Shown here one piece after another: positions 1 through 64,000 of a stretch of DNA of 64,000 bases; position 1 is the first letter of the stretch; every line of letters starts with the position of its first letter. The notes beneath the pieces are model-generated. The model searched no databases, was not told the DNA's origin, and was given only the letters and a program-made list of their open reading frames with translations. Both the position numbers and the translations under genes were made by a program. The DNA lies in contig NW_027361688.1 of the NCBI RefSeq assembly GCF_039654945.1, forward strand, positions 31,310,001 through 31,374,000. The letters run 5' to 3'. This DNA is from Dendrobates tinctorius. Taxonomy: Eukaryota.

Positions 1-1044
1 TGGGGAGGACCTGATCTGGGCAGTTGGGCTGCTGCTCAAGTTGCCCGGCTCTTCCAGGATGGGTGAGTTTGCAGCAGCAGACCGTCCTGGTGGTGTGTTG
101 TGTAGGGCAGTCATTGTGTGTTCTGGTGATGCCTCCTCTTCAGCCATCCTTCTTGTAGGGGGAGAAGATGGGCCAGCCACCTCATCCCCTACAGGATCTA
201 TAATGGGCTCTGCCTCTGAGGCCGTTCCTTGATCCGTAAGGTTGGATTGAGTTCTGTTATGAAATAGAACAGAGGCAAAAATACATCAATATTTTTGGCC
301 CTGTAAAGTATTTGTGTAATGTTTTTGTGTCATGTGGTGTGAGGTATGTACTTACGGTCTCAGAGCCAGAATTGGGGCGAGGAAGTTCAGCCGGTCATAG
401 TAGATATATTTGCGCTTTACATGGCCAGCATCCCCAGTCCTGGACCGCTGCTGGCGTTCCCGGCGGTATTGGTCACGGATGCTTCGCCAGCGTTTCATCA
501 CATCTTCCACTGCAATGTGACAGGAAAGATTGTCAAAATCACATATTTGAGAGGTCACATTTTCAAACAGTAGTCTAGGCATGGGGCCTTCTGGGGTGTG
601 CGTTCTACCCATGGTGGCATATGTAATTGGGCCGATACCCAGGGTCTCATTAGCTACACTGAAACTAATTTTATTGGCTAGGAGGATGAGGAGCTTGTGG
701 CCTAACCCCTAATTATGGCTGTGTGAAGCCATGTGTCACATCCTAATGTAACGGCCTCATGAGGCTAATAAAAGTACATGCACAGGAAGGGGGGGTGCTG
801 AATCTAGATTCCTTTTATAGTGTGCGCTAAGGTTAATGATATTTTTATAGTTGCACTTACGAATTTTCTGCTGCTCCTCACGTGGTCTGTCACCAAAGTC
901 ATGGTACATCTGGCGACAGATGCGCCTCCATGACGCCTCCTTTCTTGTCTGGTTTGCATAATTTGCATCACGTGGGTCCCATATTTCTGGACGCTCCTGC
1001 ACCAGGACAATGAGCATCTCCACATTTATGTACGTGGACGCCAT
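1..1044 (-). CDS. MADF/Myb-SANT-like DNA-binding protein of a Harbinger transposon (spliced, runs off window start)
   Basis: Exons 1044-861, 509-356 and 253-<1 join in frame at GT/AG sites: MASTYINVEMLIVLVQERPEIWDPRD..YAN..RKEASW..IC / LEDVMKRWRSIRDQYRRE..KRKYIYYDRLNFL..LRP / TQSNL. The Trp spacing is typical of MADF. Confidence 0.8.
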
Positions 1045-1420
1045 GCTGCTGCTGTACTCCGTGGAGGCGTACTTCCTGGATGTCTGGAGCGCTTTTTGAG
1101 CTCATTTGCATGTCTAGGCTTCCTGATGATGGATTGGGCCATTTCCTGTCACCAGCCAAAAGACCTGCGTATTGCTCGCAGGTCACACGTGTGTTCAGTG
1201 TGTAATCCGTATTTTTTGCGCACGCATAGACTTGCATTGGCGTACTACGGGCGTAGTACGCTGACAATCGCAGCATGCTGCGAGTGGCACGGAGCGTAGG
1301 ATACGGAGGAGAAATATACGCCTGGTGCGAGTGACCCCATAGAAAATCATTTGTCCGTGTGTAATGCGTGCTTTTTGCGCCTCTCACTCTCCCGTATTCC
1401 TCGCCAGTGTGACTCCGGCC
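1..1420 (-). mobile_element. PIF/Harbinger DNA transposon, one end
   Basis: Terminus ...GTGTGACTCCGGCC followed by TTA (1421-1423); contains the MADF gene; other end lies outside the window. Confidence 0.65.
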
Positions 1421-2213
1421 TTACTCTCTCACCACCCTACATCATCGCTCCGCAGAAGACTGGACCATTGTGTAGAAGCATTTTAACATGACTTGACTGC
1501 TGAGACTAACGAACACCTTTAAGGAAAACAGAATTCCTTCCTACCGTAATAAGACCAATAACCCACATGACACAACTGTGGCTGACCCCATCCAGTATTT
1601 TATTCCTCAACGATCTGAAGAAATGTCTGCGTCCAGCGATCCTACTGCGCCCATTCCTAACAGACTTTTGGGAACCATACCAGGAGCGTGACCACGAGGG
1701 AGCCTTCTTGGTGCACCTGCGTGACACTGCCAGGACCAATGGTACATGGAAATTCTTCCCACTAGTGAGCTATTAAGAGGAGGCTGAGGGGCATCAAAAG
1801 AAATTGTTTTCAACCTCCTCACTAGCTGGAAGTTGTATAAGAGTTGCTATAACCCCTTCATTAATTTGTGTAGCAAGAGCCGTTAAAGGATCCTTAGCCG
1901 ACAAGTACTTCTCCAATAGCTATTGGCACGTCAGTAGACACACACACAGGGATAGCACTACAGTAAATTGCACTAGGGATAAGGGTACGAGGCTGCACAA
2001 CTGCCTCAAGGAGGCCTCAGACACTGCCTGTGCCAAACATCTCCTGGTCACCTCATCTACTTTCTACCTTGGGCAGAAGCAGGGGGGGCTGGGACGCTGT
2101 GTGGACTGCCTGTATTAACCTGCGTACCCAATGCTGACTGGTAAGCAGGAGCTTGAGCCACAAGTTTGGTTAAGACACGGTAAGTAACCCTGCCCTTCTA
2201 CCTGTATGCGCAC

Positions 2214-3197
2214 TAGGGTGGCCGCAAAAAATCGATGTCGGAATTTTGTCCGTCTGGACCCCTCAAAAAAATTCCCCTTTCCAGATATTGAGAGAGCCAA
2301 AATTTGAGCTCGATCAAACGACGTTAACCCGTGCCGCTCGTCGCTCAAAGTTTGAAAAAAATCCAAATTGAGGTATTTTAAGATTTAGGTATTTTGCATA
2401 GTCTGTTAGACTATAAAGAATGTGACAACAACATTGCAGAAATAGCCCTGACCAAATTTTCGAACCATTTGTGGTATTTGAATGCAGAGTTGGTGGGATT
2501 ATCGTTTTTTGATCCCACCATTACAGACAATGAAAAGTTGTTAATGGCTAATAAATTGCTCAGTAGCACAGATGAACCATCAGAGCACGCTAGGGTTGTA
2601 AATCCAAAAGTTAGGAAAGAAAAATTAAAAGAGGTAGGAAGTAACCGACTTTAACGACCTTCTGACAAAAGATGAAGAACAAAAGCAATATGTCCTGCAA
2701 GTTGTAAGCAAATGCCGAGCATTATATTCTGACGTTTCAAAAACTACTTTAACAAAAGCTCTAGAATAGATTAGATAACTATGTAAAATTATCAACTCAT
2801 GTAGGTTAGCGTGCTCTGATGGTTCATCTGTGCTACTGAGCAACTTATTAGCCATTAACAACTTTTCATTGTCTGTAATGGTGGGATCAAAAAACGATAA
2901 TCCCACCAACTCTGCATTCAAATACCACAAATGGTTCGAAAATTTGGTCAGGGCTATTTCTGCAATGTTGTTGTCACATTCTTTATAGTCTAACAGACTA
3001 TGCAAAATACCTAAATCTTAAAATACCTCAATTTGGATTTTTTCAAACTTTGAGCGACGAGCGGCACGGGTTAACGTCGTTTGATCGAGCTCAAATTTTG
3101 GCTCTCTCAATATCTGGAAAGGGGAATCGTTTTGTGGGGTCCAGACGAACAAGATTCTGACATTTTTTTCCCCCCCATATGAGATCCGGTCACCCTA
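2214..3197. mobile_element. Non-autonomous hAT (hATm-like) element with fold-back transposase fragment
   Basis: TAGGGTG...CACCCTA termini; 8-bp TSD ATGCGCAC (2206-2213, 3198-3205); transposase remnants KFSNHLWYLNAELVGLSFFD and DLLTKDEEQKQYVLQVV; inverted arms 2271-2592 and 2807-3127. Confidence 0.8.
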
Positions 3198-3605
3198 ATG
3201 CGCACCCTCAAGGCTGCCACTAACTCTCCGTTGGCCATATTGCTGGTGTGACACAACCAGCACAGTCAGCAGATACTGAGGAAGAGAAGGAACAGCAGTA
3301 TATAAAAAGGAGGGCAGGAACACAAGCTTAGGCAGAGGGGAGAAGGTGGAGGGGCACCCCCCTTGCGGAGAAGTAATGTGCTGACCTGAAATTAGAGGAA
3401 ACCTGTTACCAGTTTTGTCCTTTACCAACTACAACTATGACCTTAATCAGGTCCTTTGCTAAACTCCTTCAATGGTTATATAACCCCCTGACTCCCCCCA
3501 AAAAACTTTTGAAGTTCTCCTGTACTGTACGTTGATCCGGTTGGCATTGTTTCTGCGGTCTCCATCCCTCCTCCAGGCTGCTGCTAGCCGTTTTCCTGCT
3601 GTAAT

Positions 3606-3845
3606 TGACGTGGATGACGCCATCTGCATCATCCACATAGCCTGGCGAAATCTCGCGCCTGGGCAGTATGCTCTGTCCTATTATGAGCAGAGCCAAAAAC
3701 AAGTGCACATGTGGCGGTAGGATTTAGGCTATGCCCGTAAGAAGGCCAAGCATAGTGTGCAGGTGTGAGATGGAGATTTTTCTGCACAGGCACGAGATTT
3801 TGCTTGGCTATGTGGATGACGCAAGTGGTATCATCCATGTGACAG
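3606..3845. repeat. Degenerate palindromic MITE core
   Basis: Imperfect inverted repeat between about 3606-3666 and 3782-3845 (TGGATGACG..CATCCACATAGCC..AAATCTCG.GCCTG). Confidence 0.5.
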
Positions 3846-5032
3846 CAGCAGCCAGGAAATGGGATAGAAACCGCTTAAAACGTCTATTGGACCGGTCCGA
3901 CAGGGTTAGCATACAGTGTGTGAGAACTTAAGGGTTTTTTTTTTTTGGGGGGGTAGATATACAGGGGGTTACATATCTGTTGCTGGACTGCAGCAAAGGT
4001 GCTGATGAAGGTCATAAGTTTTAGTTGAAGTTAATAATTGGTCTGCATGCAAAAAAAAAAAAAATTGGTGGTGCTGGAGAAGTGGGTTGTAGTTGCAGTA
4101 TATAGAAAGGAATATCCAAAGCACTCTCAAAGTCAATATGTTCATGATACATTGATTGGTACACATCAAAGAAGCATGAACCAGTTAAAAACAAACTGCA
4201 AGGGCATAGGATATGCCTGCATTACTCTCTTCTATTCCCCAGATGTATGGACTCTAAGTTATCCCTCTATAACAAGCTCGTGCTTCCATATGCTGTATTT
4301 CAGTGATTCAGATATACTGCAACCTTGTGATAAATAAAATGTGATGGGTCGAAACAGGTTCCTTATTTTGTCGCTAATCTGTTTTCAACTGGTATCTTGA
4401 ATATATCGATTTTGAGAGTGCGGTTGATATTCCTTTCTATCGTGTTAGTTGACAGGATAAAACTGGTGACAGGTTCCCTCTAACCAAGAGGTTAACCTCA
4501 ATCATGGGTCATGAAACAAATGAGGGAGGGCATTTGACCCAAATATCCTTTGCAACACTGGGCTCGGCCGTCAGGGACCCCTTCTCCTATAAGGCTTGTA
4601 GTCCTAAAGTCTTGTGCTACATGGCAAAGCAATTTGCTTTGATGAATGACTCGAGTGGAAATTTTGGGAAGGGACAGCAAGGTCTTTAACTGAGGCAGCA
4701 GATAGGGCTACTGCCATATTTATCAGAAGGTAGTGCCCTGCAAGTCTGAATAAACTTTTTGGGTAGCACTACATGTCTACTCATTACAGTAGGGCCATTA
4801 TACCGTGGAGGATTCACTATGTGGGTATCACTGTTAGGGCACTTTTGTCCAAATCACACATTATTCAAGGTTTTTTTTATTTAAATTACCCAATAGGCTT
4901 TATACTGCTTTTACATTAACAGAATAAATTAAGTCAGATCTATTCATTAACATGTACTGCATGTAGGACAACCTCCTCAAGTTTGTTTCCATGAGAAAGC
5001 ATAAATTAACTATAAAAAGGAAAGAACCTTAA

Positions 5033-5351
5033 GGGTATGTGCACACGCTGCGGACTGGGGTGCGGATTTGGCAGCGTGGATTTTGTCGGATTTCTGCGGT
5101 TTTACCTGCGGATTAGCCTGCGGTTTTTCCCTGCAGTTTTTCATCTCCACAATGGAGGAGATGGCAAACCGCAGCGGAATCTGCAGAAAGAATTGACATG
5201 TCAATTCTTTTTGCGGTTTAGAAACTGCGCGGAAAAATCCGCATCGTCTGCACTGCGGTTTTAATATCCATAGGATATTATGGTACTGTACACCGCAGCG
5301 GCCAAATCTGCTGCGGAACCGCAGCAGAATCCACAGCGTGTGCACACACCC
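5033..5351. mobile_element. Harbinger-type MITE
   Basis: TIR GGGTATGTGCACACGCTG...CAGCGTGTGCACACACCC flanked by TTAA; rich in CCGCAG/CTGCGG repeats. Confidence 0.75.
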
Positions 5352-6131
5352 TTAATCGTAGACTTAATATCAAGGTTGGTCTGTGGCTTCATCCAGGCTT
5401 TTAGTTCTAGCCCTCTATTTGACAGCCCTGGTCTAGAGCTCCTCGTGGACAAGTCTGAAGTACAGCAATTGTGGCCTTCTAAAGATCAGTGGATGCTTTC
5501 GCGTTGTGATGTGAGGGTAAAGGAAGGAACTCTAGGAAAGTCCATAGCAAGTGGCCATCAGGACACGTGATTATAAAACATGCAAGGCAACTCAAGAGGA
5601 CCTCTCGTGACACTTCATAAATACTGACTTAGGATTGCTAGTGCCACTATAATGAAAGATGTGGTATCTAGATAGTAAAGTTTCTAGCCAGCGACAAGAT
5701 GGCAAAGCCCATTAGTGAGAATATTGGACATGATAGCGAGTTGCTATAAAGGTTACACACCCACTCAAATTTCCATGGGGAGCATCAGATGTCTACCTAG
5801 TACCTACACCAATTTGTTGCTCTTCGTAACCCTTACACCTTTTGAGATCTTAAAGGTTTTTTTTTTGTCTACACAAGTGAGAGTGTAGTAAAGTTGTGGT
5901 CAGGGGAGTTTTGAGCAGGAAACTTTTTTTGGGGGCGGGGGGTTGCCTGAGTTAGGAAGTCAGATGTTTGGAGGCAGCTGAATGAGATTTGTGAAACAAA
6001 ACCACCATGGTTACTTACCGGTAGCTGGTTTTTCCGGAACCCATGACAGCACACCTGAGGGATCCACCCCGCCAGGACAGGAACCTACTGAAATATAAGG
6101 GGTGGCACTTCTCCCCCACTTCAGTTGGTTA

Positions 6132-6451
6132 GGCTGTGTGCAAACGCTGCGGATTCTGCTGCGGTTCCGCAGCGGATTTGGCTGCTGCGGACCCGCAGCA
6201 GTTTTAGATGCGGTGTACAGTACCATTCAAATGAATGGAAAAAAAAAAACCGCTGCGTAGACGGTGCGGATTTTTCCGCGCGGTTTTGAAACCGCAGCGG
6301 GTTCCTATCTCCACTATTGTGAAGATGGTGAAACCGCAGGGCAAAACCGCAGGCTAATCCGACCTTCTTTTGACCTGCGGATTTATCTGCGGATTTTGCA
6401 AAATCCGAGCGGATGAATCCGCAGCGGATTCCGCAGCGTGTGCACACAGCC
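6132..6451. mobile_element. Harbinger-type MITE inserted in DIRS 3' end
   Basis: GGCTGTGTGCA..TGCACACAGCC TIRs with TTA TSD; empty site GGGTTACAGAG visible at about 26041 in copy 2. Confidence 0.85.
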
Positions 6452-6537
6452 TTACAGAGGATTGAGAGGACTTCCCAGTTAGTTACATGTTTATCCAACA
6501 CCACATCACACAAATACACCCTGTTAACGTGCACACC

Positions 6538-9324
6538 TGGGTCGCCCTCCCAGGGCTGTGGGGTACTCGGCACCGGGCCCGTTGATCTCAATGGGAGTTG
6601 TCACGGAAGCTGTGACCCGGTCCGTGGCCCTGAGGTTCCATGGCAAAAGGGGGTGCAAGAACAATGAAGTAGAATTGATGAATAGTTCGTGACGCCACCT
6701 GTGGTGCTCGGCAAGGGAGATGTTAAGCCGACGCTGCATTCAGATCCTCTGGGACTAGTGGTGTGCTGCAGCCAAGATGGTGAAGCTCCCCACAGGTGGA
6801 GCTGTAGTCCCAGGGCAGTGTGGATGTAGGGGTAGCTGAGAGGCACGGGCAGTGTAGAAGCTGGTACCCAGATGTAGCGGTAACAGGTGTGTTGGCGCAG
6901 GAATGAATGGATAGTCGCTTGGCAGCTAGCCCAGTTCTCGTCATCCCGAGACCGATCCAAACTAGTTTTGTACTGCGGCGCCACTGTCAGGGGTTCTGGT
7001 GTCCCCCCCCCGTGGGCTGGTATCCTGGTCCCAGACCAGATCTAATATGACCTGGCCAGCTGCTGCGACCGCGGTACACCCCAAGGCCTTCCCAGGTGCA
7101 GGGACATCAAATATACCCGGAGCCTCATGGCGGTGTGGGTTCTGCTCCGGTGCCGGTGGGAGCTGGCCGGTGGCAGCAGGCCGCGGTGGAGCGGATGGTG
7201 TCTCCAGGCCCACGGGGGCCTCTGGTGGGACCGGCGCAGCCGCGTCAGGTCCGGGCGGGAACTCCTCTTCCTCCGCTTTGGCTCCCGGGGCCTCATACAA
7301 TTCCTCCTGTGGCGGTAGCGACGGGGGCTTCGTATGCTGCCAGTGGTGTGATGGCAGCTGCAGGCTCCGTGGAGTCTGCCTGTGGAAGCCCCGGTGCAGC
7401 AGCGGCGGTTACCGCAGGTGTAGGCCCCTCCCGGGCATGCTGCCAGTTCAGCCTCTACAAGGCCTCCTGCCTCAGCCGCAAACATTGGGTGAACCGGGCA
7501 ATCTCCTCCTCCAGCTGCCGTCGATCCAGCCTAGAAGCAGGGTCCGAGCCTTCAGCCATGGCGCGGAGAGATCCAGCTCAACCTCCCTGCGTTCTGCAGG
7601 CCTCCTTCCCTCTTCTTCCATCATGGCGTTCTGGCGTATTTCTTCCTGTCTCTGCTCTTTTCCCGCCACTGGCTTCCGCTCCTCCTTCTTGGGGCGGCGT
7701 CTTCTTCCAACTCCTCCATACCAAGCCAGTATATGAACCCCTCGGGGGGTGGGCCATGTCGCTATTGCATGGTAATTCAGGCAGGGGAGGCCCAGGACAG
7801 TTTGCGGTCTTTTCTTAGGACCACCCATATGATCACGCCCTTCTTCTCCAGGCTGTCGGCCATTTTTAGTATTCATTTCACAGTCTATCAAATTGGGACT
7901 TCTGCACATTCTCAAAAGTTTTAAGTCCAACAAATCTTAGGCACACAGAACCCGATTGCATTGGGTCTCGTCATCCTGTTCGTGATGCCAGAATAGAGAA
8001 CCCCAGCCAGGGCTATTGGGGTACTCGGCACCGGGCCCGTTGATCTCACTGGGAGTTGTCACAGAAGCTGTGACCCGGTCCGTGGCCCTGGGGCTCCATG
8101 GCAAAAGGGGGTGCAAGAACAATGAAGTAGAATTGATGAATAGTTCGTGATGCCACATGTGGTGCTTGGCAAGGGAGATGTTAAGCCGACGCTGCATTCA
8201 GATCCTCTGGGACTGGTGGTGTGCTGCAGCCAAGATGGTGAAGCTCCCCACAGATGGAGCTGTAGTCCCGGGCAGTGTGGATGTAGGGGTAGCTGAGAGG
8301 CGCTGGCAGTGTAGAAGCTGGTACCCAGATGTAGCGGTAACAGGTGTGTTGGTGCAGGAATGAATGGAGGACACCGGGGCTTGTAGTTCCAAAGCTTTAC
8401 TCACAGTCTGTTGAACACACCGGTGCCTGCCTCCGTACTGTGTCCTCCGGGTCAGAGGCTCAATCAACCTCCAGGCCAGATGGAATGCTCCCTTCCAACG
8501 CTCCGCCAACATGTACCTTTCTGAATGTCTCCTCTTATAGCGCGTTTAAGTGTGAAGATCTCCTAGTACTGAGTTACACTGGAGTTCCTCCTGACAGATG
8601 CTCCCAAGAACTCTACTTGTACGGCAGACAGCTGTAGCCTGCTTCGGGGACTCCTTACTCCTGAATCCCGGCTCACTATCAATGTTGCTGTTGTGCCCCC
8701 AAGTCTTAGATGGGAGTAGTGCATTTACAGCCCACTACTCCACCGGTGTCTGCTGCAGAACCATTAGTGTCCATACAACCTCGGGGACCGGGCCCCGGCC
8801 TTGCGCTTAGAACTTCTAGGCAGGGTTCTTCCTCTAACCCACGTCCTCTGTTCCCTTTTACTCCTACGTTCCGTACTAGTCTTTCCTTCTTATGTAAGAT
8901 CAGGTTTCTGCTCAACGTCTTTCTCCTTCTTTCCTTTCCTGTGCCAGCTGGCTCATATCACTGAGGCAGCTGCAGCACGCCTTCCTCCATCCCTCTCTCC
9001 GGGATCTTCTTTCCTCACTCCTCTCTGAGTGACTCCCTCTCACTGACTGACTGACCTGAAATCCTACACCTTCCCGCTCTTTTATGTATTCTAAACTCCA
9101 CCCGCCTCCCAGCACGTTTCGTGTTCCAAGCAGGGAGTCACCAAAGGTGCTCTGCTACACTCCAAGCAGGGAGCCGCAATGTGGCTTTGCTGAACTACCG
9201 TGTTGTGTGGGTTGCGAGTGTTGGAGCGTGGTTTGGAGCCTCCAACTCACCTGGATGGTGGGGTACCACACCTCAGGAGGAGGTGCAGTACCTCTGTGGC
9301 AACTGAACACTCAGGGGCGCCACA
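6538..9324 (-). mobile_element. Non-autonomous LTR element (same family as 15579-23516), internally deleted
   Basis: TG...CA ends; 4-bp TSD CACC (6534-6537, 9325-9328); 5' LTR about 7994-9324; PBS at 7973-7990; partial 3' LTR 6538-6912. Confidence 0.85.
6915..7933 (-). pseudogene. Disrupted copy of the LTR-element internal ORF (lacks the cold-shock domain)
   Basis: GGPKKRPQTVLGLPCLNY..TWPTPRGV, MAEGSDPASRLDRRQLEEEIA and ALGCTAVAAAGQVILDLVWD match the 17020-18540 ORF; premature TAG; truncated by deletion. Confidence 0.75.
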
Positions 9325-9465
9325 CACCCATACGGTGAAAAAGGGGGGGGGAATACACGGGTGCTTACCGGTAGCCGGAAAAATCGGCTACCGGTAAGTA
9401 ACCATGGTGGTTTTCCCTTCACCCATGACAGCACACCTGAGAGATTTTTGGAGACTTCGAACACT

Positions 9466-10500
9466 TTAGGGAGGGACCACCGCTTGCAGCATCCTTCTAC
9501 CAAAGGTTAAGTCAGCAGAGGAGGATAGATTTAATCTATAGTGCTTAAAAAAAGTTGAAGGTGATGCCCAGGTAGCGGCCTTACAGATTTGCTCAATCGA
9601 TACCTCTGCCTTTTCAGCCCAGGTGGTCGCCACGGCTCTGGTGGAATGAGCCTTGATGCCGTCAGGAATCGGAACACCACTAGCTGAGTAGGCTACACTA
9701 ATAGCCTCCCTAATCCATCTGGCAATAGTCCCTTTTGATACTCCATAGCCCTTCCTGGCATCCTGAAAGGCTACAAATAGGGACAGGGACCTCCTCCACT
9801 GGCTAGTCACTGATATGTACTCTAAGAGGGCTTTTAATGTCTAGTTTATGGAATTTCTCCTCTCCTGGGTTTTTTGAATTCTCACAGAAGGAGGGGAGGA
9901 CAATCTCTTGGCTACGATGGGAATCTGATACAACTTTCGATAAATAAGCAGGGTCTGTTTTTAGGACAGCCCTGTCCTGGTACACCTGGGTATAAGGTGG
10001 ATTAACTGAGAGGGCCTGCAAGTCACTTACTCTACGGGCCGATGTAAGGGACACTAAAATAATGGTCTTTAGGGTGAGATATTTTACTGGTAGTTGTTGC
10101 ACCAGTTCAAATGGCTCTTTCGTGAGAGCTTCTAACACAAGGTTTAAATCCCAGGGAGCTATTTTTGGTAATGGGATTGGTTTAGACCTCTGGCAGGATT
10201 TAATGAATCTGGCCACCCATCTGTTTGCTGCTATGTTGCAGTTATATAGAGCGCCTAGTGCTGAAACCTGTACTTTAAGTGTATTTACTGCTGGACCTAG
10301 CTGTAGCCCCACCTGTAAGAATTCTAAGATGGCCTTAATCGGGGGTTCTTGGTCCAACAGTTTCCCTAGGAACTGCAGAAGCTTATTTCATGTTCTACCG
10401 TATATGTTAGTTGTTACTGGCTTTCTACTTTTCATCAGCGTAGCCACCAACCCAGGGGAGAACCCTCTATTTTTTAAAAGTGACCTCTCAAATTCCACGC
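9466..10500 (-). pseudogene. DIRS tyrosine recombinase, frameshifted
   Basis: ARRVSDLQAL (R), HSTRAVATTW (HxxR) and WASPSTFFKHY (Y) spread across ORFs 9466-9810, 9803-10357 and 10388-10894. Confidence 0.85.
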
Positions 10501-11625
10501 CGTCAGATGGAACCCCTTGACTTGCGTGTGGAATACCAGACCCTGAGCTAGCAGGTCTGGAATCTCTGGTAGTACCCATGGATCTGAGAGGGACATCATC
10601 TGCAGTAGTGAGAACCAGGGCCTTTTTGGCCAAAACGGGACTATTAGGATCACCCTGGCCTGATCTTCTCTTATTTTCTTCACCACTGCTGGGATTAGAG
10701 CTACTGGAGGAAAGGCATAACCCAGTTTGAAATTCCACGGAATTTGCAATGCGTCCACCGCCCATGGCTCTTCTTTTGGGTTTAGTGATCAGAATCTCTT
10801 TACCTGCCTGTTGCTTTTGTTGGCAAAGAGGTCTATTACCGGCTCTCCCCAGAGTTGTACTATTTTCTGGAACACTGAGTGATTTAGGACCCATTCTCCT
10901 TGCCTTAATGTGTTGCGGCTTAGGAAATCGGCTTGTATGTTCTCTACCCCTCTGATGTGTAGGGCCGTTAAAGAAAGTAGGTGTCGTTCTGCTCTGTAAA
11001 AAATTTTGCTGGTTTCGTTCATTAAGGAGTGTGACCTTGTCCCCCCCTGGTGGTTGATATATGCCACTGTCACTTTGTTGTCCGACATGATCTGGACATT
11101 GCGGCCTTCTAGGCTGGGAATAAGTTTTTTTTAAGGCTTTGTTTACTGCCTGTAGGTCTTTTAGGTTGGAAGATGCGTTTTGTTCTTGGTGGTCCCTGGG
11201 CTGCCTGTCCCCTCAGGTGCGCTCCCCACCCCGAGGAACTTGCGTCCGTCAGGATCACATCGGACACTGGTCTGTGCCACAATGTTCCTGCTACTAGGTC
11301 TGCCCTGTCTAACCACCATATGATAAGAGTTTTTGACTTGTAAGGAAAGTTCCAGCCTTCCTTCTAAACGTCCTCTTAGCAATTTCTGTGCTGATAGGAT
11401 CACTGCCTGCAGTTGACGGGTATGAAATTGTGCCCATCTGACCGCTGGAATACAGGCTGTCAAAGTGACTAGTAAGGACATCGCCTCTCTCAGGGTCATG
11501 TGAGGCTGGTCTATGGCGGTCAAGGTCATATTCCTCACCTTTTCCACTTTGGCCTCTGGTAAAAGACAAATTTGTTGTTCCGAGTCCAGGATAAATCCTA
11601 AAAATATTTGCCTTTTTAGGGGTTG
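10474..11625 (-). pseudogene. DIRS pol C-terminus (RT thumb, RNase H, N6-adenine methyltransferase-like), frameshifted
   Basis: SDNKVTVAYINHQGGTRS..ADFLSR, IDLFA and YAFPP motifs. Confidence 0.8.
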
Positions 11626-11629
11626 TGGT

Positions 11630-11945
11630 CAGTGGCAGATTATAATGAGGTCAATCTGGGCGGTAGCCCAGGGCCCAGTGGTGTGCCCCATTATAATCCG
11701 CCACCATAGCGCCACCCCCCCCCATGTACTGACCCTTTCCTCCCCTTCTCAGACCCACCGGCCACCGCAGCGCCAGCCCCTCACTGATAAATCCCTGCTC
11801 TGTGCGCACAGGACCTGTGATGAGGTCACAGGTGGGGAGGAGTCAGGGGTTACATGATCAGGGGTTTCAGTCAGAGGCCCCTGATCATGTGACCCCTGAT
11901 TCCTCCCCTCCTGTGACCTCATTACAGGTCCTGTGCACACAGCCA
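11630..11945. mobile_element. hAT-type MITE end with internal palindromes
   Basis: CAGTGGCAGATTATAATG start with an inverted copy at about 11689-11704; palindrome about 11800-11941. Confidence 0.5.
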
Positions 11946-12044
11946 TCAATGTATTGTATGCGGGACTCTGCTGTACTCGTTGTAATGGTGCTGGATGAGG
12001 GAAGTATGTGTGGGGTCAGGAGGGGCTTACAGGATGGATGTAGC

Positions 12045-13435
12045 TGCGTGTGTGTGCGAGGTGTACGGAGCAGAGCTGCGAATGTGCGAGGTGTATGGAG
12101 TGGAGCCGTGTGTGTACAAGGTGTACGGAGTGGAGCTGCGAATGTGCAAAGTGTACGGAGCGGAGCCGCTAATGTGCGAGGTGTACAGAGCGGAGCTGCA
12201 AATGTGCGAGGTGTACGGAGCAGAGCCGTGAGTGTACGAGGTGTGTGGAGCGGAGCCATGCGTGTACAAGGTGTACGGAGCGGAGCCGCGCACGGTGTAT
12301 GGAGCGGAGCCGTGCACGCGAGAGGTGTACGGAGTGGAGCCGCACGCGCGAGGTTTACAAGTTGTACGGAGCGGAGCCCTGTGTGTACAGAGCTGAGCTG
12401 TGCATGTGCGAGGTGTACGGAGCGGAGCCGCGTGTGTGTACGAGGTATACGGAGTGGAGCTGCATGTGTGTACGGAGCGAAGCCGCGTATGTGTACGAGG
12501 TGTACGGAACGGAGCCCTGTGTGTACAGAGCTGAGCTGCACGTGTGCGAGGTGTACAATGCGGGACTGCAAGTGTGCGAGGCGTACGGAGCGGAGCCGCG
12601 TGTGTGTACGAGGTGTAAGGAGTGGAGCCACGTGTGTACGAAGTGTACAGAGCGGAGCCGCATGTGTGTACGGAGCGAAGCCGCGTGTGTGTACGAGGTG
12701 TACGGAGCGAAGCCGCGTGTGTGTACGAGGTGTACAGAACGGAGTACTGTGTGTACAGAGCAGAGCTGCACGTGTGCGAGGTGTATGGAGCAGAGCCGTG
12801 TGTGTGTATGAGGTGTACGGAGGGGACCCGCGTGTGTACGAGGTGTATGGAGTGGAGCCGCATGTGTGTACGGAGCAGAGCCGCATGTGTGTACGGAGCG
12901 GAGCCGCATGTGTGTACGGAGCGAAGCCGCGTGTGTGTACGAGGTGTACGGAATGGAGTCCTGTGTGTACAGAGCTGAGCTGCACGTGTGCAAGGTGTAC
13001 GGAGTGGGGCTGCGCGTGTGCGAGGTGTACGGAGCGGAGCCACGTTTGTGCGGAGCCGCGTGTGTGTACGAGGGGTACGGAGCGAAGCCGCGTGTGTGTA
13101 CGGAGCGGAGCCGCATATGTACGATGTGTACGGAACAGAGCCCTGTGTGTACAAAACTGAGACATGTGTTTACAGAGCGGAGCCGCGTGTGTACGAGGTG
13201 TATGGAGCAAAGCCGCATGTGTACAAGGTTTACAGAGCAGAGCCATGTGTGTGCAAGGTGTACAGAGCGTGGCCGCATGTGTATAAGGTGTACGGATTGG
13301 AGCCACATGTGTACGAGGTTTACGGATTGGAGCCGTGTGTGTGCGAGGTGTACGGAGCGAAGCCGTGTGTACGAGGCATACAAAGCGGAACAGTGTGTGA
13401 ATGAGGTGTGCGGAGCCATGCGTGTACAAGGTGTA
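12045..13435. repeat. GT-rich minisatellite, 22-32 bp variant units (GTGTACGGAGCGGAGCCGCGTGTGTGTACGAG)
   Basis: Direct tandem repetition; accounts for the long low-complexity ORFs in several frames. Confidence 0.9.
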
Positions 13436-13447
13436 TGATGGGGAGCA

Positions 13448-14460
13448 TTCATACCTCCCAACCGTCCCAGATTTTGAGTGACTGCCCCGACTGGGAGCTT
13501 ACTTTTCCCGCGGACACAGGAGTATACGGCGGAGCCCCGAGGAGCACTAGAAAACTCGCACGTGACATTCCATCGGAAGTGACGTGCTGGATGCTGACCA
13601 GAGGAGATTGTTATGGAACCATGGAGGCACTTCAGGGAATGCTTCAGATCATCACCATATCCTCCTCCGACAGCGCGGACAGCGGGATTGTCTTGGACTC
13701 GGGGATGATGGCCATGCGAGTTTATCATAATATGTCCTGCACTAGGAGGCTCAGGTGGGCACTACAATGCGAGCCGGGCTGGTATAGTATCTTTATAGAA
13801 TCTTTCTTTCCCCTCTTTCCTTGTCTTTCATTCTTTCTTTCTTTCTTTCACTTGCTGTTTTTTCTTTCCCCTCTTTGTTTCTCTCTCCCTTTCTGTTCTT
13901 TCTTTTTTCTCTCTTTGTTCTTTCTTTCACCTCTTTCTTTCTCTTTCTTTCTCTCTTTGTTCCTTCTTTCCCCTCTTTCTTTCTCTCTCCCTCGCTGTTC
14001 CTTCTTTCTTTCCCCTTTCTTTCTTTTTCTCTCTCTGTTCTTTCTTTCCCTTTCTTTCTTTCTCTCCCTGCTCTTTCTTTCCCCTCTTTCTTTCTCTCTC
14101 CCTCTCTGTTCTTTCTTTCTTTCTTTCTTCTCTTTCTTTTTTTCTCTCGCTGTTCTTTTTTCTGTCCCCTCTTTCTTGCTCTCTGTTCTTTTTTCCTTTC
14201 TCTCTCTGTTTCTTCCTTCTTTCTCTGTTCTTTCTTTCTCTCTCCTTTTTTTCTCTCTCTTTTTCTTTTTTCTCTCTCTCTCTGTTGTATCTTTCTTTTC
14301 CTCAGTACCAGTCAATGTGCCCACAGTACCAGCCACTGTGCCCATAATGCCAGCCACTGTGCCCTCAGTACCAGTCAGTGTGATCAGCAGTGTTAAATAG
14401 GTGTGGTTGGGGCGTGGACATGGGTGTGACTAATTGTGAAATGGGTGTGGTCGGGCGGCC
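13448..14460. mobile_element. hAT-type MITE (CATACCTCCCAAC terminus) containing CT-rich microsatellite
   Basis: CATACCTCCCAACCGTCCC start; (CT/TTC)n tract at about 13800-14300; second TIR not found. Confidence 0.5.
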
Positions 14461-15188
14461 GGTAACCAATCATCATAGTGGCTGTCATCTGTTTCCATCA
14501 ACTTTGATATATGTGGGCAGTGGGCACCTCTAGCAAGGTGGGCACGAGATGGCGGGTCTTGTCGCCTCTGCCTCACACATAAGTTACTATGAGGTGTACT
14601 TTATTCCTGCCACATTTCTTTCTTGGCCTACTGAGAGAAATGTTTTGACCAGTTGAAAGTTATACAACCTGAGGATTGTGCATGTGTACGCTGCCTGCAT
14701 GTAGTAATATGTGTCCGTATATATATACTTACTCCGATCCCTATATAAACCCTGCCCCTCCGACCGCCATCCACTTTCCCATGCTCCTGTACCAATCCTG
14801 GGGTCTTTTTTGTCCCCCCTTGGTCCTCCACATGCTGAACATCTGGGACATGACTAACATTGCGCATTGTGCGCTTGTTTGTCGCCAGATGCAGCGACGT
14901 GTCAAGTGTGTGAGGAGACGGCGACTTGTCTGTGGCGATAACCTCTCTGCTGCCATGTTGGGCACAGCCTGTGACAACGAGTGTCTCTTCCTGTGTATCC
15001 GGCCACAGGCTGTACATTGTAGGCTGCTTCTTCTATCTGGGGAAGCCTCTGTGTGACTCATGTGAAGTAACTTGTCTGACAGGTCATGGGTCCAGGTCAG
15101 CAGGTGATTGCAGACTATTAGCTGGTTTCGATGTTGGGTACAGGTGAGTCAGGACTAGATGTTGGGTGGAAGCCTTCCAGTATTTGTA

Positions 15189-15392
15189 AGGCCTCGTGCA
15201 CACGCTGAGTATTTGGTGAGTTTTTACCTCAGTATTTATAAGGCCTCGTGCACACGCTGAGTATTTGTTGAGTTTTTCACTCAGTATTTGTAAGGTCTCA
15301 TGGACACACTGAGCATTTGCTGTTTTTTACCTCAGTATTTGTGAGGCCTCGTGCACACGTTGCGGATTTGCAGAGTTTTTTTACCTCAGTAT
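15189..15392. repeat. About 52-bp tandem repeat x4 derived from a Harbinger MITE end
   Basis: AGGCCTCGTGCACACGCTGAGTATTTG..TTTTTACCTCAGTATTT repeated. Confidence 0.7.
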
Positions 15393-16950
15393 TTAACCCC
15401 TTCCCGCCCCTTGACGCACCGTATGCGTCATGAAAACTAGTGACTTCCCGACCCCGTCAAATGATCGGGGGGCCCACAGAGCCTGAACAGCCCGGGGCCC
15501 TGACTACCCTTAATCCACCCCTGGTTGTTGTCTTGACTTTTTGACATTCACCATCCAGCCAAGTCTCTGTAGGGTATCTGTGGCGCCCGTGAGGCTCAGT
15601 CGCCACAGAGGTACTGCACCTTCTCCTAAGGTGTAGTGCCCCACCACCTAGGTAAGTTGGGAACTCCTTTCCACCCTCCAACACCTGCATCCCCCACACA
15701 GGATAGTTCAGCACTGATCACATTGCGGCTCATGCTTAGAGGGTAGCAGAGCACGTCTGGTGATTCCTTGTTTCGTAACACGAGATGTGCTTGGAGGTGG
15801 GTGGAGTTGAGATCCATATAAAAGAGGGGGAAGGTTTAGAATTGCAGGTCAGTCAGGGGTAGTCCCAGAGAAGTAGAGCAGGCTGACAGAAGGTCAGTCT
15901 GACAGGAGGTCAGGCGAGAGGAGTTCAGTTCTGAAGTTAGTTTTGAGTTCAGTTTGAGTTCAGTTTAGAAAGAGTGCTGCAGCTGCCTCAGTGATCTGAG
16001 CCAGCTGGCACGGGAAAGGAACAGAAGGAGAAAGACGTAGAACTGCAACCTAAGCTTCCATAAGAGAGAGAAGGAACAGCGCGGAAAAAAGGAGTAGGAG
16101 AACAGAGAGGAGTTGTGGGTTGGAAGAGGAACCCTGCCTATAGGTTCTCAGCGCAAGGCCGGGGCCTGGTCCCCGAGGTTGTATGGACACTTATGGTTCT
16201 GCAGAAGACACCGGTGGAGTAGTGGGCTGTAAATGCACTACTCCCATCTAAAACTTGGGACACAACAGCAACACGGATAGAGAGCCGAGATCCATGAGGT
16301 CCCTGATCGGGCTACAGCTGTCTGTCATATAAGAAAGGTTCTAGGAACATCTGACAGGAGGAACTTCAGAGTAACCACGGTACTGGAGTTCTTCACACTG
16401 AAAGGCGCAATAGAGGAGTCGTTCAGGAAAGGCACATGTTGGCGGAGTGTTGGAGAGGAGAATCCTGACTTGCCCGGGAGGTTGATTGAATCTCTACCCC
16501 GAAGGACACGGCACGGAGGGAGGCACCAGTGGGTACCACGAACTGTGAGTAAAGCTTTGAAACTGCAAGCCCTGGTGTCCTCCATTCATTCGCCACTAAC
16601 ACCTTCAGCACCGCTACATCTGGGTATCGGCATCTATACCATTCTGCGCCTCTCCTCATCCATTGCACCTACACTGCCCTGGGACTACAGCTCCACCTGT
16701 GGGGAGCTACACCATCTTTGCTGCACCACACCATCAGTCTCAGTGGATCTGCATGCAGCGTTAGCTCAACATCTTACTTGCCAAACACCACAGGTGGCGT
16801 CACAAACTATTCACCATTAACTACATACACCACCATTGATATTGGGCGCCCAGGGCCACGGACCGGGTCACAGCTGCCGTGATACTATTCCTCTGACACC
16901 GGCCCGGTACCGAGTACCCCACAGCCCTGGGTGTGAGTGCGACCCAATTT

Positions 16951-16968
16951 TGGCGTCACGAACAGGAT
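16951..16968 (+). promoter_or_regulatory. Primer-binding site complementary to tRNA-Ser(CGA) 3' end
   Basis: TGGCGTCACGAACAGGAT, 4 nt after the LTR; reverse complement ATCCTGTTCGTGACGCCA matches a vertebrate tRNA-Ser(CGA) 3' end plus CCA (from memory); repeated at 20278-20295. Confidence 0.8.
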
Positions 16969-17019
16969 GACGAGACCCGATGCCATCAGGTTCTGTGCGT
17001 CTGAAATTTGTGAGACTTT

Positions 17020-18540
17020 GTGCTTTTGAAAATGTGCAGAAGACCTGATTTAATAGACTGTAAAATGGACATTAGAAATGGCTGCTGGCACGGAGAAGAA
17101 GGGCGTGAAGAGATGGGAGGTCCTAGGAAAAGACCGCGAAGAGTATTGGGCCTTCCCTGCCTGAATTACTATGTGACAGCGACATGGCCCACCCCCCGAG
17201 GGGTTCGTATACTGGCTTGGTATGGAGGCGCTGGAAGAAGACGCCGCCCCCGGAAGGAGGGGCAGAAGAAGCCAGTGGCGGGAAAGGGGCCGAGGCAGGA
17301 AGAAGAACGCCAGAACGCCATTTTGAAGAGTGAGGGAAGGAGGCCTGCGGAGCACGGGGAAACGGATCTTCCTGGCGCCATGGCTGACGGCTCCAACCCG
17401 AACTCCAGAATGAACCGCCAGCAACTGGAAGCCGAAATTGCTGAATTGACAGCCAGTCTGCAGCTGAGGAAGGATGCCTTAGAGAAGCTGAGACGGCAGC
17501 ACGCCCCGGCGGGGCCTACACCAGCGGTACCCTCTCCATCGGTACCTGCCGCTACCACACCGGACTGTCCCCGAGCAGCGCTGATCTATACGTCTACCCT
17601 GACTGTACGGCTGAGTGCCGCCTGCTCGAAGGAGTTACCGGAGGACCCAGGAGTGGAAGCGGAGCTCTCGCCCGGACCTGACATGGCTGCGCAGGTCCCC
17701 GCAGAGACCCCTGCGGATCCGGAGCCACCATCCGCTCCATCACCGCCTGCACCGGAGCAGAGGCCGCACCGCCCGGAGGCCCCAGGTATGTCGGATGTTC
17801 CTCCACCTGGGGAGGCCCTGGGGTGTACCGCAGTTGCAGCGGCTGGCCAGGTCGTCCTGGATTTGGTCTGGGACCGGGATGCCAGTGCCGTGGGTGAGGG
17901 CAGGTCCCGGGAAGAGCGGGAGGAAGAAGAGAGTTGGGCAGGATGTCGGGACACCATTCGACAGCTGGCAGCGGAATACCGGGAGAGAGAGCAGAGACAG
18001 AAGGCTGCGCTGGGCCCGGATCTGGCCCGGAAAGAGTGGGCCCGGGCTGGGCATCATGGTCCCCAGGATGCAGCTGGATGGAGGCAGGTGCTGAATGTAT
18101 GCCGAGAGAAGGGTTTCAGATTTATTGCGGTCCCCAAAAGAATCAGCGACCTGTTCTTTAACCGGCAGGATGTGGAGCCCCATCTGAGGAGGGGGCATCC
18201 TGATAGAGACCTGAAGCCTGGAGAGTATGTAACCTTCACCCGGCATGAGGGACTCTTGGGGTGGTGCGCCCTGAATATCCGCCGTATTCCGGAGTTTATT
18301 GAAAGGTACAAGCCAAAGAGACCTGTTGCTGCCCCTCCACCCACCGTTGCTACTCAGACTGCTCAGGTACCCAATCCTAGGAACCAGGCTGCTCTTGCAT
18401 CACCTGCAGTTCGGCAGCCCAAACCAAAGATCCCTGGCTTGACACCGTGGGAAGAGGAGTACTTAAGTATTGCCAACGACTACTTTGAATCTGGTAGCAG
18501 TTCCAGTTCTTCCAGAACCCCAGGAGGGGATCAGCACTAA
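17020..18540 (+). CDS. LTR-element ORF: basic N-terminus, coiled coil, Pro-rich linker, cold-shock domain
   Basis: Open 506-codon frame (ATG candidates 17064 and 17380). About 18076-18285 reads ..EKGFRFIAVPKRISDLFFNRQDV..LKPGEYVTFTRHEGLLGWCALNIR, matching the CSD pattern (KGFGFI..DVFVH..L.EG..VEF....KG..A.NV). Confidence 0.7.
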   Translation: MLLKMCRRPDLIDCKMDIRNGCWHGEEGREEMGGPRKRPRRVLGLPCLNYYVTATWPTPRGVRILAWYGGAGRRRRPRKEGQKKPVAGKGPRQEEERQNAILKSEGRRPAEHGETDLPGAMADGSNPNSRMNRQQLEAEIAELTASLQLRKDALEKLRRQHAPAGPTPAVPSPSVPAATTPDCPRAALIYTSTLTVRLSAACSKELPEDPGVEAELSPGPDMAAQVPAETPADPEPPSAPSPPAPEQRPHRPEAPGMSDVPPPGEALGCTAVAAAGQVVLDLVWDRDASAVGEGRSREEREEEESWAGCRDTIRQLAAEYREREQRQKAALGPDLARKEWARAGHHGPQDAAGWRQVLNVCREKGFRFIAVPKRISDLFFNRQDVEPHLRRGHPDRDLKPGEYVTFTRHEGLLGWCALNIRRIPEFIERYKPKRPVAAPPPTVATQTAQVPNPRNQAALASPAVRQPKPKIPGLTPWEEEYLSIANDYFESGSSSSSSRTPGGDQH

Positions 18541-20346
18541 AAATTCAAATCTCGTTACCCAGGAGGGTTTGTTTGCACCAGTTGTGCCTTCTTATTATCA
18601 TGTTTTTCTGGTAGCACTTTTGTTGCCATGGCAGCATTTTTCCCAATTTGAACTAGCGATCATGAACTTGGAGTGATCCAAAAACTTTTATTGTAAATAG
18701 TTGCGCCTCTTTAGGTGCCCTTTCTTGGTTTTACATATAGAGACACTTTGCAAAGATAATGTTTTTTCATGGACACTTTTCGAAGATGATGTCTACCTCA
18801 AAGGACACTGCAAGAAATCCCGGCTGGGAGCGGTGTCCAGCACTTACAAGAATAATTGTTGAATGTTTTACTGTGAAGTATTTGATAATGTGTTTTATAA
18901 GAGTATTAGTAACTGAGAAATGGCTTTTATAGAAGAATTAGGAATGTCTGATCTAGAGATGAGTGATGTGAATAAAGAATTGAAAGTAGACAGGTGACAG
19001 ACCAGGTATCTGCGGTCAGCGTCTTGCGTCTAGAAGAGTCAGTGAAAGTAGAAAAATAAATGTGCACTAGAGAAGGAAAGATGAGAGAAAATGTGTTAGA
19101 GAATAGCACTTTGAATTGAGAATTGCACTTAGAATTAAAAATTTTAGATGGAATTGTTTGTAACGTTCAAGATGAGTACCTCCTATACTAGGAAGATTAG
19201 TATAAGAAAGTTTGGTATGCATTGCAAAATGTTTGTATGTTTCTTTGCTGTCTACTTTGTTATCTTGCAGCCCGCGGACGTGCTGTGTTTAACGGGGGGG
19301 TATGTGGCGCCCCTGAGGCTCAGTCGCCACAGAGGTACTGCACCTTCTCCTAAGGTGTAGTGCCCCACCACCTAGGTAAGTTGGGAACTCCTTTCCACGC
19401 TCCAACACCTGCATCCCACGCACAGGATAGTTCAGCACTGATCACATTGCGGCTCATGCTTAGAGGGTAGCAGAGCACGTCTGGTGATTCCTTGCTTCGT
19501 AACACGAGATGTGCTGGGAGGTGGGTGGAGTTGAGATCCATATAAAAGAGGGGGAAGGTTTAGAATTGCAGGTCAGTCTGGGGGAGTCCCAGAGAAGTAG
19601 AGCAGGCTGACAGAAGGTCAGGCGAGAGGAGTTCAGTTCTGAAGTTAGTTTTGAGTTCAGTTTGAGTTCAGTTTAGAAAGAGTGCTGCAGCTGCCTCAGT
19701 GATCTGAGCCATCTGGCACGGGAAAGGAACAGAAGGAGAAAGACGCAGAACTGCAACCTAAGCTTCCATAAGAGAGAGAAGGAACAGCGCGGAACTAAGG
19801 AGTAGGAGAACAGAGAGTTGTGGGTTGGAAGAGGAACCCTGCCTATAGGTTCTCAGCGCAAGGCCGGGGCCTGGTCCCCGAGGTTGTATGGACACTTATG
19901 GTTCTGCAGCAGACACCGGTGGAGTAGTGGGCTGTAAATGCACTACTCCCATCTAAGACTTGGGACACAACAGCAACACGGATAGAGAGCCGGGATCCAG
20001 GAGGTCCCTGATCGGGCTACAGCTGTCTGTCATATAAGAAAGGTTCTAGGAACATCTGACAGGAGGAACGTCAGAGTAACCACGGTACTGGAGTTCTTCA
20101 CACTAAAAGGCGCAATAGAGGAGTCGTTCAAGAAAGGCACATGTTGGCGGAGTGTTGGAGAGGAGAATCCTGACTTGCCCGGCCACGGACCGGGTCACAG
20201 CTGCCGTGATACTATTCCCCTGACACCGGCCCGGTCCCGAGTACCCCACAGCCCTGGGTGTGAGGGCGACCCAATTTTGGCGTCACGAACAGGATGACGA
20301 GACCCGATGCCATCGGGTTCTGTGCATCTGAAATTTGTGAGACTTT

Positions 20347-21416
20347 GTGCTTTTGAAAATGTGCAGAAGACCTGATTTAATAGACTGTAAAATGGACATT
20401 AGAAATGGCCACTGGCGCACAGAAGAAGGGCGTGAAGAGATGGGAGGTCCTAGGAATAGACCACGAAGAGTATTGGGCCTTCCCTGCCTGAATTACTATG
20501 TGACAGCGACATGGCCCACCCCCCGAGGGGTTCGTATACTGGCTTGGTATGGAGGCGCTGGAAGAAGACGCCGCCCCCCGGAAGGAGGGGCAGAAGAAGC
20601 CAGTGGCGGGAAAGGGGACGAGGCAGGTAGAAGAACGCCATGATGAAGGAAGACGAGAAGTCAGAAGACCAGGGGGAGGAGAGGCCTCTTGCCCCTAGGC
20701 CGCCCATGCGGAGGCTGCGACCGCTGATACATCCTCAGCAGCGGCCGCCACCACCGCTCCGACACCCTTTACAGCGTCCGCCGCTGCCGCCAGGCCAGTG
20801 CTGTCATTGGATGCGGCCTGCCAGGAGAAGATACATGAGAGTTCCGGAGATTGTGGGACGGGAGCGGAGACCCAGCCCGAAGCCGGCGCAGCCACGCAGA
20901 CTCCTGCCTGCCTGTCCTGGTCCTGAGCCGGGACGGATAGAGCTACCGGCTGTACGACAGACAACCCTGGGGGTTGCAACTGCCATCATTCGCCATCCAG
21001 TGCCCCCGCAGGAGCCAGAACATCACCGGGAGGTAGCAGGTATGATGACTGCCCCTACCATGATCCTAGTATTAGGAGCCGCAGACAGAAACGGTCCAGT
21101 GATCGCGCCGACATCAGTGGGCGGCCACCAAATTGCCTTATACCCGCAGCAGCCGGCCATAGTACCATTTGCTATGATACCCCCTGCAGTCACGGAACAA
21201 CACCTATCGGTACCCGCTGCCGCTTTGGCCAAATCGCTGATGGCAGAAATATCGGCTGCAATCCCTGCAGAACCCCAAGTAACAGACTTATCTGCCACCA
21301 CAGTGTCTGCACAGGCAGCTGCTAATCTTATCCCTGAAGAGAATCAAGATAAAGATACCACATCTGGTAGCAGTTTCCAATTAGCTTCCAGAACCCCAGG
21401 AGGGGACCAGCATTAA
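20347..21416 (+). pseudogene. Second internal ORF variant (same N- and C-termini, unrelated Pro/Ala-rich middle), split by small indels
   Basis: Starts like the 17020 ORF and ends ..SRTPGGDQH*; an extra C and loss of an 8-bp repeat break it at about 20575-20640. Confidence 0.6.
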
Positions 21417-23516
21417 AAATAAGTTGTAAATCTCGTTACCCAGGAGGATTTGTTTGCACCGTTGTGCCTGTTTCTATTTTTGTTGTTATCATGTTTTTCT
21501 GGTAGCACTTTTGTTGCCTAACTTTTGCAGTGGCAGCGTTCTTCAATTTTGAACTACAATGATCATGAACTTGGAGTGTATCACAAACTCTCTTGTAAAT
21601 AGTTTGCGCCTCTTTAGGTGCTTTCTCTTGGTTTTACATAAGGACACTTTGCGAAGATGATGCTTTGCATGGACACTTTTCGAAGATGATGTCTACCTCA
21701 ATGGACACTGCAAGAAATCCCGGCTGGGAGCGGTGTCCAGCATTTACAAGAATCTTTGAGATGTTTTATTGTTGATAATGTGTTTTATAAGAGTATTAGT
21801 AACTGAGATGTTTTGATACAGAATTAAGAATAAAGAATTGAAAGTAGACAGGTGACGGACCAGGTACTTGTGGTTAGCGTCTTGCGTCTAGAAGAGACAG
21901 TGAAAGTAGAAAAATGATCAAGAAATGTGTACTAGAGAAGGAAAAGCTGAATAATACTGAAGTGATAGTGAGTTACAGACATTGGCACTTAGAATGAAAA
22001 ATTGCACTTTTGACTTGAAATTTAGATAGTTAAATAAGAATTGTTCGTAACGTTCAAGAATAAGTACCTCCTATACTAGGAAGTTTAGTATAAGAAAAGT
22101 TTGTTCTGTGTTGCAAAATTTTTGTATGTTTCTTTGCTGTCAACTTTGTTTACCTTGCTGCCCGCGGACGTGCTGTGTTTAACGGGGGGGGTATGTGGCG
22201 CCCCTGAGGCTCAGTCGCCACAGAGGTACTGCACCTTCTCCTAAGGTGTAGTGCCCCACCACCTAGGTAAGTTGGGAGCTCCTTTCCACACTCCAACACT
22301 CGCATCCCACACAACAGGGTAGTTCAGCACAACCACATTGAGGACTCTCTCTCCTCCTAGACATTAGGAGTGCCTTTGGTGGTTCCCTGCTTGGCACACT
22401 GGATGTGCTGGGAGGTGGGTGGAGTTGAGACCCATATAAAAGGTTGGGAAGGTTTAGAATTACAGATCAGTCTGAGATCAGATCAGTCTGGGTTGAGTCT
22501 GGACAGTCAGTCAGGAGAGTCTGAGGATGGGTCCGAGAGGAAGGAGATCCCTAGAAGAGGGAGAGAAGGAGTGCTGCAGCTGCCTCGGTGATCTGAGCCA
22601 GCTGGAATGGGAAAGGAACAAGAGAAAGACGTAGAACTGCAACCTAAGCTTCCATAGGAAAGAGAGACAAGTACGGAACGAAGGAGTAGAGAGAACAGAG
22701 AGGAGTTGTGGGTTGGAAGAGGAACCCTGCCTATAGGTTCTCAGAGCAGTATGGACACTTATGGTTCTGCAGCAGACACCGGTGGACTAGTTGGCTGTAA
22801 ATGCACTACTCTCAACTAAGACTCGGGGCACAACAGCAACTGAATAGAGAGCCAGGACTCCGGAGAAAGGGGTCCCCGACAGAGGCTACAGCTGTCTGCC
22901 ATGCGAATAGAATTGCTAGGAACATCTGACAGGAGGAACTCCAGAGTACCACGGTACTGGAGAGCTTCACACTAAAAGGCGCATTGGCGGAGTCGATCAG
23001 GAAAGGTACATGTTGGCGGAGTGTTGGAGAGGAGAGCCCTGACTTGCCCGGGAGGTTGACTGAGTCTCTGCCCCGGAGGACACGGCATGGAAGCGGGCAC
23101 CAGTGTGTACCACAAACTGTGAGTAAAGCGTTGAAACTGCAAGCCCTAGTGTCCTCCATTCATTTGCGCACTAACATCTTCAGCACCGCTACACCTGGGT
23201 ACCAATCCCCTCACCGCTTGTGCCTCTCCTCTAATCTTACATTCACACTGCCCTGGGACTACAGCTCCACCTGTGGGGAGCTACACCATCTTTGCTGCAC
23301 CATGTCATCAGTCCCAGTGGATCTGCATGCAGCGTTGGCTTAACATCTTACTTGCCAAACACCACAGGTGGCGTCACGAACTGTTCACATAAACTATATC
23401 ACAAACCACCATTGATTTGGGCGCCCAGGGCCACGGACCGGGTCACCGCTGCTGTGACACATCCCACTGACACCGGCTCAGTACCGAGTACCCCACGGCC
23501 CTGGGAGGGCGACCCA

Positions 23517-25907
23517 GTATCACTATCTGAGGAGGAGGACATGTGCTCGGCCTGATAGTCGGACGAGGAAGAGTCTGATGAGGAACTTGGGGAGTCTCTA
23601 CTTTTTTTTCCTTTTTCTTTAATAACATTAAGTGAGCCTTCTACCTCGGACCTTATGACTGATCTGAGGTTAGTTGCCAGGCTCTGCACCTCCTCCGCCA
23701 TAGTTCGCTGGATACAGCTGGCGCAAAGGTCCTTTTGCCAATCTCTCGCTAGGGGGCTCTGGCATATAGCACACGCTATTATTTTTCTTGCTCCTTGCTT
23801 TTTTGCCTTTTCCCTAAGGAAAAAATAACACACAAGAAGGACCCTATTAATATTGGTCTAACTTTCACGAAGATTACTCACCACCCACAAAGTAGGATAC
23901 TGGACACGGAGGCTGTGTTGGAGCATGTGGTCTGTCCTCTCTCGATCTGTGGCTCGGGCGGCTACTGCTTTTGCCGCTTGAACAGCTGCCATGTGGGTCG
24001 CCCTCCCAGGGCTGCGGAGGTACTCGGTATTGGGCCGGTGTCAGTGGGATGTGTCACAGCAGAGGTGACCCGGACCGTGGCCCTGGGCGCCCAAGTAATG
24101 GGGGAATGTAGTTAATGGAATAGTTTGTGACGCCACCTGTGGTGTTCGGCAAGGGAGGTGTTAAGCCGACGCTGCAAACAGATCCTCCAGGACAGATGGT
24201 GTAGTGCAGCAATGATGGTATAGCCCTCCACAGGCAGGGCTGTTATCCCAGGGCAGTGTAGATGTGGGGACACTTAGGTGGTGTAGTGTCCAGCGCAGGG
24301 GATGTAGCAGTGTCAGGCAGACAGACGCAGGAAGGAATGGAGGACACCAGAGCATGTAGTTCCAAAGCTTTACTCACAGTCAGTAGTGCCCGCTTCTGTG
24401 CCGTGTCCCCCCCGGGTCAGGGACTCAGTCAACCCCCATGCAAGATGGAAAGCTCCCCTCCAACAACACTCCGCCAACTTATGTGCCTTTTCTGAACGTC
24501 TCCTCTATAGCACCTTTAAGTGTGAAGATCTCCAGTACTGTGGTACACTGGAGTTCCTCCTGTCAGATGTTCAAGAACCTACTGGTACGGCAGACAGCTG
24601 TAGCCTGCTTCGGGGACTCCCTTCTCCTGAGTCCCGGCTCTCTATCCGATTGCTGTTGTGCCCCAAGTCTTCGATGGGAGTAGAGCATTTACAGCCAGCT
24701 ACTCCACCGGTGTCTGCTGCAGAACCGTAAGTGTCCATACAACCTTGGGGACCGGGCCCCGGCCTTGTGCTGAGCACCCATAGGCAGGGTTCCTCTTCTA
24801 ACCCACGTCCTCTCTAGTCCTTCGTTCTGTATTTGTCCTTCTTTCTTATGGAAGCTTAGGTTTCAGTTCTACATCTTTCTCCTTCTGTTCCTTTCCTGTG
24901 CCAGCTGGCTCAGATCCCTGAGGCAGCTGCAGCACTCCTTCTTCCAGGGATCCTCACTCCTGTCTGAGTGACTTCCTACCCGACTGACCTTCTGTCAGAC
25001 TGAACCTCACATCCTACACTTTCCCACTCTTTTATGTATCTTAACTCCACCCACCTCCCAGCACATCCAGTGATCCAAGCAGGGAACCACCAAAGGTGCT
25101 CTGCTACCCTCTGAGCATGAAGCCGCAATGTGGCTGTGCAGAACCACCCCGTTGTGTGGGGTGCGAGTGTTGGAGTGTAGAAAGGGAGTTCCCACCTTAC
25201 CTGGATGGTGGGGTACCACACCTTGGAAAGAGAGCAAGGGGCAGTACCCCTGTGGCGACTGAGCCCCAGGGGGTGCCACATATGCTTATGTGCAGAGGTC
25301 TGCGATGGGGCAGAGACGCTGAACGCTCCTGCTGTGACCCCATTGTATGACCTGGCCGCCCTGCTCCTCATCCTCCTTTAAGTAGGTGCATCCGATGAGC
25401 GCTCTCTTCCCCTCCCCCCTGCGACCGCCATTCTTACTGCAGCCGGCGCCGCACCAGGCTCCATCTTGCTGTCGCATCTGTGACATCAGTCGGCGCACGC
25501 CCAGGGGGCACCGCGCCGCTGACGTCAGACACCAGTAACCACCCTCAACTTTCCCTGTCGTCCCAGGGAGAAGGATCGGGTGTGCGAAGGGGGGACGGAG
25601 GCACAGAGGAGCGCCCCGCTGCCGAGGCCTGCCTTACCGCACAAACCCGGGGCCTGCAGGAGGATCCCCGGGGACTGCACTTCCAGGCCACCGACAGCTG
25701 GTGCTGCAGGTAAGCAGACCTGCTCTTCCTGCGCCGGGACAGCCCTGGGTCCATCTTCTTCCATGACAGGCACCAACACTGTCAGACTGGGATCCCGTTC
25801 CAGGGCAGGAACCCAACTGAAGGGGGGAGAGGTGCCACCCCTTATATTTCAGTTGGTTCCTGTCCTGGCGGATCCCTCTCTCAGGTGTGCTGTCATGGGT
25901 GAAGGGA
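23517..25907 (-). mobile_element. DIRS1-like copy 1, 5' part (5' ITR and ORF1 start), interrupted by solo LTR
   Basis: CAICQSPLARDWQKDLCASCIQRTMAEE matches copy 2 ORF1; ITR at about 25800-25907. Confidence 0.8.
23994..25280 (-). mobile_element. Solo LTR of the same LTR family
   Basis: TGGGTCGCCC...GTGCCACA; flanks CATG/TATG (empty site CCATGCTT in DIRS copy 2 at about 30558). Confidence 0.85.
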
Positions 25908-26268
25908 AAACCACCATGGTTACTTACCGGTAGCCGGTTTTTCCGGAACCCATGACAGCACCACCTGAGAGAGGGATCCGCCCCGCCAGGACAGGAACCT
26001 ACTGAGACATAAGGGGCGGCACCTCTCCCCCGCTTCAGTTGGGTTACAGAGCATTGAGAGGACTTCCCGGTTAGTTACATGTTTAATCCAACACCACAAC
26101 ACTCAAAACACCCTACTAATTGTGCACACCCATACAGTGAAAAAGGGGGGGAATGTACGGGTGCTGTCATGGGTTCCAGAAAAACCGGCTACCGGTAAGT
26201 AACCATGGTGGTTTTCCCTTCACCCATGACAGCACCACCTGAGAGATTTTTGGAGACTTCGAAACACC

Positions 26269-27699
26269 TTAGGGAGGGACCACCGCTTGCAGCACCCTTC
26301 TACCAAAGGTTAAGTCAGCAGAGGAGGATAGATTTAATCTATAGTGCTTAAAGAAGGTTGAAGGTGAGGCCCAGGTAGCGGCCTTACAAATCTGTTCGAT
26401 TGATACCTCTGCCTTTTCAGCCCAGGAGGTCGCCACGGCTCTGGTGGAATGAGCCTTGATGCCGTCAGGAATCGGGATACCACTAGCTGAATAGGCTACA
26501 CTAATGGCTTCCCTAATCCATCTAGCAATAGTCCCTTTTGAAACCCCATAGCCTTTCCTGGCACCCTGAAAAGCTACGAATAGGGACTGTGACCTCCTCC
26601 ACTGGCTAGTGGCAGATATATATTCTACGAGAGCCCTTTTAACATCCAGACTATGGAATTTTTCCTCCCCCAGATTTTTTGGATTTTCGCAAAAGGATGG
26701 AAGGACAATTTCCTGACCCCGATGGAAATCTGATACTACCTTGGGCAGATAACTGGGGTCTGTTCTTAAAACTACCCTATCCTGAAAGACTTGCGTGTAA
26801 GGAGGATTTACTGAGAGAGCCTGTAAGTCGCTTATCCTGCGGGCTGATGTGAGGGCTACTAACAGGATTGTTTTTAGGGTCAAGAACTTTAGGGGTAGCT
26901 GATGTAATGGCTCATACGGATCTTTTGTAAGGGCTTCTAACACCAGGTTTAAATCCCAGGGGGCTATTCTGGGTATTGGAATAGGCTTAGCTCTATGGCA
27001 GGATTTAATAAATCTGGCTATCCACCTATCTGATGCCAGTTTGCAATTGTAGAGCGCCCCTAGTGCCGACACCTGAACCTTAAATGTGTTTACTGCTAAC
27101 CCCATCTGCAACCCAGATTGTAAGAACTCTAGGATGGCCCTAATCGGGGGTTCTTTTCCTAACGGCTTACCCAAGAACTGTAGGAACTTATCCCATGTTC
27201 TGCCGTAGATGTTAGTAGGCACCGGTTTCCTGCTTTTTAGCAGAGTGGCCACCAGCCCAGGGGAGAACCCCCTATCCATTAAAAGCGACCTTTCAAATTC
27301 CACGCCGTCAGATGGAATCCTTTGACCTGAGCGTGCAATATTGGACCCTGAGCTAGTAGGTCCGGGATTTCTGGCAGAACCCATGGATCGAAGAGGGACA
27401 TCTTCCGTAGCAGAGCAAACCAGGGCCTTTTTGGCCAGAATGGAGCTATTAGAATCACCCTGGCTTGATCGTTTCTGATTTTTCTTACCACAGTTGGGAT
27501 CAGAGCTACTGGGGGGAACGCGTAAGCCAGTCTGAAGTTCCACTGGATGTGCAACAAGTCCACTGCCCATGGATTTTCCCTCGGGTTTAGAGAGCAGAAC
27601 CTTTCTGTTTGCCTGTTGTGCTTGTTTGCAAAGAGGTCTATCACCGGTTCCCCCCAAAGCTGAATTATCTTTTGAAAAATGGACCGGTTTAGCGCCCAT
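26269..27699 (-). CDS. DIRS tyrosine recombinase
   Basis: Open frame with ARRISDLQAL, HSLDVKRAL, HSTRAVATSW and WASPSTFFKHY; overlaps pol. Confidence 0.9.
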   Translation of the reverse strand: MGAKPVHFSKDNSALGGTGDRPLCKQAQQANRKVLLSKPEGKSMGSGLVAHPVELQTGLRVPPSSSDPNCGKKNQKRSSQGDSNSSILAKKALVCSATEDVPLRSMGSARNPGPTSSGSNIARSGQRIPSDGVEFERSLLMDRGFSPGLVATLLKSRKPVPTNIYGRTWDKFLQFLGKPLGKEPPIRAILEFLQSGLQMGLAVNTFKVQVSALGALYNCKLASDRWIARFIKSCHRAKPIPIPRIAPWDLNLVLEALTKDPYEPLHQLPLKFLTLKTILLVALTSARRISDLQALSVNPPYTQVFQDRVVLRTDPSYLPKVVSDFHRGQEIVLPSFCENPKNLGEEKFHSLDVKRALVEYISATSQWRRSQSLFVAFQGARKGYGVSKGTIARWIREAISVAYSASGIPIPDGIKAHSTRAVATSWAEKAEVSIEQICKAATWASPSTFFKHYRLNLSSSADLTFGRRVLQAVVPP

Positions 27700-29170
27700 T
27701 CTCCTTGCCTCAGGGTATTGCGACTCAGGAAATCTGCCTCTATGTTTTCTGCCCCTTTTATGTGTAGGGCTTTCACGGAGTGTAGGTGTTCCTCTGCACT
27801 GCTCAGAATGTCTGTTGCTGCTTCCATTAAGGAGTGTGATTTTGTCCCACCTTGGTGGTTGATGTATGCCACTGCTACCTTGTTGTCTGACATGATGCGT
27901 ACGTCTCGACCCTGGAGTAGCGGAATGAAGTGGCTTAGGGCCTTGCCCACAGTTCTCTCAGGTTGGAGGATGCCTTCCTTTCTTGAGGTGTCCAGGAACC
28001 CTGACCTATGATGCCCCTTAGGTGTGCCCCCCACCCCGAGGAGCTTGCATCTGTTAAAATTATATCTGTCACCTGTCTGTCCCATGGTATTCCTAAGGTC
28101 AGATTTGTCCCGTTCAACCACCAGTTGAGAGAGTCTCTGGTTTTTGAGGAAAGCTCCAGCTTCCCTTCCAAACGCCCTCTTAGCGATCTTTGTGCTCTTA
28201 GTATCTCCCCCTGGAGTTGCCGGGTGTGAAACTGAGGCCACCTGACCGCCGGAATACAGGATGTTAGGGTACCTAGTAGGGACATTGCTTTTCTTAATGT
28301 CATACATGGTTGGTTTCGGCCCGCCAAGGTCAGATTTTGTACCTTCTCTATCTTGGACTCTGGGAGCAGACACTCTTGCCTTTCTGAGTCCAGTATAAAT
28401 CCTAGGAAGGTCTGTTTCTTTAGGGGTTGTAATTTTGATTTTTTGAAATTGACTATCCACCCTAATTCTTGCAAGGTGTTGATCACCTGAGTCAACTGTG
28501 CTGTACAGTGGTCCTCTGAACTGCCCACTATAAGAAAATCGTCCAGGTATGGTATTATGACCGTATCGTGAATCCGGAGAAAGGCTGTCACTTCCGCTAT
28601 GACCTTGGTGAAGACCCTCGGGGCTATGGATATGCCAAACGGAAGAGCCCTGAACTGAAAGTGCCTTAGTGTGCCCTGAATATAAAGCGCTACCCTCAGG
28701 TATTTCTGGTAATCTGGATGGATAGGGATGTGATAATACGCATCCTTTAAATCGACTACGGCCATGAAGCAATCTTGATGTAGCAGCTTCACTGCCGTAT
28801 TCACTGATTCCATCTTGAAGGTCGGGTTCCTTATCCAAAGATTGAGGCGTCTGAGGTTTATGATTGTCCTGAACGACTGATCCGGTTTTTTTATTAGAAA
28901 AAGGGGTGAATAAAACCCCCTTTCCTTCCTGTAAGCGTGGCACCTCGGACAGTACCCGCTTGTCTATCAGGCTCAGGATTTCTGTTTCTAAGGCCAGTTC
29001 TTCGGTCATCTTCCTGATAGGTGTGATGACGACCACGGGTTTTGGCTGACGAATAAAGGGGATTTTCAGGCCTTCTTTTAGGATGCTCAGACTCCAGGTA
29101 TTGGAGGAGATCTTTTCCCAGGCCTGGAAAAAGAGTGCCAATCTCCCTCCTACTGGAATACCGGCGTCAT
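27279..29170 (-). pseudogene. DIRS reverse transcriptase/RNase H/methyltransferase-like ORF with frameshifts (about 28920 and 27945)
   Basis: VGGRL..F..W; DLKDAYYHIPI; LPFG..APRVFTK; YLDD; TDAS..GWGAH; SDNKVAVAYINHQGG; IDLFA; YAFPP. Confidence 0.9.
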
Positions 29171-30622
29171 TGTGGTGACTTTTTTGAGGTGGAGGTGCCT
29201 CCACCAAACATAAACCCTGATTCTTTCTTTTATCCTCCCATCTTCTCCTGTCAGCGGGAGGACGCCCTCTATTGAATCTCCCCCTCCGAAAGGGCTGTCT
29301 CCTCTGATCCATAGGGAAGCCTTTTTTCTTATCGCCTGCTTTCTCCAGAATATCGTCCAAGTTCTTGCCGAACAGGAATCGACCATCGCAGGGGAGAGAG
29401 CACAATTTGGCCTTGGACTGAAGGTCACCCGGACAGCCCTTAAGCCATAACGCGCGTCTAGCAGCATTTGATAGTGACGCTGCTCTGGCTGTCAATCGCA
29501 TAGAGTCCGCCGAGATATCTGACAAAAAAGCCGCTGCCCCGTGCAAGAGATACATGTCTGATAAGATCTTCTCTCTTGGGACCCTTGACGCCAGCTTCTC
29601 TTCTAACTGCTGCAGCCAGATCATGAGGGAGCGTGCCGTGCAGGTGCCCGCTATCGCCGGCTTTAGACCTCCTGCTGTCGCTTCCCATGCGTGCCTCAAA
29701 TATGAGTCCGCTTTTTTGTCCAGCGGGTCTCTAAGAACCCCTGCATCTTCCAAGGGCAGGGCCGACCTTTTGGAAGATCTGGACACCGCTGCATCTATTT
29801 TTGGGACTTTGTCCCATACCTCCGTATCCTTGTATTCAAAGGGGTATCGTCTCTTAGAGGCGGATGGAAGGGCCCCCGATTTTTCCACTCCTTCTCAATA
29901 AGCGCCTGGATTTTCACGTTTACTGGAAAGGTTCGTTTTTTCCTCTCCTGAAGCCCCCCAAACATGACGTCCTCTAGGGTTTTATCCGCCCTTTCTTCCT
30001 GTAGGCCCATTGTGGTTCTAATGGCCTTTAGGAGGGCATCTGTATCTTCTACAGGGAAACATGGCTTACCCCCTGTGTCACTATCTGAGGAGGATGATTT
30101 TTCCGCCTGAGATGATACTGACGGGGAATCTGAGGGGGAACTAGGGAAATCCTTCTTGCTTTTTTTCCCTTTTTTCAATAAGGACTTAATTGAGCCTTCC
30201 ATTTCTGACCTGAGGGCAGATATTAGATTGGCTGCGAAACTAGGCGCTTCCTCCGCCATAGTCCGCTGAATGCACGAAGCACAGAGATCTTTTTGCCAGT
30301 CTCTTGCTAGGGGAGATTTACATATAGCACAATCCCTATTCTTCTTCTTGCTTCCCGCCTTTCTGGGCCTTTCCTACAGGGTGAAGCATACAATAGAAAA
30401 CCCCTATTAATATACTGTTAACATTCACGAAGATCACTCACCACCCGTAATCAAGGGTACCGGACTTGGAGGCTGCATCGGAGCACCTGACCCGGGCTCT
30501 TTGGACCTTGAGGAGTGCCCCGACCTGCGGCTGGGGCGACTGCTGCTTGAATGGCTTCCATGCTTCCTGCCAGAGGGCTGTGAGGGAGGCAGGGACGCTG
30601 AACGTTCCTGCTCGGACTCCAT
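29150..30622 (-). pseudogene. DIRS ORF1 (gag-like, CxxC..CxxC finger, LAP2alpha-like domain), frameshifted
   Basis: CAICKSPLARDWQKDLCASC; WDKVPKIDAAVSR..LPLEDAGVLRDPLDKKAD..ARRALWL..LPCDGRFLFG; frameshift near 29885. Confidence 0.75.
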
Positions 30623-31472
30623 TTTGCACCGCCGATCTACAGCTGTCTTCCTCCTTTTAAATTGCATGCCTCCGCCTGGTGAGCGTCTTCCTCCCCTCCC
30701 CCCTGCGACCGCCGGCTCAGCGCTTCAGAAGCCGGCCGGCGTCGCACCCAGCGCCATTACACCGTCGCCTTCTGCTGACGTCAGCCGGCGCACCCAGCAT
30801 TCCAAGCGCTGCTGACGTCAGCGGCCGGAAGACGCCAGCGTCTCTCCCCTACCACGGGGATCGAGATGCGGCGAGGGGAGGGCGGCGCGGTGGGGGCTTC
30901 CCGGAGCGACCGGAATCCCATCCACGCCCGCACGAACCCGGAGCCCCGGGGACTGCGCTTCCAGTACCCGACGGCCGGCGCTACAGGTAAGCTACCTGTT
31001 CTTCCCGTGCCGGGACGGGCCTGGGTCTTATCTTTTTCTTCGCCCATGACAGGCACCGCCACAGTGGGATTCCTTCCAGGACAGGAACCCAACTGAAGCG
31101 GGGGAGAGGTGCCGCCCCTTATGTCTCAGTAGGTTCCTGTCCTGGCGGGGCGGATCCCTCTCTCAGGTGGTGCTGTCATGGGTGAAGGGAAAACCACTGG
31201 TTTAAATCCCATTCGAGCTAGATATATGGTCCCAAATCTGGATTTAGAGTACTTCATCCATTTCAGTAACTACAGTACTTAGAAATGAATCAAGTTTGCT
31301 TAATTGGTCAGTTCCTGTTATACAGAAAATCCCTCAAACATATGCGAGAAGATTACTACCCATGCACTTGAGTCTACATGCAAGAGGATAAGCTGGTAGT
31401 TTTATCCCACAGAGATGGTGACATTTTTTGGTGGAAATGGCCAAGACTAAGGTTTTAGAAAAAATGTTTTAT

Positions 31473-34400
31473 TTAAGCATTTAGTTCATGTTTCTTAATT
31501 TGCATCCTACAATGAAGCCAAACACCTAAAAACACCACAAACACTGACATAACTACTCCTCCAGCAGTAATGGCTCTGACAACATCCAACTTTGAATATT
31601 TAGAGTAATTGTGACCTGAAGAGGAGAAAAAAAAAAAAAAAAAAAAAAGTTATATTTCTTTAATCACCAGATTCTCATGATCAACCCACACATTGTACAG
31701 TTACCTTTTAGGTTTAAGGCCTCATTCTCAATTGGGAGGAACTCAACCGGTCCATCTGAAGTTACCACGTTTGCTAAAGGTTGCGGTTCAACATCTTCAG
31801 CCATACGTCCTAGAAAATAAGCCTCAGTATTATTTCTATGTATATTTAGTGTAGAAGATGACACTACAAGGTGGCAATAGCTTATGCTTAGATGAAGCAA
31901 GCTTACTATTTCTTGAGGAACATGAAGTCACACAGTTGTCCATGGCAGATGGGACACAGACAGAAGCACTACAGTGGAAGTAGATCTGGAATGGAGAGAA
32001 CAAAGCTTGATGGCTAATACATAATCAGGTTTTGTACAGAAGTGAAGGATTTTTAGTATATTTACCAATCCTTCAAGAGCAATTTGGGCCCCTTGATCCA
32101 TAAATGTAAAGGTCTTCACTACAAAACGTTTATAGTGATTTGGGTAAGGCAGTCTTTGTGTAGGACCTCCAACAGGTACACTCTGGGAAATATAGTTGTC
32201 ACCATCGAAGGGGCATCTGTAAGAAGACTTGTTAGTCAGGTGCATAAAACCCATATTGGGCATTTGATTTGTAACTGATCAGCCACCTATTCAGTAGGAT
32301 AGGCCATTGAGGAAGGATCGTGGAGTCTGCAGAGTTGGTGGCCCAGCAGTCATTTAACACTAGGACAAGATTGGGATCGGTTCTATGCAAGAGGCGGACT
32401 TCCAAGTAGACTGGATCTCTGAGTACTTTAACCACAGGGTAATGCTCGTCAATAAAGTAAGAGGAGTAGGACACATCTGCAATTAGAATAAAGTTTTTAG
32501 AAGCTAAGGTTTTGCCTTTTTTGTGCAATTTTTGAAGTCTTTCCATGAAGTCACCTTGAGCAATCCTCATCTCCATAAACAGTGGTCCAGATGTAGTAAT
32601 GGGAAATGGTGGTGGCAGAGTGGACACTCCAACTTGCAGAGGAATAAGGTCAGTTTGGAAATAACTGCATTGTACGGTCACCCTGGAAATATGACAACAT
32701 TGTTATAAATCAGGACAGAAATCAGCGATTTTAGTCTCACAAGTGTGACTCATCCTACCGCATTGTGCTGTCTCTTGTAATAGTGGATCCTTGCCAGGAG
32801 ATCGCATTTCTAACAGCTTCAATGGTGCTCTCATAGACTATTGGTCCTCCAACTACCTATATTAGACATTTAGAAGTTACATCATGCAGGGTCTAGTTTG
32901 AGGCTACAACAGTAATTTATATCTGAGACCTGTAGGAAGTGTTATAGGGTTGGCCAAATCATTTGTGAAGATTTGTAGACACATGGCTGTCTGCTCTTGA
33001 ACAGTGCTGCTGCACTTGTCCACAAGTTAAGACATTCCAGCTCAGCTATATTTCTTAAGGCACCAGACTTCTAGACTTATGTTTAATACTTCTGTACCTT
33101 CACTTACTCAAGCTAGACCAGATTTGTTTAGCTCTGTATCCTTTTAGGGATTGTCAGCACAGACTGTTGAAACCAAGTCCAGACACTTGGTGCACCCTTT
33201 GTTTGGCTAACTATTTGTGTGGACCTTCCCCTCTACCTGTCCTTACCTGATGAAATCCAACACAGGATAAAGGGAACTGGAATACTGCAAACGATGCACT
33301 CATGGACATCGACAAACGAGCACAAGACAAAGAGTCCAAACCAACCACACGGACAGAAGACAAGTTCAGTGATGGCTTTGTAAGATCTTTGGAAACAGCA
33401 ACTGTCATGAGATTGTCGCTTGTGCACTGTGTGGTCACTACAAGAAAGTTATGAAACATCATGACAACCGGAGGAAAGTTAGAAGTTTTACCATTCTCTA
33501 TTGAATGGTCTTGAAAAATTGAGTGTCATTCCTCCATGAAGTTCGACTAAAACAGATAAACTTGTGAACAGGATTTTTGTGGGCAAGATACTTACATTTC
33601 TTTCCATAATAACAAGGCACTGTAAAGTCGTTTGAGAAACAGCACCCAACTTCCTCACAAACTTCACGAGACACTGGGGCCTTCACACAAGAAAGCTTGT
33701 CTGCTTGACTCACTGCTGAACATTCACTTGGACTTGGAGCATCCATAGCTAGGATGGAAGAGAGAAGGAAGTGTAACCAGGTACCAAGGAGGTTATGTTA
33801 ACAGGGCTGTCCTTAGACTTACAGAGGAATAGGAAGCCACATCTAGTTTAGGTAGAGGAAATACCTCTTGATGGCAAGTTCTCATGGAAGATGTCTTTTA
33901 ATGTTGTATTTGCCTGTCATGGCAGTCCCAAACAAAACTTTCTATCGTATCCCCAACAGATGAGTTTGTTGGGATCACCAGCCCTCTTCCCTTAGGGTCT
34001 GTGCACACTTTGTATAGTTCTGTCAGAAAACCTGGATCTTCTAGTACCAGACATGCAGATTTAAATCTGTAGCAGTATTTGTGCTTCAGAACTCATCTAT
34101 ACTAACGAGTGGAGTAAAATCAGCAACAAAAGTGAATGTACAGAAAAAAAAAAAAAGTTTAGAGTGGTTTACCTGTTATAATAGGACATCTCTTTTCCAC
34201 CTTATATTGCTCAACTTGTCCATTTACGATCTCTTCCAAGAGTAGAGTCATCACATATTCTTTATCCTGCCAAGATGTATGGACAGCAGATTAGAGCCCT
34301 GACCAGTTAAATGGGTCTACAAAACCATGATAGCAACTTCCAAACTCCCAGAAAACTAATGGATGGAGAAGAACGACTACTTATTTTGCCTTGACCTGTT

Positions 34401-35306
34401 TTCCTGGGTGTGCACAGCATAACATGGAGATTAAAAGTTTAAGAACTTCAGATTAAATTTTTGCCATACACAACCAAAAAGTCCTAGATTTGCCCTTCAA
34501 TCTAAGATATGGGACAGGGGTCAAAGCAAAATCTGGTAGCCTATTTGTTTATAATACTGGGGTCTTTGGGATCACCTACAGCAACCATGTGAAAAAGGTA
34601 TGGAAGCACTGAAGTTAGTCATTGCAATATCTTCGTTTTTTTGGTTGTCAGGTCTCAATCTAGTTCTTACCTCCTCAGTCATGTAGCATCCATCATAAGC
34701 AGCACTAACCAGCATTGTGCCATTTAGTTTCTTGCTTATCCAGAACCCACAAGCAGAGTTATTGCCAAGGACATGAGGCTCTCCCTGAAAGTCTAAGACA
34801 ATTTAAACAATTTGTTGTCATCATGCAAGTTTTAGAGAAAGTTCACACCCTGCAACATATGTAGAGATAACAATCATGAGGTCTTCCATAGACACAGAAT
34901 GAAGACTCATGAATTAAAGTTGTGCAGCGTAGATGTGAAACCAGCTCTGGGATAAGCTATCTGGAGTCTGCACATATTCCCTGTTTCATACCCTAGTGAG
35001 CTGGTACTTCAGTCCCGAGTAAGGAAGGGGAAGGAAAAAAAAAAAAAAGTTATTTTGCATGGCAAGCAGTAGGTTTTATTGCCATCATTTTGAAGCAATT
35101 ACAGAGACCAAGTTCTGGGTCTTCGACATTTCCTTGCCCAGGCTTGGCAGCCCAGGACGACCAACATGGCAGTGAACAGGGGCCTACAGCTGCCATTGGT
35201 ATCTCACAATTGGATAGTGGCCATTTCAGAGCAGGCAGGTGCCACTGCAAAAAACGGTGACATACAGGACTTCCAACTACAGCAGGTTTTTAGAAGTCTG
35301 GGGAAG

Positions 35307-35338
<32 letters not shown>

Positions 35339-35711
35339 CGGCCACAGACAAGCCAAATCCTGCTTTCATACATCCAGTTTCCCCTCCCAAAACAAGGGTT
35401 TAAAACCCCAAATCATAGTCCCACACACTCTCACACTATTTTCCCCATAACTTTACATCCGACCTATACTTTAGATAAAATAAAGCAAAATCTAATAGGA
35501 AAGTCAAAAGTGCACTGAAGAGTTTAGACTTACCTAAAACAGTCAGTGAAAATGCAATGTCCTCAATTAATAGAGGGAAGGACAGCTCCATGCTTTTAAC
35601 ACCACAATGGAGATGTGAAGAAGCCTCCCATAAATTCTTTGCATCACTCCACAAAGCAAACCATGTCCAGAACACCAGCCCAAAACCCAACCCTGCCATC
35701 CTACACCCCAT
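31473..35711 (-). CDS. zp4: Zona pellucida glycoprotein 4-like (ZPB), paralog A, 12 exons
   Basis: Exons 35711-35534, 34792-34671, 34266-34173, 33748-33596 (trefoil), 33437-33247, 32856-32759, 32682-32555, 32476-32287, 32216-32066, 31985-31907, 31809-31705, 31615-31473. Signal peptide; [38 protein letters not shown]; furin site RNRR; TM segment. Confidence 0.9.
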
Positions 35712-35755
35712 CTTCTCTGTGACACTGAATAGTAACCTACACCCAAGACCAAGCA

Positions 35756-35815
35756 TTTATATCATGGAGCGGGAGCAGGAACATGTGATTGGTCAGCTAC
35801 TAATGTGGACACCTG
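35756..35815 (-). promoter_or_regulatory. Core promoter of paralog A (E-box, CCAAT, TATA)
   Basis: TATAAA 35761-35756, CCAAT 35792-35788, CAGGTG 35815-35810. Confidence 0.7.
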
Positions 35816-35904
35816 TGCCCAGCAGGTCCCATGGGTAAGTGTAGGCTATGCAAATCTCATATGTGTCCAATGATGGTGGTGGGAAGGATATCAGGATGCT
35901 GTTT

Positions 35905-36963
35905 GCACAGTCTGCGGATTTGTTAAAAGACCTGCGGTTTATCTGCAGTTTTTCTGCGGTTTAGCCTGCGGGTTTCCCCGGCGGTTTCACAGCTGCCATG
36001 GAGCAGGTGCCAAACCGCAGCGGAATCCGCACAAATAAGTGACATGCTGCGGCACAGTCTGCACTGCCGTTTTCATTTTCCATTGATTTTAATGGTACTG
36101 TACACCGCTGCAGAAACTGCTGCGGATCCGCAGCAGAAACTGCAACGTGTGCACACACCCTTAGGGTATGCACAAAAACCTGAATCCCTTCCCAGAAACC
36201 GCACCTATTTTTCTGCGGCGGTTTTTGTGAGTTTTTTGCTCGGTTTTGATGCGTTTTTGATGCGTTTTTACCGCAGCGGTTTCTAAAAGCATGGGAGAAG
36301 CCTAAACAGCGGAAAAAAATGCAAAATTAATGTGCATGCTGCGGTTTTTACCGCGATGCAGTTTTTTCACGGTAAAAAACGCATCAATGTGCACACAAAG
36401 TGCAAAATGCATAGAAATGACTGTGCAGCTTATTTTTAGCGGTTTTATAGTGAAAACCGTGGTAAAAACCGCTAAAAAAAACGCTGTGTGTGAACACAGC
36501 CTTAGGCTACTTTCACATTAGCGTTTTTTAGCGCAGCGCCTCGTGCGCAATAGAAACGCATACGAAAAAACCGTATCAGGCATTTTGCATGCATTTGCGC
36601 TTTTTAGGTGCAAGCGTTTTAACCAGTTTCAAGCCACATTAACTCTTAAAACACATGCGTTTTGTAACGCAGGCGTGCGCATGTTAATGCACACACCTGC
36701 ATTCCCATAAACTGTAATGCGTTATTTTGTCGCATTCCGTGCGCATGCGTTTTTTTTTACACCGTTGGACGGACCCAAAAATGCAACAGGTTGCGTCTGG
36801 CGCGCCTAGGCGCACACCTTAAAAAAGCATGTGCACGAAAACGCATACGAACGCGTGCAAATGCTAGACCATGCGCACGCCATGTTAAACATAGGTGCTC
36901 ATGACGCATGCGCATGGACGCGCACGATGCGCCGCGCAAAAAAACGCTAATGTGAAACCAGCC
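35905..36963. mobile_element. Chain of three Harbinger-type MITEs joined at TTA sites
   Basis: Junctions CACCC-TTA-GGGTATG (36161-36163), CAGCC-TTA-GGCTAC (36502-36504), end CAGCC-TTA (36964-36966). Confidence 0.75.
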
Positions 36964-37339
36964 TTATAGGCACCATTTTTTTGCACCAGCTTTTGTATTT
37001 CTGAGGCTGCCGGATAGACACCTCCTGTAATACATTTGTTTTCTGTTATTTGCATACTGAGTGAGTAACTCTACATTTACACATCCGTGTGTCATGGTCC
37101 GATCACGGACCATGATTGATGGCCTGACCCAAACTTGACATGTTTCATCCGTGTGTCCAAGAATGGAGAGCAATGCACAGATTGTCCATAGGTCTTCTGA
37201 CCTAAACTTGACATCCTCATTGGAGGCAGTGAAGGGCACATGCGCTACAAATCAGTAGTCTGTTAATTCTTGAGAGCCCCTAAGTGATATTATGGCACTT
37301 TAGCATATAAAAAACATGTGTAAGTGTCATTCCTTATTC

Positions 37340-37835
37340 ACAGATCTGTGTGTCATGGTCCAAGGAGAGACTACAAAAGTATGGACTGTCCAAAGGGTCC
37401 ATGGACCTAAACTTGACAGCCTCATCTGTGTGTCATGGTTCGAGCAGAGACCATAGTGTACTCACTGTCCAAAGTGTCTCCTGACGTAAATTTGACAGTC
37501 TCATTCATGCGTCATGGTCCAAGCACAGACCACAATGTACTCACTGACCAAAGGGTCTCCTTACCTAAACTTGACAGACTCATCCATGTGTCATGGTCCA
37601 AGCACAGACCACAATGTACTCACTGACCAAAGGGTCTCCTTACCTAAACTTGACAGACTCATCCATGTGTCATGGTCCAAGCACAGACCACAATGTTCTT
37701 ACTGACCAAAGGGTCTCCTGACCTAAACTTGACAGACTCACCCATGTGTCATGGTCCGTGCAGAGACCCCAATGTACTGACTATCCAAAGGGTATCCTGA
37801 CCTAAACTTGACAGCCTCATCTGTGTGTCAAGGTT
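37340..37835. repeat. 79-bp tandem repeat, about 6 copies
   Basis: TCATGGTCC recurs at 37512, 37591, 37670 and 37749; CCTAAACTTGACAG in each unit; dispersed copies at about 37080-37220 and 37900-37960. Confidence 0.85.
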
Positions 37836-39249
37836 TGAATGTGAAAAAAGGATGCACGGACTTATCACAAATCTCCTGCCCCAAGCATCACAGCTTCATA
37901 TGAGGCTGTCAAGTTTGGATCCTGTTTGTGAGCCTCCTGATCCAAACTTGACAGCCTCACATGATGTCATACGGATATGTGGCACTGACATGGTGCAAAA
38001 GTGAGATTAATGATGGGCAAGCGGGTGGCATATTTCATAATGTGGGAGTGATTGGTAATTTAGGCTTAAGTCAGGAGGGTATTGTAGGATCCTGCAGTGG
38101 AAGTGCAGTGAGATCGGCAGTAGTGCCGCTCAGTGAAAGAATCCAGAGGTCCCCACCGTTCCCCGGGAAGGGAAAGATCAGAATGGCATTGTTGTGTGAA
38201 GTGAGATACTAGCAGCTGTAACCCCTGGAAATTGATTTTAGCATTTGGTTTGACAGTTCTGTACTAGTTTTTTATGAAGCTGAGTGATGCAAGGTGGTGA
38301 CTGACTGATGGGGACCTCAGTAACAAGGCCAGTACCTAGGGGGGCAGAGAGAAGGTGGGCAGTAGACTTATTCAGATTGTCAAGGAAGAAGTGAGCTTGT
38401 GCTGCATTATAAACCATAAACTGAGTGGAGTAGGCCGCACTGGGTATACTGCGTGGTGACTGCGACAGAAGAGTACAGCTGGTGATGTATGTCAGCACAT
38501 TGCCATCACTGGGATGGGCCATCTGTAGATACGCGAGTATCCCAGAACTTTAGTCCATTGAAATGTTGCATATATTGCTCCACCATATTGGAAGATCCTG
38601 TAAATAAATTTCCAGTTTGTAAGCATTTTGTGTCATGTCACAATATCATTCAGAAGCCACCAGGGTCTCCTACCACCAGGGGGCGATAGGTCTGACTCCA
38701 CCTTTCCAGTGGTCTAATTTCAAAGTCCAAGTTCATCTTTGCCCATATGCACTCCCTGCTGGATTTTTTGTGATTGTGAATGTGTGTTATCACATGATCA
38801 TGTGAACCCATAGGCTAACACGCATGACGTATCACACACATGACTGATGGGAGCCCAATCTTAATGGGAACTTGTCAGGACTTTGTACAATCACACTTAC
38901 ATATAACAGCTACTCATTCTCTCCCCCCCCCCAATAAAAACAATACATTTTATATTGTGATTCAACATCCCAGTCATGAGAAATCTTGTGCAGAAGCTGC
39001 ATGCAGATCAGGCTGGCAGAGTAATGGGGGTGTGTGAGTGCACTTAGACTGCTTCTTTCAAGTGCACCGACAACCCCAGTGCAATTTTTTTTTTTTTTGG
39101 GGGGGGGGGGGGGGCTCTATAGAAGTCAAAGCTCCACAATTATAAAGCATTCACCTATCTTAGGGATGTTCTGTCCTTTTATAAGATGGGAATACCCCTT
39201 TAACTTGTCAGTAAAATCTCATGCATGAGAGTATTCTACTAAACGTGCT

Positions 39250-39545
39250 TAGTGATGAGGGAGTGTGCTGGGATAAGGTGTTATCTGAGCATGCGCGGGT
39301 GCCAACCAACTGACTTCCTTGTGCTCGAACAATATGTTTGAGTCCCCATGGCTGCATATCTCACAGATGTTTGACAGCTACAACACATGGGGATTGCCAG
39401 GCATGCACTGCATGTGTTGCAACAGTCAAACATCCATGAGACATCCAGCCATGGGGGACTTTTTAAAGCACGCCGTAGTCACTCGGTTAGGACCCGAGCA
39501 TGGTCAGAAAATATCTTATCCCGGCATATTCCCTCGTCATGGTTT
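39250..39545. mobile_element. Degenerate hAT-type MITE (TAGTGATGAG terminus)
   Basis: TAGTGATGAGGGAGTGTGCTGGGATAAGGTGTTATCTGAGCATG with a degenerate inverted counterpart at about 39495-39535. Confidence 0.5.
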
Positions 39546-40621
39546 CAGTTGATCATGCAATATTTTTCCTCTTTAGAAAGGCTCGGTTGTATCTGATTGT
39601 TCTGAAGATACTAAGCTGTAGAAGTTGTGAGCTACACTGTGGTACCAATGGGAGATTGCAAACACATGGTACAAGGTGGACCATCTCCAGGAGAATTTCA
39701 TTTATTGTAGTTTCAGCTTAAAATTTGATATGAGATTACAAAAAACATTGGAGCACCAAGTCAAACTTTGTGTTTTCTGGAACTGAAAAAGGTGATCAAT
39801 ATTAAGAAGAAAAAAAACCCATTATTTTTAGCAACTGCATCTCAATCGTCAGTGTACTGATTTTTTGGTGTTACAGCTCTGTCCCATTGAAGTGACTAGG
39901 GCTGCATTGCAATCAGATATGGCCTACTGACAAACCAGTGCTGTTTCTGAAAAACCTTTTATGTTGTTGGACACCCATCTTCATATACTTCCATGTTAAT
40001 TTTGTACATACTACTAGGAACATGTAAAATAAAACTTTAAACACCATGAATATTCCCATAAACACTGGCTTTTGGTTTTCCATCTCACTACCTGAACTTG
40101 GTTAATTATGCTCTACGGTGCCATGCAAGAGGTCAACCACCAACACTCCAAAATAGTGCATGTGTCTTTATAATGGGGGAGAAATTCATCTTCATTACTT
40201 GGGGCAGATTACATAGACAGCTGTACATGCTGGAGCTTTACTAGTTTGTCCACAGCCCCTGTTATAGCCCTGAAGTGGTGGACCACATGTTACAAATGCT
40301 ACCCACCCTCACTCACAAGCTAGCTGTGATGCAGGCTTTACACCATCGCTTCTCCTCCTGTTTGGTTTGACTGCTACTGGTGGGAATGTGATTTATTTAT
40401 GGGTTGTTTTTTTTTTAAACAAATGGAGCTTAAAAGCAAAACTCCAATTGATGAAAAGTTAACATTTCACCTGTAGAAGCTGTGTGAAAAAAAATAAAAT
40501 AGGCTGTATCAGTTAGTTTACTACATCTGCACGAGTACCCTTCCACACCATGTTTAACATTATTCTCTTTAGTGCCATGTAATGAATATATCAAGCTTAT
40601 TTCTGGAGGATGTTACTTTAT

Positions 40622-43600
40622 TCATATTTTTACAGAGTACATTGTGGGCCTCTGACTTCTTTGACACCGCCAGACACCGAGTACTGCAACCGTTACGGCA
40701 AGGATTCCTCCTCCTACAGCCACCGCTTTGAGCCACACCAGGGTGGAGTCATCTGATTCAAAGTCTGGAAAGTAATAAGTTTAGAAGACACATCCAAAAG
40801 AGGGAAAAAAACAAAAAAAAAAACAAAAAAAAAAAAAAGTCCATGTGTTGCCATCATTACCTTTGACTCTTCTGGGGAAATTCTTGGTCAAGTCAATTAA
40901 GTCCCCATCCACAGGATCTTCCTTTTCAGCACCTACAAAATCTGGTATAGACGTTTCATTCTGTGTATCGTAGTCCCAGATGTCTCCTTCTGGTAGATAC
41001 AAAAGTCCCAAAAGCGGTGAGATTTTAGAACCCACTGCCCAACCAAACATAGAAGTGGGTGGTTTAGGCAACACCCATGTTTCTCCATCATGAAATCTAC
41101 CAGATGAACCAGTAAGGGGCAACATACCTTGCATGCTAGTAAACATGTCACCCTCTGTCTGTGATGGCATTTTGGGATCAATGAAGTGAACCGGACCTTT
41201 GCTCACTGTGATCTTCTCACCATTTTCCTCAATGTCTCGTCCTGCAGTTAGATAACATTTAAGACAGTTATGCTTGGTCAGTCAATAGTCAGAAATCCGA
41301 AAAAGCAAAATCCTTACTTTTTCTTTGCCGGCATGAGGTTCTACAGGATTGTGTAGCAGATGGGACACAAACGGCAGCACTGCAGTGAAAGTACACCTGG
41401 GATGCATAGCGGAAGAGTCAATTAAGACCATAATCATAGCATGCATTGGACCTAAACAAATGCTATGGACAATGAGGACATAAAACTTGCGGTGTAACAC
41501 CCATGATTCAACATTCCCTTAAAGCTCCTCCACATTGCTGTCATTTTGGGTGTTTAGGTCTTTCATGACATTTCCTAGTATTACTAGCTTTATTCAAACT
41601 CCCACAGTAAAGGCTAAAGACATTTTACCAGTCCACCAGTAGAAGGTTGGTTATTTGCATCCAGAAATGTGAAGGTGTTGACAATGAAGCGTTGGTAGTG
41701 TGTAGGGTATTGCAATCTCTGTGAGGGAGTTCCAACCGAGTATTGCTTCGTCCTGTAGTTATCTCCAGGAAAGGGGCATCTGAAATAAAGCTTTTGGTTA
41801 CCCTTTGCATAAAATTAAGCTTTTGCATCATCCTAGACGTTATATTTTAAGATATTACCCATCTACAAGTATAGGCCACTGGACTTGTTGTGTGGGATCT
41901 GAAGTAGAAGTGGCCCAGCAGTCATCCAACATTAAAACAAGGCTTGGATCTGTTCTTCTCAGAATGCGGACCTCCAAAAAGACTGGATCTCTTAGAAATT
42001 TAGTTACCGGATACTCATTGTCCATGAAGTATACTGCATAAACCTCATCTAGAAAAAAAAAAAGTTGATTTGTTCAGAAGGCAAGTGTTAAGAATATAGC
42101 AAATGCAGGAAGTAAAACCATGATGGGTCGGTTTTATACATACTACAAAAAGATTTCAACAAACAGTAATCCTATAGGAGATAGAACATGCTACTTGGTT
42201 TAGCAAGCTCAACTTCTCAAGTTAATACGAGTAAAACATTGGCAAGCTCCGATGTGTAGCACTATGGCAGCATTGTCATACCTTGAGTAATATCTCCTCT
42301 AGAAAACAGCTAAAACTCATCTACCCAATGCCCATGCTGGTCTAGTGCTACAACTCTAGTGGTTCTAATTAGTTGGGCAGTGATTATACATTACACATGA
42401 CCACTATGCCCAACTACTAGCCTGAGCAGTCTTGTGCCACACAAGCATCTTTGATGCCAGGAATGGTACACGAAGTTTTGGACAAGGAATTAGACTGTCA
42501 GCGACCATAAGAAGTGGCACTGAGGTGTGAAGACTGGGTTCATTTTTTATTTATTTATTATTTTTTTTTTTTTTAAGCAGACCCCCCCCCCCCCCCCCCC
42601 CTTCTTGATTCTAGACATCACTTTGTGACCACTTGTTACCTTTAGCTATTCTCATCTCCAGCAGCAGAGGTCCTGTAGTTGATACTGGAAGCGGTGGTGG
42701 CAGAGTAAGCACCTCAACATGTAATGGGAGGTTTCCAGTCTGAGAATAACTACATCGAACAGTCAGCCTAGGAGGTAGATGTTTTCAGTTATTTTGAGCA
42801 CCCACCAGTAAAAGAAGTTGCGCGTTTTGTTTTTCAGGTGCTTCAACACTAGACGCAATTTCCAATTTCTACAAATCAGCCTTTTTTTGCTAGGAGTGAC
42901 AACATAACTCTAGGGAGGTTTACACCCATATAAAAATGGCGATGAGAGAACTGGAATTGGCCCCAATAGCAACTTCATGGCATAAGTTACATACAATCAT
43001 GCCAGGGTTACAGATTTGTTCTTACCTCATTGTACTGTCTCTTGTGATAGAGGAGCCTTTCCATGTCCTAACATCCCTAGTGGCTTCAACTGTATTCTCA
43101 TATACAATGGAGTTATCCAAGACCTGCCAATGGATGGATAATGTAGAAGTCATGCCAAACATCCATGACTAGTTGAAGAAATGCCAACTATTGAGTTGCT
43201 ACAGACCTCTAAGTTTTTATGCTGTTGGTGTCTAAGGTTGCCAAGACAGCCACCAACCTAGGGTTTTGGAAATTAGTTTGAAGACTTCACTGTAGCCTTA
43301 CCCGATTTCCTCCACCACATGAGAGGGGAAACTGAAACATTAGAAAAGCCGAATTCTTAGAAGATCTCAGCAATGGACAGGATGAGGAATCCACACCATG
43401 GATGAAGGCAGATTCAAAGATCAACGATGGGGCAGTCAGCTCTTTAGAAAGGACGATCAGAACTTGACCATCGTCAGTACATAGGGCAGTGACTGGAATA
43501 GGAGTAGAGAAACAGACCAGGTATGACTTTTGGAAGTTATCAGTACACACTGTATACTGTTTGAGTTTAGAGGACCCCCCCCCCCCCCCACACACACACA

Positions 43601-46600
43601 CCACCATGACAGACCAAAGGTTGTTTGGCATTACACCCCAGCACCACTGATGGAAAGTTGCTCATTTCTAATAACTTAGAAGCAGATGAAGTATTTTTTT
43701 TTTTCCTGCTGAAAACATTTTTTGTTCTTACAACTTACATTTGTTCCCGTAATAACATTGAGGCGAGACTCCAGGAGAGAAGCAACATCCTAGTTGATTG
43801 CAGACATCCCGAGGCACAGATGAATTGGCACACTGCAGGCGATCAGTGGTCTTGACAGCAGCACAGTCACTAGGGCTTGGAGCATCCAAAGCTATGAAGA
43901 GATGCCTCATTATTAACCATCTACCTGTAACTGCTACAAACCTACATCTGCCAAGGTGACCAGAATGGTATTGCCAGCAGAGCCAAGCACGACAGCACTC
44001 CAGAAAGAAAGTGCAGATGCATGTGTGCCGGGAAGAGCATGGAAACATGCACCAAACCAAGTTTCAGCTGCCATCTGGAGTCCTGACCACTGTGGAACAT
44101 CTCCATTGTGCATATATATGGAAGGAATGATTTTCACTCAACATTAAAAGTTAGGATTAGTCTTGAAGATAACCATTACCCAAATGAGTCAGAGCCTGGT
44201 GAGAACCTTTGTAAAGACCCAGTAATTTTTTTTTGCTTTGGTAGACCTCAGTCCATGTATCATGTAGATAAGATAGTAGTCAGTAATTACTAAGAGAAGT
44301 TACTTCCAGAAGCCACACATTTGGTAGCCACCTTAATCTTCATAATGGATGCCACTCAGTGGTCATAGTATTCTTTATGATCACGCAGCTACCAGGAAAA
44401 GCACTAGGGTGGCATGTGGTGTATGTGTACTATACTAGTACATTTATGGGGCCAATTATTGAAGGTGGCTCAAGCATGAGAGAACTAGGGGTCATCTGAT
44501 CAGTACCAGAGTTCTAAGCCACAGGAACGATATAGGATATTGATTGACCTAGAAACCATGGAGTTACCTGGCAATGACAGGCATTTGAGGTCCTTTTTAT
44601 CATGTTCCACTTGCCCATTATTAATCTGTTCCAAGATCAGAGTCACCACATGTTCTCCGAGCTAAAACAAGAGGCACAGGAGTATTAGAAATTAGATCAC
44701 GCAATTGAGGATTTGTAGATCACATTAAGATTTTAGACACTTTTGCAACTCACTGATCAAATGGTCATATAAACGTCAGAGACACGAAGGGGACAGGGGA
44801 AAAAAAAAAAAAAAATAAAAAAATAAAAATTGGTAATGCACCAAATTTATCATCCAGTAGGACCCACTGAGCAATTGGGTATCGTATTCTAGACGATTAG
44901 TAGATCTTCCCAGAATTTCTACAGCGACTTAGAAGTTATTTAGTTACATGCTTCCCTTGAATTAAGTACGGGTATACATATTGGTCTTTAAAATGACAAA
45001 TTGTCACTTTTAGTCGATTTTTTGGGATTAAATACAAGACATTTTTGGGGGTACCCCAACATCAATGGTGAAGCAAAGGCAGTCACGTGGGTTACTACAG
45101 GCCAAAATGCAGCCATGTGAAGCCAGTCATTGCCTCCAAGCACGAGTCTCACCTCTTCTCTGACATAGCAGCCTTCATAAGCAGCATTAATGGTCACTGT
45201 GCCGTCTAGATTTTGTCCTACCCACAATCCACAAGTGGAGTCATTGCGCAGATCTTGAGAATTTCCCTTAGAATCTGGAAGACAAGAGCACAAACTTACA
45301 TAATTAATGAGTTACTCATCAAGCTTGTAACATGGATAACATCCTGCCATGAGTTTTACAGTGTTAATATGCATCCATCAAGTGTTCTGCATTTCCAACT
45401 ATGGATAGGATAAAAGGGAGAGATGCCAAACGCAGGGGTTTTTTTTAGGTTTGCTATGTAACAAGCCTTAAAAATGCTGCCCAAACTGAAAATTTGGACT
45501 CAGTTTGTGTACGAGTGAATGTCACAATCAAGACTCTCGGTGTTCCCAAAAAAAAAAAAAAAAAACCCACACACCCCACAAACTACACATGACCAGCACC
45601 ACTCTTGTTTAAAGGCTGGATCTGGAATTGCAGTGTGTAGGATATAGCAGGTCAGCTGTAAGGGTATGTGCACATGTAGTTTTTAGGTGCTGCAGATTTC
45701 GTAAAATCTGCAGGTAAATTTCAGGTCAAAAGACCTGCGGCTTATCACCTCTACAATGGAGGAGATGGTAAACCGCAGCGGAATCCACAGAAAAGTAGTC
45801 ACATGTCATTTCTTTCTGTAGATTTGAAATCGCAGCAAAACCAGGCAGAAAATTCCACAGCGGTTTCCATTTTACATAGAGTATGATGGTACTGTACAAC
45901 GTAGTAGATTCTGCTGCGGACCCGCAGGGCCAGAAACGCTGTGGATCCGCAGCAAAATCCGCAACGTGTGCACATAGCATAAGGAGAAGTGGCTGTTCCA
46001 CATTAGACAGAGGACACAATTAGGAATTAGTTTCGCTACAAGCCTGAATGTAGAGAAAGCACATTTTGCATCATCAGGTGCTCTACACAGGCTCAGTGCA
46101 AGAATTCTCCAATTCAAAGTATCTATACGTTTATCTTCATTTGGGAAGCAGTTTTGCCCTAAAGCCTGTATGTAAGAGAAAGCACCTGATGAAGCCGAGT
46201 GTGAATAAAGCTCTTTAGTGACACTTGGCTTCATCAGGTGTGCTCTTACATACAGGCTTATAGGGCAAAACTGCTTCCCAATTGGAAGTCTCGCTACATA
46301 AATCTATAGCCTGTATGCAGGGAAAGCACCCGATGAAGCTAGATGTGCCGCTTTGGGAGTCTGGTACATTTTGGAGCCAGTATTCCACCATGAAAAAAAA
46401 AAAAAAAAACCCTATATCTAGATCCATCTCTCTGCATAATTAGTATATTTTCTTAGCATAAGATTATAAACCTGACTTTTGTGACACTTTCAGAAAGTCA
46501 GTCCCTATAGGTCTGGACTATGGTTGTTTAAAAGGGTCACAACATTCTAGTTGAAGGTTTTTTTTTTTTTGGTTTAAAAGTGAAATACAAGATTCATTAA

Positions 46601-47002
46601 GAGGCACACATTATTCTATCAACCCAATGTCTGATGCATACAGCCCAATCTATGGGCCCATGTATGAACCCAGCCAGGTTCACTTGGCTCCAAAATGCTG
46701 CAGAATTTCAGAGAAAAAAAAAAAAAAAAGACTTTGATAGCCGTCAAGGTGAATCAGGGCCAATGTCCTCCATTCTATAAAAATACTAAATAATCAGGGT
46801 AGAAAAACTTCTACTCACCCAACACCAACAAAGCAGAAGCAAATTCCTCATGTATGGTGGGAATAGAAAACCTCATAGAATTGGGCCGACACTGCAGATT
46901 GGAAACTTCATCTAAAAAACGACTAAGGCCAGAGACTAAACATTGGAAACTACAGCACCAAACCAATATGGCCAGGCCCAGGTGCTGCTTACTCCAACCC
47001 AT
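40622..47002 (-). CDS. zp4: Zona pellucida glycoprotein 4-like (ZPB), paralog B, probably 13 exons
   Basis: Exons 47002-46819, 45274-45153, 44661-44568, 43891-43739 (trefoil), 43492-43302, 43123-43026, 42767-42640, 42048-41859, 41779-41629, 41396-41318, 41241-41128, 40989-40861, 40764-40622. Furin site RKRR; TM segment. Confidence 0.88.
45662..45978. mobile_element. Harbinger-type MITE in intron 1 of paralog B
   Basis: GGGTATGTGCACA...TGTGCACATAGC, flanked by TAA; same family as 5033-5351. Confidence 0.7.
46141..46281. repeat. Palindromic MITE core
   Basis: About 60-bp inverted arms TTGGGAAGCAGTTTTGCCCTA..CACCTGATGAAGCC.AGTGT. Confidence 0.7.
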
Positions 47003-47046
47003 TGTGGCTGTAGCTCCCAATACTACCCCTGAGTACACGGCAGTCC

Positions 47047-47105
47047 TATATATAGTGAGGGGAGGGTCCATTGTGATTGGACAGGGATGGCAGTACCTAC
47101 AGGTG
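47047..47105 (-). promoter_or_regulatory. Core promoter of paralog B (E-box, CCAAT, TATA)
   Basis: TATATA about 47047-47054, ATTGG 47076-47080, CAGGTG 47100-47105. Confidence 0.7.
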
Positions 47106-47150
47106 TCTATTATCAGGGTCAAATGCTCCCACTTTCATCCTGGTATATAA

Positions 47151-47306
47151 GGCCATGTTCACATGTTCAGTATTTGGTAGCCAAAATCAGGAGTGAAACA
47201 ATCAGGGGAAAGTAATAGAAACATGCCTCCACTTCTGGATCACTCACTCACTCCTGATTTTGGCTTACAAATACTGAGGTAAAATACTGAACGTGTGAAT
47301 GTGGCC
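47151..47306. mobile_element. Short Harbinger-type MITE
   Basis: GGCCATGTTCACA...TGTGAATGTGGCC with TAA on both sides. Confidence 0.75.
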
Positions 47307-47915
47307 TAATCATATCTATTCATCTAGCCCCCATATATTTTTTCCTCCTTTTTCAGAAGCAATTTTTTTAAGTTTTGTAATTTTGTGCAATTTTTTCAGG
47401 ATTTTGACTTGAGTGCATGTTCATACTGTTTTTTTTTTTTTGTTTATATTTGTTGGGGGGCAATCGACAGGGTTTTCAAGTGGGATCCATTTCAGTAAGT
47501 GCAAATTTGTTGGGGTTTTTTTGCTTCACTTTTTTTTACCCTTTGTTTTAGTTTGACATTTCGTGAGGAACCCATCTCATAGAAGTCAGATGCCAAATAA
47601 GAACTTCTCCAAACCCTTGTTGTGGGACCAGTAAAGTAGATTTTCCCATTCAAACGAATAGGAGTATTTCAAACATTTTTTGTGTGAATTTTGAAGCAGA
47701 TTCAATCCTAAATACTATTGATTTCAATGTTAAATCCAGTGTTTTGTTGTTTTTTTTTTTCAGACAAGGTTTCCAAAAGACTAGAAAAAAAGATTAAACA
47801 TGACATCAGAAGCCACATCCTAACTAAAAATCTCATCAGAAACTTCATGGGTTTTCCCTTGAAAACCTCACCAGATTTTTCAGTCTCAAAAAACCACTGT
47901 GTGAAGATATCCTTA

Positions 47916-48036
47916 GGCCGGGATCACACATGCGAGAAACATGGCCGAGTCTCGCATGTTAATACCAGGCACTCGGATTGGAGCGTGCGGCTGCATGTGA
48001 GACTCGACCATGTTTCTCGCATGTGTGATCCCGGCC
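47916..48036. mobile_element. Short Harbinger-type MITE
   Basis: GGCCGGGATCACACATGCGAGAAACATGG TIRs; TTA TSD. Confidence 0.85.
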
Positions 48037-49117
48037 TTAGGCTGGGGATACACAACGACTTTAGTCACACAGGCAGAAGTCATACCGCATCATCACACGT
48101 GGTCACATTACTTTCGTGTCACCAAAAATCCGAATCTGCTGAATTCTTCTTGGCACAAAACTCAAGGGTCTTTTCGAGCATTCAAGGCACTTCAGCAATT
48201 TTAGTTTTCTTATCTCAAAAGTCGAATAAAATTGGCAACTTTTCATGAGTTTATGTTGCTGGAAGAGGGTGTGCTATAGAAGATGAGATTCCCCAGAGCT
48301 GTGCTGCATTTGTGTCCATAGACTGCCACCTGCTGCCCAAGCAGAATCCTGTGGAACCAACAGGAAGTAGAAGAGTTTCGGGAAGGACAAGTCTTGATGG
48401 AGTGCAAGGTCAGGTGAACTTCGTGACGCTGTTCCCCGATATAAGAGGTTGTAGTGGCAAGAGATATGATGCCAACTATCGAGACTAGCAGGACATACGC
48501 TAAGAGTTACGCCAAGGCTGAGACACTAGAACTTGCCAGGAGGCTCGAACCTGCAGGTTGTTGTGCACCCGCGAGTGGGGTCCAGACAACGCCAGTCAAA
48601 ATCCATGGACCACACCAGTTAAGACCTGAGGCTCAGACCCGTGTCAGTCAAGATCCGTGGAAGAGACCACACTGGTCAAAACCTGAGGCTCAGACCTGCG
48701 CCTGTCAAAATCCCTGGACCAGACCATGGCGGTTAAGACCTGAGGCCCAGCCCTTGTTCGTCCAGGCCCAATAGACAACTGTCGCAGATCAAACACCGAA
48801 GGCCTGGTGAGGACCCTAATCCGGAAGTGGACGTCCGCAGCGGTGAACCAGAAACGCGAGTGAGCCGGGCTGTTACTTCCAGCACTGACGTACAGTACAG
48901 GGTTCAGTCTTGGGTGGTGCAGCAGACGGGATGGGGACCAGCCAGTGTGAGAAAGGTCCAGAGAGCAGTGCTTGACTTTGTCATAAGGACTTGTAACCTA
49001 GCGGGAAGAACTGGAGACCCCCACTAGGGCCGGTGATAAAAAGGGGAACACCCTTATGAGTATGAATACTGCTCTCCTCAGGGACCAGACAGCATAGAGA
49101 GCTCGATATAAGAGTTA

Positions 49118-49615
49118 GGCTGGTTTCACATTAGCACTTTTTAAGCGCACGCACGGCCGGGGGTAGCTCCGCCCCCGAGCCGGCTCTCTGCCCGGCGTGC
49201 CCGCCCCTTGCTTGTAGCGCCGCCTCCTAGCGCACAGCGGCGCCTGCGATCGGCGCACCCTATCTTTAGCATAGGGTGCGCAGATCGTGCGCAGGCCGTG
49301 CGCTAGTTGCGCTTTGACCTGCGCTGCGCACTTTTGACCGTGCGCCGTGCGCGCCAAAATCCGAAAAGTTTGATTTTGGCGCGCACGGCGCACCTTCAAA
49401 AGTGCGCAGCGCAGGTCAAAGCGCAACTAGCGCACGGCCTGCGCACGATCTGCGCACCCTATGCTAAAGATAGGGTGCGCCGATCGCAGGCGCCGCTGTG
49501 CGCTAGGAGGCGGCGCTACAAGCAAGGGGCGGGCACGCCGGGCAGAGAGCCGGCTCGGGGGCGGAGCTACCCCCGGCCGTGCGTGCGCTTAAAAAGCGCT
49601 AATGTGAAACCAGCC
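49118..49615. mobile_element. Near-perfect 498-bp palindromic Harbinger-type MITE
   Basis: GGCTGGTTTCACATTAGC...GCTAATGTGAAACCAGCC; nearly identical ORF translations on both strands; TTA/TAA flanks. Confidence 0.9.
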
Positions 49616-49618
49616 TAA

Positions 49619-49790
49619 GACCACATTCACACGGTCAGTATTTGGTCAGTTTTTTACCTCCGTATTTATAAGCCAAAACCAGAAGTGGTGACGTGTTTCT
49701 ATTATACTCCTCTGATTGTTCCTCTCCTGATTTTGTCTTACAAATACGGAGTTAAAATACTGACCAACTACTGAATGTGTGACTGTGGCC
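49619..49790. mobile_element. Short Harbinger-type MITE (family of 47151-47306)
   Basis: GACCACATTCACACGGTCAGTATTTGG...ACTGAATGTGTGACTGTGGCC with TAA flanks. Confidence 0.7.
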
Positions 49791-49804
49791 TAAAGCTTCG
49801 TGAC

Positions 49805-50112
49805 TAGAGTTGAGCGACTTTGGTCGGATCGGGTTTCATGAAACGAAATTTGAGTCGGATGAAACTGGTCCGACTAGGGCAAAAAAAGTTGGAGTTTCGT
49901 CCGAAACCCGACCCCAATGCAAGTCAATGGGGAATAAAAGTCGGCATTGAGTGGATGAATATCCGCTCAATGCCGACTTTTATTCCCCATTGACTTGCAT
50001 TGGGGTCGGGTTTCGGACGAAACTCCAACTTTTTTTGCCCTAGTCGGACCAGTTTCATCCGACTCAAATTTCGTTTCATGAAACCCGATCCGACCAAAGT
50101 CGCTCAACTCTA
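49805..50112. mobile_element. 308-bp palindromic hAT MITE
   Basis: TAGAGTTGAGCGA...TCGCTCAACTCTA; 8-bp TSD TTCGTGAC (49797-49804, 50113-50120). Confidence 0.9.
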
Positions 50113-50789
50113 TTCGTGACATTTCTGCACCAAAGACGTATCTCTTGGCAGGAAAAAATGTAACCTAAAATACGTGTGTTTTTGCCGCATTTTTGCGTTT
50201 TTACGCCTTTTTACATTTTCTCCAAGTATACATTTTTTTGTTTTTCTTTAATCCACTGTATTGTGGACTTTTCTTTTGCACTAATTTTTATGGTATTTAA
50301 CAAGTGGGTGTGGCTCACAGGATCCTCTGAGGTGTGTTTATAAGCTGATCTGCATTATTGCACTGTAAGCACTGCCCCCTTGGCAAATTCCATGTAAATT
50401 AGCACTAAAACATCTCTGGTACCATATGGGGGTAAAAAAATGAATCAGGGGAGCAGTGAGAATTAAATAAGAGTGAACTTGCCACTTTTGACCTGAAGAG
50501 AGGTCCTCTTTAAAACGGATACAGCAAAACAATAGGCGATAGCAGCCGGCACATATAAAATTAATAAAGTCCACAAAGGGCTCAATTCTACACTTTCTCA
50601 TTGCAGTGCCAGAGTGTACGGGAGCGCAGGAGTCTGGTCATGATGACCAAATTATGAACTCATGACTATATGGGGAAGTTCAAACATGGAAATCCTGTTT
50701 CTCAGAGGCTTGATGGCGCAGTGTATCACAGGATATTCACATAAAGAACACTAGGCAGCAATAGTTAACGTCAGGAACTGACAACAGAC

Positions 50790-51012
50790 ATGGCGGCTCA
50801 GTGGTTAGCACTGTTGTTTTGCAATTCTGGGTTCAAATCCCACCTAGGACAACTTCTACAAGCAGTTTCTATGTTCTCCCCGTGTTTGCCTGGGTATCTT
50901 CTGGGTTCTCCAGTTTCCTCCCACATTCCGAAGACATAGTAATAGGATTTAGTTTGTGAGCCCCAATGGGGACAGCAATGATAATGTCTGTAAAGTGCTG
51001 TGGAATATGATA
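50790..51012 (+). mobile_element. tRNA-derived SINE (V-SINE-like)
   Basis: A box GGCTCAGTGGTTAGCAC, B box GGGTTCAAATCCC, core TATGTTCTCCCCGTGTTTGC.TGGGT..CTCCAGTTTCCTCCCACA.TCC.AAGACAT, tail TGTAAAGTGCTG. Confidence 0.8.
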
Positions 51013-51228
51013 TAATTGTGATATGTACATGACATGGCTACAGATATCTGTAGATAGGATGGGCAGGAACAGTCTCCAGCCCGGGATCACACTTGGACAG
51101 ACAGCAACAGTAGTTTCTGGAATTGTGACATATGACAGTTGGGCACATTTAGCAAAACTGTAATTCTTACAGTGTAAACTAATGCTATGTGCACACAGCA
51201 CCATTTAAACCCTGGCGTACCCACACTT

Positions 51229-52420
51229 TTCTTTAAATATTTTTATTTTGGTTTTAACATTGATATGAAGTCAAAACATTCCAATTCCATACATTAAAAA
51301 AAGTTGACAGTTTTTAATAAGTTATCGTTATATTCTAATGTTTAGGTATAACCAGCTTTAGGAGGTATTAATGTAAGCTCTTACATGAGCCAAATTATTG
51401 TGAGCTCTCTAGAGGAACGTGAAGAAAGGAGGGCGAGAACAGAGAATCGGAAGCAGCACTCCAGGTGAGACCACATCTTCCCCAACAGTCTATTTAAGTA
51501 TTCCTTTCTGACAACCAGATTATTCCCTTCATTCAATAATATCCAACATGTCCATTGGCGATGAAAAGCTTTGAGACGTTTGGAGAACATGCTTGCACAT
51601 CTTCATAAAATTAGCTTCTTCCACCCAAAGTAGGAGTTTCTGGATTTCCAGTGACGTGGAACAACTGACTTAACAGCTTTTAGGGTATCTTGCTTTACCT
51701 TTGAGACTGCATTTGGAACGATTGAACGTGGGTTGAGTGTGAGACTACTGTAAAATGAGAAACGTTCCATAACCCACAACTCAAGGGTCATTCCCACCAT
51801 AAATGTAACAGACCCAGCAATGCACCAGCCCAAGCCAACTGAGGGGATGATCCTATGTAGCATAGTGTATAGTACCATCTAGATAATTACTTGCTATGCT
51901 GAGGAGAAACTTAATTTGAGGGAGAGCATTTTTTTTTTTTTTTGCCAAAAAAGTAACATCTGAAAGGTGCCTACCCAATTCCTTCTCACAAGCCCCAGTA
52001 AAGGGTCATTAAAGGTGTCCCTTTGCATATACAAGATAGAAGTTCCTACAAGTTGAGTGACTAAGGTTTCACACTGAGTGAATTCATCCTCAGTGAGAGT
52101 TTTGAGAAATTTACTTGACCTGAGCTGGAAATATGCAAGCCAAGATAGACACCTACCTAGAGCCACCAAGTTCTGTATAGGAAAGCAAAGAGCCTGATCC
52201 TATGAGAACATGTCTCAATCTAATCCTGGTGGATCTGTCCCAGATTAGAAGTGAGTCTGCACCTGAAGCGTAGGGAAATATGGGTTGCCAAACAAGGTTG
52301 TTTATGGACCACCCCAACCAACATGAGGAGATTAAAACTTGAGCAAGTATTGGCAGTTTAGTTTGTACATGTATTTTGTCATTCCAAAAGGTAGAGATGC
52401 AAGTGTCCACAGAGGTCCCT
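51229..52420 (-). mobile_element. Degenerate LINE (L1/Tx1-like) 3' fragment
   Basis: AATAAA plus A-rich tail on the minus strand at about 51229-51248; Trp-rich broken frames upstream; no intact RT motif read. Confidence 0.4.
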
Positions 52421-53117
52421 TTTGGTTTTCACCCAATTGGTTTGGTTCCACACACCTGAACCAGTCCACTGTTCTGAACAAAAACACCAGTCTGCAATTT
52501 AGATTGGCATATTAGTACCCCCTTGTTCTTGGGATGACAGTTTTAATGAATGTTGTAGGCCTTGATGTTACCCATACAAACATGCCAATAGCCTTGATAA
52601 GACAGGGGGAGCAGAGGACTGTTAATGTTAGGCAAAATGTCTAGTTTTCGTTGCATTACCAAACCAGAATAAAATTTCAGGAATGCCAAGAGACCAGGTT
52701 CTTTATAAAAAAAAAAAAAAAAAAAAAAACCATCCATGTGAGTTAACCATCATGCTTGGTTTGAAAAGCATGACACCTTGAAGAGCCCAATTGTGGCCCA
52801 GCCAAGTTTAGCAGAAGTTAATCAATTATGCCTATGAATTTTTGAAATGATCAAACCAGGATAATGAATTCTAGCTTGAAACCCTTAGGTTTAAGAATGG
52901 GTGACGTAATATAAATGATAAAGGATATTTGAGTTCCATACTCAGGTAGCTAGTTGTGTGCCACTAAAAGGAAAGCTAGATATTAGCTGTGTCAGTTTAG
53001 TATCAAGAGTTGTTCACAGCTTAGAGTAGTTGGCCATCACAGCCAAATTCTTCAAATCCCTCTAGAATAGAAGGAAAATGAGAGCATTGGGTTTGGAACC
53101 TGTATAGAGATGGTTAA

Positions 53118-53427
53118 GGCTGTGTGCACACGCTGTGGATTTTGCTGCGGTTCCGGCTGCTGCAGACCCGCATCAGTTTCTGCTGCGGTGTACAGTACCA
53201 TGATTCCCTATGGGAATCAAAAACTGCAGTGCGGAATTTTCTGCGCGGATTATCTGCGGTTTTCAATCTGCAGAAAGATTTGTCATGTCAATTCTTTCTG
53301 CGGATTCTCCTGCGGTTTGCCATCTCCTCCATTTGAGGAGATGCAAAACTGCAGAGCAATCCGCAAGTAAAACCGCAGGTCTTTTGACCTGCGGATTTTA
53401 CAAAATCCGCAGCGTGTGCACACAGCC
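53118..53427. mobile_element. Harbinger-type MITE
   Basis: GGCTGTGTGCACACGCTG TIRs; same family as 6132-6451. Confidence 0.8.
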
Positions 53428-55507
53428 TCAAACTGATGCGAGCTTGTGACTCTACAAATATCTGTATTTTCACATAATGCCACAGCTAAAGGGTTTATCA
53501 ATCTCCAATAAAACTGTTCTGGAGATTATGTTATGTGCAGGCACTGACTCCGCACCATTTTATTGAACTACAACATGGCAGTGTTCATGTGGAGGTCACA
53601 GCAGTATGCTAGCCATTGCCACTAGCCCCATGTTGAAGTTGTGGTACAAGTCAAAAAAGTGGCACCAGAGTCAATGCTTGCGCATCCTGCAATGTCCAGC
53701 GCCATTTTCTTGAATTTACTATACGAATTTCAATAAAGTGATGCATTTTGCGTACGTGCTGACTCCACATCACCCATTCTGGCTTTGGGCTCAAGAATGC
53801 ATCCACTGTTATATGTAAGTTTGTAGCAGCTTTCAAGATAGATGACACCTGAATAGTGATCTGGTCACAGGCAAAAAAAAAACAAAACAACTCAACTGAA
53901 GTGGCACACACTGCAAGTAGTTATGATATTTGAGTCATATGCTTTAGAGCTTTTAACCCCCCCTCCCCAGGCATTCATGCATTAAATCAGACTGGTCCAT
54001 GTAGTTTGGTAAAGTGGTTTAATTCTTAACCTGTCAGTCCTAGTTTACACCAGGTGATGAGCTGGTGTACCCTCCACCACAGTTGCACCATGGCCTGTAG
54101 CTGGACAAGTCGTTTAGTATGGTGCAAAGATGCCAGCCTACTTTGGTTATATCTATGACATCCCATTACAGATATTAGATTTGCTATGGACTACTAGATT
54201 GCGATTGCCTTCAGCCACAAAAATTAACTTTTATTGGAGTGCTCCCTTTAGTGTTTTTATCCTCTGTATGCTCTTCCACACATCAGTATTTTTGATTAGT
54301 ATTTGTATGCCAAAACCAGGAGCATCTCCAAAGCAAAGGACAGTCATTCAATTATGCTTTTTTTCTTGGCAAGTTCCATTCCTGGCTTTGGCATACAAAC
54401 ACTGATGCAAAATCCTGACCAAATACTGATGTGTGAATGAGCCTTTACACAGAGTACATGCTTGTTTTGCCCTTCTACCTATTAATTCATTTTTATTAGA
54501 TCTATGGCAACACAAGAAAAAACCCTATCTGAATCATGTCCCATATAGAAACAGGATGTCTTTGCTGCATGAGTCATCACTAAGGCTGGGTTCACATTGT
54601 GTTAGGGCAATCTGTTTAATGGATGCGTTTGTAAGCAGCACTAATGCAATGGACATGTTACACACACATCCTAACGCATGCCAAAAAAAAAAAAAAAAAA
54701 AAACAAAAAAAAAAAAAACCTATATATATGCAGTGGTCCATTAACTTGTGACGCACCTTCCAATGTGGACTACCATGTTTTCGTGGCTATGGCTAACGGA
54801 AGTGTTTGTTCTGCCATAAAACTATTGCAAACGCATAATGACCCAATGCAGCCACATGTGTAACACAATGATGGGGAAAAAAAACCCAAAGACAATTTGG
54901 GCTCATTCTCAGTGCATCTGTTTAATGGATTGCCCTAAATGCAATCTGCACCAAGCCTTAAGCTACAGTCCTGGACACTGAAAGAAAAGATGTAGCAAAA
55001 ATGGGTTTTAGCTTGACTGCCAGGAACTTGCAGTGTTAGAAGAAAAAAAAAAAAAAAAAAAAAATATAAAAAATAAATCGCTGACTCATGCAGGGAATAG
55101 ACACTGTTTCTACATAGAACTGAGAAGGATAAAGTTCACTGTTCGTCATGCGATGAACCACATGGGAGAATTAGATGGGTAGAAGGGCAAAAAGAGCAAT
55201 TGCAAGTACACAGCACTAGACAATATACCATTATGATAGCTTAGAGGGAGAACAGTTCTTGAAGCACTCCTCCATCTTTTGAATTATGTCTTAGCTTGTG
55301 TCGAGTGCATCTTATTTAGACAAGCGTGTACACATTTGGTGGTCAAGTGTGCATTGAAGCACATAAGGTCTTGTCTGACTAGTCAGAGTTACCTAGATAG
55401 GTCCTGACAAACACCTGGTTTATGCTTTTATAGAGTAACCCATAGACACGAGAACAGAAGTGTGATGATTAAAGCCATGCAACAAGTTTCTGAAAAGTCC
55501 GCTTTAT

Positions 55508-58500
55508 TCAAGGAGTCAGTGTGGACACAACACATTTATTGTGCCTCTTATACAGATAAATTCCCAGAATATACACAGACAGGAGTATACCAACAGCAGC
55601 TGCTCCTGCTTGTAACCAAGCCATAAGAATGCCAGAATCAAGATGGCCTGTGAAAGAAGGAACATTATATGTTGAGCATTTGAGAGCAGTCGTCATTCCG
55701 AGATGCATTGTCTATAGGCCATAAGAGTCTTGGCTTTTGGAACTGATCCTAGGCATCAATAAATTAAGACTTAGGAATTTGGCAGCCTCAACCATTCTGA
55801 TAGGAATGTTTGTCTAAATTGTCATTTATGCCAAAAATTGCATCATGGGTTTCAGGGACAAAAACCTAGTTGGTGTAAAGTCAAATATATTGTGACACTT
55901 AAGCCAGGATTTTGGCAGAGACTGCTTGGCGAGTTGGGGCCTTAATAACTTTAGATACTATAAAGCTAGGTTCCTTCATGATGAAGGTAGTCTTTTCAAG
56001 TTGGAGTACAATTAGGTTGACATGTTACCAAAGTCTATGCCCAACTAATGCATGGGTGAGGGACTACCCATTGCAGTTAGTTAAACTTGTTGTACCACAT
56101 ATGAAGCACCTTACCTTCCTCCTCATGGAGCAACTTCTCCATTTCTGTTACTTTAGTGTTAAACACAATCGGCCCATTAGAAGTTACTGTTACATCGGAC
56201 CCCCATGTGGCAACCATTCTTTCTGCAAGACAAATCTGAGTGTTAGGCCCACAAGATGTGCAGAACATCAAATAACAGATTGCAGAAGATGATGCCCCCA
56301 ATCCTAAGACAGTAGTTGAGTGAACCTCAATTTCCACCTACTTTGTCTTCTGGCACAGTTAATGGAGCAGGACTCTGTGGCAGATGGCACACACACTGAC
56401 GCACTGCAGTGGAAGAACACCTGTAGGACCACAGAGAAGTCACTTGAGGTTTCACAGCTCAGACATGCCATATAATATATTATTTTCTGACTGCTGGGAT
56501 TTAGACCATATGGCAGAGCAGTTGTTTAGAGCCTCAATGGACACTTACTGTTTCAGAGTAGAAGACAAGGCTTAAGAGAACACGTCGCTCAGTTTGTTAA
56601 GCACCCATGTTGTTAAAGTCAAATTCTATACATAACCAAGACTAATTTTACTGTGACAAGGTATACCCCAGAAGGGACTATCAGCACAGAATGACTGTTC
56701 AAAACCAACTACAGGCACTTAGTGCTCCATGGTGGGACCAGACCTTTAAATACACCTTCCAACTGCTTGGTTTCTATCTGTTCCCCACCCTTCACTGGCT
56801 CTATGAGGTCAGAGTAGTGAGTGAGGGGGAATTTAGGGAAAGTCAGACTGTATTTTAATGACTGGTCCCACTGTGAAGAACCAAGTATTAGTTTGGTCAC
56901 TTTGTCAGACCCTTTATCTCTTATAGTTCACTTGTGTCAGCAGAAATATATTTTATATGTATACACAGGAAGTCATAGTAGGTCAGACACTCAAAGCCAA
57001 GCACACCACTCAATGAATGGAGTGGTGTTGAGCATGAAGCTCCCCAATTGGTGCAGATCTTAATGGTTACTCCCCCTTACCACCACTTTTCATTTCCACA
57101 TGGCCCTGATCTTTAGTTTTAGGAATCCTTGCCAAGGCGACCCACCAACCTTACTGTCTATACAGCAGTGGCTGGACACATGCAGTGCTTACAAGTCACC
57201 AGGTCAAGTAGGAGCCAGACAAACTTCTGGCTGCTCAATAAGAAAGTGATTTAAAACCAAGCATCATTGATACTAGTAAAGGGAATTGCAAATTATTTAA
57301 AGTATTTTGTTTTGAAGACAATAGACCATATAGAAGCAAGACACTTACCAGTCCAGAAAGAGCAGTTTGGGTGTTAGCATCCACAAAGGTGAACGCATTA
57401 ACGATGAAGCGCTTGTAGTGCGTTGGGAAAGTCATGCCCTGTGAAGAGACTACAGGAACCAGCTCTGTCAGATAGTTGTCCCCCTGAAAAGGGCAGCTGA
57501 GGAGGGAGAACACAATATGGTGTTACACCATGGAAGTCCTCAACAGGACAAGGATTTTATCCACTGTTGTGCAACCCTTACCCATTAGACAGTATAGGCC
57601 ACTGAGGACTGTCAGTGGGTACAGGAGAATTGGTGGCCCAACAGTTGTTCAACACCAGAACCAGGCTGGGATCAGTCCTCTGCAGAATCCGAACTTCTGT
57701 GTGCACAGGATCCCTTAAGACACGCTCGATGGGATACTCTCGTTCAGTGTAGTATGAAGTATATTGTTGATCTGCAAGACATTGATGTGATGTGTGATTG
57801 CTTTTCCATAAAACACAAGGGAATCAGGAGATTCATCATGACTCATGCAAAGCCTTGTCCTAACCAAATGGCTTTTTTGCCAAACTTCTGTGCACCATTA
57901 CTTATTCTGTAGTATTAATTGCTTGTGACACCACATCATGGGTGTTAAAGAAACTTACCTTTGGCTATTCTCATTTCCAAGAGGAGAGGACCAGAGGTGG
58001 ACACAGGGAGAGGTGGTGGGAGAGTCAAAACTTCGACCTGCAGAGGGACAACATCAGTATGTCCATAGCTGCAGCGTACGGTTACCCTGTATTAGAGGGG
58101 AGTACATTAGTAAAGCATGACGAGAAAAAGAAAGAAAGTCTGTTAGCTTAGAATTGTGCTTTACTACCTCATGTTACTGTCTCTAGTGATTGAGGCCCTC
58201 TGCCAGGTGACTACACGGTTAGTTGCCACAAAAGTGCGTTCGTATACCAAGGACTCAGCCACCTGTAAAACCAAATGGTCCCAAGTTATATAGGAGGAGT
58301 ATCAGTTGCTGCAGGTATAGAGCAAGGCAGGCTTGACTTTTAGTTGATAGGTTGAGTAGACATCTTTTTGCTCACCTGGTTTGCACCTCCACAGGACAGG
58401 GGTAACTGGAACCCAATGAATGATGCAGTTGTGGCTATTCTCATCTCCGGGCAGGAGGCAGAGTCCACATCCATAACATAAACGGAGTCCAAAATTAAGG

Positions 58501-61500
58501 AAGGTACAGTCAGGTCTTTTGAAATAGCCACCACCATCTTGTTTTCAGCGTTGCAATAAGCAGTCACTGTATAAGAAGTCAAAAGAGCAATATGGAAAGC
58601 ATCATGGGAGAGACAAGATCTTTAGATTTTCATACGCATGATGTTATCGACGTCCGGAAAAGTTGTTGGCACCTACACAAGCAATGTGCAAGATTGGAAG
58701 TTTAGAACAAAACTACTTTTGGCCATAGTTCTGCTTTGATATATGCAAAAACACAAGCCACGGAGACATCACATGTTTCTCAACGTAAGCAATGACTAGC
58801 CAGGTCTTTCCCTGGGAGGGAACAACCACAGGAAGGGCAGTCTCCAATGAAGGAACCCACCTATGCCAAAACATGGTATCCATCCACAGACAGCTGTTTC
58901 GGTGTATTGCCCTCAGTGTGGAGTAGGAAACTGGCTAGTAGGAGCAATGCCTAGTAGAAGACTGAAAAAACGAGGGTGAATGAACTCATGGAGAGCAACA
59001 TATGTTTCTCAACGCAGTGATTCTAGGGCAATCTGTCTGTGGATGGATACCATGTTTTGGCATAGGTGGTTTCCTTCATTGGAGACTACCCTTCCCGGGG
59101 AAAGACCTGGCTAGTCATTGCTTGCGTTTAGAAACATGTGATGGTGTCTCTGCGGCTTGTGTTTTGCATATATTTACATATTTCCCATAAGGGTGGGGCA
59201 TTGCTCTAGAATCACTGCGTTGAGAAACATGTGATGGTGTCTCTGCAGTGTTGGATATTGATCTCCATGAGTTCATTCATCCTCATTTTTCACAGTTCTG
59301 CTTTGAGACCCAAATTCAGTGAGAGTTCATAAGGATGAATGATCCCAAAGGAGCACTTGCCCAACAGAGGGCTCTATGAGAACCCCCATGTCGTGCACTT
59401 CAATGCAATTGGAAATCCCAAAGTTGCACAAGCCAAGTTGACATCCCTTTATTCTTGAGGGGCGAGTGCTGGGTGGCACCAGCTCCCCCCCCCCCCCCCC
59501 CCCCCCCCCATATTCAGTTGCAGCATGGCCATAAAAAAAAAAAAAAAAAAAAAGTGTGTTTGCCACATACAACACTGCAGTCCCATGCAAGATACACTGA
59601 CCATCACTTAATACATCTGTCATGTCAAGCTCAGTTTTACCATGTCTGTACCAGTAGATGTAGCATTAGAATGGACCATGTGGTTAAACTTACACTTATT
59701 CCCATAGTAGCAACGTAGCCGGTCATACTGGGAAAAGCAGCATCCAAGTCCTTCACAGAGATCTCTAGAGACAGAGTCATTGGCGCACGGCAGACGGTCG
59801 GCTGGCTGAACTGAAGCACAGACACTTGGGCTTGGAGCATCCATAGCTATGGGGATAGAGAAGGCCAGAAGGAGTTATTGAATCACTAACAACTGATTGT
59901 TTTGGCCTTTTAGTCTAAGGCTGGGTTCAGTGTTCTTTGGAGAATGGCTTAAGCCCATCAAGTTGGGGAGTAAGATTTAGTCAAGACTATGTACTATTCC
60001 CTGCCTCCAATAGGTCCATACAGCCAGAAGTGATGCACGCTGGAGTTCTGTCCTGATGGAGGTCCTGCGTGAACTCGAAATGCATTGACCCTGTAAACCC
60101 TTTATTAAAATTTTTACCCATTGGAAGCCATTGTGGATTCATCAGCTGCACAGGAGTGACATCTCCCTCCCAATCGTGTCACAGAAGATGAGTGGACACT
60201 TCCTAGGTGAGATATTATGGGTAGGAGGAAAGACCTCCAGAAGAGGTGTTGAGTTCAGCCATGACAAAGGTGTACCAAGCATTTGCTATTGATTTGAACA
60301 GTCATTGGGCCCAGACAAGCCTCCTTCATAAGGAAACCAACACCACGTCACAGGACTCAAGCTCTGTAACACGCCGTAGAGATTTACCTAGGAGAACGGG
60401 GCACATCAGGTCCTTCTTGTGATACTGGGATTTTCCATCCTGGAAAACTTCTCCTAGAGTGATAGTCATTACATAGTGGTCATTCTGCAATCAAAAAAAA
60501 AAAAAAAAAAAAAAGTCTCAACGCAAGATACTTCAGTAGTACAAATACAACAAATTTCTACCCCAGAAGATGCAAGTGTCAGGTCCCAGTTATGCAGAAT
60601 AAACTGTACAAGTTTGGAAACAACAATATGGATGACAACTTCTTAGACATCTCACAGTCGCTGCTTATAGAAGTCTATGGAGGAGCCAGAGGCAAACAGT
60701 CCACAGAAGTCAATATCCATTGACGATTCTGCAGGCTATACAGTGTTCTAGGCTCCTTATCGGCCTACCTCTTCTCGCACATAACAGCCGTGAAATGCAG
60801 AGCCGAGCACCATTGAGCCATCAGATTTCTGTCCAAGCCAGGTGCCACAAGTGGAGTCATTGTGAAAGTAATGAGACTTTCCATTCTTGTCTATAAGAAA
60901 GGCGAGAGATACATTACTGGCAGTGGCACGCCAACATGTAGTGTCTTGACAAAGGTATTGTCCAGGCCATCATCAGGATCCACCCATGAGGAGAGCTCCA
61001 TTGACAATAACCAGATGGAGCAGGATCTGGTCACCAGTAATTTAGCCCAGTTCTTGGCAACAGCTGCGCCATTTAATACACCGTTTTCATGATCAATTGC
61101 CAGATCTCAAGAAGGAAAAGTAGGGGAGCTTTGTTTTGGACACCACCTTTCCCACCAAGGCCATTATACAAGGGAGAGCCACTTTACTGGGAGCCCATCA
61201 CCTTCAGAAACTGTCTGCAGATAAATAGCATGTGAGGGTGTGATGTAGCCAAATTGAAGCAGCAGCTACAGGAAGAAAATGGAAGTGTTATTCTCCCTGC
61301 AGCTGCTGGTTCCCAGGCACCACTCATTATACAAGGAGCACACTGCAGTCACTTCACCTTGCTCTGCAGTGCCAGCTGTCAGTGTCAGGGAGAGATTACT
61401 GAGCATTGCAAGGAGATAATCACTACACACTGTATAAGGAGCAGCTACAGGGAGACCTTAACCCTTTCAAGCACAGGTGATTTTTTTGTCCCCCCCCCCC

Positions 61501-62390
61501 CCCAATCTTCCAAGAGGCATCTTACTTTTCAAAATCAAATTTAGCTGTGTGAAGGCTTTTCCCTATAGGACAAGCAGTAATTTTGAATGATTCCATTCAT
61601 TTAACCACAGTACTGGAAAATAAAAGAAAACAGTCACAACATTTTGAGCTTATGCTATGCCAATTACCAGTTAGGTGAATTTTGTATGTCTGATGCAGCA
61701 ATAATACTAAGTGGGTGCTTATTTTATAGGGGGCAAAAGGGAGGGGATTTTTTGTTTTTTTAATGAGCTTTACTCTTAATAGTCCCTTAGGGGAACTTAA
61801 AGCCACCATCAGCCATTGGCATACACATAGTTCTGCTATGCAGAGCAGAGATCATGGTCTCTTATTAAGACTGTCCTGGAAACCCAGTCAGTTCTTACAG
61901 GTACATGATTACTGATTTAGTCAGCCATCATGTGCCAAGAAAAATGCAGCTTCAGCATGCAAACATTAACAGCAAGGACACAACATGGCAAACATACATG
62001 TCCTGAATGTGAGAGGCAGTTTGAGGAAAAAAAAAAAAAAAAAAAAAAAGGTTCATGTCTCCTAGAGTCACCCATAGCAAGCAACCACATACAGAGCAAA
62101 AATAAAAGTAAAAGCTGCAGTGATTGCTGAGCCGATAGTGGTGACCATTCTACAAGCCACCATGACTTCTATGGGCAACATTCCCACACAACATTATGGC
62201 TCTTACCAATCACAGCCAAGGCAAATACTGCATCCCCCAGCAAGGAAGGGAGAGAAAACTCCATGGCATCAGCTCCACACTGCAGATGTGATGGCTCATC
62301 CCAATAGTCCTGCGCTGCACCCACTGATGACCCCAAACCAGAGGCCCAAAGGGCAACTACAAGCCCAAGCCACACTCTACACAAGCCCAT
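55508..62390 (-). CDS. zp4: Zona pellucida glycoprotein 4-like (ZPB), paralog C, 12 exons
   Basis: Exons 62390-62207, 60890-60769, 60484-60388, 59846-59694 (trefoil), 58566-58376, 58262-58168, 58086-57959, 57771-57582, 57496-57349, 56420-56342, 56222-56115, 55647-55508. Furin site RQKR; TM segment. Confidence 0.9.
58765..59290. mobile_element. Penelope-like/retrozyme-type repeat with inverted segments and a degenerate hammerhead motif
   Basis: Minus strand 58922-58883 reads TCCACA-CTGA-GGGCAATACACC-GAAA-CAGCTG-TC-TGTGGA; 58765-58893 is inverted at about 59033-59153. Confidence 0.6.
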
Positions 62391-62433
62391 CTTGTCAGCA
62401 GCTGCCTATATCACCAGCCACCATAGTCCGGGG

Positions 62434-62497
62434 TTTTATACAATGTGAACAAACCAGAGCACCTCTGATTGGACAAGAGCTGAAGTGGCATCAGGTG
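62434..62497 (-). promoter_or_regulatory. Core promoter of paralog C (E-box, CCAAT, TATA)
   Basis: TATAAAA 62440-62434, ATTGG 62468-62472, CAGGTG 62492-62497. Confidence 0.7.
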
Positions 62498-63464
62498 CAG
62501 GGCGGACCCCCAAATGTCCATTAGTGACCTCAATGACCAGCTTAACCCCTTCATAGTTTACACATGCAGCTGTAGTTTACACAAGACTATTTTTAAAAAA
62601 TGTCAAAACATGTCATCATTATATCAAAGGGTTCTTTGCAGTTAGAGCAGTAAATTATGGAATATCCTTCCCCAAGGGGTAATAATGGCAGATGCGTATC
62701 TGAAAACAAATGGGTTTGGGAATTTTTCAACATTTTGGTCTCCATATGGCTCAGATGTGGCTGTGATAATACAGATGTGCAGATTTCAAATGCACAGTGT
62801 AAAAATACATTTTTTAGGTCGGGGGGTGCACGACAAGTTGGGCTATGACACCATTTACAGGACCAGAGATCGCCGGATACTACTACATTGCAGCATAGTG
62901 CAAGCGTACGGGGTTTGGCACAGGATTTTGGAGGAAATCATTTTGTGATATGTTTTAGCAAAAAGCTTTTCTGTCAGGCTCTATTCACACATCAGTATTT
63001 TTGATCAATATTTCATCAGGTATTTGTGTGCCGAAACCAGGAGTGTCTCCATACACAGAACAGGTATCAATCTTTCAATCATAGGTTTTCTCTGTTCGAT
63101 CCCTCCTGGTTTTGGCATACAAAGGGAAGATGCAGATGACCGTATGTTCTCCCTCCCAGCAAAACAGTCCGATAATGATAATCACACTGTGATCAGAGTT
63201 TGATCAGAGTGGAAACTGTTTTTCTCAGAGGTGAAGAATTAAAAAAAAAAAAAGGTTTCTCTGTCTCCTACCTAGTCTGTGTGTGAAAATCGGACTGCAC
63301 TTGGATGTCAGCCAAGTGCAGTCCAATTTTTTCCACGGATGCATAGACATGAATGGGCGAGTGCCATCCGATTCTCGGAGGCAAATTGTGCATGTTGGGA
63401 TTTTTTCCTTCGGACCTACCGAAACTACGGTCGTTTGCGCGAGCCCAATTACTGATGGCTAAAA

Positions 63465-63866
63465 GGCTTGTTCACACAACAGTCTTTGGTCAGTATGTAG
63501 CGTAAACGTGGTGTTTTTTTCCTGCTGCTTTCTATGTGCACGTTTTCTGCAAAAAATGTGCAGATAAAATGTTTTCACCAAATTACGCAATTTTTGGTGC
63601 GCGTTCCCCTGTATTTGATGCACTATTTAGTACAGATTTCAGAATTCCGAAATTAAAAAATACAACTACTTTTTAACACGTATTTTAGCCTTTAGAGAAT
63701 AAAAACAAAAAACGCACAAAAAAACATCCAGTCTCACAGCGTTTTTAAACGCAGAGTGGGCAGGAGTTTTCATGAAACAACATCCACCTTGCTTATATGG
63801 TGAAACAGCAAATTTTTGCATAAACATTTCAATGGAAAAAAAAATTGCGCTGTGTGTGAACAAGGC
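63465..63866. mobile_element. Degenerate Harbinger-type MITE
   Basis: GGCTTGTTCACACAACAG...CTGTGTGTGAACAAGGC. Confidence 0.55.
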
Positions 63867-64000
63867 GTAGAATCAGCAGGAAACCGAGGCGCAATGGAGC
63901 CAATATAGCCACTGGCTATTGTACACATCATTTACAAATGTTATTCCTCCATCACTGCATTATAGTCTCATCCCTGAAGTGGACGTTCCTCTGTATGGCT

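What the first reader, a model, noticed from the sequence alone, without database searches (positions are those of the whole stretch)
17020..21416. Exchangeable ORF cassette: same LTR backbone and ORF termini, unrelated middles
Seen: both internal regions share the PBS leader, an N-terminal peptide of about 95 aa (GGPR.RP..VLGLPCLNY..ATWPTPRGV.ILAWYGG.GRRRRP), the last codons (S..SRTPGGDQH*) and about 750 bp of AT-rich 3' region. Between them, 17320-18490 (coiled coil + CSD) and 20645-21360 (Pro/Ala-rich) show no similarity by eye. The N-terminal peptide is also kept in the diverged minus copy (7933-7620). Inference: the family acts as a vector with a variable in-frame cargo slot, and the conserved N-terminus may be an undescribed domain.
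Basis: partly seen in the sequence, partly recalled or inferred. Interest (0 to 1): 0.7.

Follow-up and report, generated by a model that had tools for sequence, protein, structure and literature searches.

The report
Frog LTR element with swapped ORF
Two neighbouring copies of a helper-dependent frog retroelement share their control regions, start codon and last 17 codons but carry unrelated protein-coding middles, while the supposed shared "N-terminal peptide" is untranslated leader RNA.

Summary
The coordinates and most of the observation hold. The + strand carries LTR1, body A, LTR2, body B and LTR3 (15579-23516).

- **Shared parts.** A and B share a ~370-nt leader (96.7% identical), an ATG site, the last 17 codons plus the stop, and ~0.8 kb of AT-rich 3' region (79%).
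- **Middles.** 17334-18488 and 20654-21361 show no similarity above shuffled controls. Each is open in the frame linking the shared start to the shared tail (0 of 5000 shuffles), and each shows strong 3-base periodicity.
- **N-terminal peptide.** This is not protein. It lacks periodicity and frame-specific dN/dS. In B it is out of frame with the ORF, and no homologue has it.
- **Body A.** It is the usual cargo of this family, a coiled coil plus a cold-shock domain. Its only homologues are four poison-frog proteins. Two of these lie between LTRs that are 99.5-100% identical, with no pol.
- **Body B.** It is Pro/Ala/Arg-rich, predicted disordered, and has no homologues. Related contigs 85-88% identical exist elsewhere in the genome.

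The best reading is an ORF replacement by recombination within a non-autonomous LTR family. A general "cargo slot" remains untested, because this rests on two bodies at one locus. The scan has noted this cold-shock LTR family before on other DNA of this genome.

The parts
15579..16946 (+). LTR1 (1368 bp, TGTGG...ACCCA). GTATC at 15574-15578 repeats the 5 nt found after LTR3.
   Evidence: about 97.5% identical to LTR2 without gaps, 83% to LTR3
16947..17319 (+). Leader of unit A. It holds a primer-binding-site-like TGGCGTCACGAACAGGAT at 16951-16968.
   Evidence: (same PBS in L003). RNA fold z = -2.1.
17320..18540 (+). ORF A, the family's usual cargo. The start-site hexamer at 17320-17325 is not ATG in this copy, and the first in-frame ATG after it is 17380. 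A helix lies at about 17398-17508 and the cold-shock domain at 18103-18285. The body unrelated to B is about 17334-18488.
18489..18540 (+). Shared ORF tail of unit A: the last 17 codons and the stop.
18541..19302 (+). AT-rich 3' region of unit A (GC 0.38 measured over 18489-19297, which includes the tail). It has a block conserved across genera at about 18659-18734 and a G-run polypurine tract at 19294-19300.
19303..20273 (+). LTR2, shared by both units. It lacks the equivalent of LTR1 16478-16853.
20274..20639 (+). Leader of unit B. It is 96.7% identical to leader A, with +1 and -8 nt length differences that put its open frame out of register with ORF B.
20640..21416 (+). ORF B, 258 codons, starting at ATGATG. 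The unrelated body is about 20654-21361: Pro 17%, Ala 12%, Arg 9%, with a basic N-terminal half and predicted disorder. The shared tail is 21362-21416.
21417..22193 (+). AT-rich 3' region of unit B, with the conserved block at about 21585-21640 and a G-run at 22184-22191.
22194..23516 (+). LTR3, a different subfamily (83% to LTR1, 78% to LTR2). It is followed by GTATC at 23517-23521.
6538..9326 (-). Diverged A-type copy on the minus strand. It has a 5' LTR from about 9326 to 7995, a leader at 7994-7625, ATGATG at 7624, and an ORF remnant aligned to A through 17885 with frameshifting indels. The cold-shock domain and 3' region are deleted. A 3' LTR remnant lies at 6911-6538.

Best explanation
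This is a three-LTR, two-body composite of a non-autonomous LTR retroelement family of poison-frog-type genomes.

Each unit keeps the sequences that a helper element's reverse transcriptase and integrase need in cis. These are the LTR, a primer-binding site, a ~370-nt leader (probably the packaging or dimerisation region), a ~0.8-kb AT-rich 3' region with a conserved block, and a G-run polypurine tract. A single ORF sits between them.

Unit A has the family's normal ORF, a helical region followed by a cold-shock domain. By inference this is an RNA-binding protein that coats or chaperones the element's own RNA, much as LINE-1 ORF1p or retroviral nucleocapsid do.

Unit B keeps the same start site and the same last 17 codons and stop. 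Its 236-codon body is unrelated, proline/alanine/arginine-rich and predicted disordered.

The '95-aa N-terminal peptide' is the untranslated leader, conserved as nucleic acid.

By inference, the B body arose by recombination inside the ORF. This could be template switching between co-packaged RNAs or capture of another repeated sequence. It survived because the reading frame from start to stop was kept.

The local array itself is a mosaic. LTR1, its leader, LTR2 and its leader form one young lineage. The B body, its 3' region and LTR3 form a lineage about 20% diverged from it.
For: Shown:
- Anatomy and identities.
- No RT or integrase in either body. Pfam finds only a weak CSD hit.
- The only homologues of A in 1.84 billion representatives are four dendrobatid proteins, and they match only A residues 218-461. 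All five family members hit Pfam CSD, best E = 3.3e-9.
- In Phyllobates and Anomaloglossus the ORF lies alone between 1247-bp and 1284-bp LTRs that are 100% and 99.5% identical. The Anomaloglossus copy has a clear 5-bp target duplication (GGCCC) and the same PBS as the window. The Phyllobates copy has a different PBS and an ambiguous 4-bp-like flanking repeat.
- The leader is non-coding.
- Both bodies are coding-like. Each is open in 0 of 5000 dinucleotide shuffles. Periodicity is p = 1e-8 for A and 3e-8 for B, against 0.76, 0.16 and 0.84 for the leader, 3' region and LTR.
- The A body has frame-specific dN/dS of 0.48, against 0.80 and 1.10 in the other frames.
- The bodies are unrelated.
- The minus copy has a comparably diverged backbone (LTR 78%, leader 84%) yet still aligns through the A body at about 72%. 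B is therefore replaced, not merely diverged.
- Distinct contigs 85-88% identical to the B body at 20765-21275 show that it is multi-copy.
Against: - There is only one B-type copy in the window, and no contig shown bridges the leader/B or B/tail junction. Whether B-type elements transpose as such is therefore unknown.
- Some B-like contigs stop aligning before 20765 or after 21275. The B core may therefore belong to another repeat.
- No source gene or homologue for B was found, so 'capture' is inference.
- The history of the array fits no simple model. GTATC flanks both ends, but the outer LTRs are only 83% alike. The right flank is DIRS-like gag homology ending exactly at 23517, while the left flank is not DIRS-like.
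- The structure model of A is of low confidence (pLDDT 51).
Confidence: 0.55

Rival explanations
1. A and B are complementary in-frame deletion products of one longer ancestral ORF, laid out as start, A part, B part, tail (or the reverse order). Nothing was swapped or captured.
For: - Both bodies keep the same start and the same tail in frame.
- Internal deletions occur in this family. The minus copy lacks the cold-shock domain and the 3' region. The Ranitomeya copy L001 lacks the LTR end and the leader.
- The N-terminal halves of the frog homologues are long, Pro/Ala-rich and cannot be aligned between species.
Against: - No longer ORF was seen. The four homologues (245-481 aa) and their loci show no similarity to B.
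- The two deletions would have to be exactly complementary, leaving no shared remainder.
- One deletion would have to start about 14 nt after the ATG, and the other would have to end exactly at the tail.
Confidence: 0.17
2. The family really is modular. The conserved start and tail delimit a slot that has repeatedly taken up different proteins. The cold-shock domain, the Pro/Arg-rich B body and perhaps the FXR1-like cargo noted elsewhere in this genome would each serve as the element's own RNA-binding adaptor.
For: - Two unrelated coding-like bodies lie between identical junctions.
- The N-terminal half of B is strongly basic (pI 11.4).
- Unchecked scan notes report LTR elements with FXR1-like RNA-binding cargo in the same genome.
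Against: - Only two bodies at one locus were examined.
- It was not shown that the FXR1-type elements use this backbone. Sequence look-ups returned nothing.
- B has no recognisable domain and is predicted disordered.
Confidence: 0.13
3. Unit B is a local accident. Post-insertion recombination, nested insertion with deletion, or an assembly chimera in a repeat-dense region joined an A-type LTR and leader to an unrelated repeat. On this reading the B ORF has no role in the element.
For: - The identity pattern is mosaic, 96-97% on the 5' side and 78-83% on the 3' side.
- The surroundings are dense with transposons, including DIRS-like copies, a solo LTR and another LTR copy.
- The flanks are inconsistent with a simple insertion.
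Against: - The B body runs exactly from the family's start site to the family's tail, in frame.
- It is open in 0 of 5000 shuffles and has codon periodicity of p = 3e-8. An unrelated filler sequence would not be expected to show this.
Confidence: 0.15

Closest known systems
Non-autonomous LTR retroelements mobilised by a helper (mouse ETn/MusD and VL30, plant LARD/TRIM and BARE2). Named from general knowledge, not tested here.
   Same: They have LTRs, a PBS, a polypurine tract and a leader but no pol or integrase of their own. Their internal regions vary through deletion and recombination.
   Different: This family keeps a conserved ORF of its own, a cold-shock-domain protein that is neither retroviral gag nor pol. 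Here that ORF is replaced between a fixed start and a fixed tail.
Retroviral transduction producing in-frame fusions (acute transforming retroviruses with gag-onc fusions). Named from general knowledge.
   Same: Internal coding sequence is replaced by foreign sequence, while the 5' start, the cis signals and the reading frame are kept.
   Different: No host source for the B body was found. The retained coding ends are only about 5 and 17 codons long. The element is endogenous and non-autonomous.
Complex LTR retrotransposons with three LTRs and two internal domains (PMC1950507, Sabot & Schulman 2007; the recombination model is cited there)
   Same: The layout is LTR, body, LTR, body, LTR with a shared middle LTR, and there is a matching 5-bp repeat at both ends.
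   Different: The template-switch model predicts that the two outer LTRs are the most alike. Here they are 83% identical, while LTR1 and LTR2 are about 97.5% identical. The two bodies also differ.
LTR retrotransposons that capture additional ORFs (bdelloid rotifers, PMC5408684; title and abstract seen only)
   Same: LTR elements carry ORFs that are not gag or pol and are shared or exchanged between element types.
   Different: Those elements are autonomous and add ORFs to gag-pol. Here the captured-type ORF is the only ORF.
LINE-1 ORF1p as a functional analogue of ORF A (general knowledge)
   Same: A helical or coiled-coil region is followed by a small nucleic-acid-binding domain, encoded by the retroelement's own RNA.
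   Different: The fold is different (cold-shock OB fold rather than RRM), the element class is different, and no biochemical evidence exists.

Membership tests
LTR retroelement (retrovirus-like) | Direct long terminal repeats with TG...CA ends | tested here: met
   LTR1, LTR2 and LTR3 begin TGTGG and end ACCCA. The same holds in L003.
LTR retroelement (retrovirus-like) | A primer-binding site just after the 5' LTR and a polypurine tract just before the 3' LTR | tested here: met
   TGGCGTCACGAACAGGAT lies 4 nt after LTR1 and LTR2 and is identical in the young Anomaloglossus copy. G-runs of 7-8 nt lie 2 nt before LTR2 and LTR3. The primer tRNA was not identified.
LTR retroelement (retrovirus-like) | Target-site duplication of fixed length | tested here: inconclusive
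   GTATC flanks the whole array, and L003 has a 5-bp GGCCC. However, L002 and the minus copy fit 4 bp better, and the array's two flanks do not look contiguous.
Autonomous retrovirus or LTR retrotransposon | Encodes reverse transcriptase and integrase | tested here: not met
   No such Pfam domain occurs in any frame piece of A or B. The only RT in the window belongs to a separate DIRS-like element.
Cold-shock domain proteins (Pfam PF00313) | Match to the CSD profile above threshold | tested here: inconclusive
   The window copy scores E = 0.018-0.025 (15 bits, cut-off 27). All five aligned family members hit CSD, best E = 3.3e-9. The family qualifies, but this decayed copy alone does not.
   Two bodies share the junctions at one locus. 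The B body is multi-copy, but no junction-bridging contigs were shown.
   It has no periodicity and no frame-specific dN/dS. It is out of frame in B, absent from the homologues, and interrupted by stops in the L003 leader.
Complex LTR element made by template switching (PMC1950507) | Flanking target duplication together with outer LTRs that are the most similar pair | tested here: not met
   A 5-bp repeat is present, but the outer LTRs are 83% identical against about 97.5% for LTR1 and LTR2.

The most novel reading that the evidence does not exclude
The family is a modular, helper-dependent retroelement. Its single ORF is an interchangeable 'self-adaptor' slot bounded by a fixed start and a fixed 17-codon tail. 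Different RNA-binding or disordered proteins (cold-shock domain, the basic Pro/Arg-rich B body, possibly FXR1-like modules) have been swapped in and each propagated. Alternatively, any long ORF ending at that stop is kept because translation up to the conserved 3' block protects the RNA from decay.
Probability: 0.13. Interest if true: 0.75.

Novelty: new variant of a known kind. Interest (0 to 1): 0.42.

Why it matters
Non-autonomous LTR elements are usually thought to need only cis signals. This frog family keeps its own non-retroviral ORF in very young copies across several genera. At this locus that ORF has been replaced, frame intact, by an unrelated one.

If the replacement recurs genome-wide, it would show that such parasites-of-parasites can exchange the protein they encode while keeping their nucleic-acid signals. 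It would also give a natural system for asking what a self-encoded RNA-binding protein contributes to hijacking a helper.

If it does not recur, this locus is an ordinary recombinant in a repeat-rich genome.

The practical lesson for annotation is that the open, highly conserved leader mimics an N-terminal domain but is not one.

Tried and rejected
- **Word-index protein searches.** Searches with A, with B and with a five-sequence profile gave nothing new.
- **Other searches with B.** Pfam on every long frame piece of B found only one weak chance hit (Peptidase_S49, E = 0.077) on a minus-strand piece. The ESM Atlas feature search returned only sub-threshold hits of 0.77-0.78.
- **Structure of B.** AlphaFold2 predicts disorder, pLDDT 44.6 from a single sequence, so no fold search was run.
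- **Structure of A.** The model is too weak for a fold search.
- **Homology just after the start.** B seemed by eye to resemble A and the minus copy for about 15-30 codons after the ATG. Shuffle tests rejected this.
- **DIRS-like element as helper.** The neighbouring DIRS-like element was considered as the autonomous partner because its 3' part abuts an LTR twice. It was rejected because it has its own terminal repeats and a tyrosine-recombinase-type tail, read by eye (Pfam found no family in that piece), and the LTRs look like insertions into it.
- **One-step origins of the array.** Integration of an LTR circle by a single crossover, and the template-switch model, were both considered. Neither fits the LTR identity pattern.
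- **Contig joint 17883 to 21392.** This probably reflects the minus copy itself, not a propagating deletion variant.
- **Contig depth.** The depths were not used to rank copy numbers, as the tool warns against it.
- **Earlier scan notes and RNA searches.** Sequence look-ups in earlier scan notes were blank. Rfam and tRNA scans of the window found nothing.
Full report
**What is there**

A self-comparison of the window and inspection of the junctions give a + strand array.
- LTR1 is 15579-16946 and internal region A is 16947-19302.
- LTR2 is 19303-20273. It lacks the equivalent of LTR1 16478-16853.
- Internal region B is 20274-22193 and LTR3 is 22194-23516.

The LTRs begin TGTGG and end ACCCA. 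A primer-binding-site-like TGGCGTCACGAACAGGAT follows 4 nt after LTR1 and LTR2. A run of 7-8 G lies 2 nt before LTR2 and LTR3.

A diverged copy lies on the minus strand.
- Its LTR runs from about 9326 to 7995 and its internal region is 7994-6912.
- A 3' LTR remnant lies at 6911-6538.

Another LTR lies on the minus strand at about 25278-23994.

**Check of the observation**

- LTR end plus leader, 16854-17312 against 20181-20640, is 96.7% identical.
- The 3' similarity starts at 18489/21362 and runs through the 3' regions into the LTRs at 78.9%.
- The 3' regions have GC 0.38.
- The last 17 codons and the stop are shared in the same frame, with one 3-nt length difference.
- Between about 17334-18488 and 20654-21361 there is no similarity. 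The local alignment score is 17, against 14.1 +/- 2.0 for shuffles. blastp finds only the 8-residue tail, and tests just downstream of the start are also negative.

**The N-terminal peptide is not protein**

- In B the leader differs from A by +1 nt and -8 nt. Its open frame therefore ends at a stop at 20641-20643 and is out of frame with ORF B.
- Differences between A and the minus copy in 17020-17312 fall 11/19/17 at codon positions 1/2/3.
- dN/dS there is 0.62 in the proposed frame, against 0.73 and 0.56 in the other two frames. The ORF body (17312-17890) gives 0.48, against 0.80 and 1.10.
- Codon-position composition is flat in the leader (p = 0.76), as it is in the LTR (0.84) and the 3' region (0.16). 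It is strongly periodic in ORF A (1e-8) and ORF B (3e-8).
- An exhaustive HMMER search of 1.84 billion representatives with the 506-aa ORF matched only residues 218-461.
- The Anomaloglossus leader has three in-frame stops before its ATG.
- The leader is nevertheless the best-conserved DNA of the element. It is 84% identical between A and the minus copy, against about 72% in the ORF and 78% in the LTR. It folds slightly better than shuffles (z = -2.1).

I read it as the untranslated leader, probably a packaging or dimerisation region. That last step is inference.

**The ORFs**

B and the minus copy have GCC-ATG-ATG at the leader/body boundary (20640 and 7624). Copy A does not have ATG at the corresponding site (17320), and its first in-frame ATG after that is 17380. 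From that site to the shared stop, both bodies are open. None of 5000 dinucleotide-preserving shuffles of either body is open in that frame.

*ORF A.* It has helices followed by five strands in a low-confidence model (pLDDT 51). Pfam gives a weak CSD match (E about 0.02).

Its only homologues are four proteins, from Ranitomeya variabilis, R. imitator, Phyllobates terribilis and Anomaloglossus baeobatrachus. All hit Pfam CSD, best E = 3.3e-9.

In P. terribilis and Anomaloglossus the ORF lies alone between 1247-bp and 1284-bp LTRs that are 100% and 99.5% identical. In Anomaloglossus the PBS is the same as here and the target duplication is 5 bp. The LTR ends, the PBS region and the polypurine region of the window match those loci at 70-79%.

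Body A is therefore the normal cargo of a recently active, pol-less LTR family of poison frogs. The scan has noted this family many times on other DNA of this genome.

*ORF B.* It is 258 codons long.
- Composition is Pro 17%, Ala 12% and Arg 9%.
- The N-terminal 110 residues have pI 11.4.
- It is predicted disordered.
- It has no Pfam match and no homologue.
- It has no similarity to A, to the frog homologues or to their loci.

Public contigs of the same species include several distinct pieces 85-88% identical to 20765-21275. One piece is identical. The B body is therefore repeated in the genome. None of the pieces shown bridges the junctions to the leader or the tail.

**Replaced, not just diverged**

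The minus copy's backbone is about as far from A as B's is. Its LTR is 78% and its leader 84% identical to A, against 79% for B's 3' region. Yet its ORF still aligns with A through 17885 at about 72%. At that distance a homologous B body would still be alignable.

**History of the array**

- LTR1 and LTR2 are about 97.5% identical without gaps. LTR3 is 83% identical to LTR1 and 78% to LTR2.
- LTR1, leader A, LTR2 and leader B are therefore one young lineage. The B body, its 3' region and LTR3 are another.
- GTATC flanks both ends of the array (15574-15578 and 23517-23521), which would suggest one integration.
- However, the template-switch model for three-LTR elements predicts that the outer LTRs are the most alike (PMC1950507). 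They are not.
- The right flank is the gag start of a DIRS-like element, and its homology ends exactly at 23517. The left flank is not DIRS-like.

I could not resolve the order of events. Post-insertion recombination in a repeat-dense region is likely.

**Mechanism proposed**

- *Shown:* a pol-less LTR family keeps its cis signals and one ORF, and at this locus the ORF body has been exchanged in frame.
- *Inferred:* the cold-shock protein binds the element's RNA and helps it use a helper's particles.
- *Inferred:* the B body entered by recombination inside the ORF and was kept because the frame stayed open.

Rivals are complementary deletions of a longer ORF, a truly modular slot, or a local accident.

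**Comparison and novelty**

Helper-dependent LTR elements, in-frame transduction and three-LTR composites are all known. An LTR family whose only gene is a cold-shock-domain protein did not turn up in two full-text searches. An in-frame exchange of that gene is a new variant, here supported by a single locus.

Noticed in passing
window 26125-31202 (-) and 9323-11626 (-): Two copies (77.7% identical) of a DIRS-like retroelement. It has a gag with a LAP2alpha-type domain (E = 4.6e-13), an RT, and a C-terminal piece that looks by eye like a tyrosine recombinase (Pfam found no family in it). The first copy has direct repeats at 31202-30571 / 25921-25293 and at 30485-30071 / 23925-23513.
   Followed up: partly
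window 23994-25278 (-): An apparently solo LTR of the same family sits between the two halves of the DIRS-like element's 3' repeat. Its length accounts for the extra spacing there.
   Followed up: partly
window 18659-18734 and 21585-21640; L001 9280-9331; L004 8557-8611: A block of about 55 nt lies shortly after the ORF stop. It is conserved at 80-85% between this genome and the two Ranitomeya loci (L001, L004) and includes a small GCACCT...AGGTGC hairpin. It may be a cis-acting RNA element.
   Followed up: partly
L001 7217-12094: This is a Ranitomeya variabilis copy annotated by NCBI as a gene. The 5' LTR is cut short and joined 4 nt before the ATG, with no PBS or leader. The 3' LTR is longer.
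   Followed up: partly
L002 7186-7210 versus L003 7735-7760 and window 16951-16968: The Phyllobates copy has a different primer-binding site (TGGCGTAGTCGGCAGGAT) from the Anomaloglossus and window copies. Related elements in the family therefore seem to use different primer tRNAs.
   Followed up: no
window 11800-14400: G-rich arrays of roughly 30-bp and 42-bp tandem units give long open frames on both strands (up to 514 aa). They are probably satellite DNA, not genes.
   Followed up: no
window 49115-49618, 49802-50115 and 2226-3169: There are near-perfect long palindromes, with arms of 247 nt and 155 nt at 99% separated by 4-10 nt, and arms of 237-367 nt at 97-100%. They may be foldback elements or assembly artefacts.
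   Followed up: no
window 37344-37913: A tandem array of 79-bp units, 82-86% alike.
   Followed up: no
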